NCBI GenBank assembly: GCA_000708835.1
Contig: DF237085.1
Span: 1 to 64,000 of the forward strand
Direction of reading: 5' to 3'
DNA length: 64,000 bases
Origin: Klebsormidium nitens
Taxonomy: Eukaryota; Plantae; Klebsormidiophyceae
Below the pieces are notes generated by a model that had not been told where the DNA came from, did no database searches, and worked only from the letters and a program-made list of their open reading frames with translations. The position numbers and the translations under genes are program-made. Below are positions 1 through 64,000 of the stretch, piece by piece (the stretch's first letter is position 1; each line of letters starts with the position of its first letter).

Positions 1-995
1 CCATCGCGACCCGGGACGTATGGCGGCGGGGGATCTCGCGGCGCTCCCCCGCGTTTACCCCGACCTCTCGGTTGTACCGCTCCAGCACTCCAACGTCGAT
101 CTTCTTCAGAGACGCGAGCTCCTCCGCTGAGTAGATGCCCACCATGTGGTCCAGCAGCTGCGGGGAGCTTCCCTCGACGGGGAGCGGGGGCCGGTCCGAC
201 CCCCTCTTTTGAGAGTAGAGCATCCGGAAGCACTTGAACTTGGCGAACACAGAGGGGTCCCAGATCAGCTTGGGGCCTCTCTGGGGGTCGGGCGTATGCC
301 AGAGGTACTGAGTACTCGTCTCAGTGCAAGAGATGCGCGGAGAGGTTCTTCTGAAAGTGCTCAAAGGCCTTCTTGTACTCGTTGCGGGCGTGAAAGTCCT
401 CGAGGTAGTATCCGCGCAACAGCTCGTGAGTGCTCCACTTGTACCCGCCGTCGGCCGCGTCCCCGTGCGCCTCGCTGCACTCGAACCGGATGCTCTCGGG
501 TGGGATGCCCATCACGTCCACCAGAAAGGCGTCTCTCACTTCGTCCATGTGCCTCTTGTACCGCTCGAAGGCCCCTTCCACCCTGCTTGCCGTCCGCAGG
601 TCGATGTCCGCGTACAGCTTGGTCGGCAGGCCTTCGGTCAAGCCCTCGTATAGATTGGGGTGGCCGAGGCTCATCTCCTTGCGGCGCGTGACGTAGTCCT
701 GCAAGGCGGACGGGTCGCGGATGCTGCCGTACTTTTTCGCCCCCGAGTGCTTCGACACGTCGCAGACGATCAAGATACGGTCTTCGCCAGCCGCCATCGC
801 CCGTCGGCACTGCTCCAGCGGCTTTTCCGTGGTGAACCAAGACTGCCCCGCGGCGTCGGTCTTCGGTCGTGACTGCACGCACATGCTCACGTCCTGACGC
901 TTGCTGTTGGTTGCCGCACAGTCATCTTCGTCTGCGGAGCCCCCCATGGTGTCCTCGATGCTCTCGCCCCTTGCGTCGGACGTTGGCTGCTGCAA
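1..995 (-). pseudogene. AEP/PrimPol-family primase(-polymerase) domain, intronless, one in-frame TGA, runs off the left window edge
   Basis: ORF 321..995 has NLYEGLTEGLPTKLYADID (motif I DxD) and KWSTHELLRGYY (motif II His). Reading through TGA 321-323 in the same frame gives DEYSVPLAYARPQRGPKLIWDPSVFAKFKCFRMLYSQKRGSDRPPLPVEGSSPQLLDHMVGIY (motif III, D..V...FR....K), open down to base 1. Confidence 0.75.
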
Positions 996-1134
996 AGAGT
1001 CGAAGCGACCATTGAACGTCCACGTGCACGAGGCCAGCAGGGGGTGCGTCGAGCCGGCATGATGGGGCCGATTGGCTTACTGACTGGGTCCCTAAGCCAT
1101 CACTCCTGGGCAAGGACCCCGACCGATTGCTGGC

Positions 1135-1522
1135 CTGCGAGCGAGCGCATGGCCCTCCGCCATTCCTCCTCCTGCCAAAGACTCATCAGTAGATTTTTGT
1201 CACCTATCTAGTCCTATAGTCTATATACTTCTTCGCAAGCATCTACTGATTTTTTTGGATTTCACGCCCTCTCACGCTGGAGCACGAAGCGAGCCTCCTA
1301 CCTTTGTGCAAAACTCTGAACACCTTGAACAGCTAGCCAAACTCTCCCATGTCAATTTGCGAGCTAGCGCATGGTCCCCCACCTTCCTCCTCCTGCCAAA
1401 GACTCATCAGTAGATTTTTGTCACCTATATAGTCCTATAGTCTATATACTTCTTTGCAAGAATCTACTTATTTTTTTTGACCTCACGCCTCTCACGCTGG
1501 AGCACGAAGCGAGCCTCCTACC
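1135..1522 (-). repeat. Two tandem ~221-bp-period units, each with a ~65-bp inverted-repeat core (H1 1185-1250, H2 1406-1471)
   Basis: Near-identical cctcctcctgccaaagactcatcagtagatttttgtcacctat...caag.atctact.att...ctcacgctggagcacgaagcgagcctcctacct occurs twice. Confidence 0.9.
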
Positions 1523-1758
1523 TCGGGGTTTTCCTCACGCGTGACGAGCCAGTCCCGCAACGTCGATCGCTCCTGCTTGATTGGGGCAGTGTCGTCGGCT
1601 CCGATGCGTGCGGCCATGTCTGCCATGCAGCTGATCAAGGGGCCCGGCTTGCTGACGGGGCCGGTGCGCATAGCTTCGATCTCGGCCGCCCTTTGCACCC
1701 CATAGGCGCGGAGGCCCTCTCTGTTGTTGGCGATCAGCTCCGCGGCCTGCTCGCTCAT
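1492..1758 (-). CDS. Small intronless hypothetical ORF (88 aa)
   Basis: ATG-started, helical-looking composition (MSEQAAELIANNREGLRAYG...). No recognisable domain; the end overlaps the repeat unit. Confidence 0.25.
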   Translation of the reverse strand: MSEQAAELIANNREGLRAYGVQRAAEIEAMRTGPVSKPGPLISCMADMAARIGADDTAPIKQERSTLRDWLVTREENPEVGGSLRAPA

Positions 1759-2332
1759 GGCGGGAGTATGCTCGACTTGTGGGTGTGCGCGTCTGTGGAA
1801 GAGTGTGGAGGATAGTCAGATGGTCCTGTTTTGTGAGACATGATACATAATGATTCGGAAGCCGACTGTACAGATCCAGATAATCGCAAATGGGTTTTCA
1901 GAACAGGTACAACACGAGCAAGGGGGGGGACGGATTGGTACATGCCGCAATGCCTTACTGGCATCCGTAAGTACCAACAAATGAGGGGAAGGCAATAGCG
2001 CTTTTGCTGGGGGCTTTGCCCCACCCTTCAAGCGAAGCGGTCGAGAGGCTGGAGGCAGAGGCTTCATCTGCCTTGCTCCTGGTCTGGCCGGGTCTGCGCC
2101 TCGGTCCTCCAGTTGACTTCGACTCGCGGCAGAACCTGCAGGTGTGAAGGATTGTGTTCAGAAAAGATGCACGGAGTGACTCGCGTGCCACGAGTGCGTG
2201 GGCAAAACCCACGAGCAAAGCAATGATGGCGGGTATTTGAGGTTCAGCAGGTCTGCAGAGCGGTGAGGCTTCCCAGAACGGTCATTGCGTTCAATATCAG
2301 TCGGACATTTCCGTTGGTGAACATACATATCG

Positions 2333-2533
2333 ATGACGAAGTCCGTGGAAGAGGTGAAGCTCGCAAAGGCCGCAAAAGCAAAAGCTCTCCGAGCCCTGAA
2401 AGCTGAGCAGAGGATCAAGGCTATGATTGCATTATCGGAGAAGAGGGACGAGCTGGAAGGCAAGGACATCGAACGAGAATGCATGGAACAAGATGAGGCT
2501 CGCAGACTCGCCGTTAGCTGTGGGCACAGGTGA
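2333..2533 (+). CDS. Small charged coiled-coil ORF or exon
   Basis: MTKSVEEVKLAKAAKAKALRALKAEQRIKAM...; ends at CAG|gtgagg, which may be a splice donor rather than a stop. Confidence 0.25.
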   Translation: MTKSVEEVKLAKAAKAKALRALKAEQRIKAMIALSEKRDELEGKDIERECMEQDEARRLAVSCGHR

Positions 2534-2564
2534 GGGGAGCTCTCCAGTCTGAATGATTGGAAAG

Positions 2565-2900
2565 CTATTTGTCGTCTTGTTTTTGAGCGTTTGTTGCAGG
2601 CGACGCATGCCTCACCGCTTTTGATGATCGGGCGGAGGTCAGGCACCCCGGCAACGTGCTCTGCTTGTGGGCGTCATTCGGTTGAGGGGGTGGCTTTTCC
2701 CAGATGATGTTGCCGTCTTCCATCAAATTCCAGTGCCGAGGGTCGAAATTCACATCCGCCTCTAAGACATCGTCGAGCGTGTCCTCCAAGCTCGCTCAGC
2801 CGAGTTCGCGTCTCTGACGGGCTCGAACGGCTTTCAGCTCGGCCTTCTGCTCGGCCATGAAGGTTGCGGCCTTTCTGCTCGCCTCAGCGGTGTGCGTCGG
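2565..2900 (-). pseudogene. Hypothetical ORF interrupted by one in-frame TGA at 2796-2798
   Basis: Track ORFs 2796..3011 and 2565..2789 share a frame: MAEQKAELKAVRARQRRELG*ASLEDTLDDVLEADVNFDPRHWNLMEDGNIIWEKPPP. Confidence 0.3.
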
Positions 2901-3952
2901 CAGTTGAGTCTTTGTTGTGCGCCTGTTGAATGCACTAATAACGATTAGTTCCAGAGTGCAGAAAGAGCGAGGCCTGCTTGCGATGGTCTTGTGTGGGCTT
3001 GCAAAATGCACGAGCTGCTTGGCGATCGGGAAGGAGCCGACGAAGCCCTAGCAAAGCCCCTACCTGCTGCGTTTTGGGGCGGGAAGCTGGGTAACGCTAC
3101 TGTCTTCCTCGTCCAAGCGTGATTCACTGTGGATATCCGCACCATCTCCTTCCTGCAAGCAAGGAGCGCAAGGCCACAGGTTAGACTCACGGATGATGGG
3201 ATCCTGCAGCGGCGAGGGCGATAGCGCTTTGCTAGGGGCTTCGCCCGGCCCCCAAGCGAAGCGCTATGGGAGCTTGGCCATCCACGAGCACGGGATCGGA
3301 GCTCACCGGAGGTAGTGGAGGGCCGCCACCCGGAGTTTTGGAGGTGCCGCCCACCCTGGGGGGGCTTTCTCGGAGCGGCTGATTGCTGAAGCGCGGCGCG
3401 ACCTAGAAGGCGTGGGGTTCCTTAAAATCAGTAGATTTTTGCGAACAACTCTATAGACTATAGGACCATATAGATTGCAAAATTCTACTGCCGCGTCTCT
3501 GGCGTAAGGAGGAAGGAGCAGGATCACACGCTAGCTTGCAAATCCTATCTGGAGGCTCAGACGAAACTCCAAAGGCATCCCACACAACTCGCAAGCAACA
3601 GCTACCAGGCCTTCAGAAAGGTCCATCATTGTTGACCAGTAGAGTGTGCTGGCCTTGCAGCAATGGGGACGGATGCCGAAGGAGCTCACCAAAGGCTGTG
3701 GAGAGCCGCCAGCTGGAGCCTCGGAGGTGCCCGCCCCGGGGGGCCCCTCTCGGAACCGCAGAAGGCCAGAATATGGCATGACCTGGAAGGCGTGGGGTTT
3801 CCAATCAATCAGTAGATTTTGCGAACAACTATATAGACTATAGGACTATATAGATTGCAAAAATCTACTGATGAGTCTCTGGTTGGAGGAGGGAGGAGCA
3901 GAACCACGCGCTAGCTCGCAAATCCTGTCTGGAGCCTAGGCTCAGACGAAAC

Positions 3953-4471
3953 TCAAAATGCATTCCGCACTACTCGCAAACAACAGCTGCCAATCGTTCG
4001 GAAGGACCATGCATCAATCATCGATGGATGTTTGGAAGGCAACGCAGGATCCGAGAGAAAGCTCACCGGCGTTCGCATCCGACCGCCATCTGACGAGTCA
4101 AGACTGCCTGTAGAGGAGCCCTAGGAGAGCGATGCGCTGTTGCAGGATGATGGAGGAGTGACCGCAGACATGGCCTGGAAGGATACATAAATTGATTGAG
4201 CCTAGCTCTGCTATCAGGGAGTAGAGCTGAGAAGCAAGAGCATGACTGGAGCTGGCCTTGTGATGGAGCTGATGCCAGTCAGAAACCTTAAGTTGACGAT
4301 GGAGCTGACCCGCGAGCTCTTGCAGCTTACCTGGTAGCTGGCATGGGCGCTCATTTCTTGTGCAGCATCATGGTGAGCCTCTCCGGTCGGAGTTCCTGAT
4401 AGGCGCAGATTTCTTTGGAACTCTGCAAACTGTTCCACTGACTGCAAGCCATGGAGCGGTCGTGCTGCCAT
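3953..4471 (-). pseudogene. Two-exon orphan gene, copy 1, premature TAG at 4121-4123
   Basis: Exon 4471-4331 (MAARPLHGLQSVEQFAEFQR...ASYQ|gtaag) and exon 4174-3953. The paralog at 10974-11508 has GAG at the equivalent codon. Confidence 0.35.
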
Positions 4472-4667
4472 GCTTGCGATGAGCGCTGAGATACAAAGCT
4501 TTGAGGCTGGAGTGCTGCACTTGCGATGATGCTTTTGTTGCGCCCCTGAGCGGCTGGTCGGCAATTGAGGTTTGAATACAGAGGCGGGAAAGTGCTGAGT
4601 TGGAGCACCTTCCCCACCAATCGGAGCCTTCTGGAACATGTCGGCTGCCCGCCGAGCGTGCCAAGTC

Positions 4668-5509
4668 CCTGTCTGGCATAAACTTCTTGTCCCCTAGAAT
4701 GTTCAGATAAATATGTGCATCGGACGGTTCAGAACCAGAGGAAGTGACATCGACGGTCACTTCCGCTGAATCCCCGGGCACTTTCAGCGGTTGCCCAAGA
4801 CTGACAAAGTTGCTCAGTAAAACCAAAGTCCCGGAAGTCAAGGCCTAAACCGGAACACCTACAGCCAGTAATTTGAAGCAGAAGACTGCCGCAATGGCTG
4901 CCTTGTGCTCAGGGCTTGAGGAGGCAGGGACGGGCTGTGGGGGGAGAGTAGAAGGTCTTTCTCCACAAACTTTGCATTTCAGCAAGCTAGGATTGCTTTT
5001 TGTAGAGCAGTCTTGCCGTTGAGATTGCAAAATTTGATGTATAGTTGCCCCGGCGACTTTCAACAAAACCTCCATTGCGCCTCCGAGGCTCCTTTTAGGG
5101 TTGAAAGGCACATTTTGGATTTGGGGGGAGAATGTGCATCAAATTTACCTTTGAAAGCAGCTGGTATTCAATTTATAGGTTGCACATAGCTTCAGGTTGC
5201 CGTTGGGTTTGAGAAATTTTGGTCATGGGTGCTGCTCCCAGCTCATTTCAGCCATGTCGGCAGCCATGGCGGCCAGTCTGAGGTGCTGGGCAAAATAACA
5301 ATTTTGGACTTCACCACTTTCGGGCGCTGTCCCTCCTTTCTGCGACCTTTAGGCGGGGGATGGACTCAGCCTTCTGTTCAGCAAAGGCAATCGGCGTACC
5401 GTCCGATCTTAGAAAATAGAACGATTTCAACCGTTGGATGCCCGGACTGCGCCCGGTACGCCAAAAATTACTTAAGCAGGCCAGCGGACGGAGGTTCATG
5501 CCAGACAGG
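4668..5509. mobile_element. Non-autonomous DNA transposon, 842 bp, 19-bp imperfect TIRs, 5-bp TSD AAGTC
   Basis: Left end cctgtctggcataaacttc (4668), right end gaggttcatgccagacagg (5509). AAGTC at 4663-4667 and 5510-5514. The paralogous site near 11717 has a single AAGTC and no insert. Confidence 0.9.
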
Positions 5510-5599
5510 AAGTCAGCATCGGCGGCCCGCCGGGGAGGAAACCGCAACCGTTTTTGAAAAACCGTCGACGCACGATCGAACGGTCGGGAATCGACGCGG

Positions 5600-5775
5600 T
5601 CTGCAGCGGACGGTCCCGAAAAAATCAGTCGATTTTTGCAAGTAATCACTATATCTGAAGGATTATATAGTTGACAAAAATCGACTGCGGTGGGTACGGT
5701 CCGCTCTTGCAGTGGGGGGCGAACACTCGCCTTGTTCTCCCGCAGATTCTGCCCCCCGGCCGGTTTAGCTCTTAC
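5600..5775 (+). repeat. Block B with hairpin H5 (5624-5688); inverted copy at ~11960-12135
   Basis: Reverse complement matches cagagcgggccgtacgcaccgcagtcgatttttgtcaactatataatcctt...gggaccgtccgctg. Confidence 0.9.
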
Positions 5776-6841
5776 ACCCCCATGAGGACCGATCACGAGG
5801 TCTGGCGGCGCGTTTGATGACATTTAAACCCGTCTAGATTTGTCGCGTTCGGGTTACTGTACTATTTGAGTGTCATATAACCCCACGGGTTAGCTGAAAT
5901 TTGGAAGAGGGTTACTGACTAAGGTCGCCGGAATCAAAAGCACCGCCCCGGTGTGCCAATTTGATGAATTTTTTCCAGTGCTCCGGATATTCAAATGGCC
6001 AGCCCCGTAGAAGCGGTAATGGCTGCGGTAAAGGATTAAGACCGGCAGTCGGTGGAGGTTTGGCATTTCGACGGTGCTGAGTCTCGATTTTTGCGGACAG
6101 TCGGACCCTCGGGCCGGGGGGGACACGCGTCAGCTATCGGGCGGCTGAAAATCAGTGTTTGCCATAGCTTTGCCCGGGACCGGCATTCTGCTGGCTACTG
6201 GGCGTTTTCATCGGCAGAAGTTGCTTGCGGACCGGCCCGGTATATTCTTTACCGGTCTCTTCGAAGGCAGAACTGATCTTCTCTCTGTTATTTGAGCCGG
6301 TCCCCTGTTTATTCCACCGGCATTTGTGCCGGTACCGAGCCGGCTCGGTGCCTTCGGCACCGGCCGAATTCGACTTTTTACCGGCCAGGTCCAGAGCCAT
6401 TAGCGGCTCGTGGCAAACACTGCTGAAAATAAGGTTGAAGTTCATTTGGTTTGCTGCTGATTGGGACCAACAAACCACTGAGTGTCACTCTAGCTTGAAG
6501 TTGAACGCTGACACAGCACTCAGACCGGCTTCTGATGAGAGAACTGAGAAGATTATCCAGCAGATCAAGGTCAGCCGAAGCTACCTAGTTGGATTTGCAG
6601 CTTTCAGAGGGGGCATAACCGTGACAAAACTGCTATCGTTTGAATTTCCAAAGTTCAGCGCCCCGGTATTAAGAATTGAATTTTGCAGCTCCTATAGGTA
6701 TCTATTGTGTAGTTAAGGAGAAGGCAGAGGCAAAGGGAGCTAGGAGGAATTTGGGCACCTTGTAGAATTGAATCAGGCAGGTCCTAACGTTGGCTGCAAT
6801 AGAAGGACAGAGCAGAAAGCAGCTCAGTTTAAGAAAGGACA

Positions 6842-7576
6842 CAATGGCAAGCTCATTTGGTGGATTCGGTGGCTTTGGTGGAAACCCGAGAATGATGACT
6901 TTCTACGAGAATCGGCACAGAAGGCCGGCGGCGGTAGCAAGATGTGAAAAAGCAGCAAGCAGTAACAGTACCACTATTCGTGTACCTACTTCTGTGATTG
7001 AGACGGGTGTATCGTGGGTAACTCTTGGCATTGGTGGCGCATCGGTGGCATTGATGGCCTACGGGGCAAATTCGTTTGTAAGTTTTGATTTCACAAGCTT
7101 CACATGGTAAAGTGATTAAGAAAACTAACTCATTGTTGCAGAGTTCCAACAGTTTCAAAAATGACAAAAGTATTGAATAGTTTGAAGAGCAATGTAGATT
7201 GCCAGTGTTCAACTTCCAACTGATAGATAGCATCACTGCCATGAAGTGTATGCCTGGTGACTTGGACGATTTCTGCCATTCAGGATTGTTTAAGCACTGC
7301 TCTGTCAATCGTCCATTTGAGAAGCTCTGTATGTCTGCCGGCAAGTGAGGATCAAACGTTAGAAGTTGAGTGATCGTCTCCCTTGATATCTTGTCCATGT
7401 TTTGACAGGTACGAGACGTGACCTTTAAGCATGTGAAACCTCTGGAGACTGACCTGAAGAAGGTTGGCAAGGATGTCCGCAACATGCAGACAGATGTCAG
7501 AATGATAAAGATGCAGATGAACCACAACCAAAAGCTCATCCTTGAAAAGTTTCAAAACCTGGAAGTGCAAGTGAAG
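6842..7576 (+). CDS. Putative orphan gene: Gly-rich N-terminus, one hydrophobic helix, then a coiled-coil exon (3' end unresolved)
   Basis: MASSFGGFGGFGGNPR...VSWVTLGIGGASVALMAYGANS followed by a gtaagt donor. Exon ~7409-7576 (cag|VRDVTFKHVKPLETDLKKVGKDVRNMQTDVRMIK...VK|gtaatg). Confidence 0.4.
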
Positions 7577-9559
7577 GTAATGAGAGTTATTCCTTCCTGT
7601 TTGACATTCTGAACAAGCAGAAGCCCTTTGGTCATACTTCTGCTCTGCATCGAAGCAGATCAACATTGCAAGTGGTTTCTCCAACATGGTTACTTCGTCA
7701 ATCCTGCTCTTACTGTTGCCACCACCATGCATAATCGCTTCTTGCATATGCTCATGCAATTGAATGTGCTGCAGATTTTGTTAAGAATAGAATCTGCTGC
7801 AGATTTTGTTATATGTAGATCTGCTAACATGTGAGCATGCTCTACAAGGGGCGAAATAGATGGCTCGAGGTAAGCTGGTTTTTAAGACTGATCGTTTCTG
7901 GTCAAAGTTCTGCGTGCTTGGTATGATTGCTGCTTTCTGGCATCTAACAATCACGAGTGAAATAACGCATCTGGATGCATGAACCATCTGCAATAATTAG
8001 CCAAGCAAAGTTCATAGACGCAAACTTGAATTGAGCTTATTGATGACCAAGACACCGGTGTACCTTGCTTGTGCAAGGCTTTGAGATATGGTCAATTTTG
8101 GAAGCAAAGAATGTCTTCCTTTGGCTTGCAACTTTGTCTTCGCATGAATGTTCTTCAGATTGAGCTGCTGCGTTGTTTCTGCAGGACTTGTCAACGTAAA
8201 TATTCTCAAAAAATTTGACAATACTTTTGACAAGAATAACAGTAGATATAGCTACGTGAAGTCCTAACCCAGGCCCAACACTTCTCCAATGACAAGAGAC
8301 TTTGCTAGGTTCTTGTTCAACATCCTCTGAAGGCAGTAGCAAAGGGAACCAGAGTTCACATGCTAGGATGCTGAAGGACAAGATGTGACCATGGAAAAGA
8401 GGACAATTCCTAAAGACATTCATTTGTTTGATATTGAAAGAGAAAGATTGCATGTATAGCTAGATATGAAGACTTGCAGTGCCGTGTTCTAACAAAGAAC
8501 TTTCTGGTGTTTCTTCTTTTTAAACAAGCACCAAAAGGTGAACGTCTCTGACTTCACCTTTTCAAATCTGAATGCCACTGCAACTCGTCATGCCTGCTTT
8601 CATGCAATCTTGATATATGGATCTTGAATCATGCACGACATCGCGGACCTCACCCACAAGCGCATCCTTAAGGGCAAGGCCCAAGACGAGTAGCTTTAGC
8701 ATTTGAGCTACATAGCCAGATAACGAGTCCGCCACAGCAGTTTGCCATAACGCCACCCTGCCTTTGTTACTCATGCATAGCATAGCTTACGAGACATACT
8801 CAGATACATTCCCCTCCTATGCACGATTATGTAGTTTTGCAGCGACGTGATGCTTGATTTCGTTACGAAGTTACAACTTGGACATGACATTGCAGCCGTA
8901 GCAAGCTGCAGTGTCAGCTCATCGTATTGCGTCTCACCGGAGCATTGCCCAATGGCTCAACGTGGCTCAGGGTGTATAAAAGCAAGTGACCATCTCGAAT
9001 AAGTTAAGGGAAAAGGAAATTGAACGATAGCACTTGGTCCCTAACTCAAGGGGAGTCGAACATATCGCATATGGTCCTAGATGCAAACTGCTCGAATTCA
9101 GATCATGTCAGTTGCAATCATACGAAATTATTCAGGTGAAGCCCGATTGAATGTTAAATTCCATAAGTGTAACTGAGGTCATATGGTATGGTCTCTTTAC
9201 AAAAACGCAGTAGCCAAACAGGCCATAGGCTTCTCATGGCACACATGTGGACGTGTTCTTATGCGTTTTTTCAATGCTTTTGAATCCTGATACTGCCTAA
9301 GGTACTCGAGCAATATTGAGGATGAAGTCTAGCTAAAGTAAGAAATTTTGTAGAGTTCGTACCTAAAGCTACGCTTGACCGTCGCTAGAGCTTGGGTCCC
9401 CCGGAGACGTGGCTGCTAATCGGTAGCCCCTGCGAAGGAGACCGCCCCCGGGTATCTGGTGGACTTGGAGCTGCAACCGCCGGACTGTGCCGCAGCTGCC
9501 GCTGCACATAGAGACCGAGCGGTTCAGTCAAGAGTTGCCACTTGGCACGCGGTCCTCCA

Positions 9560-10090
9560 CCACCCTTCCGGCGGACTGTCAATCCGTCAAAATTTGCAAG
9601 GATATTAGTACTGAAGATTTAGAGTATAGACGCAAGTTTTGACTGATTCAAGTTCCTGCACCGCGGCAGTCCTAGCTGGAGAGGGGCGTGTGCCAGCTGG
9701 TGATTTGCAAGAATGGAGGCATGCCACACGTGCTCGCACAGAGTTTGCAAAAAGTCAGGATTGCCAGCTGGCGTGCGGTCCTCCGCCATCCTTCCGCTTG
9801 ACCGCCATCAGTCAAAATTTGAAAGGATATTAGTACTAAAGATATAGAGTATAGACGCAAGTTTTGACTGATTCCAAGTTCCTGCACCGCGGCAATCCAA
9901 GCTAGAGAGGGACGCGTGCCAGCTGGCGGTATGCCTCACATGCTCGCGCGGAGTTCGCAGACAGTCAGTACTTGCGAGCTAGCGCGCGGAAGCTCCTCCA
10001 TCCTTCTGGCCGACGGTCACGCAGTCGAGTTTTGCATGGTATATAGTTCTAAAGATATAGAGTATAGTCGCAAAAATCGACTGCTGTCCA
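9560..10090 (-). repeat. Three tandem ~220-bp units with hairpins H6 9582-9647, H7 9807-9872, H8 10021-10084
   Basis: Repeated tcaaaatttg.aaggatattagtact.aagat.tagagtatagacgcaagttttgactgatt; the reverse complement matches H9/H10. Confidence 0.9.
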
Positions 10091-10134
10091 AGCTGCTGCA
10101 CTGGGTCGCTTGCCAGTTCCGAGCCTGTTGCTCC

Positions 10135-11805
10135 ATGGATGTCTGCGCCATCGCCTTCCTGCAAGCAAGGAGTGCAAGGCCACACGTTAGACTCACAAAT
10201 GATGGGATCTTGCAACAAGACTTTAATTGGCTTGCTGGGAGTCTCGGGTGGAGGGAGCGATAGCGTTTTGTCAGGGGTTAAGTTCGCCCCGCCCCCAAGC
10301 GAATCGCCATGAAAGCTAGCGCATCCACGAGCATGACTTGGAGCTCACCGAAGGCTGTGGATGGCCGCCAGCTGGAGTCACAGAGGTGCCCCCCCCGGGG
10401 GGCCCCTCTCGGAGCGGCAGAATGCTGGAGGGCGGCGCAACCTCGGAGGTGAGGGGTTCCAAAAAAATCAGTCAATATTTGCGACTAGACTCTATATCTT
10501 TAGTACTAATATCCTGACAAATTTTGACTGCGTGAGTCTTTGGCAGGAGGAGAGATGGAACAGAACCGCGCGCTAGCTCGCGAATCCTGTCTGGAGGCTC
10601 CAAAGGCATCCCACACAACTCGCAAACAACAGCTGTCAGCCCTTCGGAAGGGTGTATTGACCAGTCGAGTGTGCTTGCCTTGCAGCATGCCTAAGATTCA
10701 CTAGCTCACCAAAGGCTGTGGATGGCCGCCAGCTGGAGTCTCGGAGGTGCCCGCCCAGGGGGGGCTCTCTCGGAGCGGCAGAAGGCCAGAACACGGCGCG
10801 ACCTGGAGGCACGGGGTCCCAAAGAATCAGTCAAAACTTGCAAGTAATCTCTATAGTCTTTAAAACAATATACCTGACAAATTTTGACTGCGTGAGTCTT
10901 TGGCAGGAGGAGGGAGGAGCAGGACCACGCGCTAGCTCGCAAATCCTGGCTGGAGCCTAGGCTCAGACGAAACTCAAAATGCATTCCGCACAACTCGCAA
11001 ACAAAAGCTGCCAATCCTTCGAAAGGACCGTGCATCGATCATCAATGGATGGTTGAAAGGCAACGCCGGATCCGAGAGAAAGCTCACCGGCGACAGCATC
11101 CGACCGCCGTCGGACGAGTCCAGACTGCCTTCGGATGAGCCCTCTGAGAGCGATGCGCTGTTGCAGCATGATGGAGGAGTGACCGCAGACATGGCCTGGA
11201 AGGATACATAAATTAGTTGAGCCTAGCTTTGCTATTATGAGCACCAAATCCCAGAGTAGAGCTGAGAAACATGAGCATGACTGGAGCTGACCTTGTGATG
11301 GAGCTGATGCCAGTCAGAAACCCTAGGTTGGCGACGGAGCTGACCCGCGAGCTCAGTTGAAGGTCACCTGGTAGCTGGCATGGGCGCTCGTTTCTTCCAC
11401 AGCATCATGGTGAGCCTCTCCGGTTTGAATTCCTGATATGCGCATACTTCTCTGGAACTCTGCAAATTGTTCCGCCGAGTGCAATCCATGGAGCGGTCGT
11501 GCTGCCATGCTTGCGGCAATGAGCGTTGAGATGCAAAGCTATGAGGCGGGCCGCATGCTGTACCTGCGATGATGCTTTTGTTGCGCCCCTGAGCGCTGGT
11601 CGGCAACAAAGTTTGAAGAAAGAGGCAGGGAAGTGCTGATTCAAAGGCTCTTTCCCCACCAATAGGAGCCCAATGGAAGCTTCTGGAACATGTCGGCGGC
11701 CCGCGGAGCGTGCTTGAAGTCAGCTTCGGCGCCCCGCCGGGAAGGAAACCGCAACCGCTTTTAAAAGACCGTCGACGCATAATCTAACGGTCGGGAATCG
11801 ACGTG
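10135..11805 (+). repeat. Copy 2 of the ~1.6-kb duplication; hairpins H9 10467-10531 and H10 10826-10891
   Basis: Collinear with 3130-5600 minus the 4668-5509 insertion. Confidence 0.9.
10974..11508 (-). CDS. Two-exon orphan gene, copy 2 (~120 aa, apparently intact)
   Basis: Exon 11508-11368 (141 nt, MAARPLHGLHSAEQFAEFQR...ASYQ|gtgacc) joins in phase 0 to exon 11195-10974 (ttccag|AMSAVTPPSCCNS...RNAF*). Exon length and splice sites are conserved in copy 1. Confidence 0.4.
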
Positions 11806-11858
11806 TTTGAGCGTTGCGACAGTGCGGTCGTAGTGTGTACTGCTGCATGTACTAACAG

Positions 11859-11932
11859 CGTAGTTTTTGACGCTCACCCGTAGTTTTTGACGCTCGCCCG
11901 TAGTTTTTGACGGTCTGAGATAGATTTTGACG
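11859..11932 (+). repeat. 21-bp direct tandem repeat x3 plus one degenerate copy
   Basis: cgtagtttttgacgctcacc / cgtagtttttgacgctcgcc / cgtagtttttgacggtctga / tagattttgacg. Confidence 0.9.
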
Positions 11933-11959
11933 TATTCCAAGTATGATTCGGTATCTGAC

Positions 11960-12135
11960 ACAAGTAAAAGCTAGACCGGCCGGGGGGGGGGGGGGGCAAA
12001 ATCTGCGAGAAAACAATGCGCGTTTTTACCAGAGCGGGCCGTACGCACCGCAGTCGATTTTTGTCAACTATATAATCCTTAAGATATAGTGATTACTTGC
12101 AAAAATGGACTGAAATTTTCGGGACCGTCCGCTGA
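11960..12135 (-). repeat. Inverted copy of block B with hairpin H11 (12050-12113) and a long G run
   Basis: Reverse complement of 5600-5775. Confidence 0.85.
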
Positions 12136-13318
12136 AGCGCAAACGGCACATTGTCCGGCGGCAGTTTGAGCTTACAATTGAGTGCGGGGGGTAGCTGATC
12201 CCGTCACCCGGCAGCGTACCCAAAAAGGCCGGGGTCCGATCGTACGGAGCCCCAGCCACGTGGTTCGGCGCGCCCGGTTCGAGTTTGGTTAGAATTGAAG
12301 GTTGCGCCAACTGGATTCGGTAGGCTGTGGGCGAATGCGCGGCCGCCCTATCAGTCGCGCGGCCGCCCGGGCAGGCTGAGTCTTGAAAACTTTGTTGAGG
12401 CTGAGGTCCAGGTCCGTGAGGAGATCGTGGAAAAGGCGCAGGAAGCAGCATCTTCTGGTGATGTCAACAGCAGTTGGTGTCTGATTAGATTGTTCAGCAT
12501 CTTATGATGTACTGGTCCTGAGACTGGCAGGTTTTTGATCCTTTCAACTCTTAGGTCAAGAGGGCCTTTCATCCTTTGCAAGCCAGCTTGCCTTGAGGAG
12601 CGCATGACAAACCGGTGTGGTGGGTGCTTCAATGAGACCAATCTTCTATTCTGTACTGCCGCGGAATTTTGAATCCTCAGATTGAGGAGTGGTGTATGTA
12701 TCACAGTAGACTGTTGTTCTGAAACTTTTTTACATGAATAAAGCGAGGGGCAAAATCCATAATGTGATCAACCAAGTGTCATCATGTAACTATGCCACCC
12801 TTTCTTCGCTTAATCTGTACTACGAGTGGTGCTCAAGTTGAATCCTACTGGCAGCCAAACTCAGAACCTTTGAAAAGACAATGTTTGATTTCACTTACCT
12901 GTTAAGAACAATCTTCTGAGTCCTCTCTGAATCAAGTTTTACAAGTGTCAACCTCTTCATCAAAGCATGCAAAGTTTAAGAGCCAGCCTTTTTCTTCAAA
13001 GGCTCCTTTGTGACATTCAATCACAATCCCTGTACTCTGCAGCTGATACCATTCTCCTCATCTTTTTGCAGGTCACAAGGACACAAACTTCATTCGGATC
13101 TAAGGAGACAGGGAAGGAGGGCACCGCGCACTAGTTGAATCATGTCCAGCGCTCTGCACTGCTGTGGGTGTGGTGCTGTCAGCAGCTCCGTCTTCATCGA
13201 CTCTCACCAGAACTCAAGGTCCAAATTGCAAAATACTCAGAAGGCAATACTAGTGCCCCTGAGATTGCCAGAGGGCCTTTGGAGACAAGCGGGGGGTGGT
13301 AGACACGCCAGCGCAGCG

Positions 13319-16300
13319 ATGGCGAGGGCAGCTGTAGCAGTGGACGAATCACTAAGGTGAGTTCTAAAGGTCCCAGCTCTCTGTGTATGAAACAACCAGA
13401 TATTGTTACTTTTGCAGGGAAAGACTCTAAGGTGTGTCCTGCTGGAAACAACAGAGAAGCTTGACGACCTATGACTTCCATACCGAAGGGTTGCGCTAAA
13501 GTCTTGCTATGCTCTGCGTTTGCAGTCGTGCCCGTGCCCCAGTCCCCGCACCTGCGCACCCCTCGTATGAGCTGTCCACAATTATTCAGCTGGCCCTGAA
13601 GGAAGATGCAGGGGATCGAGGTGGGGCCCGTTTACACTTCTGCTTCTCCACTTGCATCTTACTTGTGGAAGCCCTTAAGCAACCTTTTACTTATACTGAC
13701 AGTTGAACGGTGCTGGTTGTGTGGTTGCCCCTAAGAGATTGGAGGCTTTGGAGGACCTGTTCAGAAAGCTCTGATCAAGGCTGTCAGAATCATTGTTTGG
13801 TAAGCCAACTGGGGTCACTCTCGAATAGTGATTCCATAGCCGCTGACTACCACTTTTTGGTTCCGCTCAGGGGATGTCACTTGCTTGGCCACCATCCCTC
13901 CTGTCACTCAGGCTGAGGCGCAGTTCCTGGCGAAAGCAGACGGGGTCCTGGCGGGAGTCGCTGTTGCAGACGCTGTGTTCCGGGAAGTGGATCCGACTTT
14001 GAAGGTATGCATAGGTGCAGCTGACTCTTTTAGAGAACCATCACAAATGAGGATAGCCACTTAGCAGGAGTCATTTACGACTGATCAATATGTAAAGGTA
14101 TCATCTGCACGTCGGACGTCAGGTGATTGTATCTTGGTCGGCAAATTGTTGCGTGCGAGGCCCTTTTTTTCGCATGGGGATCTTTTTCTTCTTTTATCGA
14201 ATCCAGATTTGTCATCCGTGGTTTTAAGGTACGTATCGACCGTGGGAGTCTAAGAGCGGGAAAATTGTAGACTCGGATCAACAGTCATAAGAGCCTGCAA
14301 CTCTGAATGCTCGAAGCCAATCAAGGCGTTTAGTGCATGAGGACGAGCAACCCTGACCGTAGAAGTGTTGCTGTAATACTTTCCGTTTGGTTTTCATTGT
14401 TTCAACCCGTGCACCTATTGCAGGTGACACGTGGCACTCTTCAGAAGTGACTTGCTTGGAGTGGTTCTTGGTCTGCTTACTCTCTAGCGCATATCGCAAA
14501 ATTCTTTCAGAAAGCAGCATCCTCTTTGAGAAGCTGCTGAAGGCTTGAAAAGCAACGCTTCTCTGAAACATGAGCAACTCGACACTCTCTCTTTCAGGTC
14601 GAGTGGTCAGCAGAGGACGGGGACCTGATTGCAAAAGGTCAACATTTTGGAACGGTCCGAGGTAAGGACGATTGCACCAAGTTGGGCCTGCCTAGTAACT
14701 GGAATCTAGCAGGCTCTGAGTAATGGAGCTCCAAAGTCGTGCATGTTCAGCGGACTATTTTGTTTGCAACTCTTGACTGGAGCGATACTCACAGGCGTTT
14801 CTTTGTGAGACACCAAAAAATGCTTTACACGATGACGAAAGGCCAGTGTTCGCATGGAGCGGACTCCGAAACTCGCCGACTGGGTCTGCGTGCTCTGTGT
14901 TTGCAGGGAACGCCCGCAGTATACTGACCGCCGAGCGCATCGCCCTCAACTTCATGCAACGAATGAGCGGGATCGCCACTGCCACACGGGTCAGTCTTAC
15001 TCCCCAGTCCTCTCTAAGATTCCAATCAGTCCTTGTCCTACATAAAGCAGCGCAGGCTGGAATGCAGGCTTATGGTGGTCGCTCCAATCGCCGGATTGTG
15101 GTTCGCAGGTGCATTTCGGTCGGTTGTCAGAAACGGCGAGTCTTTGGAAACATGCTCAAGAACATCCCGCATTTTTGCCCATTTTCGCATCGTTACTCAT
15201 GCGGTGCTCTTACAAAAGCCGCGGCTGGTTGGAGTTCATCTTTTGGCCTTCGCCTACTGCAGAAGATGGCTGAGGCCGCGAAACCCGCCCGCATATTGGA
15301 GACGAGAAAGACCGCTCCTGGACTGCGGCTGATCGACAAGTGGGCGGTGAGTCTTCTTTGTTGTCGGAAACGGACGTGTTTCACTTGATTACCGCCATTC
15401 TAGTCCCCGACTGGTGCAGTCCTTCGCAAAGGCATCCTTTCCAGCCCGGTCCGAAGTTCCTTTGGACGCTAAGGCATCCTTTCCTCGGTTGCATTTGCAC
15501 CGGCGTTGGGGTTTCGCTGAACTCCTTGCTTGACCCCGGTTTCTTGAGATTTCGGGTACTCATCCATGTTCAGTTCTGAGTACTCGTCTATATTCATTCC
15601 TGGGCCATCGGTTCAGAAACGTTCCGTGCTTGTCTTTCTTCGTCGGTCGTACTGCAGACACCCTCTTGTTTGATTCCCCTCTTGTCTATTTCTCCCAGTG
15701 ACTACCTATAGCAGCAACGCGTCGTATCAGACTGCTGACCGCCCTTTTCCCGTTCAGGTTCTGATCGGCGGGGGCGAGAACCACCGGATGGGCCTCTTCG
15801 ACATGGTGATGATCAAAGACAACCACATCGCGGCGGCCGGCGGAATCGAGGGGGCGGTAGAAGGCGCCCGGGAATACCTGCGGGAAAACAATCTAGACAT
15901 GGGAGTGGAGGTGAGCAGCCCGTGCGAATCCGTTGTGCTGTACTGAGGCCCGTGATGTTTCTTTGTGATCGGTTTTGAATTGCAAAAGATGAGTGTTGCA
16001 CCGTTCGTGGGGGGGAGAATCCTAGGTGTACCAGAAATAGAATGGATTGTACACCTTCAGAATCCTGGAAGCGGTGAAAGACAGCAGTCTCCTGCGTGAA
16101 AGTTTTTAGTTTTTGAATCATTCACAACAAACGAAACCACTGAAAAGTCTCGGAACGTCGTTATCCGCCGCAGGTGGAGACTCGCACTTTGGCGGAAGTG
16201 GAGGCGGTGCTCGGCTGCCTGGGCGAGGGCCGGGGGCGCGTGACTCGCGTCATGCTGGACAACATGGTGACGGTATCACCGGACGGTGGTGTAGATACGG

Positions 16301-17157
16301 ACATGCTGCGGACGGCCGTCAAGCTGATTGACGGCCGGTGCGAAACTGAGGTGAGGCGGAAAGGAGGTTCAAGCGTTGGTTGCGTCTTGGGTTGTAAGAA
16401 TTGGCCGTCGATTTTTCTGCTCATCAAGACGCTTTCGACAGGAGTCCGTTCGACTAGGCGAACGTTTGATAAGACACAACCTGCATTTCGCGCCAGAGAG
16501 CCTCAGTGAGTCACTCTACAGAGCGGCGGCCATGTCTGTCTTCAGGTTTCTGGTATAGCACACGCTTCTCCTTTCTAGCTTTCTGCCTGCTTGGAGCCAC
16601 GAACCTTTCAGCCTCCCTTACTGGCCGTCGAGGCTTTGAGAAGCGTCTCCTTGAGCCAGTCGTTTTGTGCGTGGTTGGAGTCTGAGCATTGCTCGTCTTC
16701 TCACATTGACCAGGCGTCTGGCAACGTCACTTTGGCGACCGTGAATGCGATCGGAGCGACGGGCGTGACTTTCATCTCGAGGTAAAGACTGCACCGACGC
16801 TTGACGCATTCTGCTGGTTTCGTCTTGCCAGCGGACTCGTTGACGCAACTTGCATAGCTGGCCACTTGCTCACGTGATTGATTGACTGTGATGGCAGCGC
16901 TTGAGTGATGATCTGGACATACGCGTCAGAGCCTCAATGATCGATAAATTTTGTCTCGTCGCCCTTTCGTGCGCGCTTTGATTCCTTTCTTGGAGTAGAC
17001 AAAGCAAGGGCCACGACGGGATCACGCGCTGACCTTCGTCTTCTTTGGGTCTCATTGCAGTGGTGCTTTGACACACAGCGTGACTGCTCTGGACATCAGC
17101 CTGAACATAGATACAGAGCTGGCTCTTGAAGTAGGAAGGCGGACAAACACAGCGTGA
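13319..17157 (+). CDS. nadC: Quinolinate phosphoribosyltransferase (nicotinate-nucleotide pyrophosphorylase), multi-exon; start codon uncertain
   Basis: Exons read: [24 protein letters not shown] (~13525-13621), DVTCLATI...[11 protein letters not shown] (~13872-14005), VEWSAEDG (~14598), [19 protein letters not shown] (~14908), [12 protein letters not shown] (~15263), [16 protein letters not shown] (15758), VETRT...MLDNM (16174), ASGNVTL (16714), [32 protein letters not shown] (17061-17157). Confidence 0.95.
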
Positions 17158-18176
17158 ATGCTTCAACCTTCTGTTGCGTCCTGTCACGATTGCTCGCATT
17201 AGCAGTTCCAGCATCTGATGCAATTTGTTTCGCATCATGACATGCTGTGCACTTTAGACGTACCTTGACGCCGCTCTTGCCGCGCTTTGTTTCTTGTCGA
17301 AAGTGCCGCCTCGATCCCCAATTCATTGCAATCTGCTTCTCTTGTAATTCTGCAGTCGCACTGCACAATCTCAATCGTCATCGCATGCAGTATGAAGGTT
17401 CTGACTGTGAACGCTATACCTCAATAGCAGTCGGCGACTAATAAAGTGCTGTCAGTGCCAATCAAGTGTCTGGCGACCATATCCAAACGCTGATCGGAAC
17501 TTTACCGGCACATGATGCAACTTTTTGAGATTTACACGATCATTTTCAATCTAGTTACAACTATAAAGGTCGTGCATTGGACTAAACCCAACGTATGAGT
17601 ACGCGATCAAATCATCATTCTTCTGCACAAGGTGTACTTATAAAGTCAAATAGAACGGTCACATTTTGCACATGGTCATGCGGACGCTTATAATCCAGGT
17701 GCTGCCAAGACGTACCAACATGCGCAAGGCTCCGCAGATATATGGAATTGATGCATGAAGGTGCACTGATGGATATTTGCGCGTGCATGAATATGTGGCT
17801 TACATCAAGTTTTGAACAGCTGCGCGCTAAGCCGCGCTATTCCGAGGGGCTGTTGACACGTACTCAGAATGTTTGTTGGGTACAACAAGTGGCCTGTAAA
17901 AATACACGACGGTTGCATATGTTTGACATGAAGCCTACGAAGCTCTGAACTTCAAAAGCACAGATACTTGCGATGATGCCTTTAGGAGCCTCATAGTAAT
18001 CATTGTGATCTAGATGGTTCTCTGCAGAAGATTTCTTAGGCACCTCTTTGATTACATATGTCACCTTTCAGACGAGGGACTGTCGGTTTGTCACTTTACA
18101 CTACCTACTCTTCCCTTCTAAAAACGACTTTGATGACTCTTCCCTCCTTTAAACGGAGTTTGACGACTGTCGTTAA

Positions 18177-19283
18177 TCAGACCCACATATCAACTATCGC
18201 TTCTTCTTGAAGAAGACTGAGGACCCTTCCAAGCTCGACATACGCATCGTCTTCAAGCAGATTCTTGTTTGGATCAAGGCGATAGAAACGCAGAACGAGC
18301 TCCCTGAAGAGCCCCCATGGCATCAGCCCAATCTCGACAGCAAAATCGTTGCAGGAATTAAACGTTGCTCGCTCAGTCGCGTTTTCTGTGGTCTGATGCC
18401 GCAAGTCTTCGTCCTTGTAGCACCGCAATCGCATGACTGCTTGACAGCTACGGGTGTCGCCCAATATCATCGCTTGCAGAAAGCTGCGGTCGTCCCTCAG
18501 CTCTTCTGGGACATCAACAACAGCTGACGCTTGCAGGCGGCGATACCATCTCCCGCCAACGGGGTGCACGAAGCCCCACTGAGTTGGCGCTTCGCACTCC
18601 AGCAAACGCAGTACCTTCCCGTCTTTCTTGCGGAAAAGCTTCCAAGAAAAGGACAGCAGGGATAGCTCTTCAAGATCGTCGTCGTGTATTTTAAACAATT
18701 CTCCGTTAGTTGGAGGAATCACTGAGATTTCTGATGTCCGATCCAGGAAGCGCAGCAGCTCATGACAAACGGTTCTGCCCACAGGCCCATGCAGCAGCTT
18801 GACTACTGCCTTGCAACCACGATTTTCCGAGTGGTTGAACTCCCAGTCTTCTTGGCAGCCTTGGAAGCTCCTGTCCAGCTCGCTGGCCTCAGCTGAACAA
18901 AACAGTCGGCCTTCCCCTTCCCAGTAAATGTCCATCAGCATGACGTAGCCGGAGAGATCTGAAACGTCATCTGAGCTTGAAGCTCCCTCCTCATTTCTGG
19001 ACGCTTTATCACAAGCACCTCGCCTCCCACTTAGTCTTCTGTAGAGCTGCTTGTAGGCAGAGCTTTTGTTCTCGCCTGAGCGCACCCCATAGAGCCTCTG
19101 AACAAGCTCCTTTGCTGGAGATGTCGTGATAGACGGGTTTAGGCGCTCGCACCATGTCTTCCAGAGCGTACTCTCGTCCACAGCTTGCCTCAGCGCCACC
19201 GATTGAAGAGCCAGGCTGCACGCTTCTTTGGCCGTGAGGAAGCCTAGCAGGTGATCAAAGAGAGGGGCGTCAAGCGTCTCCAT
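18177..19283 (-). CDS. F-box protein, intronless body (the track ORF extends upstream to 19448 via GTG)
   Basis: LDAPLFDHLLGFLTAKEACSLALQSVALRQAVDESTLWKTWC fits an F-box. The C-terminal MDIYW...LSFSWKL segments resemble plant F-box families (inference). Confidence 0.75.
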   Translation of the reverse strand: METLDAPLFDHLLGFLTAKEACSLALQSVALRQAVDESTLWKTWCERLNPSITTSPAKELVQRLYGVRSGENKSSAYKQLYRRLSGRRGACDKASRNEEGASSSDDVSDLSGYVMLMDIYWEGEGRLFCSAEASELDRSFQGCQEDWEFNHSENRGCKAVVKLLHGPVGRTVCHELLRFLDRTSEISVIPPTNGELFKIHDDDLEELSLLSFSWKLFRKKDGKVLRLLECEAPTQWGFVHPVGGRWYRRLQASAVVDVPEELRDDRSFLQAMILGDTRSCQAVMRLRCYKDEDLRHQTTENATERATFNSCNDFAVEIGLMPWGLFRELVLRFYRLDPNKNLLEDDAYVELGRVLSLLQEEAIVDMWV

Positions 19284-20482
19284 CTGGTCTTGCTCAGACT
19301 CTGGAGCCTCTGAGCTGTGTGTTCGTTCATCTATATGCCTGACTGTATGCCTGACGCGACACTTCGAACGCGGCCGCGCGGGCGTCACAATGGACTCAAA
19401 ACCCTGCCCCCGCGGACGGCTGACGTAACAATCTCGGCAACTCACCACTTGCCACGTCAGACGGAGTCAAAACCTGTGTTTCAATAACACACTTACGTGC
19501 CCTTTTGCATCACGCTTTGACCTTAGAGTTTGCTGAGCTACTTCTGTTGAGAGTAAGATTGCTTCGTGCGCCAGAGAGCCTCAGTGAGGCACTCTACAAA
19601 GCGCTGGCCATCGCTGTCAGCGGTGCGCTGAAAGAGCAGATGCTTCCTGTTTTAGTTTACTTTCCAGGCTGCCTGCTTGGAACAAAAGATATCGTGGATC
19701 ATCTTTCAAATTCATCTGCCGTCCAGATTAAAACTATGCCGACATCAATCTCGGAGTGCCACGGAGTCGTTCTGTGTACGGATGGCAGTCGAAAATTCCC
19801 TTGCTTTCGACATCAATCTTGAGGCGTCTAGCAACGTCCAAAGGTCACGCTGGCGGCCGCGATTGGGGCAATGGGCGTCACCTTTTTCGAGGTAAACCAC
19901 TGAACGTGATTCCGGCTTTTGCATTTGCACGCGGGTTTTAATGATGCATGCCATCAGAGACAAGCTCGAAGATCTTCAAACAGTATGTCTGCAAGGAATC
20001 CGTCTAGCATACCGCCGGTTGATCAGCGGCTGGCCTTGCACATACTAAAGGATGAGCATGAGTCTTCTGTGAGATTGCATTCAAGCAAGATATCAATGGC
20101 GCCGGGAGTTACGTGCGCCGCCATGAACACGTGACTTACGATACGAAGAGCTTTCGAGCGATTACTGAACACGTGACTTCAATAAGAAGAGCTTTCGAGC
20201 GGTTACTTGCACGCAGAAAGATTGCGGGGTATAATATGAAGCGAGTACGTGAAACTGTTGGTTGAGGCCTATGAAGCTTTGCACTTGAATTTCTTAAGCA
20301 GCTAACTGTCATGATACCTGTAGGAGGCTCATGGTAACGTAGTCCAGATGGTTGCTCGCAGGAGGTTTCACAGGCACCTCATTCTTACAGTACAATGCGT
20401 ATGTCACCTTCCATGTGGAGTGTCAGTTTGTCGCTGCACTATTATTTTGCCTTCCTCGAAACACCGTTCTTGAAAACTCTGA

Positions 20483-21540
20483 TCAGACCCACTTGCGATC
20501 TATCGCTTCTTCTTGAAGCAGACTGAGGACCGTTCTAAGGTTGACATAGGAATCGAATTCAAACAAGCTTTTGTTCGGATCATCTGGATAGATGTACAGA
20601 GTGAGGTACCTCAGAACCTGCTGTGGAAACAGCCCAATCTCGACAGCAAAACCGTTGCTGCGTACAAACGTTGCCCGATCACTCGCACTTTCTTTGGTCT
20701 GATGCTGCAAGTTGTCATCTTCGTAACACCGCAATCGCATGACTGCTTGACAATGACAGCTACGGTAGTCCTCCAGCCCTTCAGAATCTTGAGTACAAGC
20801 TGATGCTTGCAGGCGACGATACCCTGTTCCGCCGACGGGGTGCACGAAGCTCCAGAGATGTGGCGCTTCATACTCCAACAAACCCAGCACCTTTCCGTCT
20901 TCCTTTCGCAACAACTTCCAAGAAAAGGACAGCACTCCAGGCTCGACACCGCGTATCCTCAACGTGCTTCCGTTATGAGGGGTATCACTGAGTTGTTTGA
21001 TATCTGATCCAGTAACCGCTGCAGCTCACGAGGAATGGTTTTGTCCACAAAACCATGCATCATCTGGACTACTGCCTTGCAACCATGATTATCGGGGTGC
21101 TTGTACTCCCAGTCTTCCTGGCAGCCTTGGAAGTTCTTGTCCAGCTCGGTGGCCTCAGCTGAACAGAACAATTGGCCTTTACCCTTCCAATAGACGTCCA
21201 TCAGCATGACGTAGCCGGAGAGATCTGGAACATCTGAGCCTCCTTCCTCAACCTGAGACGCCTCATCACATGTGCTACGTCTCCCACTTGATCTTCTGTA
21301 GAGCTGCTTGTATGCAGAGTTTTTGTTCGGGTCTGAGCGCACCCCATAATGCTTCTGAACAAGCTCCTTTGCGGGAGATGTCGTGATAGAAGGGTTTAGG
21401 CGCTCGCACCACGTCTTCCAAAGCGTACTCTTGTCAACAGCCTGCCTCAGCGCCACCGATTGGACAGCCAGGCTGCATGCCTCTTTGGCCGTGAGGAAGC
21501 CTAGCAGGTGATCAAAGAGAGGGTTGTCAAGCGTCTCCAT
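20483..21540 (-). pseudogene. Tandem paralog of the F-box gene, split by a 1-nt frameshift near 20980
   Basis: ORFs 20959..21552 and 20483..20962 align to the N- and C-halves of copy 1. The frame breaks at gtgatacccctcataac (C4 run; C5 would restore VIPPHNG). Confidence 0.75.
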
Positions 21541-22730
21541 CTGAACGTCCAAAATGTAAACGGTGTTTGTTCATCTAAATCAGTATAATGAACTGATGCA
21601 AAAGGTGAGGAACTACTGCAGGTGTACCCTGTATGCCTGACTTGACAAAATATGCTGCAGGCGTGAGCCGACGACGGATTCAACCTCTGCCAGCGAATGG
21701 TCCACCTCAGATGGCAAGAATCTCGGCGAGTCATCAGAGTCCAGACACGATTGGACACGACCGCTTTCTGCGTCTTCTAGTGCGCGAGTAGAGATTGCCT
21801 TGATAGCAACCACGTGTAAGCAGAGTCGGTTAAACCCAGGTCAAACCTGGCCGCCCTAGTGACCCGATGTCCCGGTTGCAGAACTCTGCCCAATGCGCAG
21901 AACCTGGGCTGTTCGATGGCCCAGAGGCTATCCATCGGACGGCCGATCGATTCGGATCGGACTTGGGTCAGGCAACCAAGGTTTGACCGAACCTGCAACA
22001 AGCACCATCCTCGCTGCCTCCGAGTCACCAACAGATCCTATGATGAGCTCGACTCGCCGCGCTCAAGGAAATTTTGAAACCACAAAAGCACCACAGATTT
22101 GAAGGCAGTTGGCAGCTTTTGAAGTGATCAAGTTGACTGCAAATACAGGATTGAGAGTAAGCTGAAGGAGCCTTAAAAGCTTTAGTTCGTCGGGTGTATA
22201 CGAATTGAGAACGTGCCGGGTTCGCATCAGAGCCGTCATGCCTTGATCATTTGACTTATGCTTGTCATGAACGTTTGGATTTGCACACTATTCCGGCTGA
22301 TACGAGAACCGTACACAGCGCCTACATGCACACTCGTGGGCGGCACAGATAATGGTCATTACTCTAGGGGCAAACAGGAACGCCTAACCATAGCTGGCTT
22401 TTATTGATCCTGCATACTGATACTCTGAGGATAGTCCTCGTGAGCGCGGGTTCCTAAACAATAAGGAATCACATGCTTGCACTTAAGCCGAGGATTCTCA
22501 TGGATGTAAAAGCGACCAAAAATCAAGATCCAGTTGGAATCCTCACACCCCGTTAACATGCGTGGACGCAATTGCAAATTCCACCCCAAACACATAAGCA
22601 GATGAGTCTTGCAGTCTCAACCTCGTGTCAAAGCGTCCGCTGATCGAAGTTCAGTGCTTAGATGCCAAACCGCCTTCCTCGACCTATTCATGCACTATTA
22701 CAGGAGCCCCCTTCACTAGTTTCTCGACAT

Positions 22731-24681
22731 CTACATGCCCTGGTTTCGACTCGGCTTCCGCACGCACTCCTGCTTGTGCCCCTCCTTCCAGGCAGACTTC
22801 TGGCACTCTGTTGGGAGAGGAGAAGAAGAAGCTGAATGCACAGAAGAAGCTTGGACTGATTGTCACAGCTTGAGTCAAACCAATTTGGAACTTGAGCTCG
22901 AAAGATCGTCGATCCGCGAATGAAGCATCAGCAAACGATCCAGATGTCCGGCATATCGAAGTCAGTCAAGCGTCCCGTTAAGCCTTAATTCAACGGCTTC
23001 GATGAAGTCGGAAATCAATGTATATACCGTTGTCAGACGGAGCTCGTCTTGTTACGTTGTCATATTCAAAACGACTTGTGCAAAAGGCGTTGTTCAGAGC
23101 TGGTTGAGAAGCAGACGGAGGAGCCGAGGCAGTCGAGAAGTCAAGCAAAGCTAGCACCAAATGCAGTGAGCAGAAAAGAACGTCTTTGCAAAGCCCATCA
23201 TAGCAAGACTGAGTCCAGGCACGTCAAATTTTGATAATACACAGTGGTTGCGAAGAAACCACGGTTTTGGCAACCTCGCGTGGTCTCAAACTCGTTGCAA
23301 CAGACGGTCTGAGCAGATTGAAAGACGTCTTACCTGCGGAGCAATAGACCACGAGCTTGCATTGGGCGCAGACCTTGAACTCCCGCGCCGTGGCCTCGAC
23401 TCTGAGGCAGTCGGACCTGGCGCACTGCTTGCGCGGGCCGGCCATCGGAGTGAGCTTTCCCGCGGGATCGCGCGACCGGTGGTCCTCTCCGCCCGGCGAC
23501 GCTTTCGGACTGAAAATGGCGTCCAGTTGCTTCTTCCGCCGCGCGACGTTATGGTCCTTGGCCGCTAGCTCCTGGATCGCTTTCATCTCTCTATCGGACG
23601 GCAGCCTGAGGTACCCCACCTGGAAGCTCCTTCGATCTAGTTCCTGCAGTTTGGCGTTCGCCGAGAGCAGGATCTCGAACCCCTTCCCTTTCATCCCTTC
23701 GTCCGGGCAGCTGGAGAGCTCGAGAGCCAAGAGGGAGTCAGAGATCGACTTGCGCCGTTGCAGCAGCGGGGCCATTCTGGCAGCATCCTCATCAATCATT
23801 CGCATAACTAGATCGAGGGCGCTTTCGATGCCGGCCGCGCTGCCGGAGCTCTCCAGGGCGTTGCCCGCGACCTTGACCGCTATCGCGACGGTCTCTTCCG
23901 TTTCCAGCGGGCTGCGGAACTGCGTGATGCGCTTCACGATGCCGACCGCGAGATCGGACGGCTTCGCTTTTTCGGACGCCTCCAGAGCGTCCTCCAGGAT
24001 CGAGTTGAGAAACACGGTCTCGCTCTGCAGTCGCTCCCGGCCCTGCTTCGTGGCCGCGCACAGGTTGCACAGGGAACTCGTCAGGAACATCTTGGTCTCG
24101 AACTCGATGGTGCACCGCTCGCGCGCGCGGCGGTACGCGCGCGGGAACCTGGACGCGTAGTAGTTCCCCAGCTGGACGTCCACGAAGTCCGGGAAGTGGC
24201 TCAGCGCGAAGCGCGCCGCGCGCGCGTCCACGGCGATCGTGTCCAGGACGTTGGAGTACGTCCGCACCGTCCCTATGCGCGCGCCGCCGCGCGGGTCATC
24301 CTTGCAGACGAGGTAGCACCTCTTAGAGACCCCAAAGTCTCTCAAGCCTCTCACCAGCTCCTGGATGACGACACTCTGGCTCAGCACGTAGGTCGCATAC
24401 TTGGCCCAGGCGTCCGTCTTCCCGTCCGAAACAGGGCCATGCACGAGCACCCCCTGGATCCGGAAGATGCCGCACATTCTGATTTCTTCATCTTCGCTGC
24501 GCAGGTCCCGCAAAACCTCCTTCAGCCAGGGGCAAGCCGCAGGGTGCAGAATGTCTATCTCAGGCAGAGTTGGGCCGGTCTGGCCTGTCAGCTCCATGAG
24601 CTCCTGTTCGCATCTCTTGGAAAAGAAGAAGTTGGCCGGAAGCTCTGGGGGCTTCCGAGGCATGGTCTCCTTGTACCGCAT
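22731..24681 (-). CDS. MYND zinc-finger protein with an uncharacterised helical N-terminal region, 2 coding exons
   Basis: Exon 24681-23334 ends CARSDC...FKVCAQCKLVVYCSA|gtaag. Exon 22807-22731 completes the finger: ECQKSAWKEGHKQEC...TAG. Confidence 0.85.
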
Positions 24682-26429
24682 CTTGCCTGAACTAAGCTGA
24701 TGCCAGCGCTAGTTCGCTTCCCCTCCGATTGCAGATGCTCAAAAGCTTGCCCCTGCAATGGCGCCAACCACTATGCAGCACCACTGCTAGCATGTTTGAG
24801 AGAGGTGACTGGCGGAGGACTGTGCATGTGCGTCTACCTGCTCTACGGGGCTCTACAAAAACCTGCCCTCTATTGAAGTCATTATAGACTGCTCGTATCA
24901 GACTTCAAACAAAGCAGATCACGAGATACTCACTCAGGCTGGGTCGGGTCAACAATTTGCTCAGGGTTGAGCTTGTCATGCACGGGGTCGCGTCGTGTCG
25001 CGTCGGGGCGCCACTTGGGTGGAGTTTCTCAATCTTCAGAATCGGTGGCGTCAAAATAATGCGGCAGTTTACAATACCTGCAGGCTTGTGTTTACTCAGG
25101 CAGTATACTGACAGGGCATTTGCGTGGTCCTGTCTGCCAAGGATAGTGTCAAGGGGCGCTGCTCGGACGGCTGACTCTGCGAAGGAGCTTACTCCTGGTC
25201 CCATGCAGGGTCGGAGATTCGAGAGCCTGAAAATCGAGACGGTTTGCCGTCTTTTGCGTGTTAGATGGTCATTGATCTGCATAGATTTGAGATGGAGAAC
25301 CTACACAGGGCACGGTTGACCACATTCGGCTACGGGCTGCTTCGAAGCTGGTTAACTGTCCAATGACCAAATGACCAGACTCGAGCAGTAACCAGGTTTT
25401 AAATATGGCTATAACGCGGTTGTGTCAAAAGTTAGACTGAAGTTTGGTTATTGAACCTGCTTAGCAGCCAGCAGCCTTCCTGTGCCAGAGTCGCAACAGT
25501 GTCTTTCGATTTATAGCAAATGCCGCGACCCAATCATGATCTACCACGGAACAGCGCCAGCACCTCGACTGTTTCGTTGAAGTTCTCAATCAGAATCAAA
25601 TGGCCACGCTTCCGCTCGAGTCGTCAAAATGACAGCAGGCCTGACGGCCGGCGGTCAGGTTAGTGTGGCGCGGTTGCGTGCTTACCGTTTTGACGTCGAT
25701 CTCGTACGTCAGCAATGGATGTGGACGCTACTTAAACTCGTAGTTAAACTCGTAGTGCAGCCAACTGTTTCGTCCTTTATTCTCTCTCCAGCCAGTCCGA
25801 CTTTCCATTTTACCAAAATGAATATGAGGTCTCTGTTGACTTAACAGCTATATATATACGGTTTGAAAATCCCACATCTTTCGATATGGCTGGACTTGTT
25901 TCGTGGCCCACGTTCATCTTCGTCTCTCTGCACACATTTAAGAAATGGGGTAAAATACTCTTTCCCTTTCGTGACCACGCCCTTCTCTTTAATATGCAAA
26001 ATTACAGCACAACTCTCCTATCCAAAACCTTGACATGGGCTGTGCTGAGTGCCCAGAATCCAGAGGTCGCGCTCGCCCGTCGATGACCTTACCCGTCCCG
26101 TGATGACGAAATTCGGATCGTCGGATGTCGATCAATTATGCAATCAGCGCGCTCGCGCTGACGACCGCAAATTACGACGGTTGAATCTTGACTGAATTTG
26201 GACTTATACGCTATCAGTACCGTCAGCACGCCATTGGTTTCCACGCGGAGGCCGACGCGCATCACATCTATTCAAGCTAACGTCGTATATACAAATCTGC
26301 AGTCGAGTGCAAGTGGTGAGACATGTCTACGTATGGTGCATGATGTACGATTGCATCTGCATACAAGAGCGGCACCGCCACGTAGCGCTAGGAAAACCAA
26401 TTGCAAAAGTTGATGTATCCTGACAGAAG

Positions 26430-27041
26430 TACTGAACTTACCAAAAGGTGACAAACTGCCGGATGTAAAATCAAGAAGGTAACAACTTGTGACTTGCACT
26501 AGTAGAAAGTCAATAGATCCAGTGGTGTGATAGTGTTGATAAGGAGCCGAAAATCCCATGATGAAACCGTTGACCCTGTTGACTTGAGTGACGTGCTTCA
26601 TACCGAGGCTCTACCCTTGCATTATGGTCCCAATCAAACCGGCATCTCTCCAACTTTTGACATATTTCGACCAGACCTCAGCATCCGGGCCGGGGGTCAA
26701 CTCTGTCCACCAGACTCCAAACGTCCACGGCTCGTTGTGACTGATAGACTGAGTTTCAATGAGCTGGCAACTTGTTGCGGACGATTCACGTGTGACGCGC
26801 CTTGCAGCACACATGATGACGCCTTAAAAGATGCGACGACAGGTATCGAACAGGCAACATTTTCAAAGGCCAGAAAGTCTCGTCGCTTCTGAAAGCCGAG
26901 TTTCCATCCCCCTGAAGGATCATGTTCGCGCTGCAAACTAATCTCCTCGGGGTACCTAGTAGTATTTATTCGCAAGTCTAAGTCTCTGAGTTCTGTTGTA
27001 GACACATTGAACCATGTGATAAAATTCAACTGGGTTGCCAT
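26430..27041 (-). pseudogene. Degraded coding-like segment of unknown family
   Basis: Overlapping ORFs 26697..27041, 26611..26814 and 26272..26601. The last two are in frame across a TAG (IMQG*SLGMKH...TGSIDFLL...PF|gtaagt). Confidence 0.3.
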
Positions 27042-27405
27042 GACTCTCGTGGTCTACTCAGTCACTCTCAATACTCTTTCAAAAAACGCGCTGCAGAGGT
27101 CTGTACAGGCATGGTTAAGCCATAGACACATGGAGCCTCGAGGCAGCCCACCGACCTGAAGGGTGTGATTAGCCCCATGCCCGACCACGTGCAAGTGGCC
27201 GTCCCCACTCAGCATTGCACACCTCGTTGAAACTGCCTCGAGAAGGAAAGGGACCGGCATGCAGTCTTAAAACCTGAAGTTTTGCACAGCTGAATCACCA
27301 CGTCCGCTATCTGCCGAGATCGTCGAGCTGGTATTTTCTTTGGCACAGGATTCCAGTCATTCAAGATCAGTGAAACACCGATCTTAAGCCTGCGCCAAGG
27401 CGCGA

Positions 27406-30166
27406 ATGGCTAAAAAGCACGCAGGAAATGATGAGGTAAGCAGACTTTTTCAACTCTAGCTCTGGGACAGGCGGGTAGAAGACTATGTATAACATTTGCC
27501 TAATTGTGACTATTTTATAGTGGCTGAGTGCTTCTTCCTTTGACCTGATAGTCGATACGAATCCTGATTGAAGGACTCGGGTTTGAGAGGAACAAAGATT
27601 TGTTGCAACGACACAACGGAGCAGGCCTGTGCAGATCGAGACTCGAGGCTATCAGATGCTTCAAGGATTATCCCAAAGAAGATTTTCACTGAAACGTACA
27701 GATGCCCATCTCAGCAGACGGACAGGATTTACAACCTTTGAAAGCTCATTGATTAAGAAGTCAATGGAGAGAAAATATTGCGCAATTGTGAATTCCGCAT
27801 GAGAAGATTGTCATGATGGACCGTCGACATAAGGTTTGTCGAAGCATCGGCAAAGGGCGACGAGCGGATCAGATCTGGATCTGGTAACGCTTCGAATCGC
27901 CCTCCTTTGTCCACCAAAGGGAAGCAAGAGTACTAAAATCAGCTGGTGCAAATCCGTGTGGCAAAAAGCAACGTAGCCATTTCCATCTTTGCAGCTACCG
28001 GACGGCCTCGTCATACCTTCCTACCTCTACCGCATGCTCCGGAAAGACGATCTAGCGAAGGCGTGCAAATCGGCAAACCTAGATGATAAGGGCAAGAAAG
28101 ACGATCTGATTGCGAGGCTGCTTGTCGATGGCGCCAGGTTGGAGCTCCTAACAAATGACGCACTGCAAACCCTGTGTTCCAAGCTAGACGTGTCAACCAG
28201 TGGCAACAAGACGGCGCTGGTGCAACGATTGGACGAAGGCGGTCTAAAAGCACTGTGTCAATATCTGGGTCTTCCTGTGAGTGGCAACAGGGCCGACATG
28301 ATCAAACAGATCAGGAGGAGTAAAACGGCCCACCAAGAAGAAGAGGAAACTCAGAAGGTGAGGTGCAATCCAAGATGAGGTTGGAAAGGCTTGAAACCTT
28401 CCGGTTCGAACCAGGAACATCACGATGTAACAGTGCTAAGAATTGTACAATTTCTAACGTCGGTCACTTTATTGAGCAAAACAAGGCTTTGTGACACTTC
28501 CATCGCTTTTCTGATCACCAAAAATATTTGACAGTTGTGCAAGTAAGCAACAAACGCAGACGTGATAAGTGCAGAAAGATGCCGTTGCAAAGAGCGAATC
28601 GAAGACCCAAGCGAAGAACGATCCTCAAAAGGAACGGAAGATGGGAAAGGTGAGACTTTTGCAGGCACGTACGAATGTTGACTAAAGATCAGCAACTCGT
28701 TCCTCTTTTTCAAACAGCGCCCACGTGTGCTGATCGACAGCCGTCCAGTGGCTTGATATCCTTGCAACCAAGGCATACCTCGCACCCAAGGGAATTTACT
28801 TCTATGATCGTGTTTCACTGCAGCTTTAATGCGAAGTTCATGCGACCCTGTCGAAAAGGAAAACAGAATTCAGTTGCTGAACCATTTTAGGGCCACTTCC
28901 TGATCCGTTGGGCTTGTTCTATTTCATTCTCAGAAGTAATCACTAGTTAGAACGGACGGGTTCCGCCACGTAATCTCTGGATTGTGACAGTGCATTTCCA
29001 CGCCCAAATGCTGGTTGATGATAGGCGTCCAGAATCAGACCGGCACTACAAACTTAGCGACACTGCGGATAAGCATCAAAAATGCAACTCTCCTTCCCAC
29101 TCACGCCTGGCATGCAGGATGAAAAGAAGCTGCTACAAGAACGTCTCGCAGTGCTCTACAACGACGATCTTTCGGAGGAGTGCCGCTTGCGAGATCTGCC
29201 GGTCTCCGGAGCGAAGGACGTGCTGGTCAAACGGCTGGTCGATGACGGGTTGGAGCTATCAGAGCTCTTGAAGTTTCAACTCCAGTTGATCTGCTTTTCT
29301 GAGGACCTTAGCGAATCTGGCACGAAGGGGAAACTCCTCGAGCGGCTGAAAAACGCCTCGGGAAGCGTGCCGCGGAAGGGGAAAAAGGAAGTTGAGGAGA
29401 AGAAGGCAGCCGTCTCCGCGTCAGTCAAGCTCATCTCTACGTCCGGGGGAGAAGCTATGGTGAGGGGAAGCCTTACAGCGCTTTTCTGAAACGCATGGCC
29501 TTGATAAATGTAGCAGAGCCTTGTTGAGTAAGCTTCCATTCTTTCATTTCGAGTAGGGAGGGCGGAGTCTCGGGCGGCTTCAAGCATTGCGAGCTCGATG
29601 CGATTTGACGTATCGGAAGAGCGGTCGGCCTCCTTGCAGGCGCGCTTGAATGTTGCAACCTGAAACCGAAGGCTTCTCTATTTTGGCCCGCTATCGCCAC
29701 TTGCGGGCTGAAGGAAGGCACTGCGTGATCGATCCGGCCAGATCGTTGTCAATACTGAGGGTGACTACTTCTTCCTGTCCCCTCACAGTCGAGAAATGCT
29801 TACCGAGAGCTTCTACGAAAAGCGTACCTCCTCGAGGACGATCAAGACGTGTACCACATCATTGCTTCCGAAAATGGCGGGGCCGACCACACCCATAATT
29901 ATCATTACGCCCAAAACCAGGCTTGGAACCGCGCCATCGGGGCTCAGCACGACTACATAAACTGCTTCATGGCTGGGAAAATAAAAGCCCAGAAAGCGGT
30001 AGCAATCTCTCGAGAATTAGGCAATAAGAAGGGAAAGAAGTATACGGGGCCGTCCGCCGACGAGCTCTACCACCATGGTGAAGACGTGATGCGGGGCATC
30101 CGCCGCGAGAATAGAGGTCGGTGGGCGGACATCCAGCGTCTTTACGGAGGCTCGCTGGAAACATGA
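27406..30166 (+). CDS. Putative 5xSAP-domain + C-terminal HNH-like protein (4 exons)
   Basis: Phase-0 model 27406-27435 / 27995-28357 / 29118-29459 / 29789-30166. SAP-like repeats include LRKDDLAKACKSANLDDKGKKDDLIARL and LSEECRLRDLPVSGAKDVLVKRL. The last exon has DVYHIIASENGGADHTHNY...NQAWNRAIG. The first exon and a single-gene join are uncertain. Confidence 0.6.
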
Positions 30167-31078
30167 GGCGTCCGATATGAGCTAGTCGAAATCAAGTAAG
30201 GCGTCCTTGTCAATCCGACAGAGACGCCCGGCGTGAAAGCTTACCGCTCCAACGAAGCAGTTGCTAAAATCAAAGACAGATTACTGCAACTCATCTGGGA
30301 GGCCGACGGTCGTAAAATCAGGTAAACGTATACGTAGAGCAATTTTGTTAATTTTCCCTGCCTTAGACTGCAGATCGAAGACGCATGGCCTGCACCGGAA
30401 TAATGCTTGCATCTTAAAGCGGTATGAACATGTCCCCGAATGATCGCGATCTTCCACGCGTTCATGTGAATGATGTTTATGCGTAAGATTGCAGGCTGTT
30501 TACATGGTAATCAAAACGTGTATCATCTAGTTGAACTTGACGCCCACGCGGGCCAGTTTGCATGGCCGGCGGCGCAACATACCCTCTGTGCACTTAACAG
30601 AATTGCCATTTGTGTACGTGTTGCACCCGTCCAATGACTTGCTTTGTCACGGCATCCAATTATCGACGGGCCAGGTGACACCGCGCACACCACATCAAAG
30701 TCGATCCTAAGAGCATGCATATACTATGATTGCACACGCATGGTCAGGAAAACCAATGGCTTCAATGGGAATGAGGTGTCGGACAGGGCCAGGCCGCCAG
30801 GGACGCATCCGGCCTGATCATGCAAAGAAATGATGTTTGCCATGCGAAAGCTGGTTGCCTTTCATTACAAGTCCGCTGCAAAGGCGTCAGATGCGAGCAA
30901 CTTAAGGAAAAGCTGTCGTTGTCCAGATTGCATCTGATTTCACATGCATGAACAAGACTTCTAGCTAGACCTTGCATCGGACGGACCCATTGACACAGTT
31001 GTCGAGGAATGTCGTTCAGATAGCGGATGCCTATCGAGCTCGATCCCAAGCTCTTTTGCCTCATCCTAGCACGTCCGT

Positions 31079-34000
31079 TCAGGCACCTCTCGGCTTTTTG
31101 ACGACATTCAGTTTACCAGCAGCGGCAGCTTTCCGCTTCTTCTTCAGACTATCTACTCCGGCCTTCTTGGCGGCGATGCCCATCTGCACAGGTGTCAGAC
31201 CAGGTCCGTGAGTACTGATAAAGAATAAGGGTGGATCCAAAGGCAAGGGTTTAAGTTTCAAGCGCGGGCTCGACCGCATTCGCTTCTCAACCCTGTGCTA
31301 CAGTCCGTCAGATGCAATCTGGTTCAAGACGAGAACCGCAGTCAAAGAATGGCAGGCACTGACGATAAAGACAATGGTCAAGATTTGCGGCCTGCAAAAT
31401 AATCCCCTCTCATGCTGCAAAACGAAAGCCGACCGTAAACGCTGTCAACGAGTTGCAGATTTTGCAGTAGAGATCCGGAGGTCTGGTATGCAACAGATAA
31501 ATACCCAAGCTTCCCTTTCAAACGCTAGCACTTCGTCTGCCATGCTCCACAGCGGCCGAAATTATACACACCAGCGGATCACATAAGACCTTTCATCATC
31601 CTGAACACCCATTTTTATGCCGCAATCCTCCATCATACTCCTTCTGTCCACGAGTTGAAGAAGCGAAAAAGGTTCATAAGCAAGTCTATCAAAACCACCC
31701 TCTTTCATGCCCTCACCTGCATCGCCTCATACAGCTTCTTCGTCTTCCGCGGCATCATAATGCGCTCCATCGCCTTGTCATCATCCTCCGCCCGTGCCCC
31801 GTCCGTCACCTTCCCAGACACCCCCCCCTCGTCCGCCTCGTCTTCCGCCCCCCCCTCATCCCTCTCCTCCGTTGCACCCCCCCCAAGCGTCGCAGAATAC
31901 GGCACCCCCGCCACCTCTTTCCGCAGATCCTCCAGATACTCCTGCTCCAATTTCGCGACTTCCGCAGCTTTCGCGGCGGCCGCGAGATCCTCCCCCCTCT
32001 CGGCGGCGGCTTTCGCGGCAGCTCCCTCTTCTAAGCCCTCTTCGGCGCCCCCCGGAAGCGGAAGCACGCCCCCGAGGCTGCCTCGCGCGGCATCCCGAAG
32101 CCGTTGGATTTGTTCGGCGTACTCGGGGAGGTAGCCCTCCGCCTCGTTGTCGACGAAGGGCGACAGGTGGGGGGGTAGCGACCTGGAGGAGAAATGGCGG
32201 AAAACTCACAATTTGGAAGTTTACGGTCCAGGTTCTAGTTGGAAATCCTGGATGAGGGTGCAGGAATACGTGCAAGTTGAGTGGACGAGCCAGTTCCCTC
32301 GTCAAATCAATTGAGACTTCCACATCCTGTCAAGCTGGGCTTGTTCCAAGGGCCAGCAAGTGACCTCGCGATGTCAAGAGCCAGCCCATAGGAAGTGCCA
32401 GCTTCGTAATGTGATCCTTCAACCAAACCAACAGAGTCGGCGACTGGACGGTGGACGAGCTGACGGTTTTCATTTTAGAAAGAACCAAAGAAAAAATTGC
32501 GCCCAGAAGCTCTTCGAAACTTAGCGGCTCAGTAGAAGCACAATACATACGGTGGCTTAACTCACCCGCCAGCCGGGTAATCCTCTGTCGGCAGCAGCAG
32601 CCGGTTGTTGACACTGTCGTACACCCACTGGGGCTGGACGTACTCCCGCGACAAAAAGCGGTGTCCCTGCGTGGGCCGGTCCACGATCTGGTGCGTAATC
32701 CGCTCATCGCTCTCCGGGTATGGCGCGCCCTCACCCTCCCATGAGACCGACCCACCGAAGGCCCGAATGAGGAAAAGTAGAGATTCGTGGGGCACCTGCG
32801 AGGGTCGGTTCTTAAGTTGACCTACCCGAAAGCGAATAAAGCCTTGATGGAAGCTGTGATATCCTTTAACAATTCTAAATGGTACCTATGATTCACCAAC
32901 GATTCGTAGGTAACGTGCAATCATCGGATCTGGAAGTCCGATGAAAAATAGGGTGAGAAGATTTGATCCCCATATATCAGCACTTAGGGCGCAGGACAGG
33001 CAATCGGCATGTTTATTACTGACCTTAAACCGCCTTGTTCTGCTGAGTTCGCATCTGGACCGTCGGAGCGTTACTTTTCGCCATCGGAAACTCTTCTTGT
33101 AAGATTGACGAGAGCCCTCTCAACCACAAACAGCCCTTCAAATGCGAGGCCAAACCAAAAGCACGTCCGATCCAACTGACTCCTTACCCCCTGAACCGCC
33201 CCTGACAACACAAAAGCCAAGGCACTCAACAAGCTGCCATCCCACTCAGCTGAGAAACTCGCAAATACTCGCAGACCCACCTCTCTCGCCAGGAAGAAGA
33301 ACAGCCCCTTGAACAGCCCTCTGCATGCTTTCGTCTCCTCATCCTCCTCGTCTTCCCCCTCGTCTTCTTCCGCTTCTCCCCCCCCCCACGGCCCAGCCTC
33401 CTCGACCCCCCCGTTCGCGTCCCCACCCGCTGCTACCGACACCCCGAGCTTCTCCTTCAAGGCCACTAGCTTTTCCCCTTCTGGGGGTCCTTCTGCACTG
33501 TCTTCCTCCCCCCTACCAGAGGCTCCGGCGCCGTTTTCCAGCTGCCCCCCCGTTTGTGGTGAATCTGTTTCGCCTGCTAGGGAGCTGACTGCGGCCGCCA
33601 GCTCCGCAGCCACCTCTTCGAGCTTTGTGTCAAGAGCGGGGGGGTACTTGAGGCCCAGGGAGTGGTACAGCTTGAAGTTGACGAACTCCACGAAGGTCTG
33701 CAGAGAATTGAAGGAGAGTAAGGCCCACAAAGCAAACCTCTGCACGAGCCCGGAAGGTGCTAACTTTCCTCCTAGCTTGCAACGTTGCCTGCTTGGAGCA
33801 AGTACTTGGGTCTGTTGCACACAGCCTAACAAAAGAGGCGATGTGAAGTCAAAGTAGCTTGTAGGTGAAGTTTTTCAGGTCACATGAGCCCCAGCAATTT
33901 CCCCGCTGGTTCTTTGACAAGCATTTGGGTCTTTACTTTCCTTTGTATCAAGGCAAAAGGACCACCCGTGCTCTTGATCAGCGACTCTGTGACCGCTCGA

Positions 34001-36002
34001 TAAATGAAGCGACAGCACCAGAGGCATCCGAAAACTCTGGAATATATACAAACATACGTGCTAATGCAAAAGAACTAGCGCCACTCGTCCTGTGCAGCTT
34101 CTGCCAATGCGGCGACAGCGAGCGGGAAGCTCGCACAAGTCCCGCTTGAAACAGCCGGAACCTGTAACTATAACTGGAAGAGTCTGCTCACCTCATAGAA
34201 CTCCAGGAAGGTCAGCATGACCCGGTAGTCGACGTCCTCGGGCAGGACTTGGCTCAGCGCATGCGGCACGATCCACGTGATCTTCTGGCCCACGACCTCC
34301 GCCTGCAAGCAGACACTCTCAAGAATGTTACAGAAAGTTCCGCTGTTAACCAATGCTGCTACTTAATGCACACTTCCATGCCTAAAGGAAAACCACTTCA
34401 AATGACAGTCGGTTTGATAACCCCAGCCCCTCAACTCCCGAGAGCGCTACTATTTTCGCGAATTTCCAAACAAGAGCGCGAGCTCGGAATAATCACTCCG
34501 CTCGGAAACTGCGTGTGGTATTTTCTGATGGTGGTGGTGTGAATATGCTCACCTGATAGTAGATGCCCTTCACAGAGACGAACGCTTTCCTAAGGGCGTG
34601 CGTCTTGGTGATGTATGCCTGCCACTCCAGGCTCAGCCTGCGAAAGACATGGATAAGTCTCTAGCATTGAAAAGTGCATTTCAAGCAGTTGCAAACTTGC
34701 TAAGACACAGCTCCCTGTCCATTGCCGACAGTTCCTGCCAAACTTTGCCCTGTAGCTCGAAGCTTCTGTCTGAGTCCACATAGCTCCAGGGCCACTGGTG
34801 GCACAATTGGCACAAAGCGCGGGGAATACCGGCGGGCTTTATGGATGATCCAAGGTCAGGTTCAAAAGCATTCCCGGAACTCAATTGCCAATCGATTGCT
34901 CACCTGCGCGCTGTTTGCACCAGGTTGGCTGGAATCCTGTGCTTGCTGTCTGCTGGGAGGGTCGCAAACAGGTGCAGCATTGTCAGCGCATCATCCAAGT
35001 CGCGGAGGGCATCGATGAAAGAAGGGTACCTGCAAAAGATAAACCGACCAACAAATTAGCAAATGTTGCCGAAAACTCAACCCCATTACTCTCCACCCAC
35101 TCCCTAAAGCTTGAGCGCGGCAGGTCAACGCGGCAGTCGAAACCCTAAAACCCCAAACCCTAAAACCACCTGACTTAGAGAGAGGAAAGTAGAATCAAGC
35201 AGGCCAAGTTTGACTGGCAAGACTTGTTACAGCATTCTTCAACAAGAATGTGAGAGCTCACCTTTCTCTGACCAGGTGGTCAAGACTGTACTTTGGGGCA
35301 TTGGCCTTGAGCCGATCTGCCAGCGCCTCGTCAAGCTTGGCCCGCGCCTTCTTGACCTTCTTCTCATGGGCCTTGATATCCCTGTACCAATAAGCAGAAT
35401 TCTCATCAGCAAAGCACAAAAAGTGCTCAGATAAAGTTGGCCCAAACCATTACCAGCTGCGGCAGTAAGTCGTTACCATGTTTGCAGCTGCCATGCTTGC
35501 AGATCCAACGAGATTTCAGCTGTGTTGAATGACCAGTCTGAGAGACGGCCTTGCCTGCTCTTCTGCAGCAGCGGCTCGTGGAGCAGGAAGTTGATGTCCT
35601 TGACATGGTAGTAGGTCTTGTTGTGTCCATGCACTTTCTTCTTCGGCTCGCGGGGGTGGATACCCTTGAGAATGCACAGGCGCCTGAACAAAAAAGACAA
35701 GGTCTTACTGACATCAGTCGTTGTCCAAAGAGCAACGTATGAGCAATGTAAGTGCCAGCGAAGTATCTAAAACCCTAAAATACAAGACGTGCTTAAAAAC
35801 CAATGTTCGGCTTCAATGAGCTTGGCATTCGTATGGTGCCAGGAGCCAAAAATTCCAGACTAATCTCGGCGAAGATACAGGAGACTTGGCACATTTCCCA
35901 CCTGAACTCTGGCAGCTTAATCTGCAACCGAATCAGCGCCTGATTGCGGGTGGTGTAGTTTGCGGCATTGCCTTCCTTGCCTCTCTGCTTCTTCTGCCCC
36001 AT
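31079..36002 (-). CDS. PES1: Pescadillo homolog (PeBoW complex, BRCT domain), multi-exon
   Basis: [91 protein letters not shown]...[37 protein letters not shown], and a Lys-rich last exon 31183-31079. Confidence 0.95.
35140..35167 (+). promoter_or_regulatory. Telo-box / short interstitial telomere-like words (aaaccctaaaa) in a PES1 intron
   Basis: aaaccctaaaaccccaaaccctaaaacc; a further aaaaccctaaaa at 35769-35780 in intron 1. Confidence 0.5.
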
Positions 36003-36395
36003 CTTGCCCCAGATCACAATCAACAAAGGTGGTGGAGCAAAGAGCAGACGTACAAAGGCGCTGCTAGTCACAGACTCACAGAGCTCTGAATCAAGACAAT
36101 GCCAAGCCCTGTCCTGCCCTCCAACCGAAGCTGTGGGATGTCTTCCGAGCTGAGCCCGTGCGTTAACGGTTGCGGTTTGATGAACCCCCGTTACCGTGAC
36201 CGTCCGATCGGCGGGCGGCCATGCCGACCATCAATGCCAATGGCTTGCTGGCTGGTTCGCACTGGTTCGCACCGCTGCAGACCACTGCAGACTGCAGCAA
36301 GCTTCTACAGCAGCAAGTTGTTACCCTTCCATCTTCAGATCTTCTTGAAGAATCTCACAACTTTCTTTGTCAATTGGTGACTTGAGTCATGATTC

Positions 36396-39300
36396 ATGGA
36401 GGGGTCCAGCGACGTTGTGGACACCACCTTTGCGGTTGGCAAGTTTGATTCCCGAAAGGTTTGGAAGATTGTGTATCCCTACCTGTTGAACAGTGACATC
36501 AATTTCGAGGGTCAGTACGGACGCCTCAGATTGGTCCGCGTGGGCCTCCCGAAGATCAACGCCTGTTTGCTCACAGAGCAAAATTGCGTGACCCCGGCGT
36601 CGCTGCGTGCCTGGCTCGGAAGCCGTCCGGTCACTGTGTGCGATTTGGGCACTATTTCTGCTCTGCCGCCGGAAAGGGAGGCGCAGGCGGTGACATTTGG
36701 CTGTGAGCACGGGCTGAGTGCAGCAGTTTTCGAGGAGGTGGATCTGTCAAGCAGCGTGACAGTGGACGCAGCCGCCTGCTCCCTCGTAGCGAATGGGTAC
36801 ACGGTTCGATCGACTGTCTAAGGGCTGGATCGGACAGGGTGTATGGCGTCGAGAAAGTTGTGTTCTCACAACTGACTGCCGAGTCGACAAGCGTAGCAGC
36901 CGGAAGTGCACAGACGGAACCATCGCCAGCACTTGCAGGTGAAGCTTGACATATGCACCGTTGTTAGTGAATGTCAGATTGGTTGTAAAGAGCATGCCGT
37001 CTTGGGGGCTCAAAGTGTGTTTTCTGCCGTAGGAATTACACGATCTGCTGCAGCGTAGTACCGCTATTGCTTGGTGGCCTCCCCTAGCTTCCTTTTTGGT
37101 TTGGAGAAAGAAGATGGATCCTCTTTGCATGTCCCATTCATATGAGCCCTTGAGCAGGTTGGCGCCTGTCAGTACACTTTGAGAAGATTGACTGCTCGCC
37201 AATAGAACCACAAAATTGATTCAAAGCTGATGTTTTCCCTCTCTCGCTGTGGTCACAGAAGTGATTGTGAGAGCTTTGCCGCCACGATTCTCAACCATTA
37301 ACACACCAAGTTTGTTGGGGATTGTCCACTAGTTTGGAATGACAAAGTAAAATGAACCTGGTTAACCCACAGGTACTAGTCAGCTACAGACGCCTGTTGT
37401 TGCAACTGCTCGCCGGAGAGTCTGGGAGGCTCCTGATGGGGTTTTTCAGCGTCAACCGGCGGAGGTCTTCAGAAGCGGAAAAACCGGGAAGGTCGTTTGG
37501 CGGACCCCATCTGCCAAGCCCTTGCTAGTTGGTTCCAGCGCAGTGCTTGTAGCCTACACAGGTTAGCTTGGTTTTTGGGATCTTGAGATTCTGGGAAGGG
37601 GGCCTCCTTGCTTAAAGAATGTGTTGCGGGTGTGGGTTCGACAGCAGTCAGCGTTCTGATTGAATTCTTTTGAACAGCCCATACTGCAAGTCGTGCTTGA
37701 GTGGAGCGCCTCTTTCAATTTGCATCTGACGGCTTTTGTTTGTTTGGGAATGCAAGCATTCTGATATGCAGAGCGTTTCTCCTCGATCCTTTACGCTTTG
37801 AGCAATCCAAGGAGCGGGTTTGACTTGCCTGTCTTGTAGCCTTGGAACCCCCTCTGCTTGTAGATTCTGGTGGTTGTCGTAGTGAATCTGCACCTGAGGC
37901 TTTTTAGGCTATCTCATCTGTTTGCCTGGCCGTCATGGGCCCTCACCACTTCCTGTTGCGGATGATCAACATCGTCCATTTGTTCATCTTCAGCCTGACC
38001 TTTAACTAAACCGTTTACGTACGGGTTGAGGTCTTCTGATGAGCACATCCTTCCAAAAACGGCGATCGATTCTCGTCCGGTTGTTGAACGCGCTGTAGTG
38101 GTACAGTAGCTCCGACGTAGTTGCAAGCGTTCCAGGAAAGTGATTCGATGTTCGGGGTGACACAGCTGCTTGTCCGAAGAGTGTCACCCACTTCTTGACG
38201 ATACTCCCAAAAGTTGCTGCTGTCCAGTCTGATGGCCTCCGCAACAAGTCGTGACACAGGCTGACCTTAAACCTCTTTTCTGTAAACAAATCCGGCGAAG
38301 ATTCTTTTGACCTTTCAGGTTCGCAGGGAACAGGTTCGCAGGAAAGCGCATGCGCCTGTTCAAAACAAATTGCCATGGTCCCCAGATTCAGTTGGAAAGT
38401 TGGTTTGCACTTTTCTTTAGGCCTTAACTTGAGGTCGTATGCCGAAAGTTACCAGCTCGTATTACTTGTGTTGAGTAGTCCCTTCAACGATTCTGGCTAA
38501 TTCTGCGCTCGTGTTCTTCAGGGAAACTCGATGTGGAGTACCTGGCAAGCGTATACAACTGCAGTCTGGAGAACGCGGCCATCATTCTGAGCGTGTTGTC
38601 CACCAAGTATTCCGCGAACGCCCGCAGCGTCTCGCCAATCTCGATCAAGGCCTACGACGAGGACATGCTGCGCTTGGAGGGCAGCATCGTCAGAGGCATG
38701 TCGGGCGGGTTTGTTGCAGATCCCGCGGTAAGTTTGTGGTTAAAAATGCTCTGGGGTCAAACTATAAGTGGCTATTTGGCAGATGCGTTGGCTGGAATCC
38801 TAATGAGAACAGCCGTCTCGAACTTCGCTCACTTGTAACGTGGCCGTTCTGCCAATTTTGTTTCCCTAACAAGAGCGCGAATCCAAATGGTTCCAGTTTT
38901 CTTAGACATCAGATGTACACGTGGCACCACGTGACGTCTAATCTGTCGTGCGATTGGTTGGCCCACACAAGAATTGCAGGCTTGCGAGTTCTTGGCTGAT
39001 CAGACGTTTCCATACCTGCTTGCTAACTACAAGTAGCCTCCAGATCTTGATACTGGATCCTAAAAGCAAACTTGAAGCTTTATTTGCAGGACCCCAGCAA
39101 GGTCCATGCTTATCAGATCAAGAGCCGCAAGCTGGCCGCGCTGAACAATGACCAGGAGGTGACGGCATCGTCGCTTATGAAGCGCTCTTTCGAGGGCGAT
39201 ATGGCTTAGGCTATGCGATGTCAGTCAACTGCCCTTGGTTCGTATGCTCATACTGCGACGTCGTGCTTCCGGAGTTGATGGATGTGGAAGAGAGCGAGTG

Positions 39301-39460
39301 GCCGGCGCCCGACTCCTTCGCAGATCTGAACGACTACTTGCACGTGCATGGGGCGCTCATTGCGAGGGTTGATCACGACACCCAAGAGCAATTTCGGCTA
39401 AAACAGAAAGTAGACGCTTTTGTGAGGCAATACAATGGGCATCCAGTGGTATGGTCATAG
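36396..39460 (+). pseudogene. Probable disrupted trypsin-like serine peptidase gene
   Basis: Segments in order: VTFGCEHGL (ORF 36396..36821, possible His), FDVRGDTA (~38145, possible Asp), RGMSGGFV (exon 38522-38727, GxSGG Ser motif) and GLGYAMSVN (~39210). Splice phases match at 38402/38522. Five in-frame stops lie in ~37960-38260 and a frameshift at ~39120-39160. Confidence 0.4.
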
Positions 39461-40507
39461 GTCTTGTTTGCATGGGACTCGCACAAACAAGCGCCTGGCC
39501 ACTGAAAGAAACTACGTTGCAGAACAGTTGTTACTGAGTTGGAAGCGCTTTTGTCTTGAAGCACATGAACGGGGAACAAGTCAACAAACGTTCACCATGT
39601 AATTGTATGTAATATAAGAAGGAATGCCATGGCTTTTATATGGGTGATGGTTGCCAGGAAATACTCATTGCACCGACACTTGCAAGATATAGCTTGACCC
39701 ATTTTGCAATTGGACCAGTATGATATCTTGAGTACGATATGCAATGTGCACGCACCGTCAATGCGCTCTACTTCATTGATAGTTGGAGGGCATGCGCTCT
39801 AAGATTTCGACTGCATGATTGCATGTAATAAACTACCTAGGCGTCGGTTGCTCGATCCATGGGATCATAGCGCTATATGCCCAATTTCGCATTTGATATT
39901 TTCAGTGCCGGGCCTTTACTAAGGAGGAGTGTACCCTTTTTAGCAAATCGGGCGGGGCGGCTGCGCTGACACCTGCTTAATAACATTAAACTATGCTGCA
40001 TTGTATAGTTTCCATGATTATGGCACCAGAAGTCCATAAACTTGAAAATTCTGGACCATACTCCGCCTCATTCCGTGAATGTGAAGCTTGGTCAGTGGTC
40101 GATAGATCTGCTGCAACCGTCTTGAACCATTAGTGATTTCGTTTTGAGGGTCAGCATGGCACTACATTGAAAAAGTCATCCTGGCAATAAGATCATTATG
40201 TTATCCAGAGGGCTTCCTATATCGCGCGCTCCGCGCTCCTCACTTCGTCTCCTTTCGCTTGCTTCAATATCTTGACCACCACCCATCCCGCGTAATCCAT
40301 CCATCGCAACTCTATTAAACCTTCCAAAGCAATGCTGTACAACTTGTCATGCTGTCCTCAAGGTCGCTCCACTAGTAATTGCATGCGAAAGTGCTAGTGC
40401 CTCTTGAATATAACAGTTTAACCCTCCAGGCTCGTTTCCCCCTGGGCCATGTGGCCCTTGCTGGATACGCGCACGCTCGTCCGCCACCAGCTGCTCTCCC
40501 CGCTGAC

Positions 40508-41377
40508 CTACAACTGCCGCTTAACCCCGCCCTCTAACCCTCTTTTCAAACCCGGGCTCTCGTAGTCCACCAACGGCGACTTTGACAGCCGACGCAGGCT
40601 ATCCTCCGAGTCCGAAGTCGCGTTGCCCCAGTCAGGGGAGACCATAACCTGCTGGTTCGCTAAACTAACCCGCCCCTCCAACCTCGCTGCCGTCGCATGC
40701 AGTCTCGCCGGCATGGTGTGCTCTAACCCAAGCGGGGACCGTTTTGGCGTGCTCGCCTGGCGGGCAGCACGTGACGCTGCCTGCAGCCCCTTAATCGCGT
40801 CCAGCTGCGCATCCCAGTGCGCGCGCGCGCGTTGCTGCTGCTCTAACTTTACTATAACGCCTTCTCCCTTCTCGAACTTCGCTTCTTCCGCGAGAGCCTT
40901 CTCCTGCTACGCCATCCGTTCCAGTTCTTCTCTTAGCGAAGCGAGAGCGCTTCGTACGTCCTCAGCATCGGCCATCTTTCGGACGACGGCCTCCACACGT
41001 GCCCGTCGGCCCTCGCTCGCGCTCGCCGCGCTCGCTAGCGCCCTGGAAAGACTCTCCACGCTAGTTCGCCCCGGGCGCTTGAAGGACCGGAATGACGTCA
41101 GGGACGAGGAGGACGTGTTCCCCCGCATCATCCAATCATCGCGTGACTTTTCGTCCATAAGTGGCGGCGGTTGGAGCTCAGGTGCCGATGCTATGTGTGG
41201 GCGACTCACGGAGTCTACGGACGAGTTGGGAGTTTGCTGGCGAGTGGGCTCGTCACAGAGCGCAGGCGCTGCATCACCTGCAAAAAAGAGAGCATCATCC
41301 GTTGAAGAATCTACGAGGGGATTTAGATGCGATTCACTGGTGTCAAACGAGCGAATTTCCCTTGGATATCGGTTCAC
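40508..41377 (-). pseudogene. Ser-rich/coiled-coil coding segment with one in-frame TAG at 40907-40909
   Basis: ...SLREELERMA*QEKALAEEAKFEKGEG... continues in frame to the end of ORF 40508..40714. It may be the last exon of an unresolved minus-strand gene. Confidence 0.35.
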
Positions 41378-43811
41378 GGATGATTGTTAACTAGTAATAA
41401 TTTGACAATTGCATATCTACACTATCTTGACCCGCGGCTGCAGGATTGGAAGTGTATCAGCCAACGAGTAGAACGGCCACAGATTAGAACACTATAGTGC
41501 TCTTTTGATTACTTCAAGGTGAGAGCCGGGAACCTCTGCCAAGAGGATTCGATCCCTGTACTCAGCGGCGCGCACATGTCATGCTTCCCGACACACCCGA
41601 TGATCAGACTTGGTTCGCCCATGAGGGCGGCCTCTCGCCCTGTCCTAATGATGACCTCGCTGCTGTACGATGAAATCAAAGAGAAGCAATTTTAATTCTG
41701 CATGTTTGTTCGGGCAGATTCTGCGCACGTAGTAAATCTGATGTTCACGCAACCATAGCTGGCCTTGTGACTTTAGCTGACGCAATTGAGCATGAAAAGG
41801 TTTCATGGAGCAAGGTAGATTGGCCAGCTAACTGATTTTTGTCTGTTTCACAAGCTTTGTTGCACTGGAAAGTTCGAGGGCAGACCACATGCATGAAAGA
41901 GAAGACTTGGGGTTTAAAGTAGTCCACTGCTTGAACCAACACCCTTAGATGTGATAGCACGTAAGAACCTTGCAGCTTGAGACTCCCTCTTGGAGCTTCC
42001 AATTTCCCATTGCCAAAAAGATACATCACTTTGACAAGCGCTGTTTGCTGTTTTTTGCGGGGCAATTGCCAGGGACATGTCCTGCTCGAAAGGCACTAAC
42101 TAATATCCTTCTGCACGTGGGTAAAGAGGCAGGAACTTCAGAACTCTAAAAATGTGATGCGTGAAGCAACTACAGATCAGCAGAGTCTCAACAAGTATAT
42201 TGTGGCACTGTGCTTACCTGTGAGTGGCCCCCGCAAAAAGTGAGGCTCAAGGGATGAGAGCTGGACACACACAGAAGGTAGCAGCCTCAAACACTTCTCG
42301 AGGGTTTATGAGAATTAAGTTGTTCAGCAAGCCAGACAAATAAGGTCCAAAGCAGCTGTAGTTTGCAGCACTGTGCTCACTTGTAACTGGGATTTCGCAA
42401 CAGAGTCAGAGGAAGGCTCAGGAGACCAGCGCTGGAAGCCCGCAGGAAGTAGCAGCCTCGAAAGTTTCTTAATGCTTTCTGGAACGGAGATTGTTTAGCT
42501 GTAACTTAGCCAGGCGAACAAGCTCCAAAGCAGCTGACTGAAGCTACAGGCCAGGTAAGTCGAGCTCCAAACCAGCTGAGTCAGCATAGAACAGACAAGG
42601 ACAGCTGCCTGCCCGTAACAGGTTGCCAAGACCTGCCAAGAGGCGCCATTGTCACACAGTGGTGAACCTGCCATGAGGTGCCGCAAGCTAGGCGCCATTG
42701 CGCACTGTCAGTGATGAGGTCGTTGCTAGCTCTCTGATTGTTTGACGAGCTCAGCTCGGGCACGGTCTTCAACGTAGCTCGGTAATGGGCCTTTGGAGGC
42801 AGAACCGGGCCAAGAGCCGTGACGTGATTGCTTCCCCGGTTGCCCGGCGATGGAGCCCGGGCGAAACGACGGAACCAGACCATATACATAAATCAAGATA
42901 ATATGCAGGGGGGCTGACGTGGCAGCCTCTGAGTGGCCCCATTTCAACGACTTTGAACTGCATGGTGCCGCCATTGGCATGGAGCAGAAAGGCGCACTGA
43001 CTCTTGGTATTAGTAGTAGTAGTTGGAGCAGCTAGAACTGGCAAACAAACGTTTCTTGCTGTAGATTAGACGTGACTAGTTTGCTTTTGCCGCGTGGTGT
43101 ACCATACACAGATTGGAGCTGAAGGCAGTGGAAAAGAAGGTGGTCGCCTGCTCGTTTCATCCTGAGAGGGACTGTAAAAGCCCCACAGGAAAATGGAGAC
43201 CGGTTTTACCTCGGGCCTTGCTCTTGTCAGCAGGGGACCAATTGTGGTGAGCAGCATTTTCCAGATCTTGTCTCTTGCTCCATATGTTGGTTCACACCAC
43301 CGCACTTTCAATGATGACACAACTTGCTGATTTGTTTGGCCACCCCACAGAGGTCAAGCAGGAGTGATTCATACTGAAAGTCCTGACGTTGTCTAGGGAA
43401 TGCCTCCCTGCATGAGGCTTGCAGTCTGCAAGAAGTCCAAAATAAATTCATCATTTGGATCCTTAAAAGTACGACTTTCCTAGCTTCTTGACAGATGAAT
43501 AGTAGCACTTTAAAGCGAGAACATCCATCAAAACCTGAACTTGAAGTCAGTGTCACATTCAACTTGCCAGTGACGGTACTAGGAAGACAAGATGGTGGCA
43601 TGCTATAGAATCCGGACATCCGGATAAGCTCAGCTATAAGCTTCAGATGCGCAAGCTGTGCTCCAAAGCTTCAAATGTACACCCTGCATCCCCTGCGTTC
43701 CAGGTCCAGCAGACTGTTCAGGTTGCCATCCTGGAGAATGCAGAATGTTCTGGTGCTGTAAGCTGAGCTTATGAGCTTCAAATGTGAAACTTTCCATCCC
43801 CCAAACTCCAG

Positions 43812-46800
43812 GTCCAGCACGACGGCCACGTCGGCATTCTTGAGAACGGCAGGCTCATGTGCATTGCGGCGCCGTCCACTCTGTCCGACGCCAAGCTCTG
43901 CTACGATGCGCACGCGCCATCTGGCACGCTCTCGTTGGCCACTGGTGCGCTCCCCGAAGGCTGCTGCCTCGAGGAGGATCCCCACGTGTGCCTCGTCCCC
44001 CACACCTGCATGACACCAGACGTGTGCCTGGCCCCTCATGTACACAGTCATGATGAGGGTGGTGGCGTCGCAAGTGAGCTCACGAAGGTGAGGCAAAGTT
44101 ACATGTATCCTGAATGTTCTGCTAGCTCTGAACCTGGATGTAGTGTTAGCCAAGAATCCGGACAACCAGGAGGCACTGTCATATCATATGGGAAGAACCA
44201 GGCACTACTACCATCTGCTTGGAGCTCTGAACCAGGATTCTAGTTCAACAAACCACAAGTGTCTCTTTGATGACCCCTGTCACAGTGTCCGGTGTTGTTT
44301 CTTTGTTCTCTTGTCTAAGCCGGACTTTGTCGGCGACTGACTGTATTTTACTTAAGCAACGGCTGGGATTACGATTGTTCAAGCATTCTTTCCTCGGCCT
44401 GCTGAATCACTGGTCTCCTCCTCCGCTTCAGTTTTTCTATGGAATCCCAGGGCCCTGTTCTGGACACTCCGGGGCATCCTCTCCTTTCTTGTGGATACTT
44501 CCCCAAGTTTCCCCGTTTTAATACATAGAATCTATGATGCGTGCTATCATAAGTTGTCATTCAAGGATTTGTGTATCTCAAGAAGGGAGTGCGAACGAGT
44601 TCTCCTTGTATCTCCCATTTGAAAAGCTAGGTATGCCAGGGTACCTCACAGGGCATGGAAACAGTCTCTCAAAAGTACGCTCAGAGAGATTCCAACATCG
44701 GCAAGGAAAGAGGCCAGGAAGGATCTGCACCACCTTAGTAGGTTGAAGCTTCTTCTTTTGGTATATCGCTGTTTTCCCAAGACTGTTCTCAAATAAGCCC
44801 CTGCTTGCAGCTCCTGGCAACCGCGAGCTGCGCCCTCCCGATGTCCCTTCTCGCCCCCGCCGCCTGCTTCCCCATCCCCTCCACTCAAGACGAGCATGCG
44901 CACCACGATGGGTGCGGCCACGAGCGCATTCCTCACGGCGATCACTACGACTTTCTGGTTCCCCAAGAAGACGGCTCGTATTTGCTCCGCCACGCGCACC
45001 TGGACGCGAAGGGCACCGCGCATTTTGACGATCATGGGAGGCTGGTTCGGGAGCCGGGGATGAGAGCAGCACATGCGGAGGCGCTCGCTCGCAGCAGCAG
45101 CAGCGCGAACATGGTGAGAAACGGTTTATCGCTGTTAAGGCTTGAGGGGTCAAGGAGTTGGCAACCGTTGGACAGCGCTTTGGCTCCTTGGAGACAATCG
45201 TCAATGACCATGACTTCCTGATGAGAGGTGACTTGCGTGCTGTCGGCTTTGAAGGTGATAGAACCGATCATTATTCTTTCTGCACCTGAGCTGAAAACAA
45301 ACGCTCAAAAGACAGAAGGCATCCGCACAGACGTCATCCCGGTTAATCCCCTGCCCTCTGTTTGTCAAATTCACCTCTCAATCCGCCCAGTTTCCCCCAA
45401 CTTCGTGCTCTTCAACTACGACTCTCTTGAGTCTCCCACTACATATCAAGTTCTCTTTTTTGCTCTGCAGCCCAGCAGCCCCAGCACAGGCCTCCGCCGC
45501 CGCCGCAAGCTGCTCGACATCTTCAGCTACGAGAGCCCTCAGCGGGGGGGCTACCATGCGCTCTCTATCGAGCCTGCCGACGACAACCCCCCAGACGAAA
45601 CCGAACCGCCTCTGGGACCCATCCAACTCTCCCCGCGCCCAACACCCCCCCAGTCCGAAATCCTCGCCAGCATCCCCTCGAAACGTCCCCCTCAGGAGAT
45701 CGAGGAAGCGGTCAGCGTCGCGGTGGGGGGGCCGTCCGCAGTGCAAAAGACGGTTCTCGACGTCCTCGGCATCTGCTGCCCGTCCGAGGTCCCGCTGATT
45801 CACCGGATCCTGGAACCGCTCCCCGGGGTTTTGGAGGTTTCCGTCAACGTCCCTGCGAAAACCACGACGGTATTGTTCGATCCTGCGTTGGCGACGGAGC
45901 TCCAGCTCGTCAAAGCACTGAACGAGGCGCGGCTGGACGCGCGTCTCCATTCCCGGGGGCAGGTTCGCCCCCTGCAGCGGTACCCCCGCTGGAACGTCAT
46001 TCTCTGCGGGGTGCTGCTCGCAGTCTCGTTCGTTAAGTACGCGTTTCCCCCCATAAAGTGGGTCGCGCTCGGGGCGGTCGCGCTCGGGCTCCCGCCCATT
46101 CTGCTGAAGAGTCTAGCGGCGCTGAGGAACTTCGTGCTGGACATCAATGCGCTGATGACGATCGCGGTTGGAGGGGCGCTCGCGCTCGGGGACTTTGAGG
46201 AGGCGGCGTCGGTGGTGTTCCTGTTTGCGATCGCGGACTGGCTCGAGGGGCGGACCTCCGAACGGGTAAGGAAGTAGCGCACTTCGAATTCCTATAGCGG
46301 TTTGATGGAATGGTATGAGCGAGCGGTCTGGTGGGTTGTTTTCCGGCAAAGTTTTTGGTGTTGCTTTTGGCAGCAAACGCTTGTCGGATTGCCCACGCTG
46401 TGCCGGTCATTTATGGAGCCAGTTCCCAATACATAAGCCGGCGAAATCCTTCAGATATGCATACCAGGCAATGCGTATCATCTCTCTGTCGCTGAATGAT
46501 GTTTGCAGCGACAAGATCGGATGTCAAGTCTGTAAGGCAGTGTTCCATTTCTTCTTTCGGGCCCGCCCCGAACGATAACCACCAACTATGTAGGTGTTCC
46601 GCCTAAAATACTTCGAGGCTGTTCTTTGAAGCTAGACCGTAATTTGAGATCTGGATTCTTTCTCTTGCAGGCCCGCTGTGCGCTCGAGGCTGTTCTCTCG
46701 CTCGCCCCTGACACCGCCGTCCTCGCGGACACCGGACAGCGCGTGCCCACCTCGGACGTCCCCGTCGGCTCTCTCCTCTCCGTCCGTGCCGGCGAGATGA

Positions 46801-49800
46801 TCCCCATTGACGGCGTTGTTGAGAACGGGTCCTCCGCCGTGGACGAATCCAGCCTGACCGGTGAATCGATTCCGATCACGAAGCACGCCGGAAGCGATGT
46901 CTGGGCCGGGACGCTGAACCTCGGGGGATTCCTCCGGGTGAAGACGACTGCCCTTGCGGCAGACTCGGCGGTCGCCCGGTTGGTCCGCCTGGTTGAAGAC
47001 TCCCAGAGCGCGCGTTCCGCGAGCGAGCGGATGGTCCAGAAGTTCGCGCGCTTCTACACGCCGGCGGTCGTTCTGGCCGCGGTGCTCATCGCCGTGATCC
47101 CGTTCGCGGTCGGCGTTAGCGATCCGAAGCACTGGCTGTACCTCGCTCTAGTTCTCCTCGTCGTGGCGTGCCCGTGCGCGCTGGTCATCTCGACGCCGAT
47201 GGTGTCGGTGTGCGGGATCGCGGAGGCGGCGCGCAACGGCGTGCTGATCAAGGGCGGCGCGCATCTGGAGACGCTCGGGCGGATGAAAGTTCTGGCCATG
47301 GATAAGACGGGAACGCTGACCGAGGGCCATTTTCGAGTGGCGCAAGTGCTGCCGCTGGACGGGCAGACCGACGAAAAGGAGGTATTGTTCTGGTGAGGGA
47401 GTTCCCAAGTTCGGCTTTAAAGTGGGAAAATGTTAGCAGGTACTTTCGACTTTGCCTTTTGTGAGTGTCAACTTTTGAGGTCTTTGCGGCCGTCTAATGT
47501 GGCTGTCCTGTTGCCTTCAGAAGAACGACCCAACGAGGGGCCGAAGATACGACCGCATGCTGGTTTCTGCAGGTCCTTCATCTAGGAATGATATTCAGCA
47601 CATTTCGAATGTCCAATGCTCCTCACATCAAAATGCCCCTGCTTATTATTTTGTCAGTTTATTTTGCGTTTATCCTACTGCACGATCAGGCCGCTAGTTG
47701 TCTGCTTCTTTCGAACGCTTGAGGGTTGCAATCATCCAAGGGGACTCAACAGATGCATTGGGTATCTCGAGGGCTTTGCTCTCGGACAACCACCACGTTC
47801 AAAACAACAGTGTTTGAAACCGACGGTCGATTTAATGCAGTTCGTCACCTAGTATCCTTCAACTTTGGATTCTGGAAGGTCTCCTGACTCAAGACTTCTC
47901 TTCATTCCAGGTTGGCATCAATCGAGGCCCTGTCGAGCCACCCCCTGGCTGCTGCCGTGGTGTCATACGCGCGACTGCAAGGAGTAGAGGCCAGTACTGA
48001 CACCGCCGGCTTCGAGATTCTTCCGGGGGAGGGCGTGACGGCGCTTGTGCAGGGGCGCCGTGTGCACGTGGGCAATGTTCGGACGGCCGAGCGGCTCGGG
48101 TGGACTGGCGGTAAGCTCGTTTTTTAAAGGAGAGGTTTCGTGGAATTGGATTCTTAGGCGACCAGTGAGCCAAGGATCCGCTTTGGCGGTCGCTAGAAAA
48201 AGGCAAAAACGCAGAGAGATTTTTAGTCACACTGCAATTGCTGCCTGTCAGAACCCGTGGAAGGAGAACGTGGACTACAGTTTCCATTTCGGACCCCCAC
48301 ACCGCGTAGTACCCTGCGCGCGAGCGCAGCTCAGGTCGCCACGTGTAACTTCAAGCCTAACCGTACCGTTTAATGTAACCTTGTACTCCTGATGTGGGTC
48401 GACCGGCCGGTCGAATGTACACCAAGGGCTCGCGTAGTCAGCATGCGTACACCGCATTCGGTGTCGCCGGTTGCCAAAAGCTTTGACCGGTGTTCTTACA
48501 GAGAATGTAACTAGTTGCGCGCGTACAGAGTACCGTACCAAGCGGTGTGGGGGTCCGAAATGGAAACTGTAGTCCACGTTCTCCTTCCACGGGTTCTGTC
48601 ACGAGACCCACGTGGGGCAAAGCCCTCTTTGAGCTGAGGGAGTATTTCTCATAGAAGAGAACCCACAATTTTGCCTCATGGGCTGAAAGTCGAGTTCAAA
48701 GGTCGAGGACCGTTCTGCCGGACAAAATGATACGCAAAAGACGGAAGACGAAAGGAGAAAGGAGAGCTGCTTTTACTTTCATGAGCCAAGGGTTTGAGAA
48801 CAAAATCTGGGGCAAAAAACTGCGTTCCTAAGCTGCCTCATTCTTTTATTTGTAAGAAAGGTCTCGTACTTGCTTGTCTCATTGTTTCTGAGCGCGGAAA
48901 AGGTCCCGCTCCTTACTACTGCTCTTTTATTGTGGCAGCTGTGGACCCGTCCATTTTGGAGCTTTGGATGTCTGAGGGGGGTACCGTTGGCTGGCTGGGA
49001 GTGGACGAGCAGCCCCTCGCCGTGTTCAGCGTCGCGGACCAGCCGCGCCCGGAGGCCACCCAGGCAGTGCGCGATTTCAAGGTGCGCAACGCTCCCCCTT
49101 TTCTACTTCCCTCTCGGCAGAGTCGTTCGGCGGAAAGGTTGCTTTGGAACTGCCGACCCCGAACTACTTATTTTGGAAGTCCCGCAGGGGAGAATGAGAA
49201 CCAGTGGTTGTGGCGAAGTTGGAAGAAGTGGGTGTGGGGTGCTACTCGGGCGTATCACGTGTAGCATGTGCACTCAATCTGGAGGTGGTGCAACGACTGC
49301 CTGTATAATGCACCCCCTTAGGTGCACTCCCAACGGATCCGGACCAATGCACTCTTCCACACGTCCACCGCCTTTCTTACTTCTCCACTTGACAGGTCTA
49401 CTTCCTTACTATTTTAATTGACGAGTCTATTCTCTTCCTTCTTCATTTGACAAGCTCACCTAGCCGGTTGTTGAGCACCGTGAGGCCTTACTGATAAGCT
49501 TTCACGGAAACTTAAGCAGGCAACTGTGACTCCGCACACTCCTAGTGTTTCTTGCTCTTGTACTCGCAAGCGATTGCTGACAATCTCACGTCTCTGTCTG
49601 TGCAGAAAGCGGGCCTGCAGGTTGCGATGCTAACGGGCGACAACGTGGGGGCGGCCATGGCGATCAAGAGCCAGGTGAGGGATCCCTTTGAGGCGATGTT
49701 TCGGGAGTCTTTGCGAACGTCCCGAAGCGCTTTATACTCGTCTTTTCGTACGGTCGCAGCAGAGACTAGTGACCCATTCCGTTCACCTGCATAAGGCTGC

Positions 49801-51274
49801 GGTTTTCGGCGTATCGTAAGCAAGTCATCGGAACCGTAAGCTGGCTTTTTGACGACGTGTTCTCGACCTCGCCCATTCATGCCAGTTTCAGCGGCCACTG
49901 ACTAGCACATGACGGGATTCCCGAAAGTCCACGAAGAAGGCATTGATCATCTTTTCGGTGACTGAAGTCCTGAGTGAGAGTCTTTGCCCTCTTCAGATCG
50001 ACTCCGGCATGGCCGTCCATGCGGGGCTCCTCCCTGCGGACAAGGTGACGGTTCTTCGGACGCTTAAGCGGTCCGGCGTCACAGGCATGGTTGGGGACGG
50101 CATCAACGACGCGCCGGCACTTGCGGCCGCTGACGTCGGCATTGCGATGGGCGTGGCAGGTCAGTCTGAAAGACCTGTCCTTAACTTAAACCTGGAAAGT
50201 CAACAAGTTCCGCGCAGGTGCCTTGGCGAACGGGGTTGATCAGTGGGACTGGTTGGCGCTGAGGGACAAGCAGAGGGGTCGTTCAGCAGGAGTGGGTCTT
50301 GGGTGGTTTGAGCTTAAGGGCTGCTTCTACATCAGCGCTTACAGCAATCTATCCATTTTGTCCGAAGCGATTGCTACTGCCAGTGATGTTTGAAACATGC
50401 ATTCGCTATATGTTTTCTTTGCTGATGAGGTCCGCTCCCCGCCCCCCAGGTTCTGCTGTCGCGATGGAGACTGCGGACATGGCCCTCATGACTAACGACC
50501 TGCGCCAGCTAGCGCGCGCCGTGGTCCTCGCGCGCAGCTGCCGCGCCAAGATCATCCAGAACGTGGTCCTCTCCGTGGGCTCCAAAGCCGTCGTCCTAGT
50601 TCTCGCGTTCGTCGGGTACGCCGCCCTGTGGCTGGCCGTTGTCGCTGACGTGGGCACGTGCCTGGTCGTCATTCTGAACAGTCTGCGGGTGCTGACGCGT
50701 GCGAAGCCGGCGCCTCGAGGGGGTGTGCACTGCGTGGCGGAGAGCTGCGGCATCCAGGGGGTGGGCTGTGGGGAGAACGCGCAGGGGGGTGAGGGATGCT
50801 GCAGCGAAGGGGAGGGGGGGGGCGGAGTCGGAGGCGAAGGCGTGCTGTGGCGAGGGAGAGGGGGGCTGCGGGGAGGGCGCTGGGGAGGGGGTTCAGAGGA
50901 AGGAGAAACACGGTCATAAGCACGGACATAGTCACGGAGAGAAGCATAAGCACGGACATAAGCACGGCCATAACCACACACATAAGCACGAAGATAAGTC
51001 GGATTGCAAACACGAACATGAGTCTAAGCAGGGAGACCACAAGCACGCCGGCGGAGCAGCGCACAGCCATTCTCACAGTCATTCGCACGGGCACTCGCAC
51101 GCGCACTCGCACGGTTTGAGCCGGTTCTTCAAGCCGGCTTGCGTGTCTGGCCATAAGCACGCGGACGAAGAAGCGGCGTCCGGTGCCTGCTGCGGACACG
51201 CAAAAGCAGGGGCGACAGTTGGGAACGGACAGACTGCCGATAACAAATGCTCCTCGAGCAGTGAGGGGCGGTAA
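43812..51274 (+). CDS. HMA2: P1B-2 heavy-metal (Zn/Cd/Pb) ATPase, HMA2/3/4-like, with extra His/Cys-rich N-terminal exons and a His-rich tail; 5' end unresolved
   Basis: GICCPSE metal-binding domain, DESSLTGES actuator, [38 protein letters not shown](x7)K and DVG. The tail HKHGHSHG... lies after a frameshift at the G9 run 50814-50822. The symbol names the clade, not an exact ortholog. Confidence 0.93.
48249..48598. mobile_element. MITE-like element (350 bp) with ~55-bp TIRs in an HMA intron
   Basis: cagaacccgtggaaggagaacgtggactacagtttccatttcggacccccacaccgc and its exact reverse complement ending at 48598. No clear TSD. Confidence 0.8.
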
Positions 51275-52618
51275 CGAACACGAGAAGAAGTGGAGAGCTA
51301 CAAACCCGGAGAGAAGTGGCAACGGAGTCAAATGGAACTACTGTTTAGGGTCTGATTCCTTTCAGCGTGCAGATTGGATGTGCTAATGTCTGCTGAGTAG
51401 ACGGAGAAACTTGATTGATTCATCTATTTGCGGTTACAGAGAGATTACAAATTTGAGATATTGATTGACCATTCCAGGTAGGGGTATTTTATGCAGGGAT
51501 GTTAGTTGCTTGCGCTCAACAGCCTAAGCTAACTAGTGCAGGACTGAGAGTTTTCTGGTTTTCGAGCTTGAAGGGTTGCCAGTTGGATATAGGATACCCT
51601 CTCAAGTCGCGGTCTGCATGATGCGGACCCCAAGTGTTTTCAACTCTGCTCCTATGAGTCGCAGTTGCAGTGCAGTTATGCATAATTGACTGTGCGGAGG
51701 AATCTGGTGCATATTGTGCCAAATGCAATCTGCTGGCGCAACAAAATACGTATTGTGATGCGGCTGCAGCAGGCTACATGCGCAACATAGCAAGCCAGTT
51801 TACATTCCGCGGCGGGATGGTGCATGAGCATAGACTTAAGAAGCGTCGCATTCTATAATATAAGTCTTACCTGCGACCGTTCGTCGATCCCGGATTGATC
51901 GAAGTCTGAGTCGTTGCACGTATACTATGATATGTCTGGCCGCGGGCGGCGCACTGCATGAGGTTGAATTTTTGATCGAGACTTTATTTCAAACTAGTGG
52001 GTTGGATGCGTATGTAGGCCGCGCGCACTTAATCCATTCTCTCTCTAGTACGGTACCGTCGTGATTCGACATGAGGCACGTACGCGGTTCCATCAGTGCA
52101 ATGATGCGAAACGATAGGCTTCTTGATGAATGCCGCCTTGCTCCTATCGAATGGAACATAGCAGGTTGTTACATGGCAATGACCCACATGCTCACTGATG
52201 GGCAGCTGAGACAAATTGCGCCATGCATCCAACGCAGCATTGCAACCGATAAGTTTGAATTACTGGACCATTGTATGTTTTCAAACGTGAGCGAAGTGCT
52301 CAGCAGCTCAAGAGCACTGAAGTCCACCGAAGTCAGTCAACAACGCGTGTACTACAAGTAGACTAAAGTCTGTCAAGGTATAGATTTCCTAACATCGATT
52401 TGAAGGCATGTACACGATCAGGCTTAGTATTGAAGTTTCACTAGGACGAACTCGGCGCTAAGATACTTCCTCAACGCACTTTTCCTTACGTCGGAGCCCC
52501 GATCCACGCCTATGTCGCAACTCAATCTGAAACAGTTTCGACGAGTGGTTTTTTGACCAAATCCTACTTCATGCGTGACCCCAAGGTTTGCATGTTCAGA
52601 GTCCAATTCCTTTGATGA

Positions 52619-55600
52619 CTAACTCAACTTCACAGCCGGAATGGCTGCTACCATCCCCCTCAAGTCCGTCAAGATCCTGCCGGCAGCATCATAACCGGAA
52701 ACGAGCGCTTTCCCGACCGCCAAACCGTCTCTATGGTTCCCGGCTACATACAGCCCCGGTAAATCCGTCTCGAGCTTGCGGATCGCTTCGAGGACCTCGC
52801 CGTAGCCCTTGCCGTACTGAGGAAACGCTCTCTCCCAGTAGATGTGCCTGGGAACGTTTGAGCGACGTCAGCGCGCCGTCAGAGAAACACAATTGGTACA
52901 AGCACTCTGACTTGAGGTTGTTTCGCTCACGATTCAGATTTGCAAGCGTCGCAAGTTCAGTAGTTGCAGGTGCTCAGTGGTCTCAAGGCATTGTCAGGTC
53001 ACTCGTTGGAACGTCTATATTATAAGTCGAGCCGTCCCAGTCTGCCGCAACTTTGGATTCTGGCAAACCTACAAAGCCGGGACATCCATTCACGAAGCTA
53101 GGGAACGATTTATACGGCGTGACTTGAATCAAGGGAATCACAAGGGTCTAGCGAGACTTGACAATGCTCACTGCGAGAATGCCGGTTTTCCTTCGACACC
53201 GAGCAGTCTTTGCAGGTCCCGTGCGGCGACCTCTTTCAGTTCGTCTCTGCGTCCGAGACGAAGTCAGTCGTTAACGTGAGCCGTTGACGGCAGAGCGCCT
53301 CGCAAAAAGCAATCAAGGACATGAAAGCGGAACCTAAGTGCGGAATCAGATGGCGGAAGTGAGACCGGAAAACCGAACCCGGAAAAGGAGCCGTGAAACA
53401 GATTACGCCGCTTGCTAGAAGAGCGCGGGAATGAAGTCGTGCCAAAGCATCCAAAGAGCACGTTCGTTGGTGCAGCAAGACATCTTCTGCAGGATTTCCA
53501 AAGCCCCCAAAGCGCCCACAAAAGAGTGTGCACTATCATCACGAAACGAACACCGCCCAGATACTTCCCGGCAGATACGATCGCTCCGAGTAGAGCGCTC
53601 GTCCTTCCATCAATCCAAGGTTGTCGCAGGGTGTTTGGAACTGGGGTGCTGTCTCCTGTCTCCTGTCTCCTCGGCTTTGGTTCTGAAAAAGCCGGAGTTC
53701 TAGCATGCCAGCGACGTACGGAATGTGTTGTCTCTAAATTTCTAGTATCGGGGACTTTGTGCGGTCAGGGGAAACGAGGGCTTACATTGGTCGGCCGGGC
53801 AGTTCGGGGTGCCGGCTGCCTCCAATGAACGTGGTGAAGGTCACGAACCCGGACGGTGCTCGATTGGGGAACATGTACGAGTTGAACAGAGTACCTGAGG
53901 GAAGAAAGATAGTCCTTGAAGACTCCCAAGCAACATCGCCACGAATGTTTCCGTCATCTTTTTCGGCTTGTCGGCTAGGGTGTCAGTAGTCTGAGCAAAA
54001 CGTTCGTCTGCAAATCTGTTCAACTGGCATGCAATCACACGCGAGGTTTCAAGAAGCGCAAACCGCGAAGGTGGTAGCGCAGACTGTAGGTACCGTAAAA
54101 TGGTTGGACGCTTTCGAGGCCATTTTGTGAGCCTCCTACGAAATTCGATTGCGCTACGCCTTTTCTTGAGATCGTGACGATGTGCTCCAGTACACCCTCG
54201 AGATTCCTGCCCTTCCCTTGAGTCCTTTGACCGCTACAGAGTTGCTAGTTGTCCTCTGATGGAGCCGGAACAAGAATCTCAACTACACCTGTCGACCGTT
54301 CGGTTTCTTCAAGCTGAACAAGGTTTGCACAGTGCTGTTGCGGACATTTACATTGCTTTTACATCTTCGTTGCGGAGCCCAAGTGACCGGCTCACCTAGG
54401 GTTTTGAACTCGGTTTCTTTGCTCGGGACTAGAACGCCGAATCCTTCCAGCGGTTGTTTGACGTCCTCCGCCCTGAAGCCCTGTATCAACGCCGTCATCG
54501 GCTGGTATGTAATCTGCAGAGTGGAAAGGCCCATAAGAAACAAGCATTTGGGGTACCGAGATGAGCGCTCAACGGGCTGGCATGTAACCTGCGGGAATGA
54601 ACTGCACTGAGCAGTGTGACTACTTTGGTTAAATTGGAAAGAGGAGACCGTCACTAGCTGAAAAGTGATCTGCGGATGTAAGAAGGAGATTTGATGCTGA
54701 CCAAAAATGCGGAAGAGGCATGGCACAGGAATTGAGTGTCTGTTGTAGAAAGGTCGCACCGAGTAAGCGAAGAATTGGGCAACCATGGCTTTCTCACCTT
54801 TGGTATGAAGCCCAAAGAGAACGGCCGGTTGCCCTTCGAGATTTTCATGCGATTCTTAACGTCCTCCAGGGGTGCCTGCATACGGGAACAGATTTTCCGT
54901 GAGTTCCAGGGCGCGAGGGAGGCGCGTCCAAAACCTGCAAGTCGAAAATACTTTCAAGAATAATCGATGCATTCTGTCGATGCCGAATTCTCGTGCAGGA
55001 ACCCATTCCAGAAAACGGGTGGCGATATGTTCCATCCGAAGGTCTGGCCCCAAAATCAAAAAGGCCCAAAACTCTTAACTTTCGGCACCCCACTCACCGT
55101 AACTAGGACGGCGTCAAAGTGCCGGCTCTCGCTCTTCCCGGGCCGTGCCGCATACTCGACGGTCCAGTCCCCGCGCCGCGTCGGCCCGGCCGCCGTCAGG
55201 TCGAGCCGCGTCACGGGCGTCTGTGTTTTCAGGCGGTGCCGGCCCACGTGATCTGCCAACGCGTTTGGCAGCGTCTGCAAGAGACAGACACAAGAGGAAG
55301 CTAAACAGATGGAAGCTATTTGCGTGTCTCAGGAAGAAGGGAGACTTGAACGCCGCTGCGGAAAATGTGGTTCCAACGTGAAATCTTTCTCTTCAGTCTC
55401 TCGACTGTTTCCAAGAGCAAGCGGAGCGCTGGCAGGGGAAGTCAGAGTTGTGGGACCAGTGCACTCTTTGAATATGTTCCTTGACTGTGTCGAAGGGTAC
55501 AACCAAATCAGTGAAAGCTTACTGGACAGAACAGAAGGCTTTCGCCAACGTGCTTGTGGCTTCGACGAAGCTCAGCCACTTTAGAATGTCAGCAAACGAT

Positions 55601-58600
55601 GCGCAAGTTCAGAGGGCGGTTCTGAGCCCAGCTGACACGCCTCTTGCATCTCGGGACAGCAAGCAGGTCTTGAAAGCAAAATGGGGAAGGATAAAGTTGG
55701 GGCATAGCATCCCCTACTACAAATTTTTCACGGCCAAAACAGGCAGTTTATTGATTCAGCACGTGAGGCCGCCCCCCACTGACATTCGAAGTCGGCAGAA
55801 ACACAAGGATCCACGAAGACAACAGAGAGTCCGAAGCGGAGGAACACACCCGCTTTCTCGAAGCGGAGAAGACCACGCGCTCTCTCGAGAAGGCATCTTC
55901 TCGCACAACCAGCCAGGAGTCAAACAAAATTTGAGGGCGACAAAAGAAGAGGGCCTACCTGCATACCATCCAGAAAGGAGAACGACCCTCGGTGCCGCTT
56001 GCCCTTCTTGCCTTTGTCTGCCACGTGGCCGTCAGATTGGGAGCCCGCTGGCGCAACTTTAGACGAGCCATGTGCCTTGCTTTGCGGCTTCTTCTTGGAG
56101 AGCTGGGCGGCGATGGCGCCAATGAGAAGGGAGCCCTTGCTGCAAGGGGCGATGTGGGTGAGTAACGACCGCTTCTAAACGAGGCAACTCTGTAGGAACA
56201 TATTCACGTTGACAAGGGATCTTGGCAAGGAAAAATTACAGGGCCTCGGGTTCCTGCTAAGTAAATGAAGGGTCTTCTTGTCGTATAGAAGATGCCGTCC
56301 TTCGTAAGATGGCCTTTTACCGTATCGCTGTGAACGAAAGGCTGAAGCACTCCAAGCGTACATGGACGAAGGGCTGGACCCCTCCGAAATCTGGTGAAGA
56401 CCTCTCACGCAAGTATCACAAAGAGGAGAAAGGGCTTTACACGAGGCTAGCTTCTCACCTTTCCTCCCAGTCATACAGGTTTGGGTACGCATACTTGACC
56501 TGTACGGCAGCGAGGATTGGCTTCAGTCAAGCACAACGCAGCAATAATCACTCAGATGAATGAAGCGGCGGACCGAAGCACAAATTCTTCGCTCCGCAAA
56601 TAGCATCCGCTTCTCCAGAACGGGAATACTAAGACACGCTCCTTGACGTTCAGCTCTCTAGCGTGTCGCGCACAAATTCTCGAGCGTTCAGCTGTCGAAG
56701 AATCTGCATTACACCTGCTCAATGGCACATTTTGTCCTAAACCAAAGTCTTCTTTGCGATTCCCTCCTCCACTTTAGATCGAAACAACGCAGACTCACCG
56801 CCGTCGATTGGGGGTCCGACCCCGACGTGCCCGCCAGAAAAGGATCCAGCAGATACTCCACCGGCTGCAACGTCATCAAAGCACGATGGCTTAACAAAAG
56901 ATGACGTCACAGCACGATTCAGACCACAACGCTCTTGTGAAGCTCCTCTATGCTGGCGATGCATTCAGGGCACCGCAAAAGTCAATCAGAAGCGAATCGT
57001 TTTCAGAAGAGCGTCGCTACTACAGGAAGGCCCGCACTCCGAGGAGATCGGCGGCTCCTCCACTCTTCATACTCTTTAGGTATGGGTACGAAACCTTGTT
57101 ACGAATATCCTAGTAGTAATCCACTGCGCGCTTACCCAGTCTACATCCCCCAAGTAAGGCCACCCGCCCTAGGCCGGCAACCTTACTATACCTAACACTT
57201 ACAGTTCGTAGATTGAAACTTTCGATGGCTCACCTCCCGCCCCACGTGCCGTTCCAAGAAGTCCCCTATGCTGCAAAATGGAACCTTTGGACACGTCAGG
57301 AAAGCTTTAGTTCGTAAAGGGCGCCGCTTCTTGATGGTTCGCGCGCTTCTTCAAGCAACTCGGCACGTTGAGTTCGTGTGCGCAGCAAACGATTGTTCGG
57401 CTTGGCTTGAAGGGCTGCCGCTTCAAGTGTGAACGATGCAGCACGTTCCGCAGGTGTCCGACGAAAGTACGCCGGATTTGAGAAGCTCGGAATGCTTGGG
57501 TTGAATTGTCGATGTGTTGCAGGTGCAAGATTGCTGCTGATTCCGGACGGAGGGTCGCAGCAATTTCGGGGCTTCAAACGGGCAAGAACAGGTGAATCCG
57601 GAGTCTCACACGTCATGATCGACTTCAAAACCGTTGCAGACGGCCGGTCTTGCGGGTGTTTTCACAATACCCTTTGCTCAAAAGACATGAAAAAGATTTT
57701 CAAATCATCTTTTATCAGAAAGTTCTATACAATTGAAAGCAAAACCCACAAGCAGACTGCGGAAAAGCCCCCACCTCTCGTCTTCTTCTTGCGCTTCCCC
57801 GTGGGCCTCCTCCCCCTTCTGCTGCTTCGCGTGCTTCTTTCTTTTCCAAATCAAGGGCTCCGCCAGCGCTCTCAGCTGCAACATGACGTCAGTCATTCGT
57901 CATTTAGGTCAGCGGATGTATCTACCGGCGACCTGATTTGGGAGGCCGGTGGATAACATGCGCAATCTCAGGGAGGCTACTCACATGTGAATAATCTAAA
58001 TCGACTGGAGACATTCATTGAAACCCGCTGAATCCTACATCGTTTCTACCCATTCCACCCGTTCCACCTGATCAACTTAAATCTACAGGTGCTCTTTTCC
58101 CACAAAAAATTGAAACTCTTCAACGGAAGCTCCCACCGCAACACATCTGAAAGCGTGCATCCATGTTACAAGGATGCACGAGCCCAGCTTCAGAAACCGC
58201 ACCTCGCTGGTTTGATGGAATCGGGAGACGAGCAAAGTAAACGGAGGACGTCTATCAGCCCACGGAAAAAGCAACCAAACAGTGCGTTCTGCGCTCCACT
58301 CTTTTTTCGTTGTGGTCTGTATCGAAAAACCAAACGGTGGAAGTGAACTAGAACTGATACGACGTGCTTCGAAGCGAGCTTTCTTCTTTGTGCAAGAATA
58401 GTCCTGGGGCGCACAAATGGAACGGCGGCCTGCTTACCTTTGCGCCGGGAGACAGCAGGTTGTTGGTCAGTAGTGCGAGGGGGTTAGCGGGAGCCTGCAA
58501 GGGGCGTTCAGACGGGCTTCAATCAGCGAGAGAAGGGAGAGTCGAAGAGGCGGCCTATCTGTCCGATTGCAGAGATGTACTCAAGTGTTCAACTACCCTG

Positions 58601-61002
58601 ATTCCGGAAAAGTGCAAACGAGACACGGGAAGGGCCGCGACTTATTCCCAGAACGTGAAAGACGGAGCACCATTCGTGTCGAGAACGTCAAAAGCCAGGG
58701 ATGCGCTTGTCCGCCGATCAAAGGGCCGACCTCAGAGTCCATGCGGATTACTGATTCAGATTCTCGGTCATACTAATCCGACATGATCAAAGAAGTTGGA
58801 GCTCCTATTTCAAAACCTCCGACCGAACGCCATCCTCAAAACTTCGAGGAGGAAAAGAAGAAAGGAGACGAAACAGAAGGCGTGGACCACACCTGCACAG
58901 CCTTCCCGTTCTTCACGATGTAGCGCTTGTTTGCGTTGGCGGGCTGGCCACAGAAAACAGACCCGAGTGAGCGAGCTTCGAAAGAGGGAGAGTCGCTTGA
59001 AACGGCGTGCTCGCGCGTGCTTTGCGGCAACGCCAACACTTGCAAGTGTGCATGTCAGTCGCTACGAGAGTTATATGCCGGATCAGGTAGGGCTCTGGAG
59101 TACCATGTCTAACGAGAACATAGTGGGCCCATATGGAGTCACCGGGACCTGCGCCCCACCGGCCCCCCCTCCTAAGGTATTGGTTGGGTTCTTAGACTGT
59201 TTCGTACGCGGATATCTCAATTCGAAGCATTATCAACCAAAGGACTCCGGCTTCCTTACTCTGAGTAACAAGGCCTTTCGGGAACCTGCGTGACCCGATC
59301 GAGAGAGCTTTCCCAAAGCAACGAGGAAGCGGCGTATTTCCACAGTCCTGCTGGACAACGAAAAGCTTCGCAGAGCGGTCAAGCTCCCCTTGCTACTCTG
59401 AAACTTTCCCTGTTTCGTCCGCTCCAAAACTTGGCCAGATGTAGCGGATTCCTTTACAGGCATGCATCGCCACTGCCCTCAACGAGCTTCGTTTGGCACG
59501 AAGCTCAAAAACTAAAAGGAAGTGCCGATGTTCAGAGACCAGGGCTCACCCAAATCCGCTTGTCCTCAATGTTCAGGTCCCGAATCAGCTGACCGATAAG
59601 AGGGTCGTTTTCAGCCTGCAGAAAGGCATGCACCTCGTCAGGATGTATGCTATGTCGTCAGCAGGATCTCAGCTCACTCCCTCTTATTTGAGACACGGTG
59701 CTTTCGCTTGACCTTGAAGAGCAGTCGCCCTAAAAGTAGCTCGTTGCCTCTTCTTTCAAAAAGTGATATTGTTTCTATGAACGGATTCTACTTCCAAATC
59801 TTCTTTGGAAGTCCCAAGAGCCCGACATGAAGAGCTGGTAGTTACTATCTCCATTTCAGCAAGCATGAACACTCAAATCGGTGTTCAGAATTTGGATTTT
59901 TTGGGGCACCCAATATTGTTAGTATGACAAGAAAGGCCTTATGCCCTTTGTTACCTTCAAAACGAAGTACAGTCTTTTGCCCCGAAAGACTGACACCCAA
60001 AGCCGTGGGGCGAAAATGAAGCCTTGCTTTCTCTGCCAAATGGAGAAGTAGAAACAATACTTTGAGCGAACGAGGAGGACAGCTCGCCTCACCATAGTGT
60101 TTGCCGCCCGCTCCCAAACAAAGCCATCCTTTGAGAAGCTCTGGATTGCCCCCCCTGCATGATCCCCTGCCTCAAAGATGGTGACGTCAGCGCCCTCCTT
60201 GTTGAGCCTGTAAGCAGCCGCCAAGCCGCTGCAATGAAAGCGAGAGGTCCGGATGGATTTTATAGTCCAATTGTAATATGCAATGAATACAATCCACTTC
60301 TGGACATGCAAGCAGTCTGTTGCGCGCACAAGACGCCGAACGTCAAAGACCTCTATTCTGAAAGTTGTTGAGCCCAGATTGTTTCTTTCACAAACTGTGG
60401 GAACGTGAGCTGTGGACCAGAGGCTGTCGTACAAGTGAGATTGAGCACTCTGTTGGTAGATTCTTTGGCATGATCCAAGGGAATGTGCATTGAGCGACGC
60501 GAATGTAAGTGTCAAAAACGAACAGTGGCAAGCCGAGACTTCTCCAAGCAAGCGCAGTCAAAGCCATAGCAATGTCTGTGATCTGGCTAGAAAGCAGGCT
60601 ATCATTCATTGCACCTATTACGATAGAAGAGAGGAAAGGTGGTACAGGTGAATTGCAGCAGCATCGTGAAAAGCATTTTTAACACCTCAATCTGGTTGGC
60701 CCAGGCACACATTCCACGGGGCAGTCACGCGCAATGCTGGCCGATGGCCGAGACATGTGACTTTCACCCACACTGCACTTGCGTTTGGGGGGGTGGCGCA
60801 AAAAGCTCCACACAAGACAGCTCGTTTTCCCCATATCTTCGACTTGTGCCCGTCGCTCAATTGCGCAGAGATCTTTTTAAGTCCCGCACTTGAATGAGAA
60901 CACCACATGCTTGGCAAATGAAGGGGTGGTGCGGTCTGCATACCTGACTCCTGCTCCAATTACGGCGACCGAGCCAACAGGATCATAGTGCGGCTTTGTC
61001 AT
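52619..61002 (-). CDS. PPO2: Protoporphyrinogen IX oxidase, PPO2-like, multi-exon
   Basis: SVAVIGAGV|SGLAAAY (FAD GxGxxG), [75 protein letters not shown]...[17 protein letters not shown]; TAG at 52619-52621. Confidence 0.93.
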
Positions 61003-62804
61003 TCTGCGAGGTGCCTCCAATGCCGCAAAAACACAAAGGTCGATCCTTGACAGGCAATTGCTCAAGCCTGCCACTTCCTCTCAACACTGACAACAGGGCA
61101 TTCGCTGGCTTGATTGCACCTTTGTCAAATTTGAGGACCTGGAAAAATGTCCAATTAAAGTTTTATTGCTCATTCCGTTCCGCTGTGACTGCGGTCTGGA
61201 CAAATCTACCGTACCAGAACGAGGGCCGGAAACATGAACGGAACTAGAGCGGTGAGCAACCTATAGAAGGAACAGTCTGCCTACGTTCGGCAATCATGGG
61301 GTCTGGTTACCTAACACTCAACAGTTTCAACTGTAAACTTAACCCTGTTGCATTAATGATTAAGGAGGCTATGACCCCGGCGATCAAGACCGGTGGATAA
61401 TTTTAATAACACAATGATGCCTTGGAAAAGGTCGGGAGCCTACAAACCGAGCCCCACCGACGCTTTCGGGTTACAGAGACAAGTCATAAGAGTCGGAGGC
61501 GGCAATGATTGCCGCGAGGCCCCGGTCGGTGTCGGAAACTGCTGTAACGCACACCCTTTTCCGCGATATCGGGAAGGCTTCTCGGCCGCCCAATCTCGCG
61601 CATCATGAGGTTGAGAAGTTACGGCTGTACGGCAAAAGGTACAGAATTGTACCTACTTGCCACGTGAAATGCTACAGTGGCATACTGGTATCACAACGGT
61701 TGTCACCGTTGTGAGGGATGACGACCCAGCCATGATCCTTTGACTGGTGACAGTGGTGCACTGTGAACCCTCAAAGGTTCCAGCTGATATTGGTAACTCG
61801 GGCGCAACTCCCCGGGCAATGGTGTGATGTTGCTCCATGTGGCTACCAGGACCAGAGGATCCCCAGAGTCCAGCCTCCAGGCGGGCTGACTTGACACTAC
61901 CTAGCTTTGCAAGGTACGCCTGTACGGACGGCTTACGTGTGTTTGTAACAGGCCCGCATCACTACGATCTCCAGAGCAGTAGGAGACGCCGTCGGAAGCG
62001 GAGACCGGCAACCTCAATAACCGGGATTCGATTTCTTGTCCCGACTGCTTGATACCGGTAGTATCCGGTACACATGCCTACAGCCTGCCTTAGAACGTAC
62101 CGTACCTCCAATGTCACGGGTACCATAGGTACGTCCCTAGGCCTACTGCCTAGTACCTACCTATGCCCCGGCCCGAGTACCCACCGCACGTTGGCCTACT
62201 GCGGGCAGCCTGTGGGCTGTGTCGGAGTGCCCCCGGTGAGTCAGTAATGCATGGTATGCTACGGTACCAACTTGCATGTTCGAGTTCGCACGCTGGCTAC
62301 CTACCCACTAGTAGGCCCTAGACTCGTCGTGACGTTTCTGCATTCAAACTTCTCTCAAACTTCTTCGGAACAAACTAGGTAGGTACCTAACCCAATTTTG
62401 GTTGTAGGCTGGTCTCCGAAAGCTACCAGAGGGAGCGGTATCTGCAAGGACTTAAACCCTCCTGTAGATTCGTAACCCAGGTTGAAGATTTGGCGTTTGC
62501 GGTAAACGCCGGCCGGCACGTTTGAATTGTACAAACGTGCATGCACAAATGCACAAATGCACATTGTACATGATAGGTACCTACGGAGTGCGCATGGAAT
62601 CCCGGTAGGTCATATAGGGATAAACTTTAATAGTAATAAGGAACTTAAGGTACACGAGTACGGGTGCGGTTAGTTTGGTGGTTAGGGTGGGTTCGGGTGC
62701 GGAGCAGGTGAGTTTGTTCGTAGGGTTTTAGTGTTGGTTAAGCCAAGAAATTGAGTACTTCAGTACCTAAGATCCTTATTACTATTAGAGTTTATGGTTA
62801 TGGT

Positions 62805-63066
62805 CGTAGTGGCACGACCCATTCGCACCAAAAAAATTCGTAAGGCCTTGGTGCGAAAAAATCCGGAAATCATTTTGAGCTTGGTGCGAAATGGCGAAAT
62901 GGAAATAAACCCAAATGAAGCCTAAAATCGCGTAAAAATAGGCTAAAACACTACAAATTTGCTCTCGTGCGAAAACTAAATATCCCCCAAAACCTTTGTG
63001 CGAAATCAGAAAGGGAAAAAAAATAATTTTCGTAAGGGCTTGGTGCGAATGGGTCGTGCCACTACG
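62805..63066. mobile_element. MITE-like element (262 bp), 27-bp perfect TIRs, internal ttggtgcgaa subrepeats
   Basis: cgtagtggcacgacccattcgcaccaa ... ttggtgcgaatgggtcgtgccactacg; flanked by GT on both sides (possible 2-bp TSD). Confidence 0.8.
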
Positions 63067-64000
63067 GTAGGTCATTGAAATTGGTGAAACTTGGTAGCCT
63101 GAGCCTGAGGTCCTGGGCTTCATATACGGTACGCAGTGCCGCCGCACTGCGGCCATACCTACCTATTGTGACTGTGAGTGGCTGAGTGGTTGCAACTACC
63201 GTACAATCCTATCCAGGATGATTTCACTTGGGGATTCAGTCCCATGAAACAGCTCACGTCCATTGCCAGGTGCCAAGCTGAGAGCATGCTGCTTTCGCAG
63301 CTTTCGGCAAGTGGCACGTTTGGCGCCGCGCGGAGCGATTGCAGTGAACCGGTGAACCACCTACCTAGGAGGCTACTACCTACCGACCTAGATCCAGACT
63401 ACCCACCTAACTACCTATGTGATGATCTTTGTAGCCTGCTGATTCCGTGCTTGATTCAATGGCGTTGAACCCTCTAACAGCCCGTTTTTGAGCTTCGCTG
63501 CACTGATTGAATTTGAGAAGAATCATGCAGGCGTGGTCGGGTTTTGAGAGAAAGAGTGAAAAGGCTTTGGGGTGTTAGTCAGTGACATTGTGGGGCCGAT
63601 TCGTGAGCTGCTGTTCAGCTGTTACTCCGAAGCGGCTGGAAAGCTAGTCTCTCCAGGTACATTACCAGTTTCTCCAGGTGTGAAAACACATGTTTGAACA
63701 TCTAGCAGGCTGAGGAAGCAGCTGCTTCGTAAAATGAATCTGGTGGTGCATCTTCAGATCCAGTGACGTTATAGAGTTTCTTACATCACAAAATCCATGC
63801 ATTGAAGTGTATTTCACCAATGTGGCGCGCAGCCGCTTATCAATTACAAAGGGCGGGTTATGCCCAGCCGGCTTCGCGAGTCAGCGAAAATTATAAAGGC
63901 GTGCATTGATCTGGCCTTGACGAGGCCTCATTGTCAGGTAAGCTGCCAATGCCACTGCATTGCAGACACGTTGCAGATTGTCTTTATTTGCTGTGGATTG

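Follow-up and report, generated by a model that had tools for sequence, protein, structure and literature searches.

Covarying, fixed-length palindromes at the replication-gene end of a multi-copy, virus-like element of the green alga Klebsormidium

All 11 hairpins found in the window, a 64-kb stretch of Klebsormidium nitens DNA (contig DF237085.1), lie between positions 1185 and 12114, within two incomplete and decayed copies of a previously undescribed virus-like element, ~21 kb long, integrated and multi-copy. The hairpin family is element-specific and confined to the replication-gene end. Arm complementarity is actively kept, by compensatory changes at at least four positions and by exchange of whole cassettes, much as the initial annotation had proposed. 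We tentatively favor the reading that these hairpins act in cis, at the DNA level, in replication or expression of the element, origin- or hr-like by analogy, ahead of an RNA-level role or functionless persistence.

Copy A of the element (1..5953, minus strand) comprises the left ~6 kb, the remainder lying beyond the window start, and its homology with other copies ends near 5953. The same locus is represented by L003, 98-99% identical, which extends into the helicase and Prim-Pol genes. Copy B (9444..12137, strand not assigned) is a deletion derivative in which a class A array (H8-H6) is fused directly to the class U/T region (H9-H11), with the intervening AEP gene absent. An 843-bp insertion nested in copy A (4668..5510, strand not assigned) has terminal inverted repeats of ~19 bp and a target duplication of 5 bp. 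No other copy has this insertion, not even the 99%-identical L003; it is a true transposon and stands outside the hairpin family.

In the element, splicing joins a PrimPol-like AEP primase to a UL9-like SF2 helicase; a second primase-helicase, of the Prim-Pol/DUF5906 kind, is also encoded. The window holds a remnant of the AEP gene (1..1076, minus strand), cut by the window edge and ~110 bp from the nearest hairpin, H1; compared with P0002, an intact relative of 412 aa, it is disrupted by a single frameshift and a single in-frame stop. The AEP profile matches human PrimPol (E=4e-9), and the best fold matches of the AEP model are PrimPol (TM 0.64-0.76 on target), poxvirus D5/E5 and the HSV helicase-primase complex. 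In sister loci the AEP gene is followed by a helicase matching Pfam Herpes_ori_bp and by a 929-aa protein matching Prim-Pol and DUF5906, which bears out the earlier suggestion of a link to replication genes. The helicase aligns with the UL9 Pfam profile over the N-terminal helicase core alone (positions 50-227 of 820), and a UL9-type C-terminal DNA-binding domain was not detected in this protein.

A covariance model built from H1-H11 and run over the 64-kb window returns exactly the 11 sites first reported, all in 12 kb of element DNA, and none in the remaining 52 kb of host DNA, scoring 71-83 bits on the called strand versus 24-34 bits on the opposite one; its strand calls reproduce the orientation string proposed earlier (--+++---++-). 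A simple arm-gap-arm pattern has five exact matches, versus 0.00 expected from shuffles. The arms are 13 bp long, or 15 bp with an A-T extension in about half of the copies, and enclose a spacer of 36 nt (35 in H4, 37 in H10) with ~31% GC, versus 47-59% in the surrounding DNA. Three paired arm variants occur as originally described: AG/CT in H1-H4, CG/CG in H5, H8 and H11 (with one mismatch in H11), and CA/TG in H6, H7, H9 and H10 (with one mismatch in H6).

In copy A, H1 (1185..1250, minus strand, 77.7 bits) has a class P core and lies upstream of the AEP exon; H2 (1406..1471, minus) is its tandem duplicate with a 221-bp period, the pair spanning 1136..1523 (minus) with 168 nt at 92% identity. 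H3 (3427..3492, plus) has a class U core and the opposite orientation to H1 and H2, and with its class U tandem partner H4 (3808..3872, plus), whose left arm has a 1-nt deletion, forms a second pair at 3298..4010 (plus, ~381-bp period, 78% identity). H5 (5624..5689, plus), of class T with perfect 13-bp arms, is the hairpin closest to the left end of the element, ~270 bp inside it. In copy B, three tandem class A units (9526..10116, minus, ~220-bp period, 77% identity) contain H6 (9582..9647), H7 (9807..9872) and H8 (10020..10085), all on the minus strand. H9 (10467..10532) and H10 (10826..10892), both class U and on the plus strand, form a pair at 10340..11030 (plus, ~361-bp period, 80% identity), and because segment 3112..4661 (plus) is duplicated at 10118-11713 (79% identity over 1628 columns), they are the positional partners of H3 and H4, respectively. 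H11 (12049..12114, minus), of class T, is 97% identical to H5 but lies inverted with respect to the adjacent shared segment.

Each hairpin is the AT-rich core of a module of ~150 nt whose flanks are homologous between copies, and these modules have been duplicated both tandemly, as array units of 220-380 bp, and segmentally. The claim of constant length amid diverging flanks holds for the length but needs correction for the flanks. The initial annotation had overlooked this homology and the modular arrays within the 79%-identical segmental duplication, as it had the splice-donor start of the modules, their placement in introns of sister copies, and the two partial copies of a multi-copy element.

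Among the 11 window copies, 86.6% of arm cells pair, both sides have changed in 6 of 15 pairs (17 cells), and none of 500 shuffles reaches the observed covariation; shifting the partner by one column lowers pairing to ~40%. Extending the alignment to 46 distinct copies gives 87.5% paired cells and 8 pairs with double changes (66 cells), a covariation again reached by 0/500 shuffles. Watson-Crick pairs make up 535 of the 597 cells of the 13-bp arms, and at one arm position C stands opposite A in 21 of the 46 copies. Independent compensatory events are few, about four, because much of the paired arm change rides on whole-cassette copying. A plain binding site for a dimeric protein, one of the functions initially suggested, does not by itself predict covarying arms. 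Arm pairing is better conserved than the flanks, and the motif is not a routine subterminal repeat of a catalogued transposable-element family scattered without a link to replication genes. A 36-nt spacer is shared by 43 of 46 copies and a hairpin length of 62 nt by 38 of 43, while lengths of a neighboring ~39-nt stretch are spread evenly over 36-41 nt; hairpin length is held far more tightly than that of the adjoining sequence.

Sister loci carry 8-9 hairpins each, all in the interval bounded by the left end and the helicase intron. No hairpins occur in host flanks or, in sister loci, to the right of that intron (14 kb in L012). L010, whose 15.5 kb begin downstream of the helicase, has none either, and a pattern scan of metagenome and viral collections returned none. 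Two sister families, with AEP identities of only 33-38%, lack this hairpin and carry their own unrelated AT-spacer palindromes of ~57-58 bp at equivalent places; what is conserved is the architecture and not the sequence.

The anatomy and distribution of the sites, their covariation, constrained length and cassette exchange, the genes next to them and the analogous palindromes of sister families are all observed; we infer that the sites act at the level of DNA, with an origin- or enhancer-like function. In this reading they belong to a virus-like or self-replicating element. Each site combines complementary arms of 13-15 bp, fixed 36 bp apart, with an easily melted AT-rich spacer, and the modules are limited to the AEP-primase/UL9-like-helicase third: upstream of the gene, in its introns and beside the left end. 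Modules would multiply through tandem duplication and be homogenized by short-tract gene conversion; the AT-rich spacer would open, allowing the arms to pair within one strand as a hairpin or cruciform, and the element's own machinery for replication or expression would use this structure, or the dyad itself. The same logic operates in herpesvirus oriS/oriL palindromes and baculovirus hr repeats. An origin or hr analogy is a reasonable hypothesis. Against a DNA cis-site, ~9 origin-like sites within 7 kb exceed an origin's needs, gene co-orientation and a donor-like start are not predicted for a pure DNA site, and the partial helicase match with its undetected UL9-type domain, the small number of independent compensatory events and the recurrent C/A mismatch all fit it poorly.

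Baculovirus hrs act as both enhancers and origins. They too are clustered tandem units, each with an imperfect palindrome, with copy number varying between clusters and homogenization between copies likely. By contrast, hrs are dispersed around the genome whereas the clusters described here occupy one third of the element; the present palindrome is twice as long, with a long AT spacer and unrelated sequence; and no IE-1-like protein was found. The likeness is one of analogy only. Herpesvirus oriS/oriL shares inverted arms around an AT-rich spacer, and in HSV-1 these are inverted protein-binding boxes whose spacer length matters and whose unwinding yields an intrastrand hairpin, a functionally relevant arm pairing that is bound by the UL9 helicase (PMC12543377). 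The Klebsormidium sites likewise lie among replication genes, in an element encoding a Herpes_ori_bp-matching helicase and a UL52/PrimPol-clade AEP. The differences are an algal host and an integrated multi-copy unit, ~9 sites per element rather than 2-3, a 36-nt spacer and unrelated arm sequence, a helicase matching only the N-terminal profile core, and modules that sit in introns; a replication role is putative.

A doubtful alternative is an RNA-level element: an intronic or 5'-leader hairpin just past the AEP-helicase donors that tunes splicing or intron retention. Because the AEP stop codon sits inside the donor, retention would yield primase only, and a primase-helicase fusion would result from splicing. 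All modules run in the direction of the genes and begin at a splice-donor-like GTGAG, and in sister copies modules lie inside frame-preserving introns of the AEP-helicase gene. A class I module occupies a 189-nt GT..AG intron in phase 0, with one RecA-like half of the helicase on either side of it (motifs IV-VI fall in exon 2, as read by eye), while an array homologous to the class A units of copy B lies within the frame-preserving intron separating AEP and helicase exons in L001, L003, L007, L009 and L012. NCBI gene models of two K. nitens relatives give the same fusion; both the sister copies and an annotated K. nitens relative have palindromes lying 12-18 nt past a real intron donor, and annotated intron 1 of L015 holds two unrelated palindromes, the first 12 nt past the donor. 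However, sense-strand G.U cells (14) are not in excess over A.C cells (26), a wobble without sense-strand bias, and the antisense strand folds more stably as RNA (-19.6 versus -17.4 kcal/mol, p=0.002); there is thus no sign of selection on a sense RNA, which favors the DNA cis-element. Moreover, a 13-bp AT-rich stem on a 36-nt loop is a weak RNA structure from which a constant loop length would not be expected. No gene or intron could be modeled around the class U and T modules (5 of the 11 window copies), where the donor-like motif is decayed, and the L014 family has a helicase intron at the same place without a hairpin, indicating that the intron is older than the module.

About equally doubtful is a selfish or neutral palindromic repeat, functionless for the element. 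Tandem duplication and ectopic gene conversion would spread it locally, its arms would correct themselves through hairpin-templated repair or inter-arm conversion, and it would survive only where harmless, in introns and non-coding DNA. Cassettes are indeed mosaics assembled from a small set of arm types and core halves, and some copies are chimeric, combining two types of arm. Eighteen of 47 copies have their closest relative within the same element, several at a different position (class P and class I hairpins of L007 are 97% alike), H4 and H10 have flanks 81-92% identical around hairpins only 65% identical, and the number of units per tandem array ranges from 1 to 4 among copies. Whole cassettes have been swapped between positions. 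Against this reading, the repeat never leaves the element or its left third, and the nearest relative of 33 of 47 copies is the positional orthologue. Spacer length and several spacer positions, asymmetric ones among them, are kept (the latter at least 90% conserved) despite frequent indels next door, and unrelated, similarly built palindromes at equivalent sites in two diverged families would be hard to obtain by chance.

It is very improbable that the 62-bp palindrome is itself mobile or a target of site-specific recombination, as a MITE, genome-wide introner or attC-like site: its arms do resemble terminal inverted repeats, and the units of H5 and H11 lie in inverted orientation to a shared neighboring segment, but there was no sign of a target-site duplication, the asymmetric core keeps one orientation to its flanks in 47 of 47 copies, all copies sit in mutually homologous flanks with none in the 52 kb of host genes of the window, module boundaries lack inverted repeats or duplications, the element ORFs tested include no integrase, tyrosine recombinase or transposase, and the real insertion at 4668-5510 looks different. 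Despite a short length and terminal-looking inverted repeats around an AT-rich interior, as in Tc1/mariner-derived MITEs, the fixed orientation and the lack of target duplications and dispersed copies reject a MITE, and the attC-like cassette sites initially considered are rejected by the eukaryote host, the lack of a detected recombinase and the absence of cassette ORFs. Multi-copy introns are the hallmark of introners, the spliceosomal introns of algae and fungi, and the present modules match them in recurring in at least 2 different introns, in sense orientation, starting at the donor and with stable secondary structure; unlike introners, they are limited to one mobile element and not dispersed among host genes, occur also outside introns, end without target duplications or terminal repeats, and in the helicase are predated by the intron they occupy.

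Adjoining H11 is a 20-bp tandem repeat (11859..11912, plus strand, 2.7 copies, 97% matches), the unit of which resembles one hairpin arm.

The eleven palindromic hairpin sites of the window (H1-H11) are a genuine and not a routine finding, and the family lies outside every catalogued class that could be tested. All eleven are recovered where the initial annotation had placed them, by short-range inverted-repeat search, by pattern search and by direct reading, and a covariance model built from them finds exactly these eleven sites in the 64-kb window. Strand scores from the same model confirm the orientation string --+++---++-, with 71-83 bits on the best strand versus 24-34 bits on the opposite strand, which indicates that the hairpin cores are asymmetric. 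The paired change of the arms, also proposed at the outset, holds among the eleven copies: 86.6% of cells pair, two-sided changes occur in 6 of 15 pairs, none of 500 shuffles equals the observed pairing, and shifting the partner by one column reduces pairing to ~40%. Every window copy folds better than its own shuffles (z -2.5 to -6.4). A known structured RNA or tRNA identity fails because the whole window contains no Rfam match at gathering score and no tRNA; a snoRNA- or miRNA-like precursor was considered and dropped. The exact hairpin pattern (25 specified bases) has no match in the JGI metagenome collection or in IMG/VR, where diverged families would escape a pattern that does work, matching 4 copies per fetched locus. 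Within the Klebsormidium literature on introners, endogenous elements and palindromes, we found no paper describing the hairpin family.

Flanks that had been read as diverging between sites are instead homologous among copies: the repeated unit is a ~150-nt module with the hairpin as its core, starting ~18 nt upstream of it at a GTGAG-like motif and ending ~62 nt downstream. Modules form tandem arrays at 1136-1523, 3298-4010, 9526-10116 and 10340-11030, and 10118-11713 is a duplicate of the segment 3112-4661 (79% identity). H1 and H2 lie upstream of the exon of a PrimPol-like primase gene (AEP), H6-H8 form an array left orphaned, the DNA around H3-H5 and H9-H11 has no open frame, and none of the window modules is inside an intact intron.

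Two JGI samples contain 14 close relatives, at 76-98% identity, of the ORF next to H1 (window 1-1076, minus strand), and their contigs reveal a conserved multi-copy element totaling ~21 kb, within which the modules can be classed by position (T, U, P, A and I). From a left limit of homology at window ~5953, beyond which flanks differ among copies, the element carries a single class T module, between one and three class U modules that lie on the other strand, a class P module or a pair of them, the AEP gene, a class A array of two to four units, a helicase that matches Pfam Herpes_ori_bp and carries one class I module, ORFans, a 929-aa protein with Prim-Pol and DUF5906 domains, and further ORFans up to a right limit that lies ~6.5 kb further on and is defined from two copies only. 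Tandem class U units were also considered as repeated exons, a possibility ruled out by stops throughout all three forward frames. No modules occur to the right of the helicase intron in the element copies examined, and the two element ends, when compared, share no inverted repeat. In Pfam, PDB and PHROGs, matches are lacking for most ORFs in the region and in the right half of the element, and none of the element ORFs tested was recognized as a capsid, integrase, transposase or recombinase gene. The host is Klebsormidium: the large primase-helicase of the element is 94% identical to K. nitens KFL_014790010, the named distant relatives are all K. nitens proteins, and the window is eukaryotic nuclear DNA with split genes for P-type ATPase, Pescadillo, QPRTase and amine oxidase. 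A survey lists phycodnavirus-like core genes for K. flaccidum, with no D5-type helicase among them (PMC5294986).

Two partial copies of the element are present in the window, copy A (1-5953), which comprises its left ~6 kb and is the same locus as the sister sequence L003 (98-99% identity), and copy B (9444-12137), a deletion derivative. Copy A contains an 843-bp insertion (4668-5510) that has terminal inverted repeats of ~19 bp and a target duplication of 5 bp. No other copy shares the insertion, not even L003, which is 99% identical elsewhere; it has the look of a recent, polymorphic insertion by an unrelated non-autonomous DNA transposon. The class T unit is inverted in copy B (5601-5775 with H5 versus 11964-12137 with H11), unlike the neighboring shared segments 5509-5596 and 11716-11803, which are direct, and a local inversion or rearrangement has taken place around a palindrome. 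Next to H11, a 20-bp tandem repeat (11859-11912, 2.7 copies, 97% matches) has a unit similar to one hairpin arm in direct orientation, and one similar arm-like motif lies past H5 in copy A at about 5829-5846; these motifs may represent half-sites read by one and the same protein, or have arisen by chance. Beyond the left limit of the element and just within the stretch shared with L003 is a 28-bp tandem repeat of 2.5 copies (7758-7825).

A profile search with AEP matches human PrimPol (5l2x, 7jk1; E=4.2e-9), and an AlphaFold model of the protein (pLDDT 75.6) has PrimPol as its best Foldseek match (E=8e-10, TM 0.64-0.76 on target), followed by poxvirus D5/E5, the HSV helicase-primase complex and ASFV PrimPol. 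On the strength of the profile match, the predicted model and the fold matches, we assign the gene beside H1 to the AEP primases of the PrimPol / UL52 / D5 clade. One AEP relative has a weak Pfam AEP_C962R match. The window gene itself is truncated at the window edge and carries one frameshift and one stop.

In sister copies, the class I and class A modules are predicted from sequence to lie in spliceosomal introns with the reading frame kept. The class I module of L003 is inside a 189-nt GT..AG intron (9077-9265, phase 0) that connects helicase ORFs 8390-9121 and 9257-9988, and the sister locus L001 has the same intron; the second helicase exon presumably carries SF2 helicase motifs IV-VI. 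Upstream, the stop codon of the AEP reading frame forms part of a splice donor, and an acceptor ~75 nt upstream of the helicase start codon brings the AEP frame back, so the class A array sits within an intron. Donor and in-phase acceptor of this AEP-to-helicase intron are present in L001 and L003, the acceptor alone in two further loci, L007 and L012. Annotated NCBI gene models of two diverged K. nitens relatives, P0030 and P0056, have the same AEP-helicase fusion, with introns at the equivalent junction and within the helicase. In all searches each exon was translated and compared on its own. The stop codon within the donor (L001 ~11235, L003 ~7678, and ~10638 in L014, a diverged sister family) is common to diverged families. 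Retention of this intron would yield a primase-only protein, and its splicing a primase-helicase fusion.

Across an alignment of 47 module copies (46 distinct) from six element copies, 87.5% of cells pair, double changes occur in eight pairs (66 cells), and again no shuffle of 500 is equal. The 13-bp arms on the sense strand comprise 535 Watson-Crick, 14 G.U and 26 A.C cells, and antisense RNA folds are stabler than sense folds (p=0.002). When lengths are taken as landmark distances, 43 of 46 copies have a spacer of 36 nt and 38 of 43 a hairpin of 62 nt, with the adjacent segment spread evenly over 36-41 nt. Conservation reaches 90% or more at several asymmetric positions of the spacer. Taken together, arm composition, antisense fold stability, constant length and conserved spacer positions point to DNA rather than sense RNA as the level of action. 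We lean, tentatively, towards the hairpins acting in cis, at the level of DNA, in replication or expression of the element; by analogy they would resemble HSV oriS and baculovirus hr regions in logic. What counts against a pure DNA site is that every module begins at a donor-like motif and is co-directed with the genes. Together with the predicted intronic position of class I and class A modules, this is the case for a hairpin that acts as intronic RNA, a live but less likely rival against which the arm cells and the antisense folds speak.

Much of the paired change is not independent. Each cassette is a mosaic drawn from three arm types and a small number of core halves; the nearest relative is the positional orthologue for 33 of 47 copies, and for 18 of 47 the nearest copy lies within the same element, several at another position, as in L007, whose hairpins of classes P and I are 97% alike. 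Between H4 and H10 the flanks share 81-92% identity and the hairpins just 65%, and H5 and H11 are 97% identical within a unit of 80% identity. These mosaics, within-element neighbors and contrasts indicate that the paired change is largely whole-cassette copying by gene conversion. About four compensatory events appear independent, still above chance, and arms combining two different types are rare. Copying of this kind also suits a selfish palindrome that corrects itself, which is, like the RNA hairpin, a live but less likely rival.

L014 and L015, two diverged sister families found on K. nitens reference scaffolds, have an AEP that shares 33-38% identity with the one in the window family. 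Both lack the window-type hairpin but have, close to the AEP-helicase gene, palindromes of their own around AT-rich spacers. In L014, three ~57-bp palindromes (8830-8887, ~9305-9363 and 9408-9466) lie 0.5-1.2 kb upstream of the AEP exon, and the helicase donor has one arm-like half-site; one arm position varies on one side only and is uncompensated. In L015, two tandem ~58-bp palindromes (1391-1450 and 1540-1597) lie in annotated intron 1, the first 12 nt past the donor. Conservation of the palindromic build but not of its sequence favors a function, or at a minimum some recurring process linked to the AEP-helicase gene.

Identity as a MITE, an introner or an attC-like site is highly improbable, as each fails its defining tests: a MITE or other TIR transposon is disfavored by flanks homologous in every copy, by a core orientation relative to them that is constant in 47 of 47 copies and by the lack of a consistent target duplication, and an introner by zero copies both in 52 kb of host DNA with several intron-rich genes and in the host flanks of the loci, and by module boundaries devoid of transposon signatures (no target duplication, no terminal repeats). 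Integron attC sites are imperfect palindromes at cassette ends beside the IntI tyrosine recombinase of bacteria; the attC-like option raised initially lapses with a eukaryotic host, no recombinase found and no cassette ORFs between sites.

Among known systems, HSV oriS has inverted boxes around an AT spacer of critical length, where an intrastrand hairpin forms and is bound by UL9 (PMC12543377). The likeness of our hairpins to such herpesvirus-type palindromic origins is in architecture (13-15-bp arms and a 36-nt spacer of 31% GC), and we infer that the arms would be the binding boxes. A herpesvirus-type origin has a cognate UL9-type protein with a C-terminal sequence-specific DNA-binding domain. 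The helicase of the element matches Herpes_ori_bp over profile positions 50-227 of 820 only (E=1e-10 to 6e-9), and the downstream exons match no family. Baculovirus hr clusters are dispersed round the genome and bound by IE-1, whereas the module clusters of the Klebsormidium element are confined to its left ~7.5 kb; none of the remaining element ORFs tested matches a family.

A fuller version of the cis-element reading, doubtful but possible, is that the palindromes serve as cognate origins or control sites for ~21-kb self-replicating, integrating elements of streptophyte algae that form a class not described before and are built on a spliced initiator of AEP primase and UL9-like helicase plus a second primase-helicase. 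Each sub-family's palindrome would co-evolve with its initiator, with sites parked in the initiator-gene introns and kept uniform by gene conversion. If functional, the hairpins would provide a compact algal setting where an initiator gene and its repeated palindromic targets can be read together in many diverged natural copies, a natural experiment on the co-evolution of dyad-symmetric sites and their readers. They would also widen the range of herpes/NCLDV-type replication modules to include integrated elements in the streptophyte lineage ancestral to land plants. If merely selfish and self-correcting, they would be a clean case of concerted evolution mimicking structural covariation, a warning for covariation-based calls of RNA or DNA structure. 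Either cis-elements or selfish palindromes appear to inhabit spliceosomal introns of a mobile element's replication gene, which bears on the origin of multi-copy introns.

The host DNA of the window has repeats of its own. A tandem duplication (18176-19286 and 20482-21543, 78% over 1.1 kb) spans long ORFs that have no Pfam match, among them one of 429 aa at 18180-19466 on the minus strand. Near the P-type ATPase gene, a 67-nt inverted repeat (48246-48312 and 48535-48601, 95.5% identity, ~220 bp between arms) could represent a MITE that has no relation to the hairpins.
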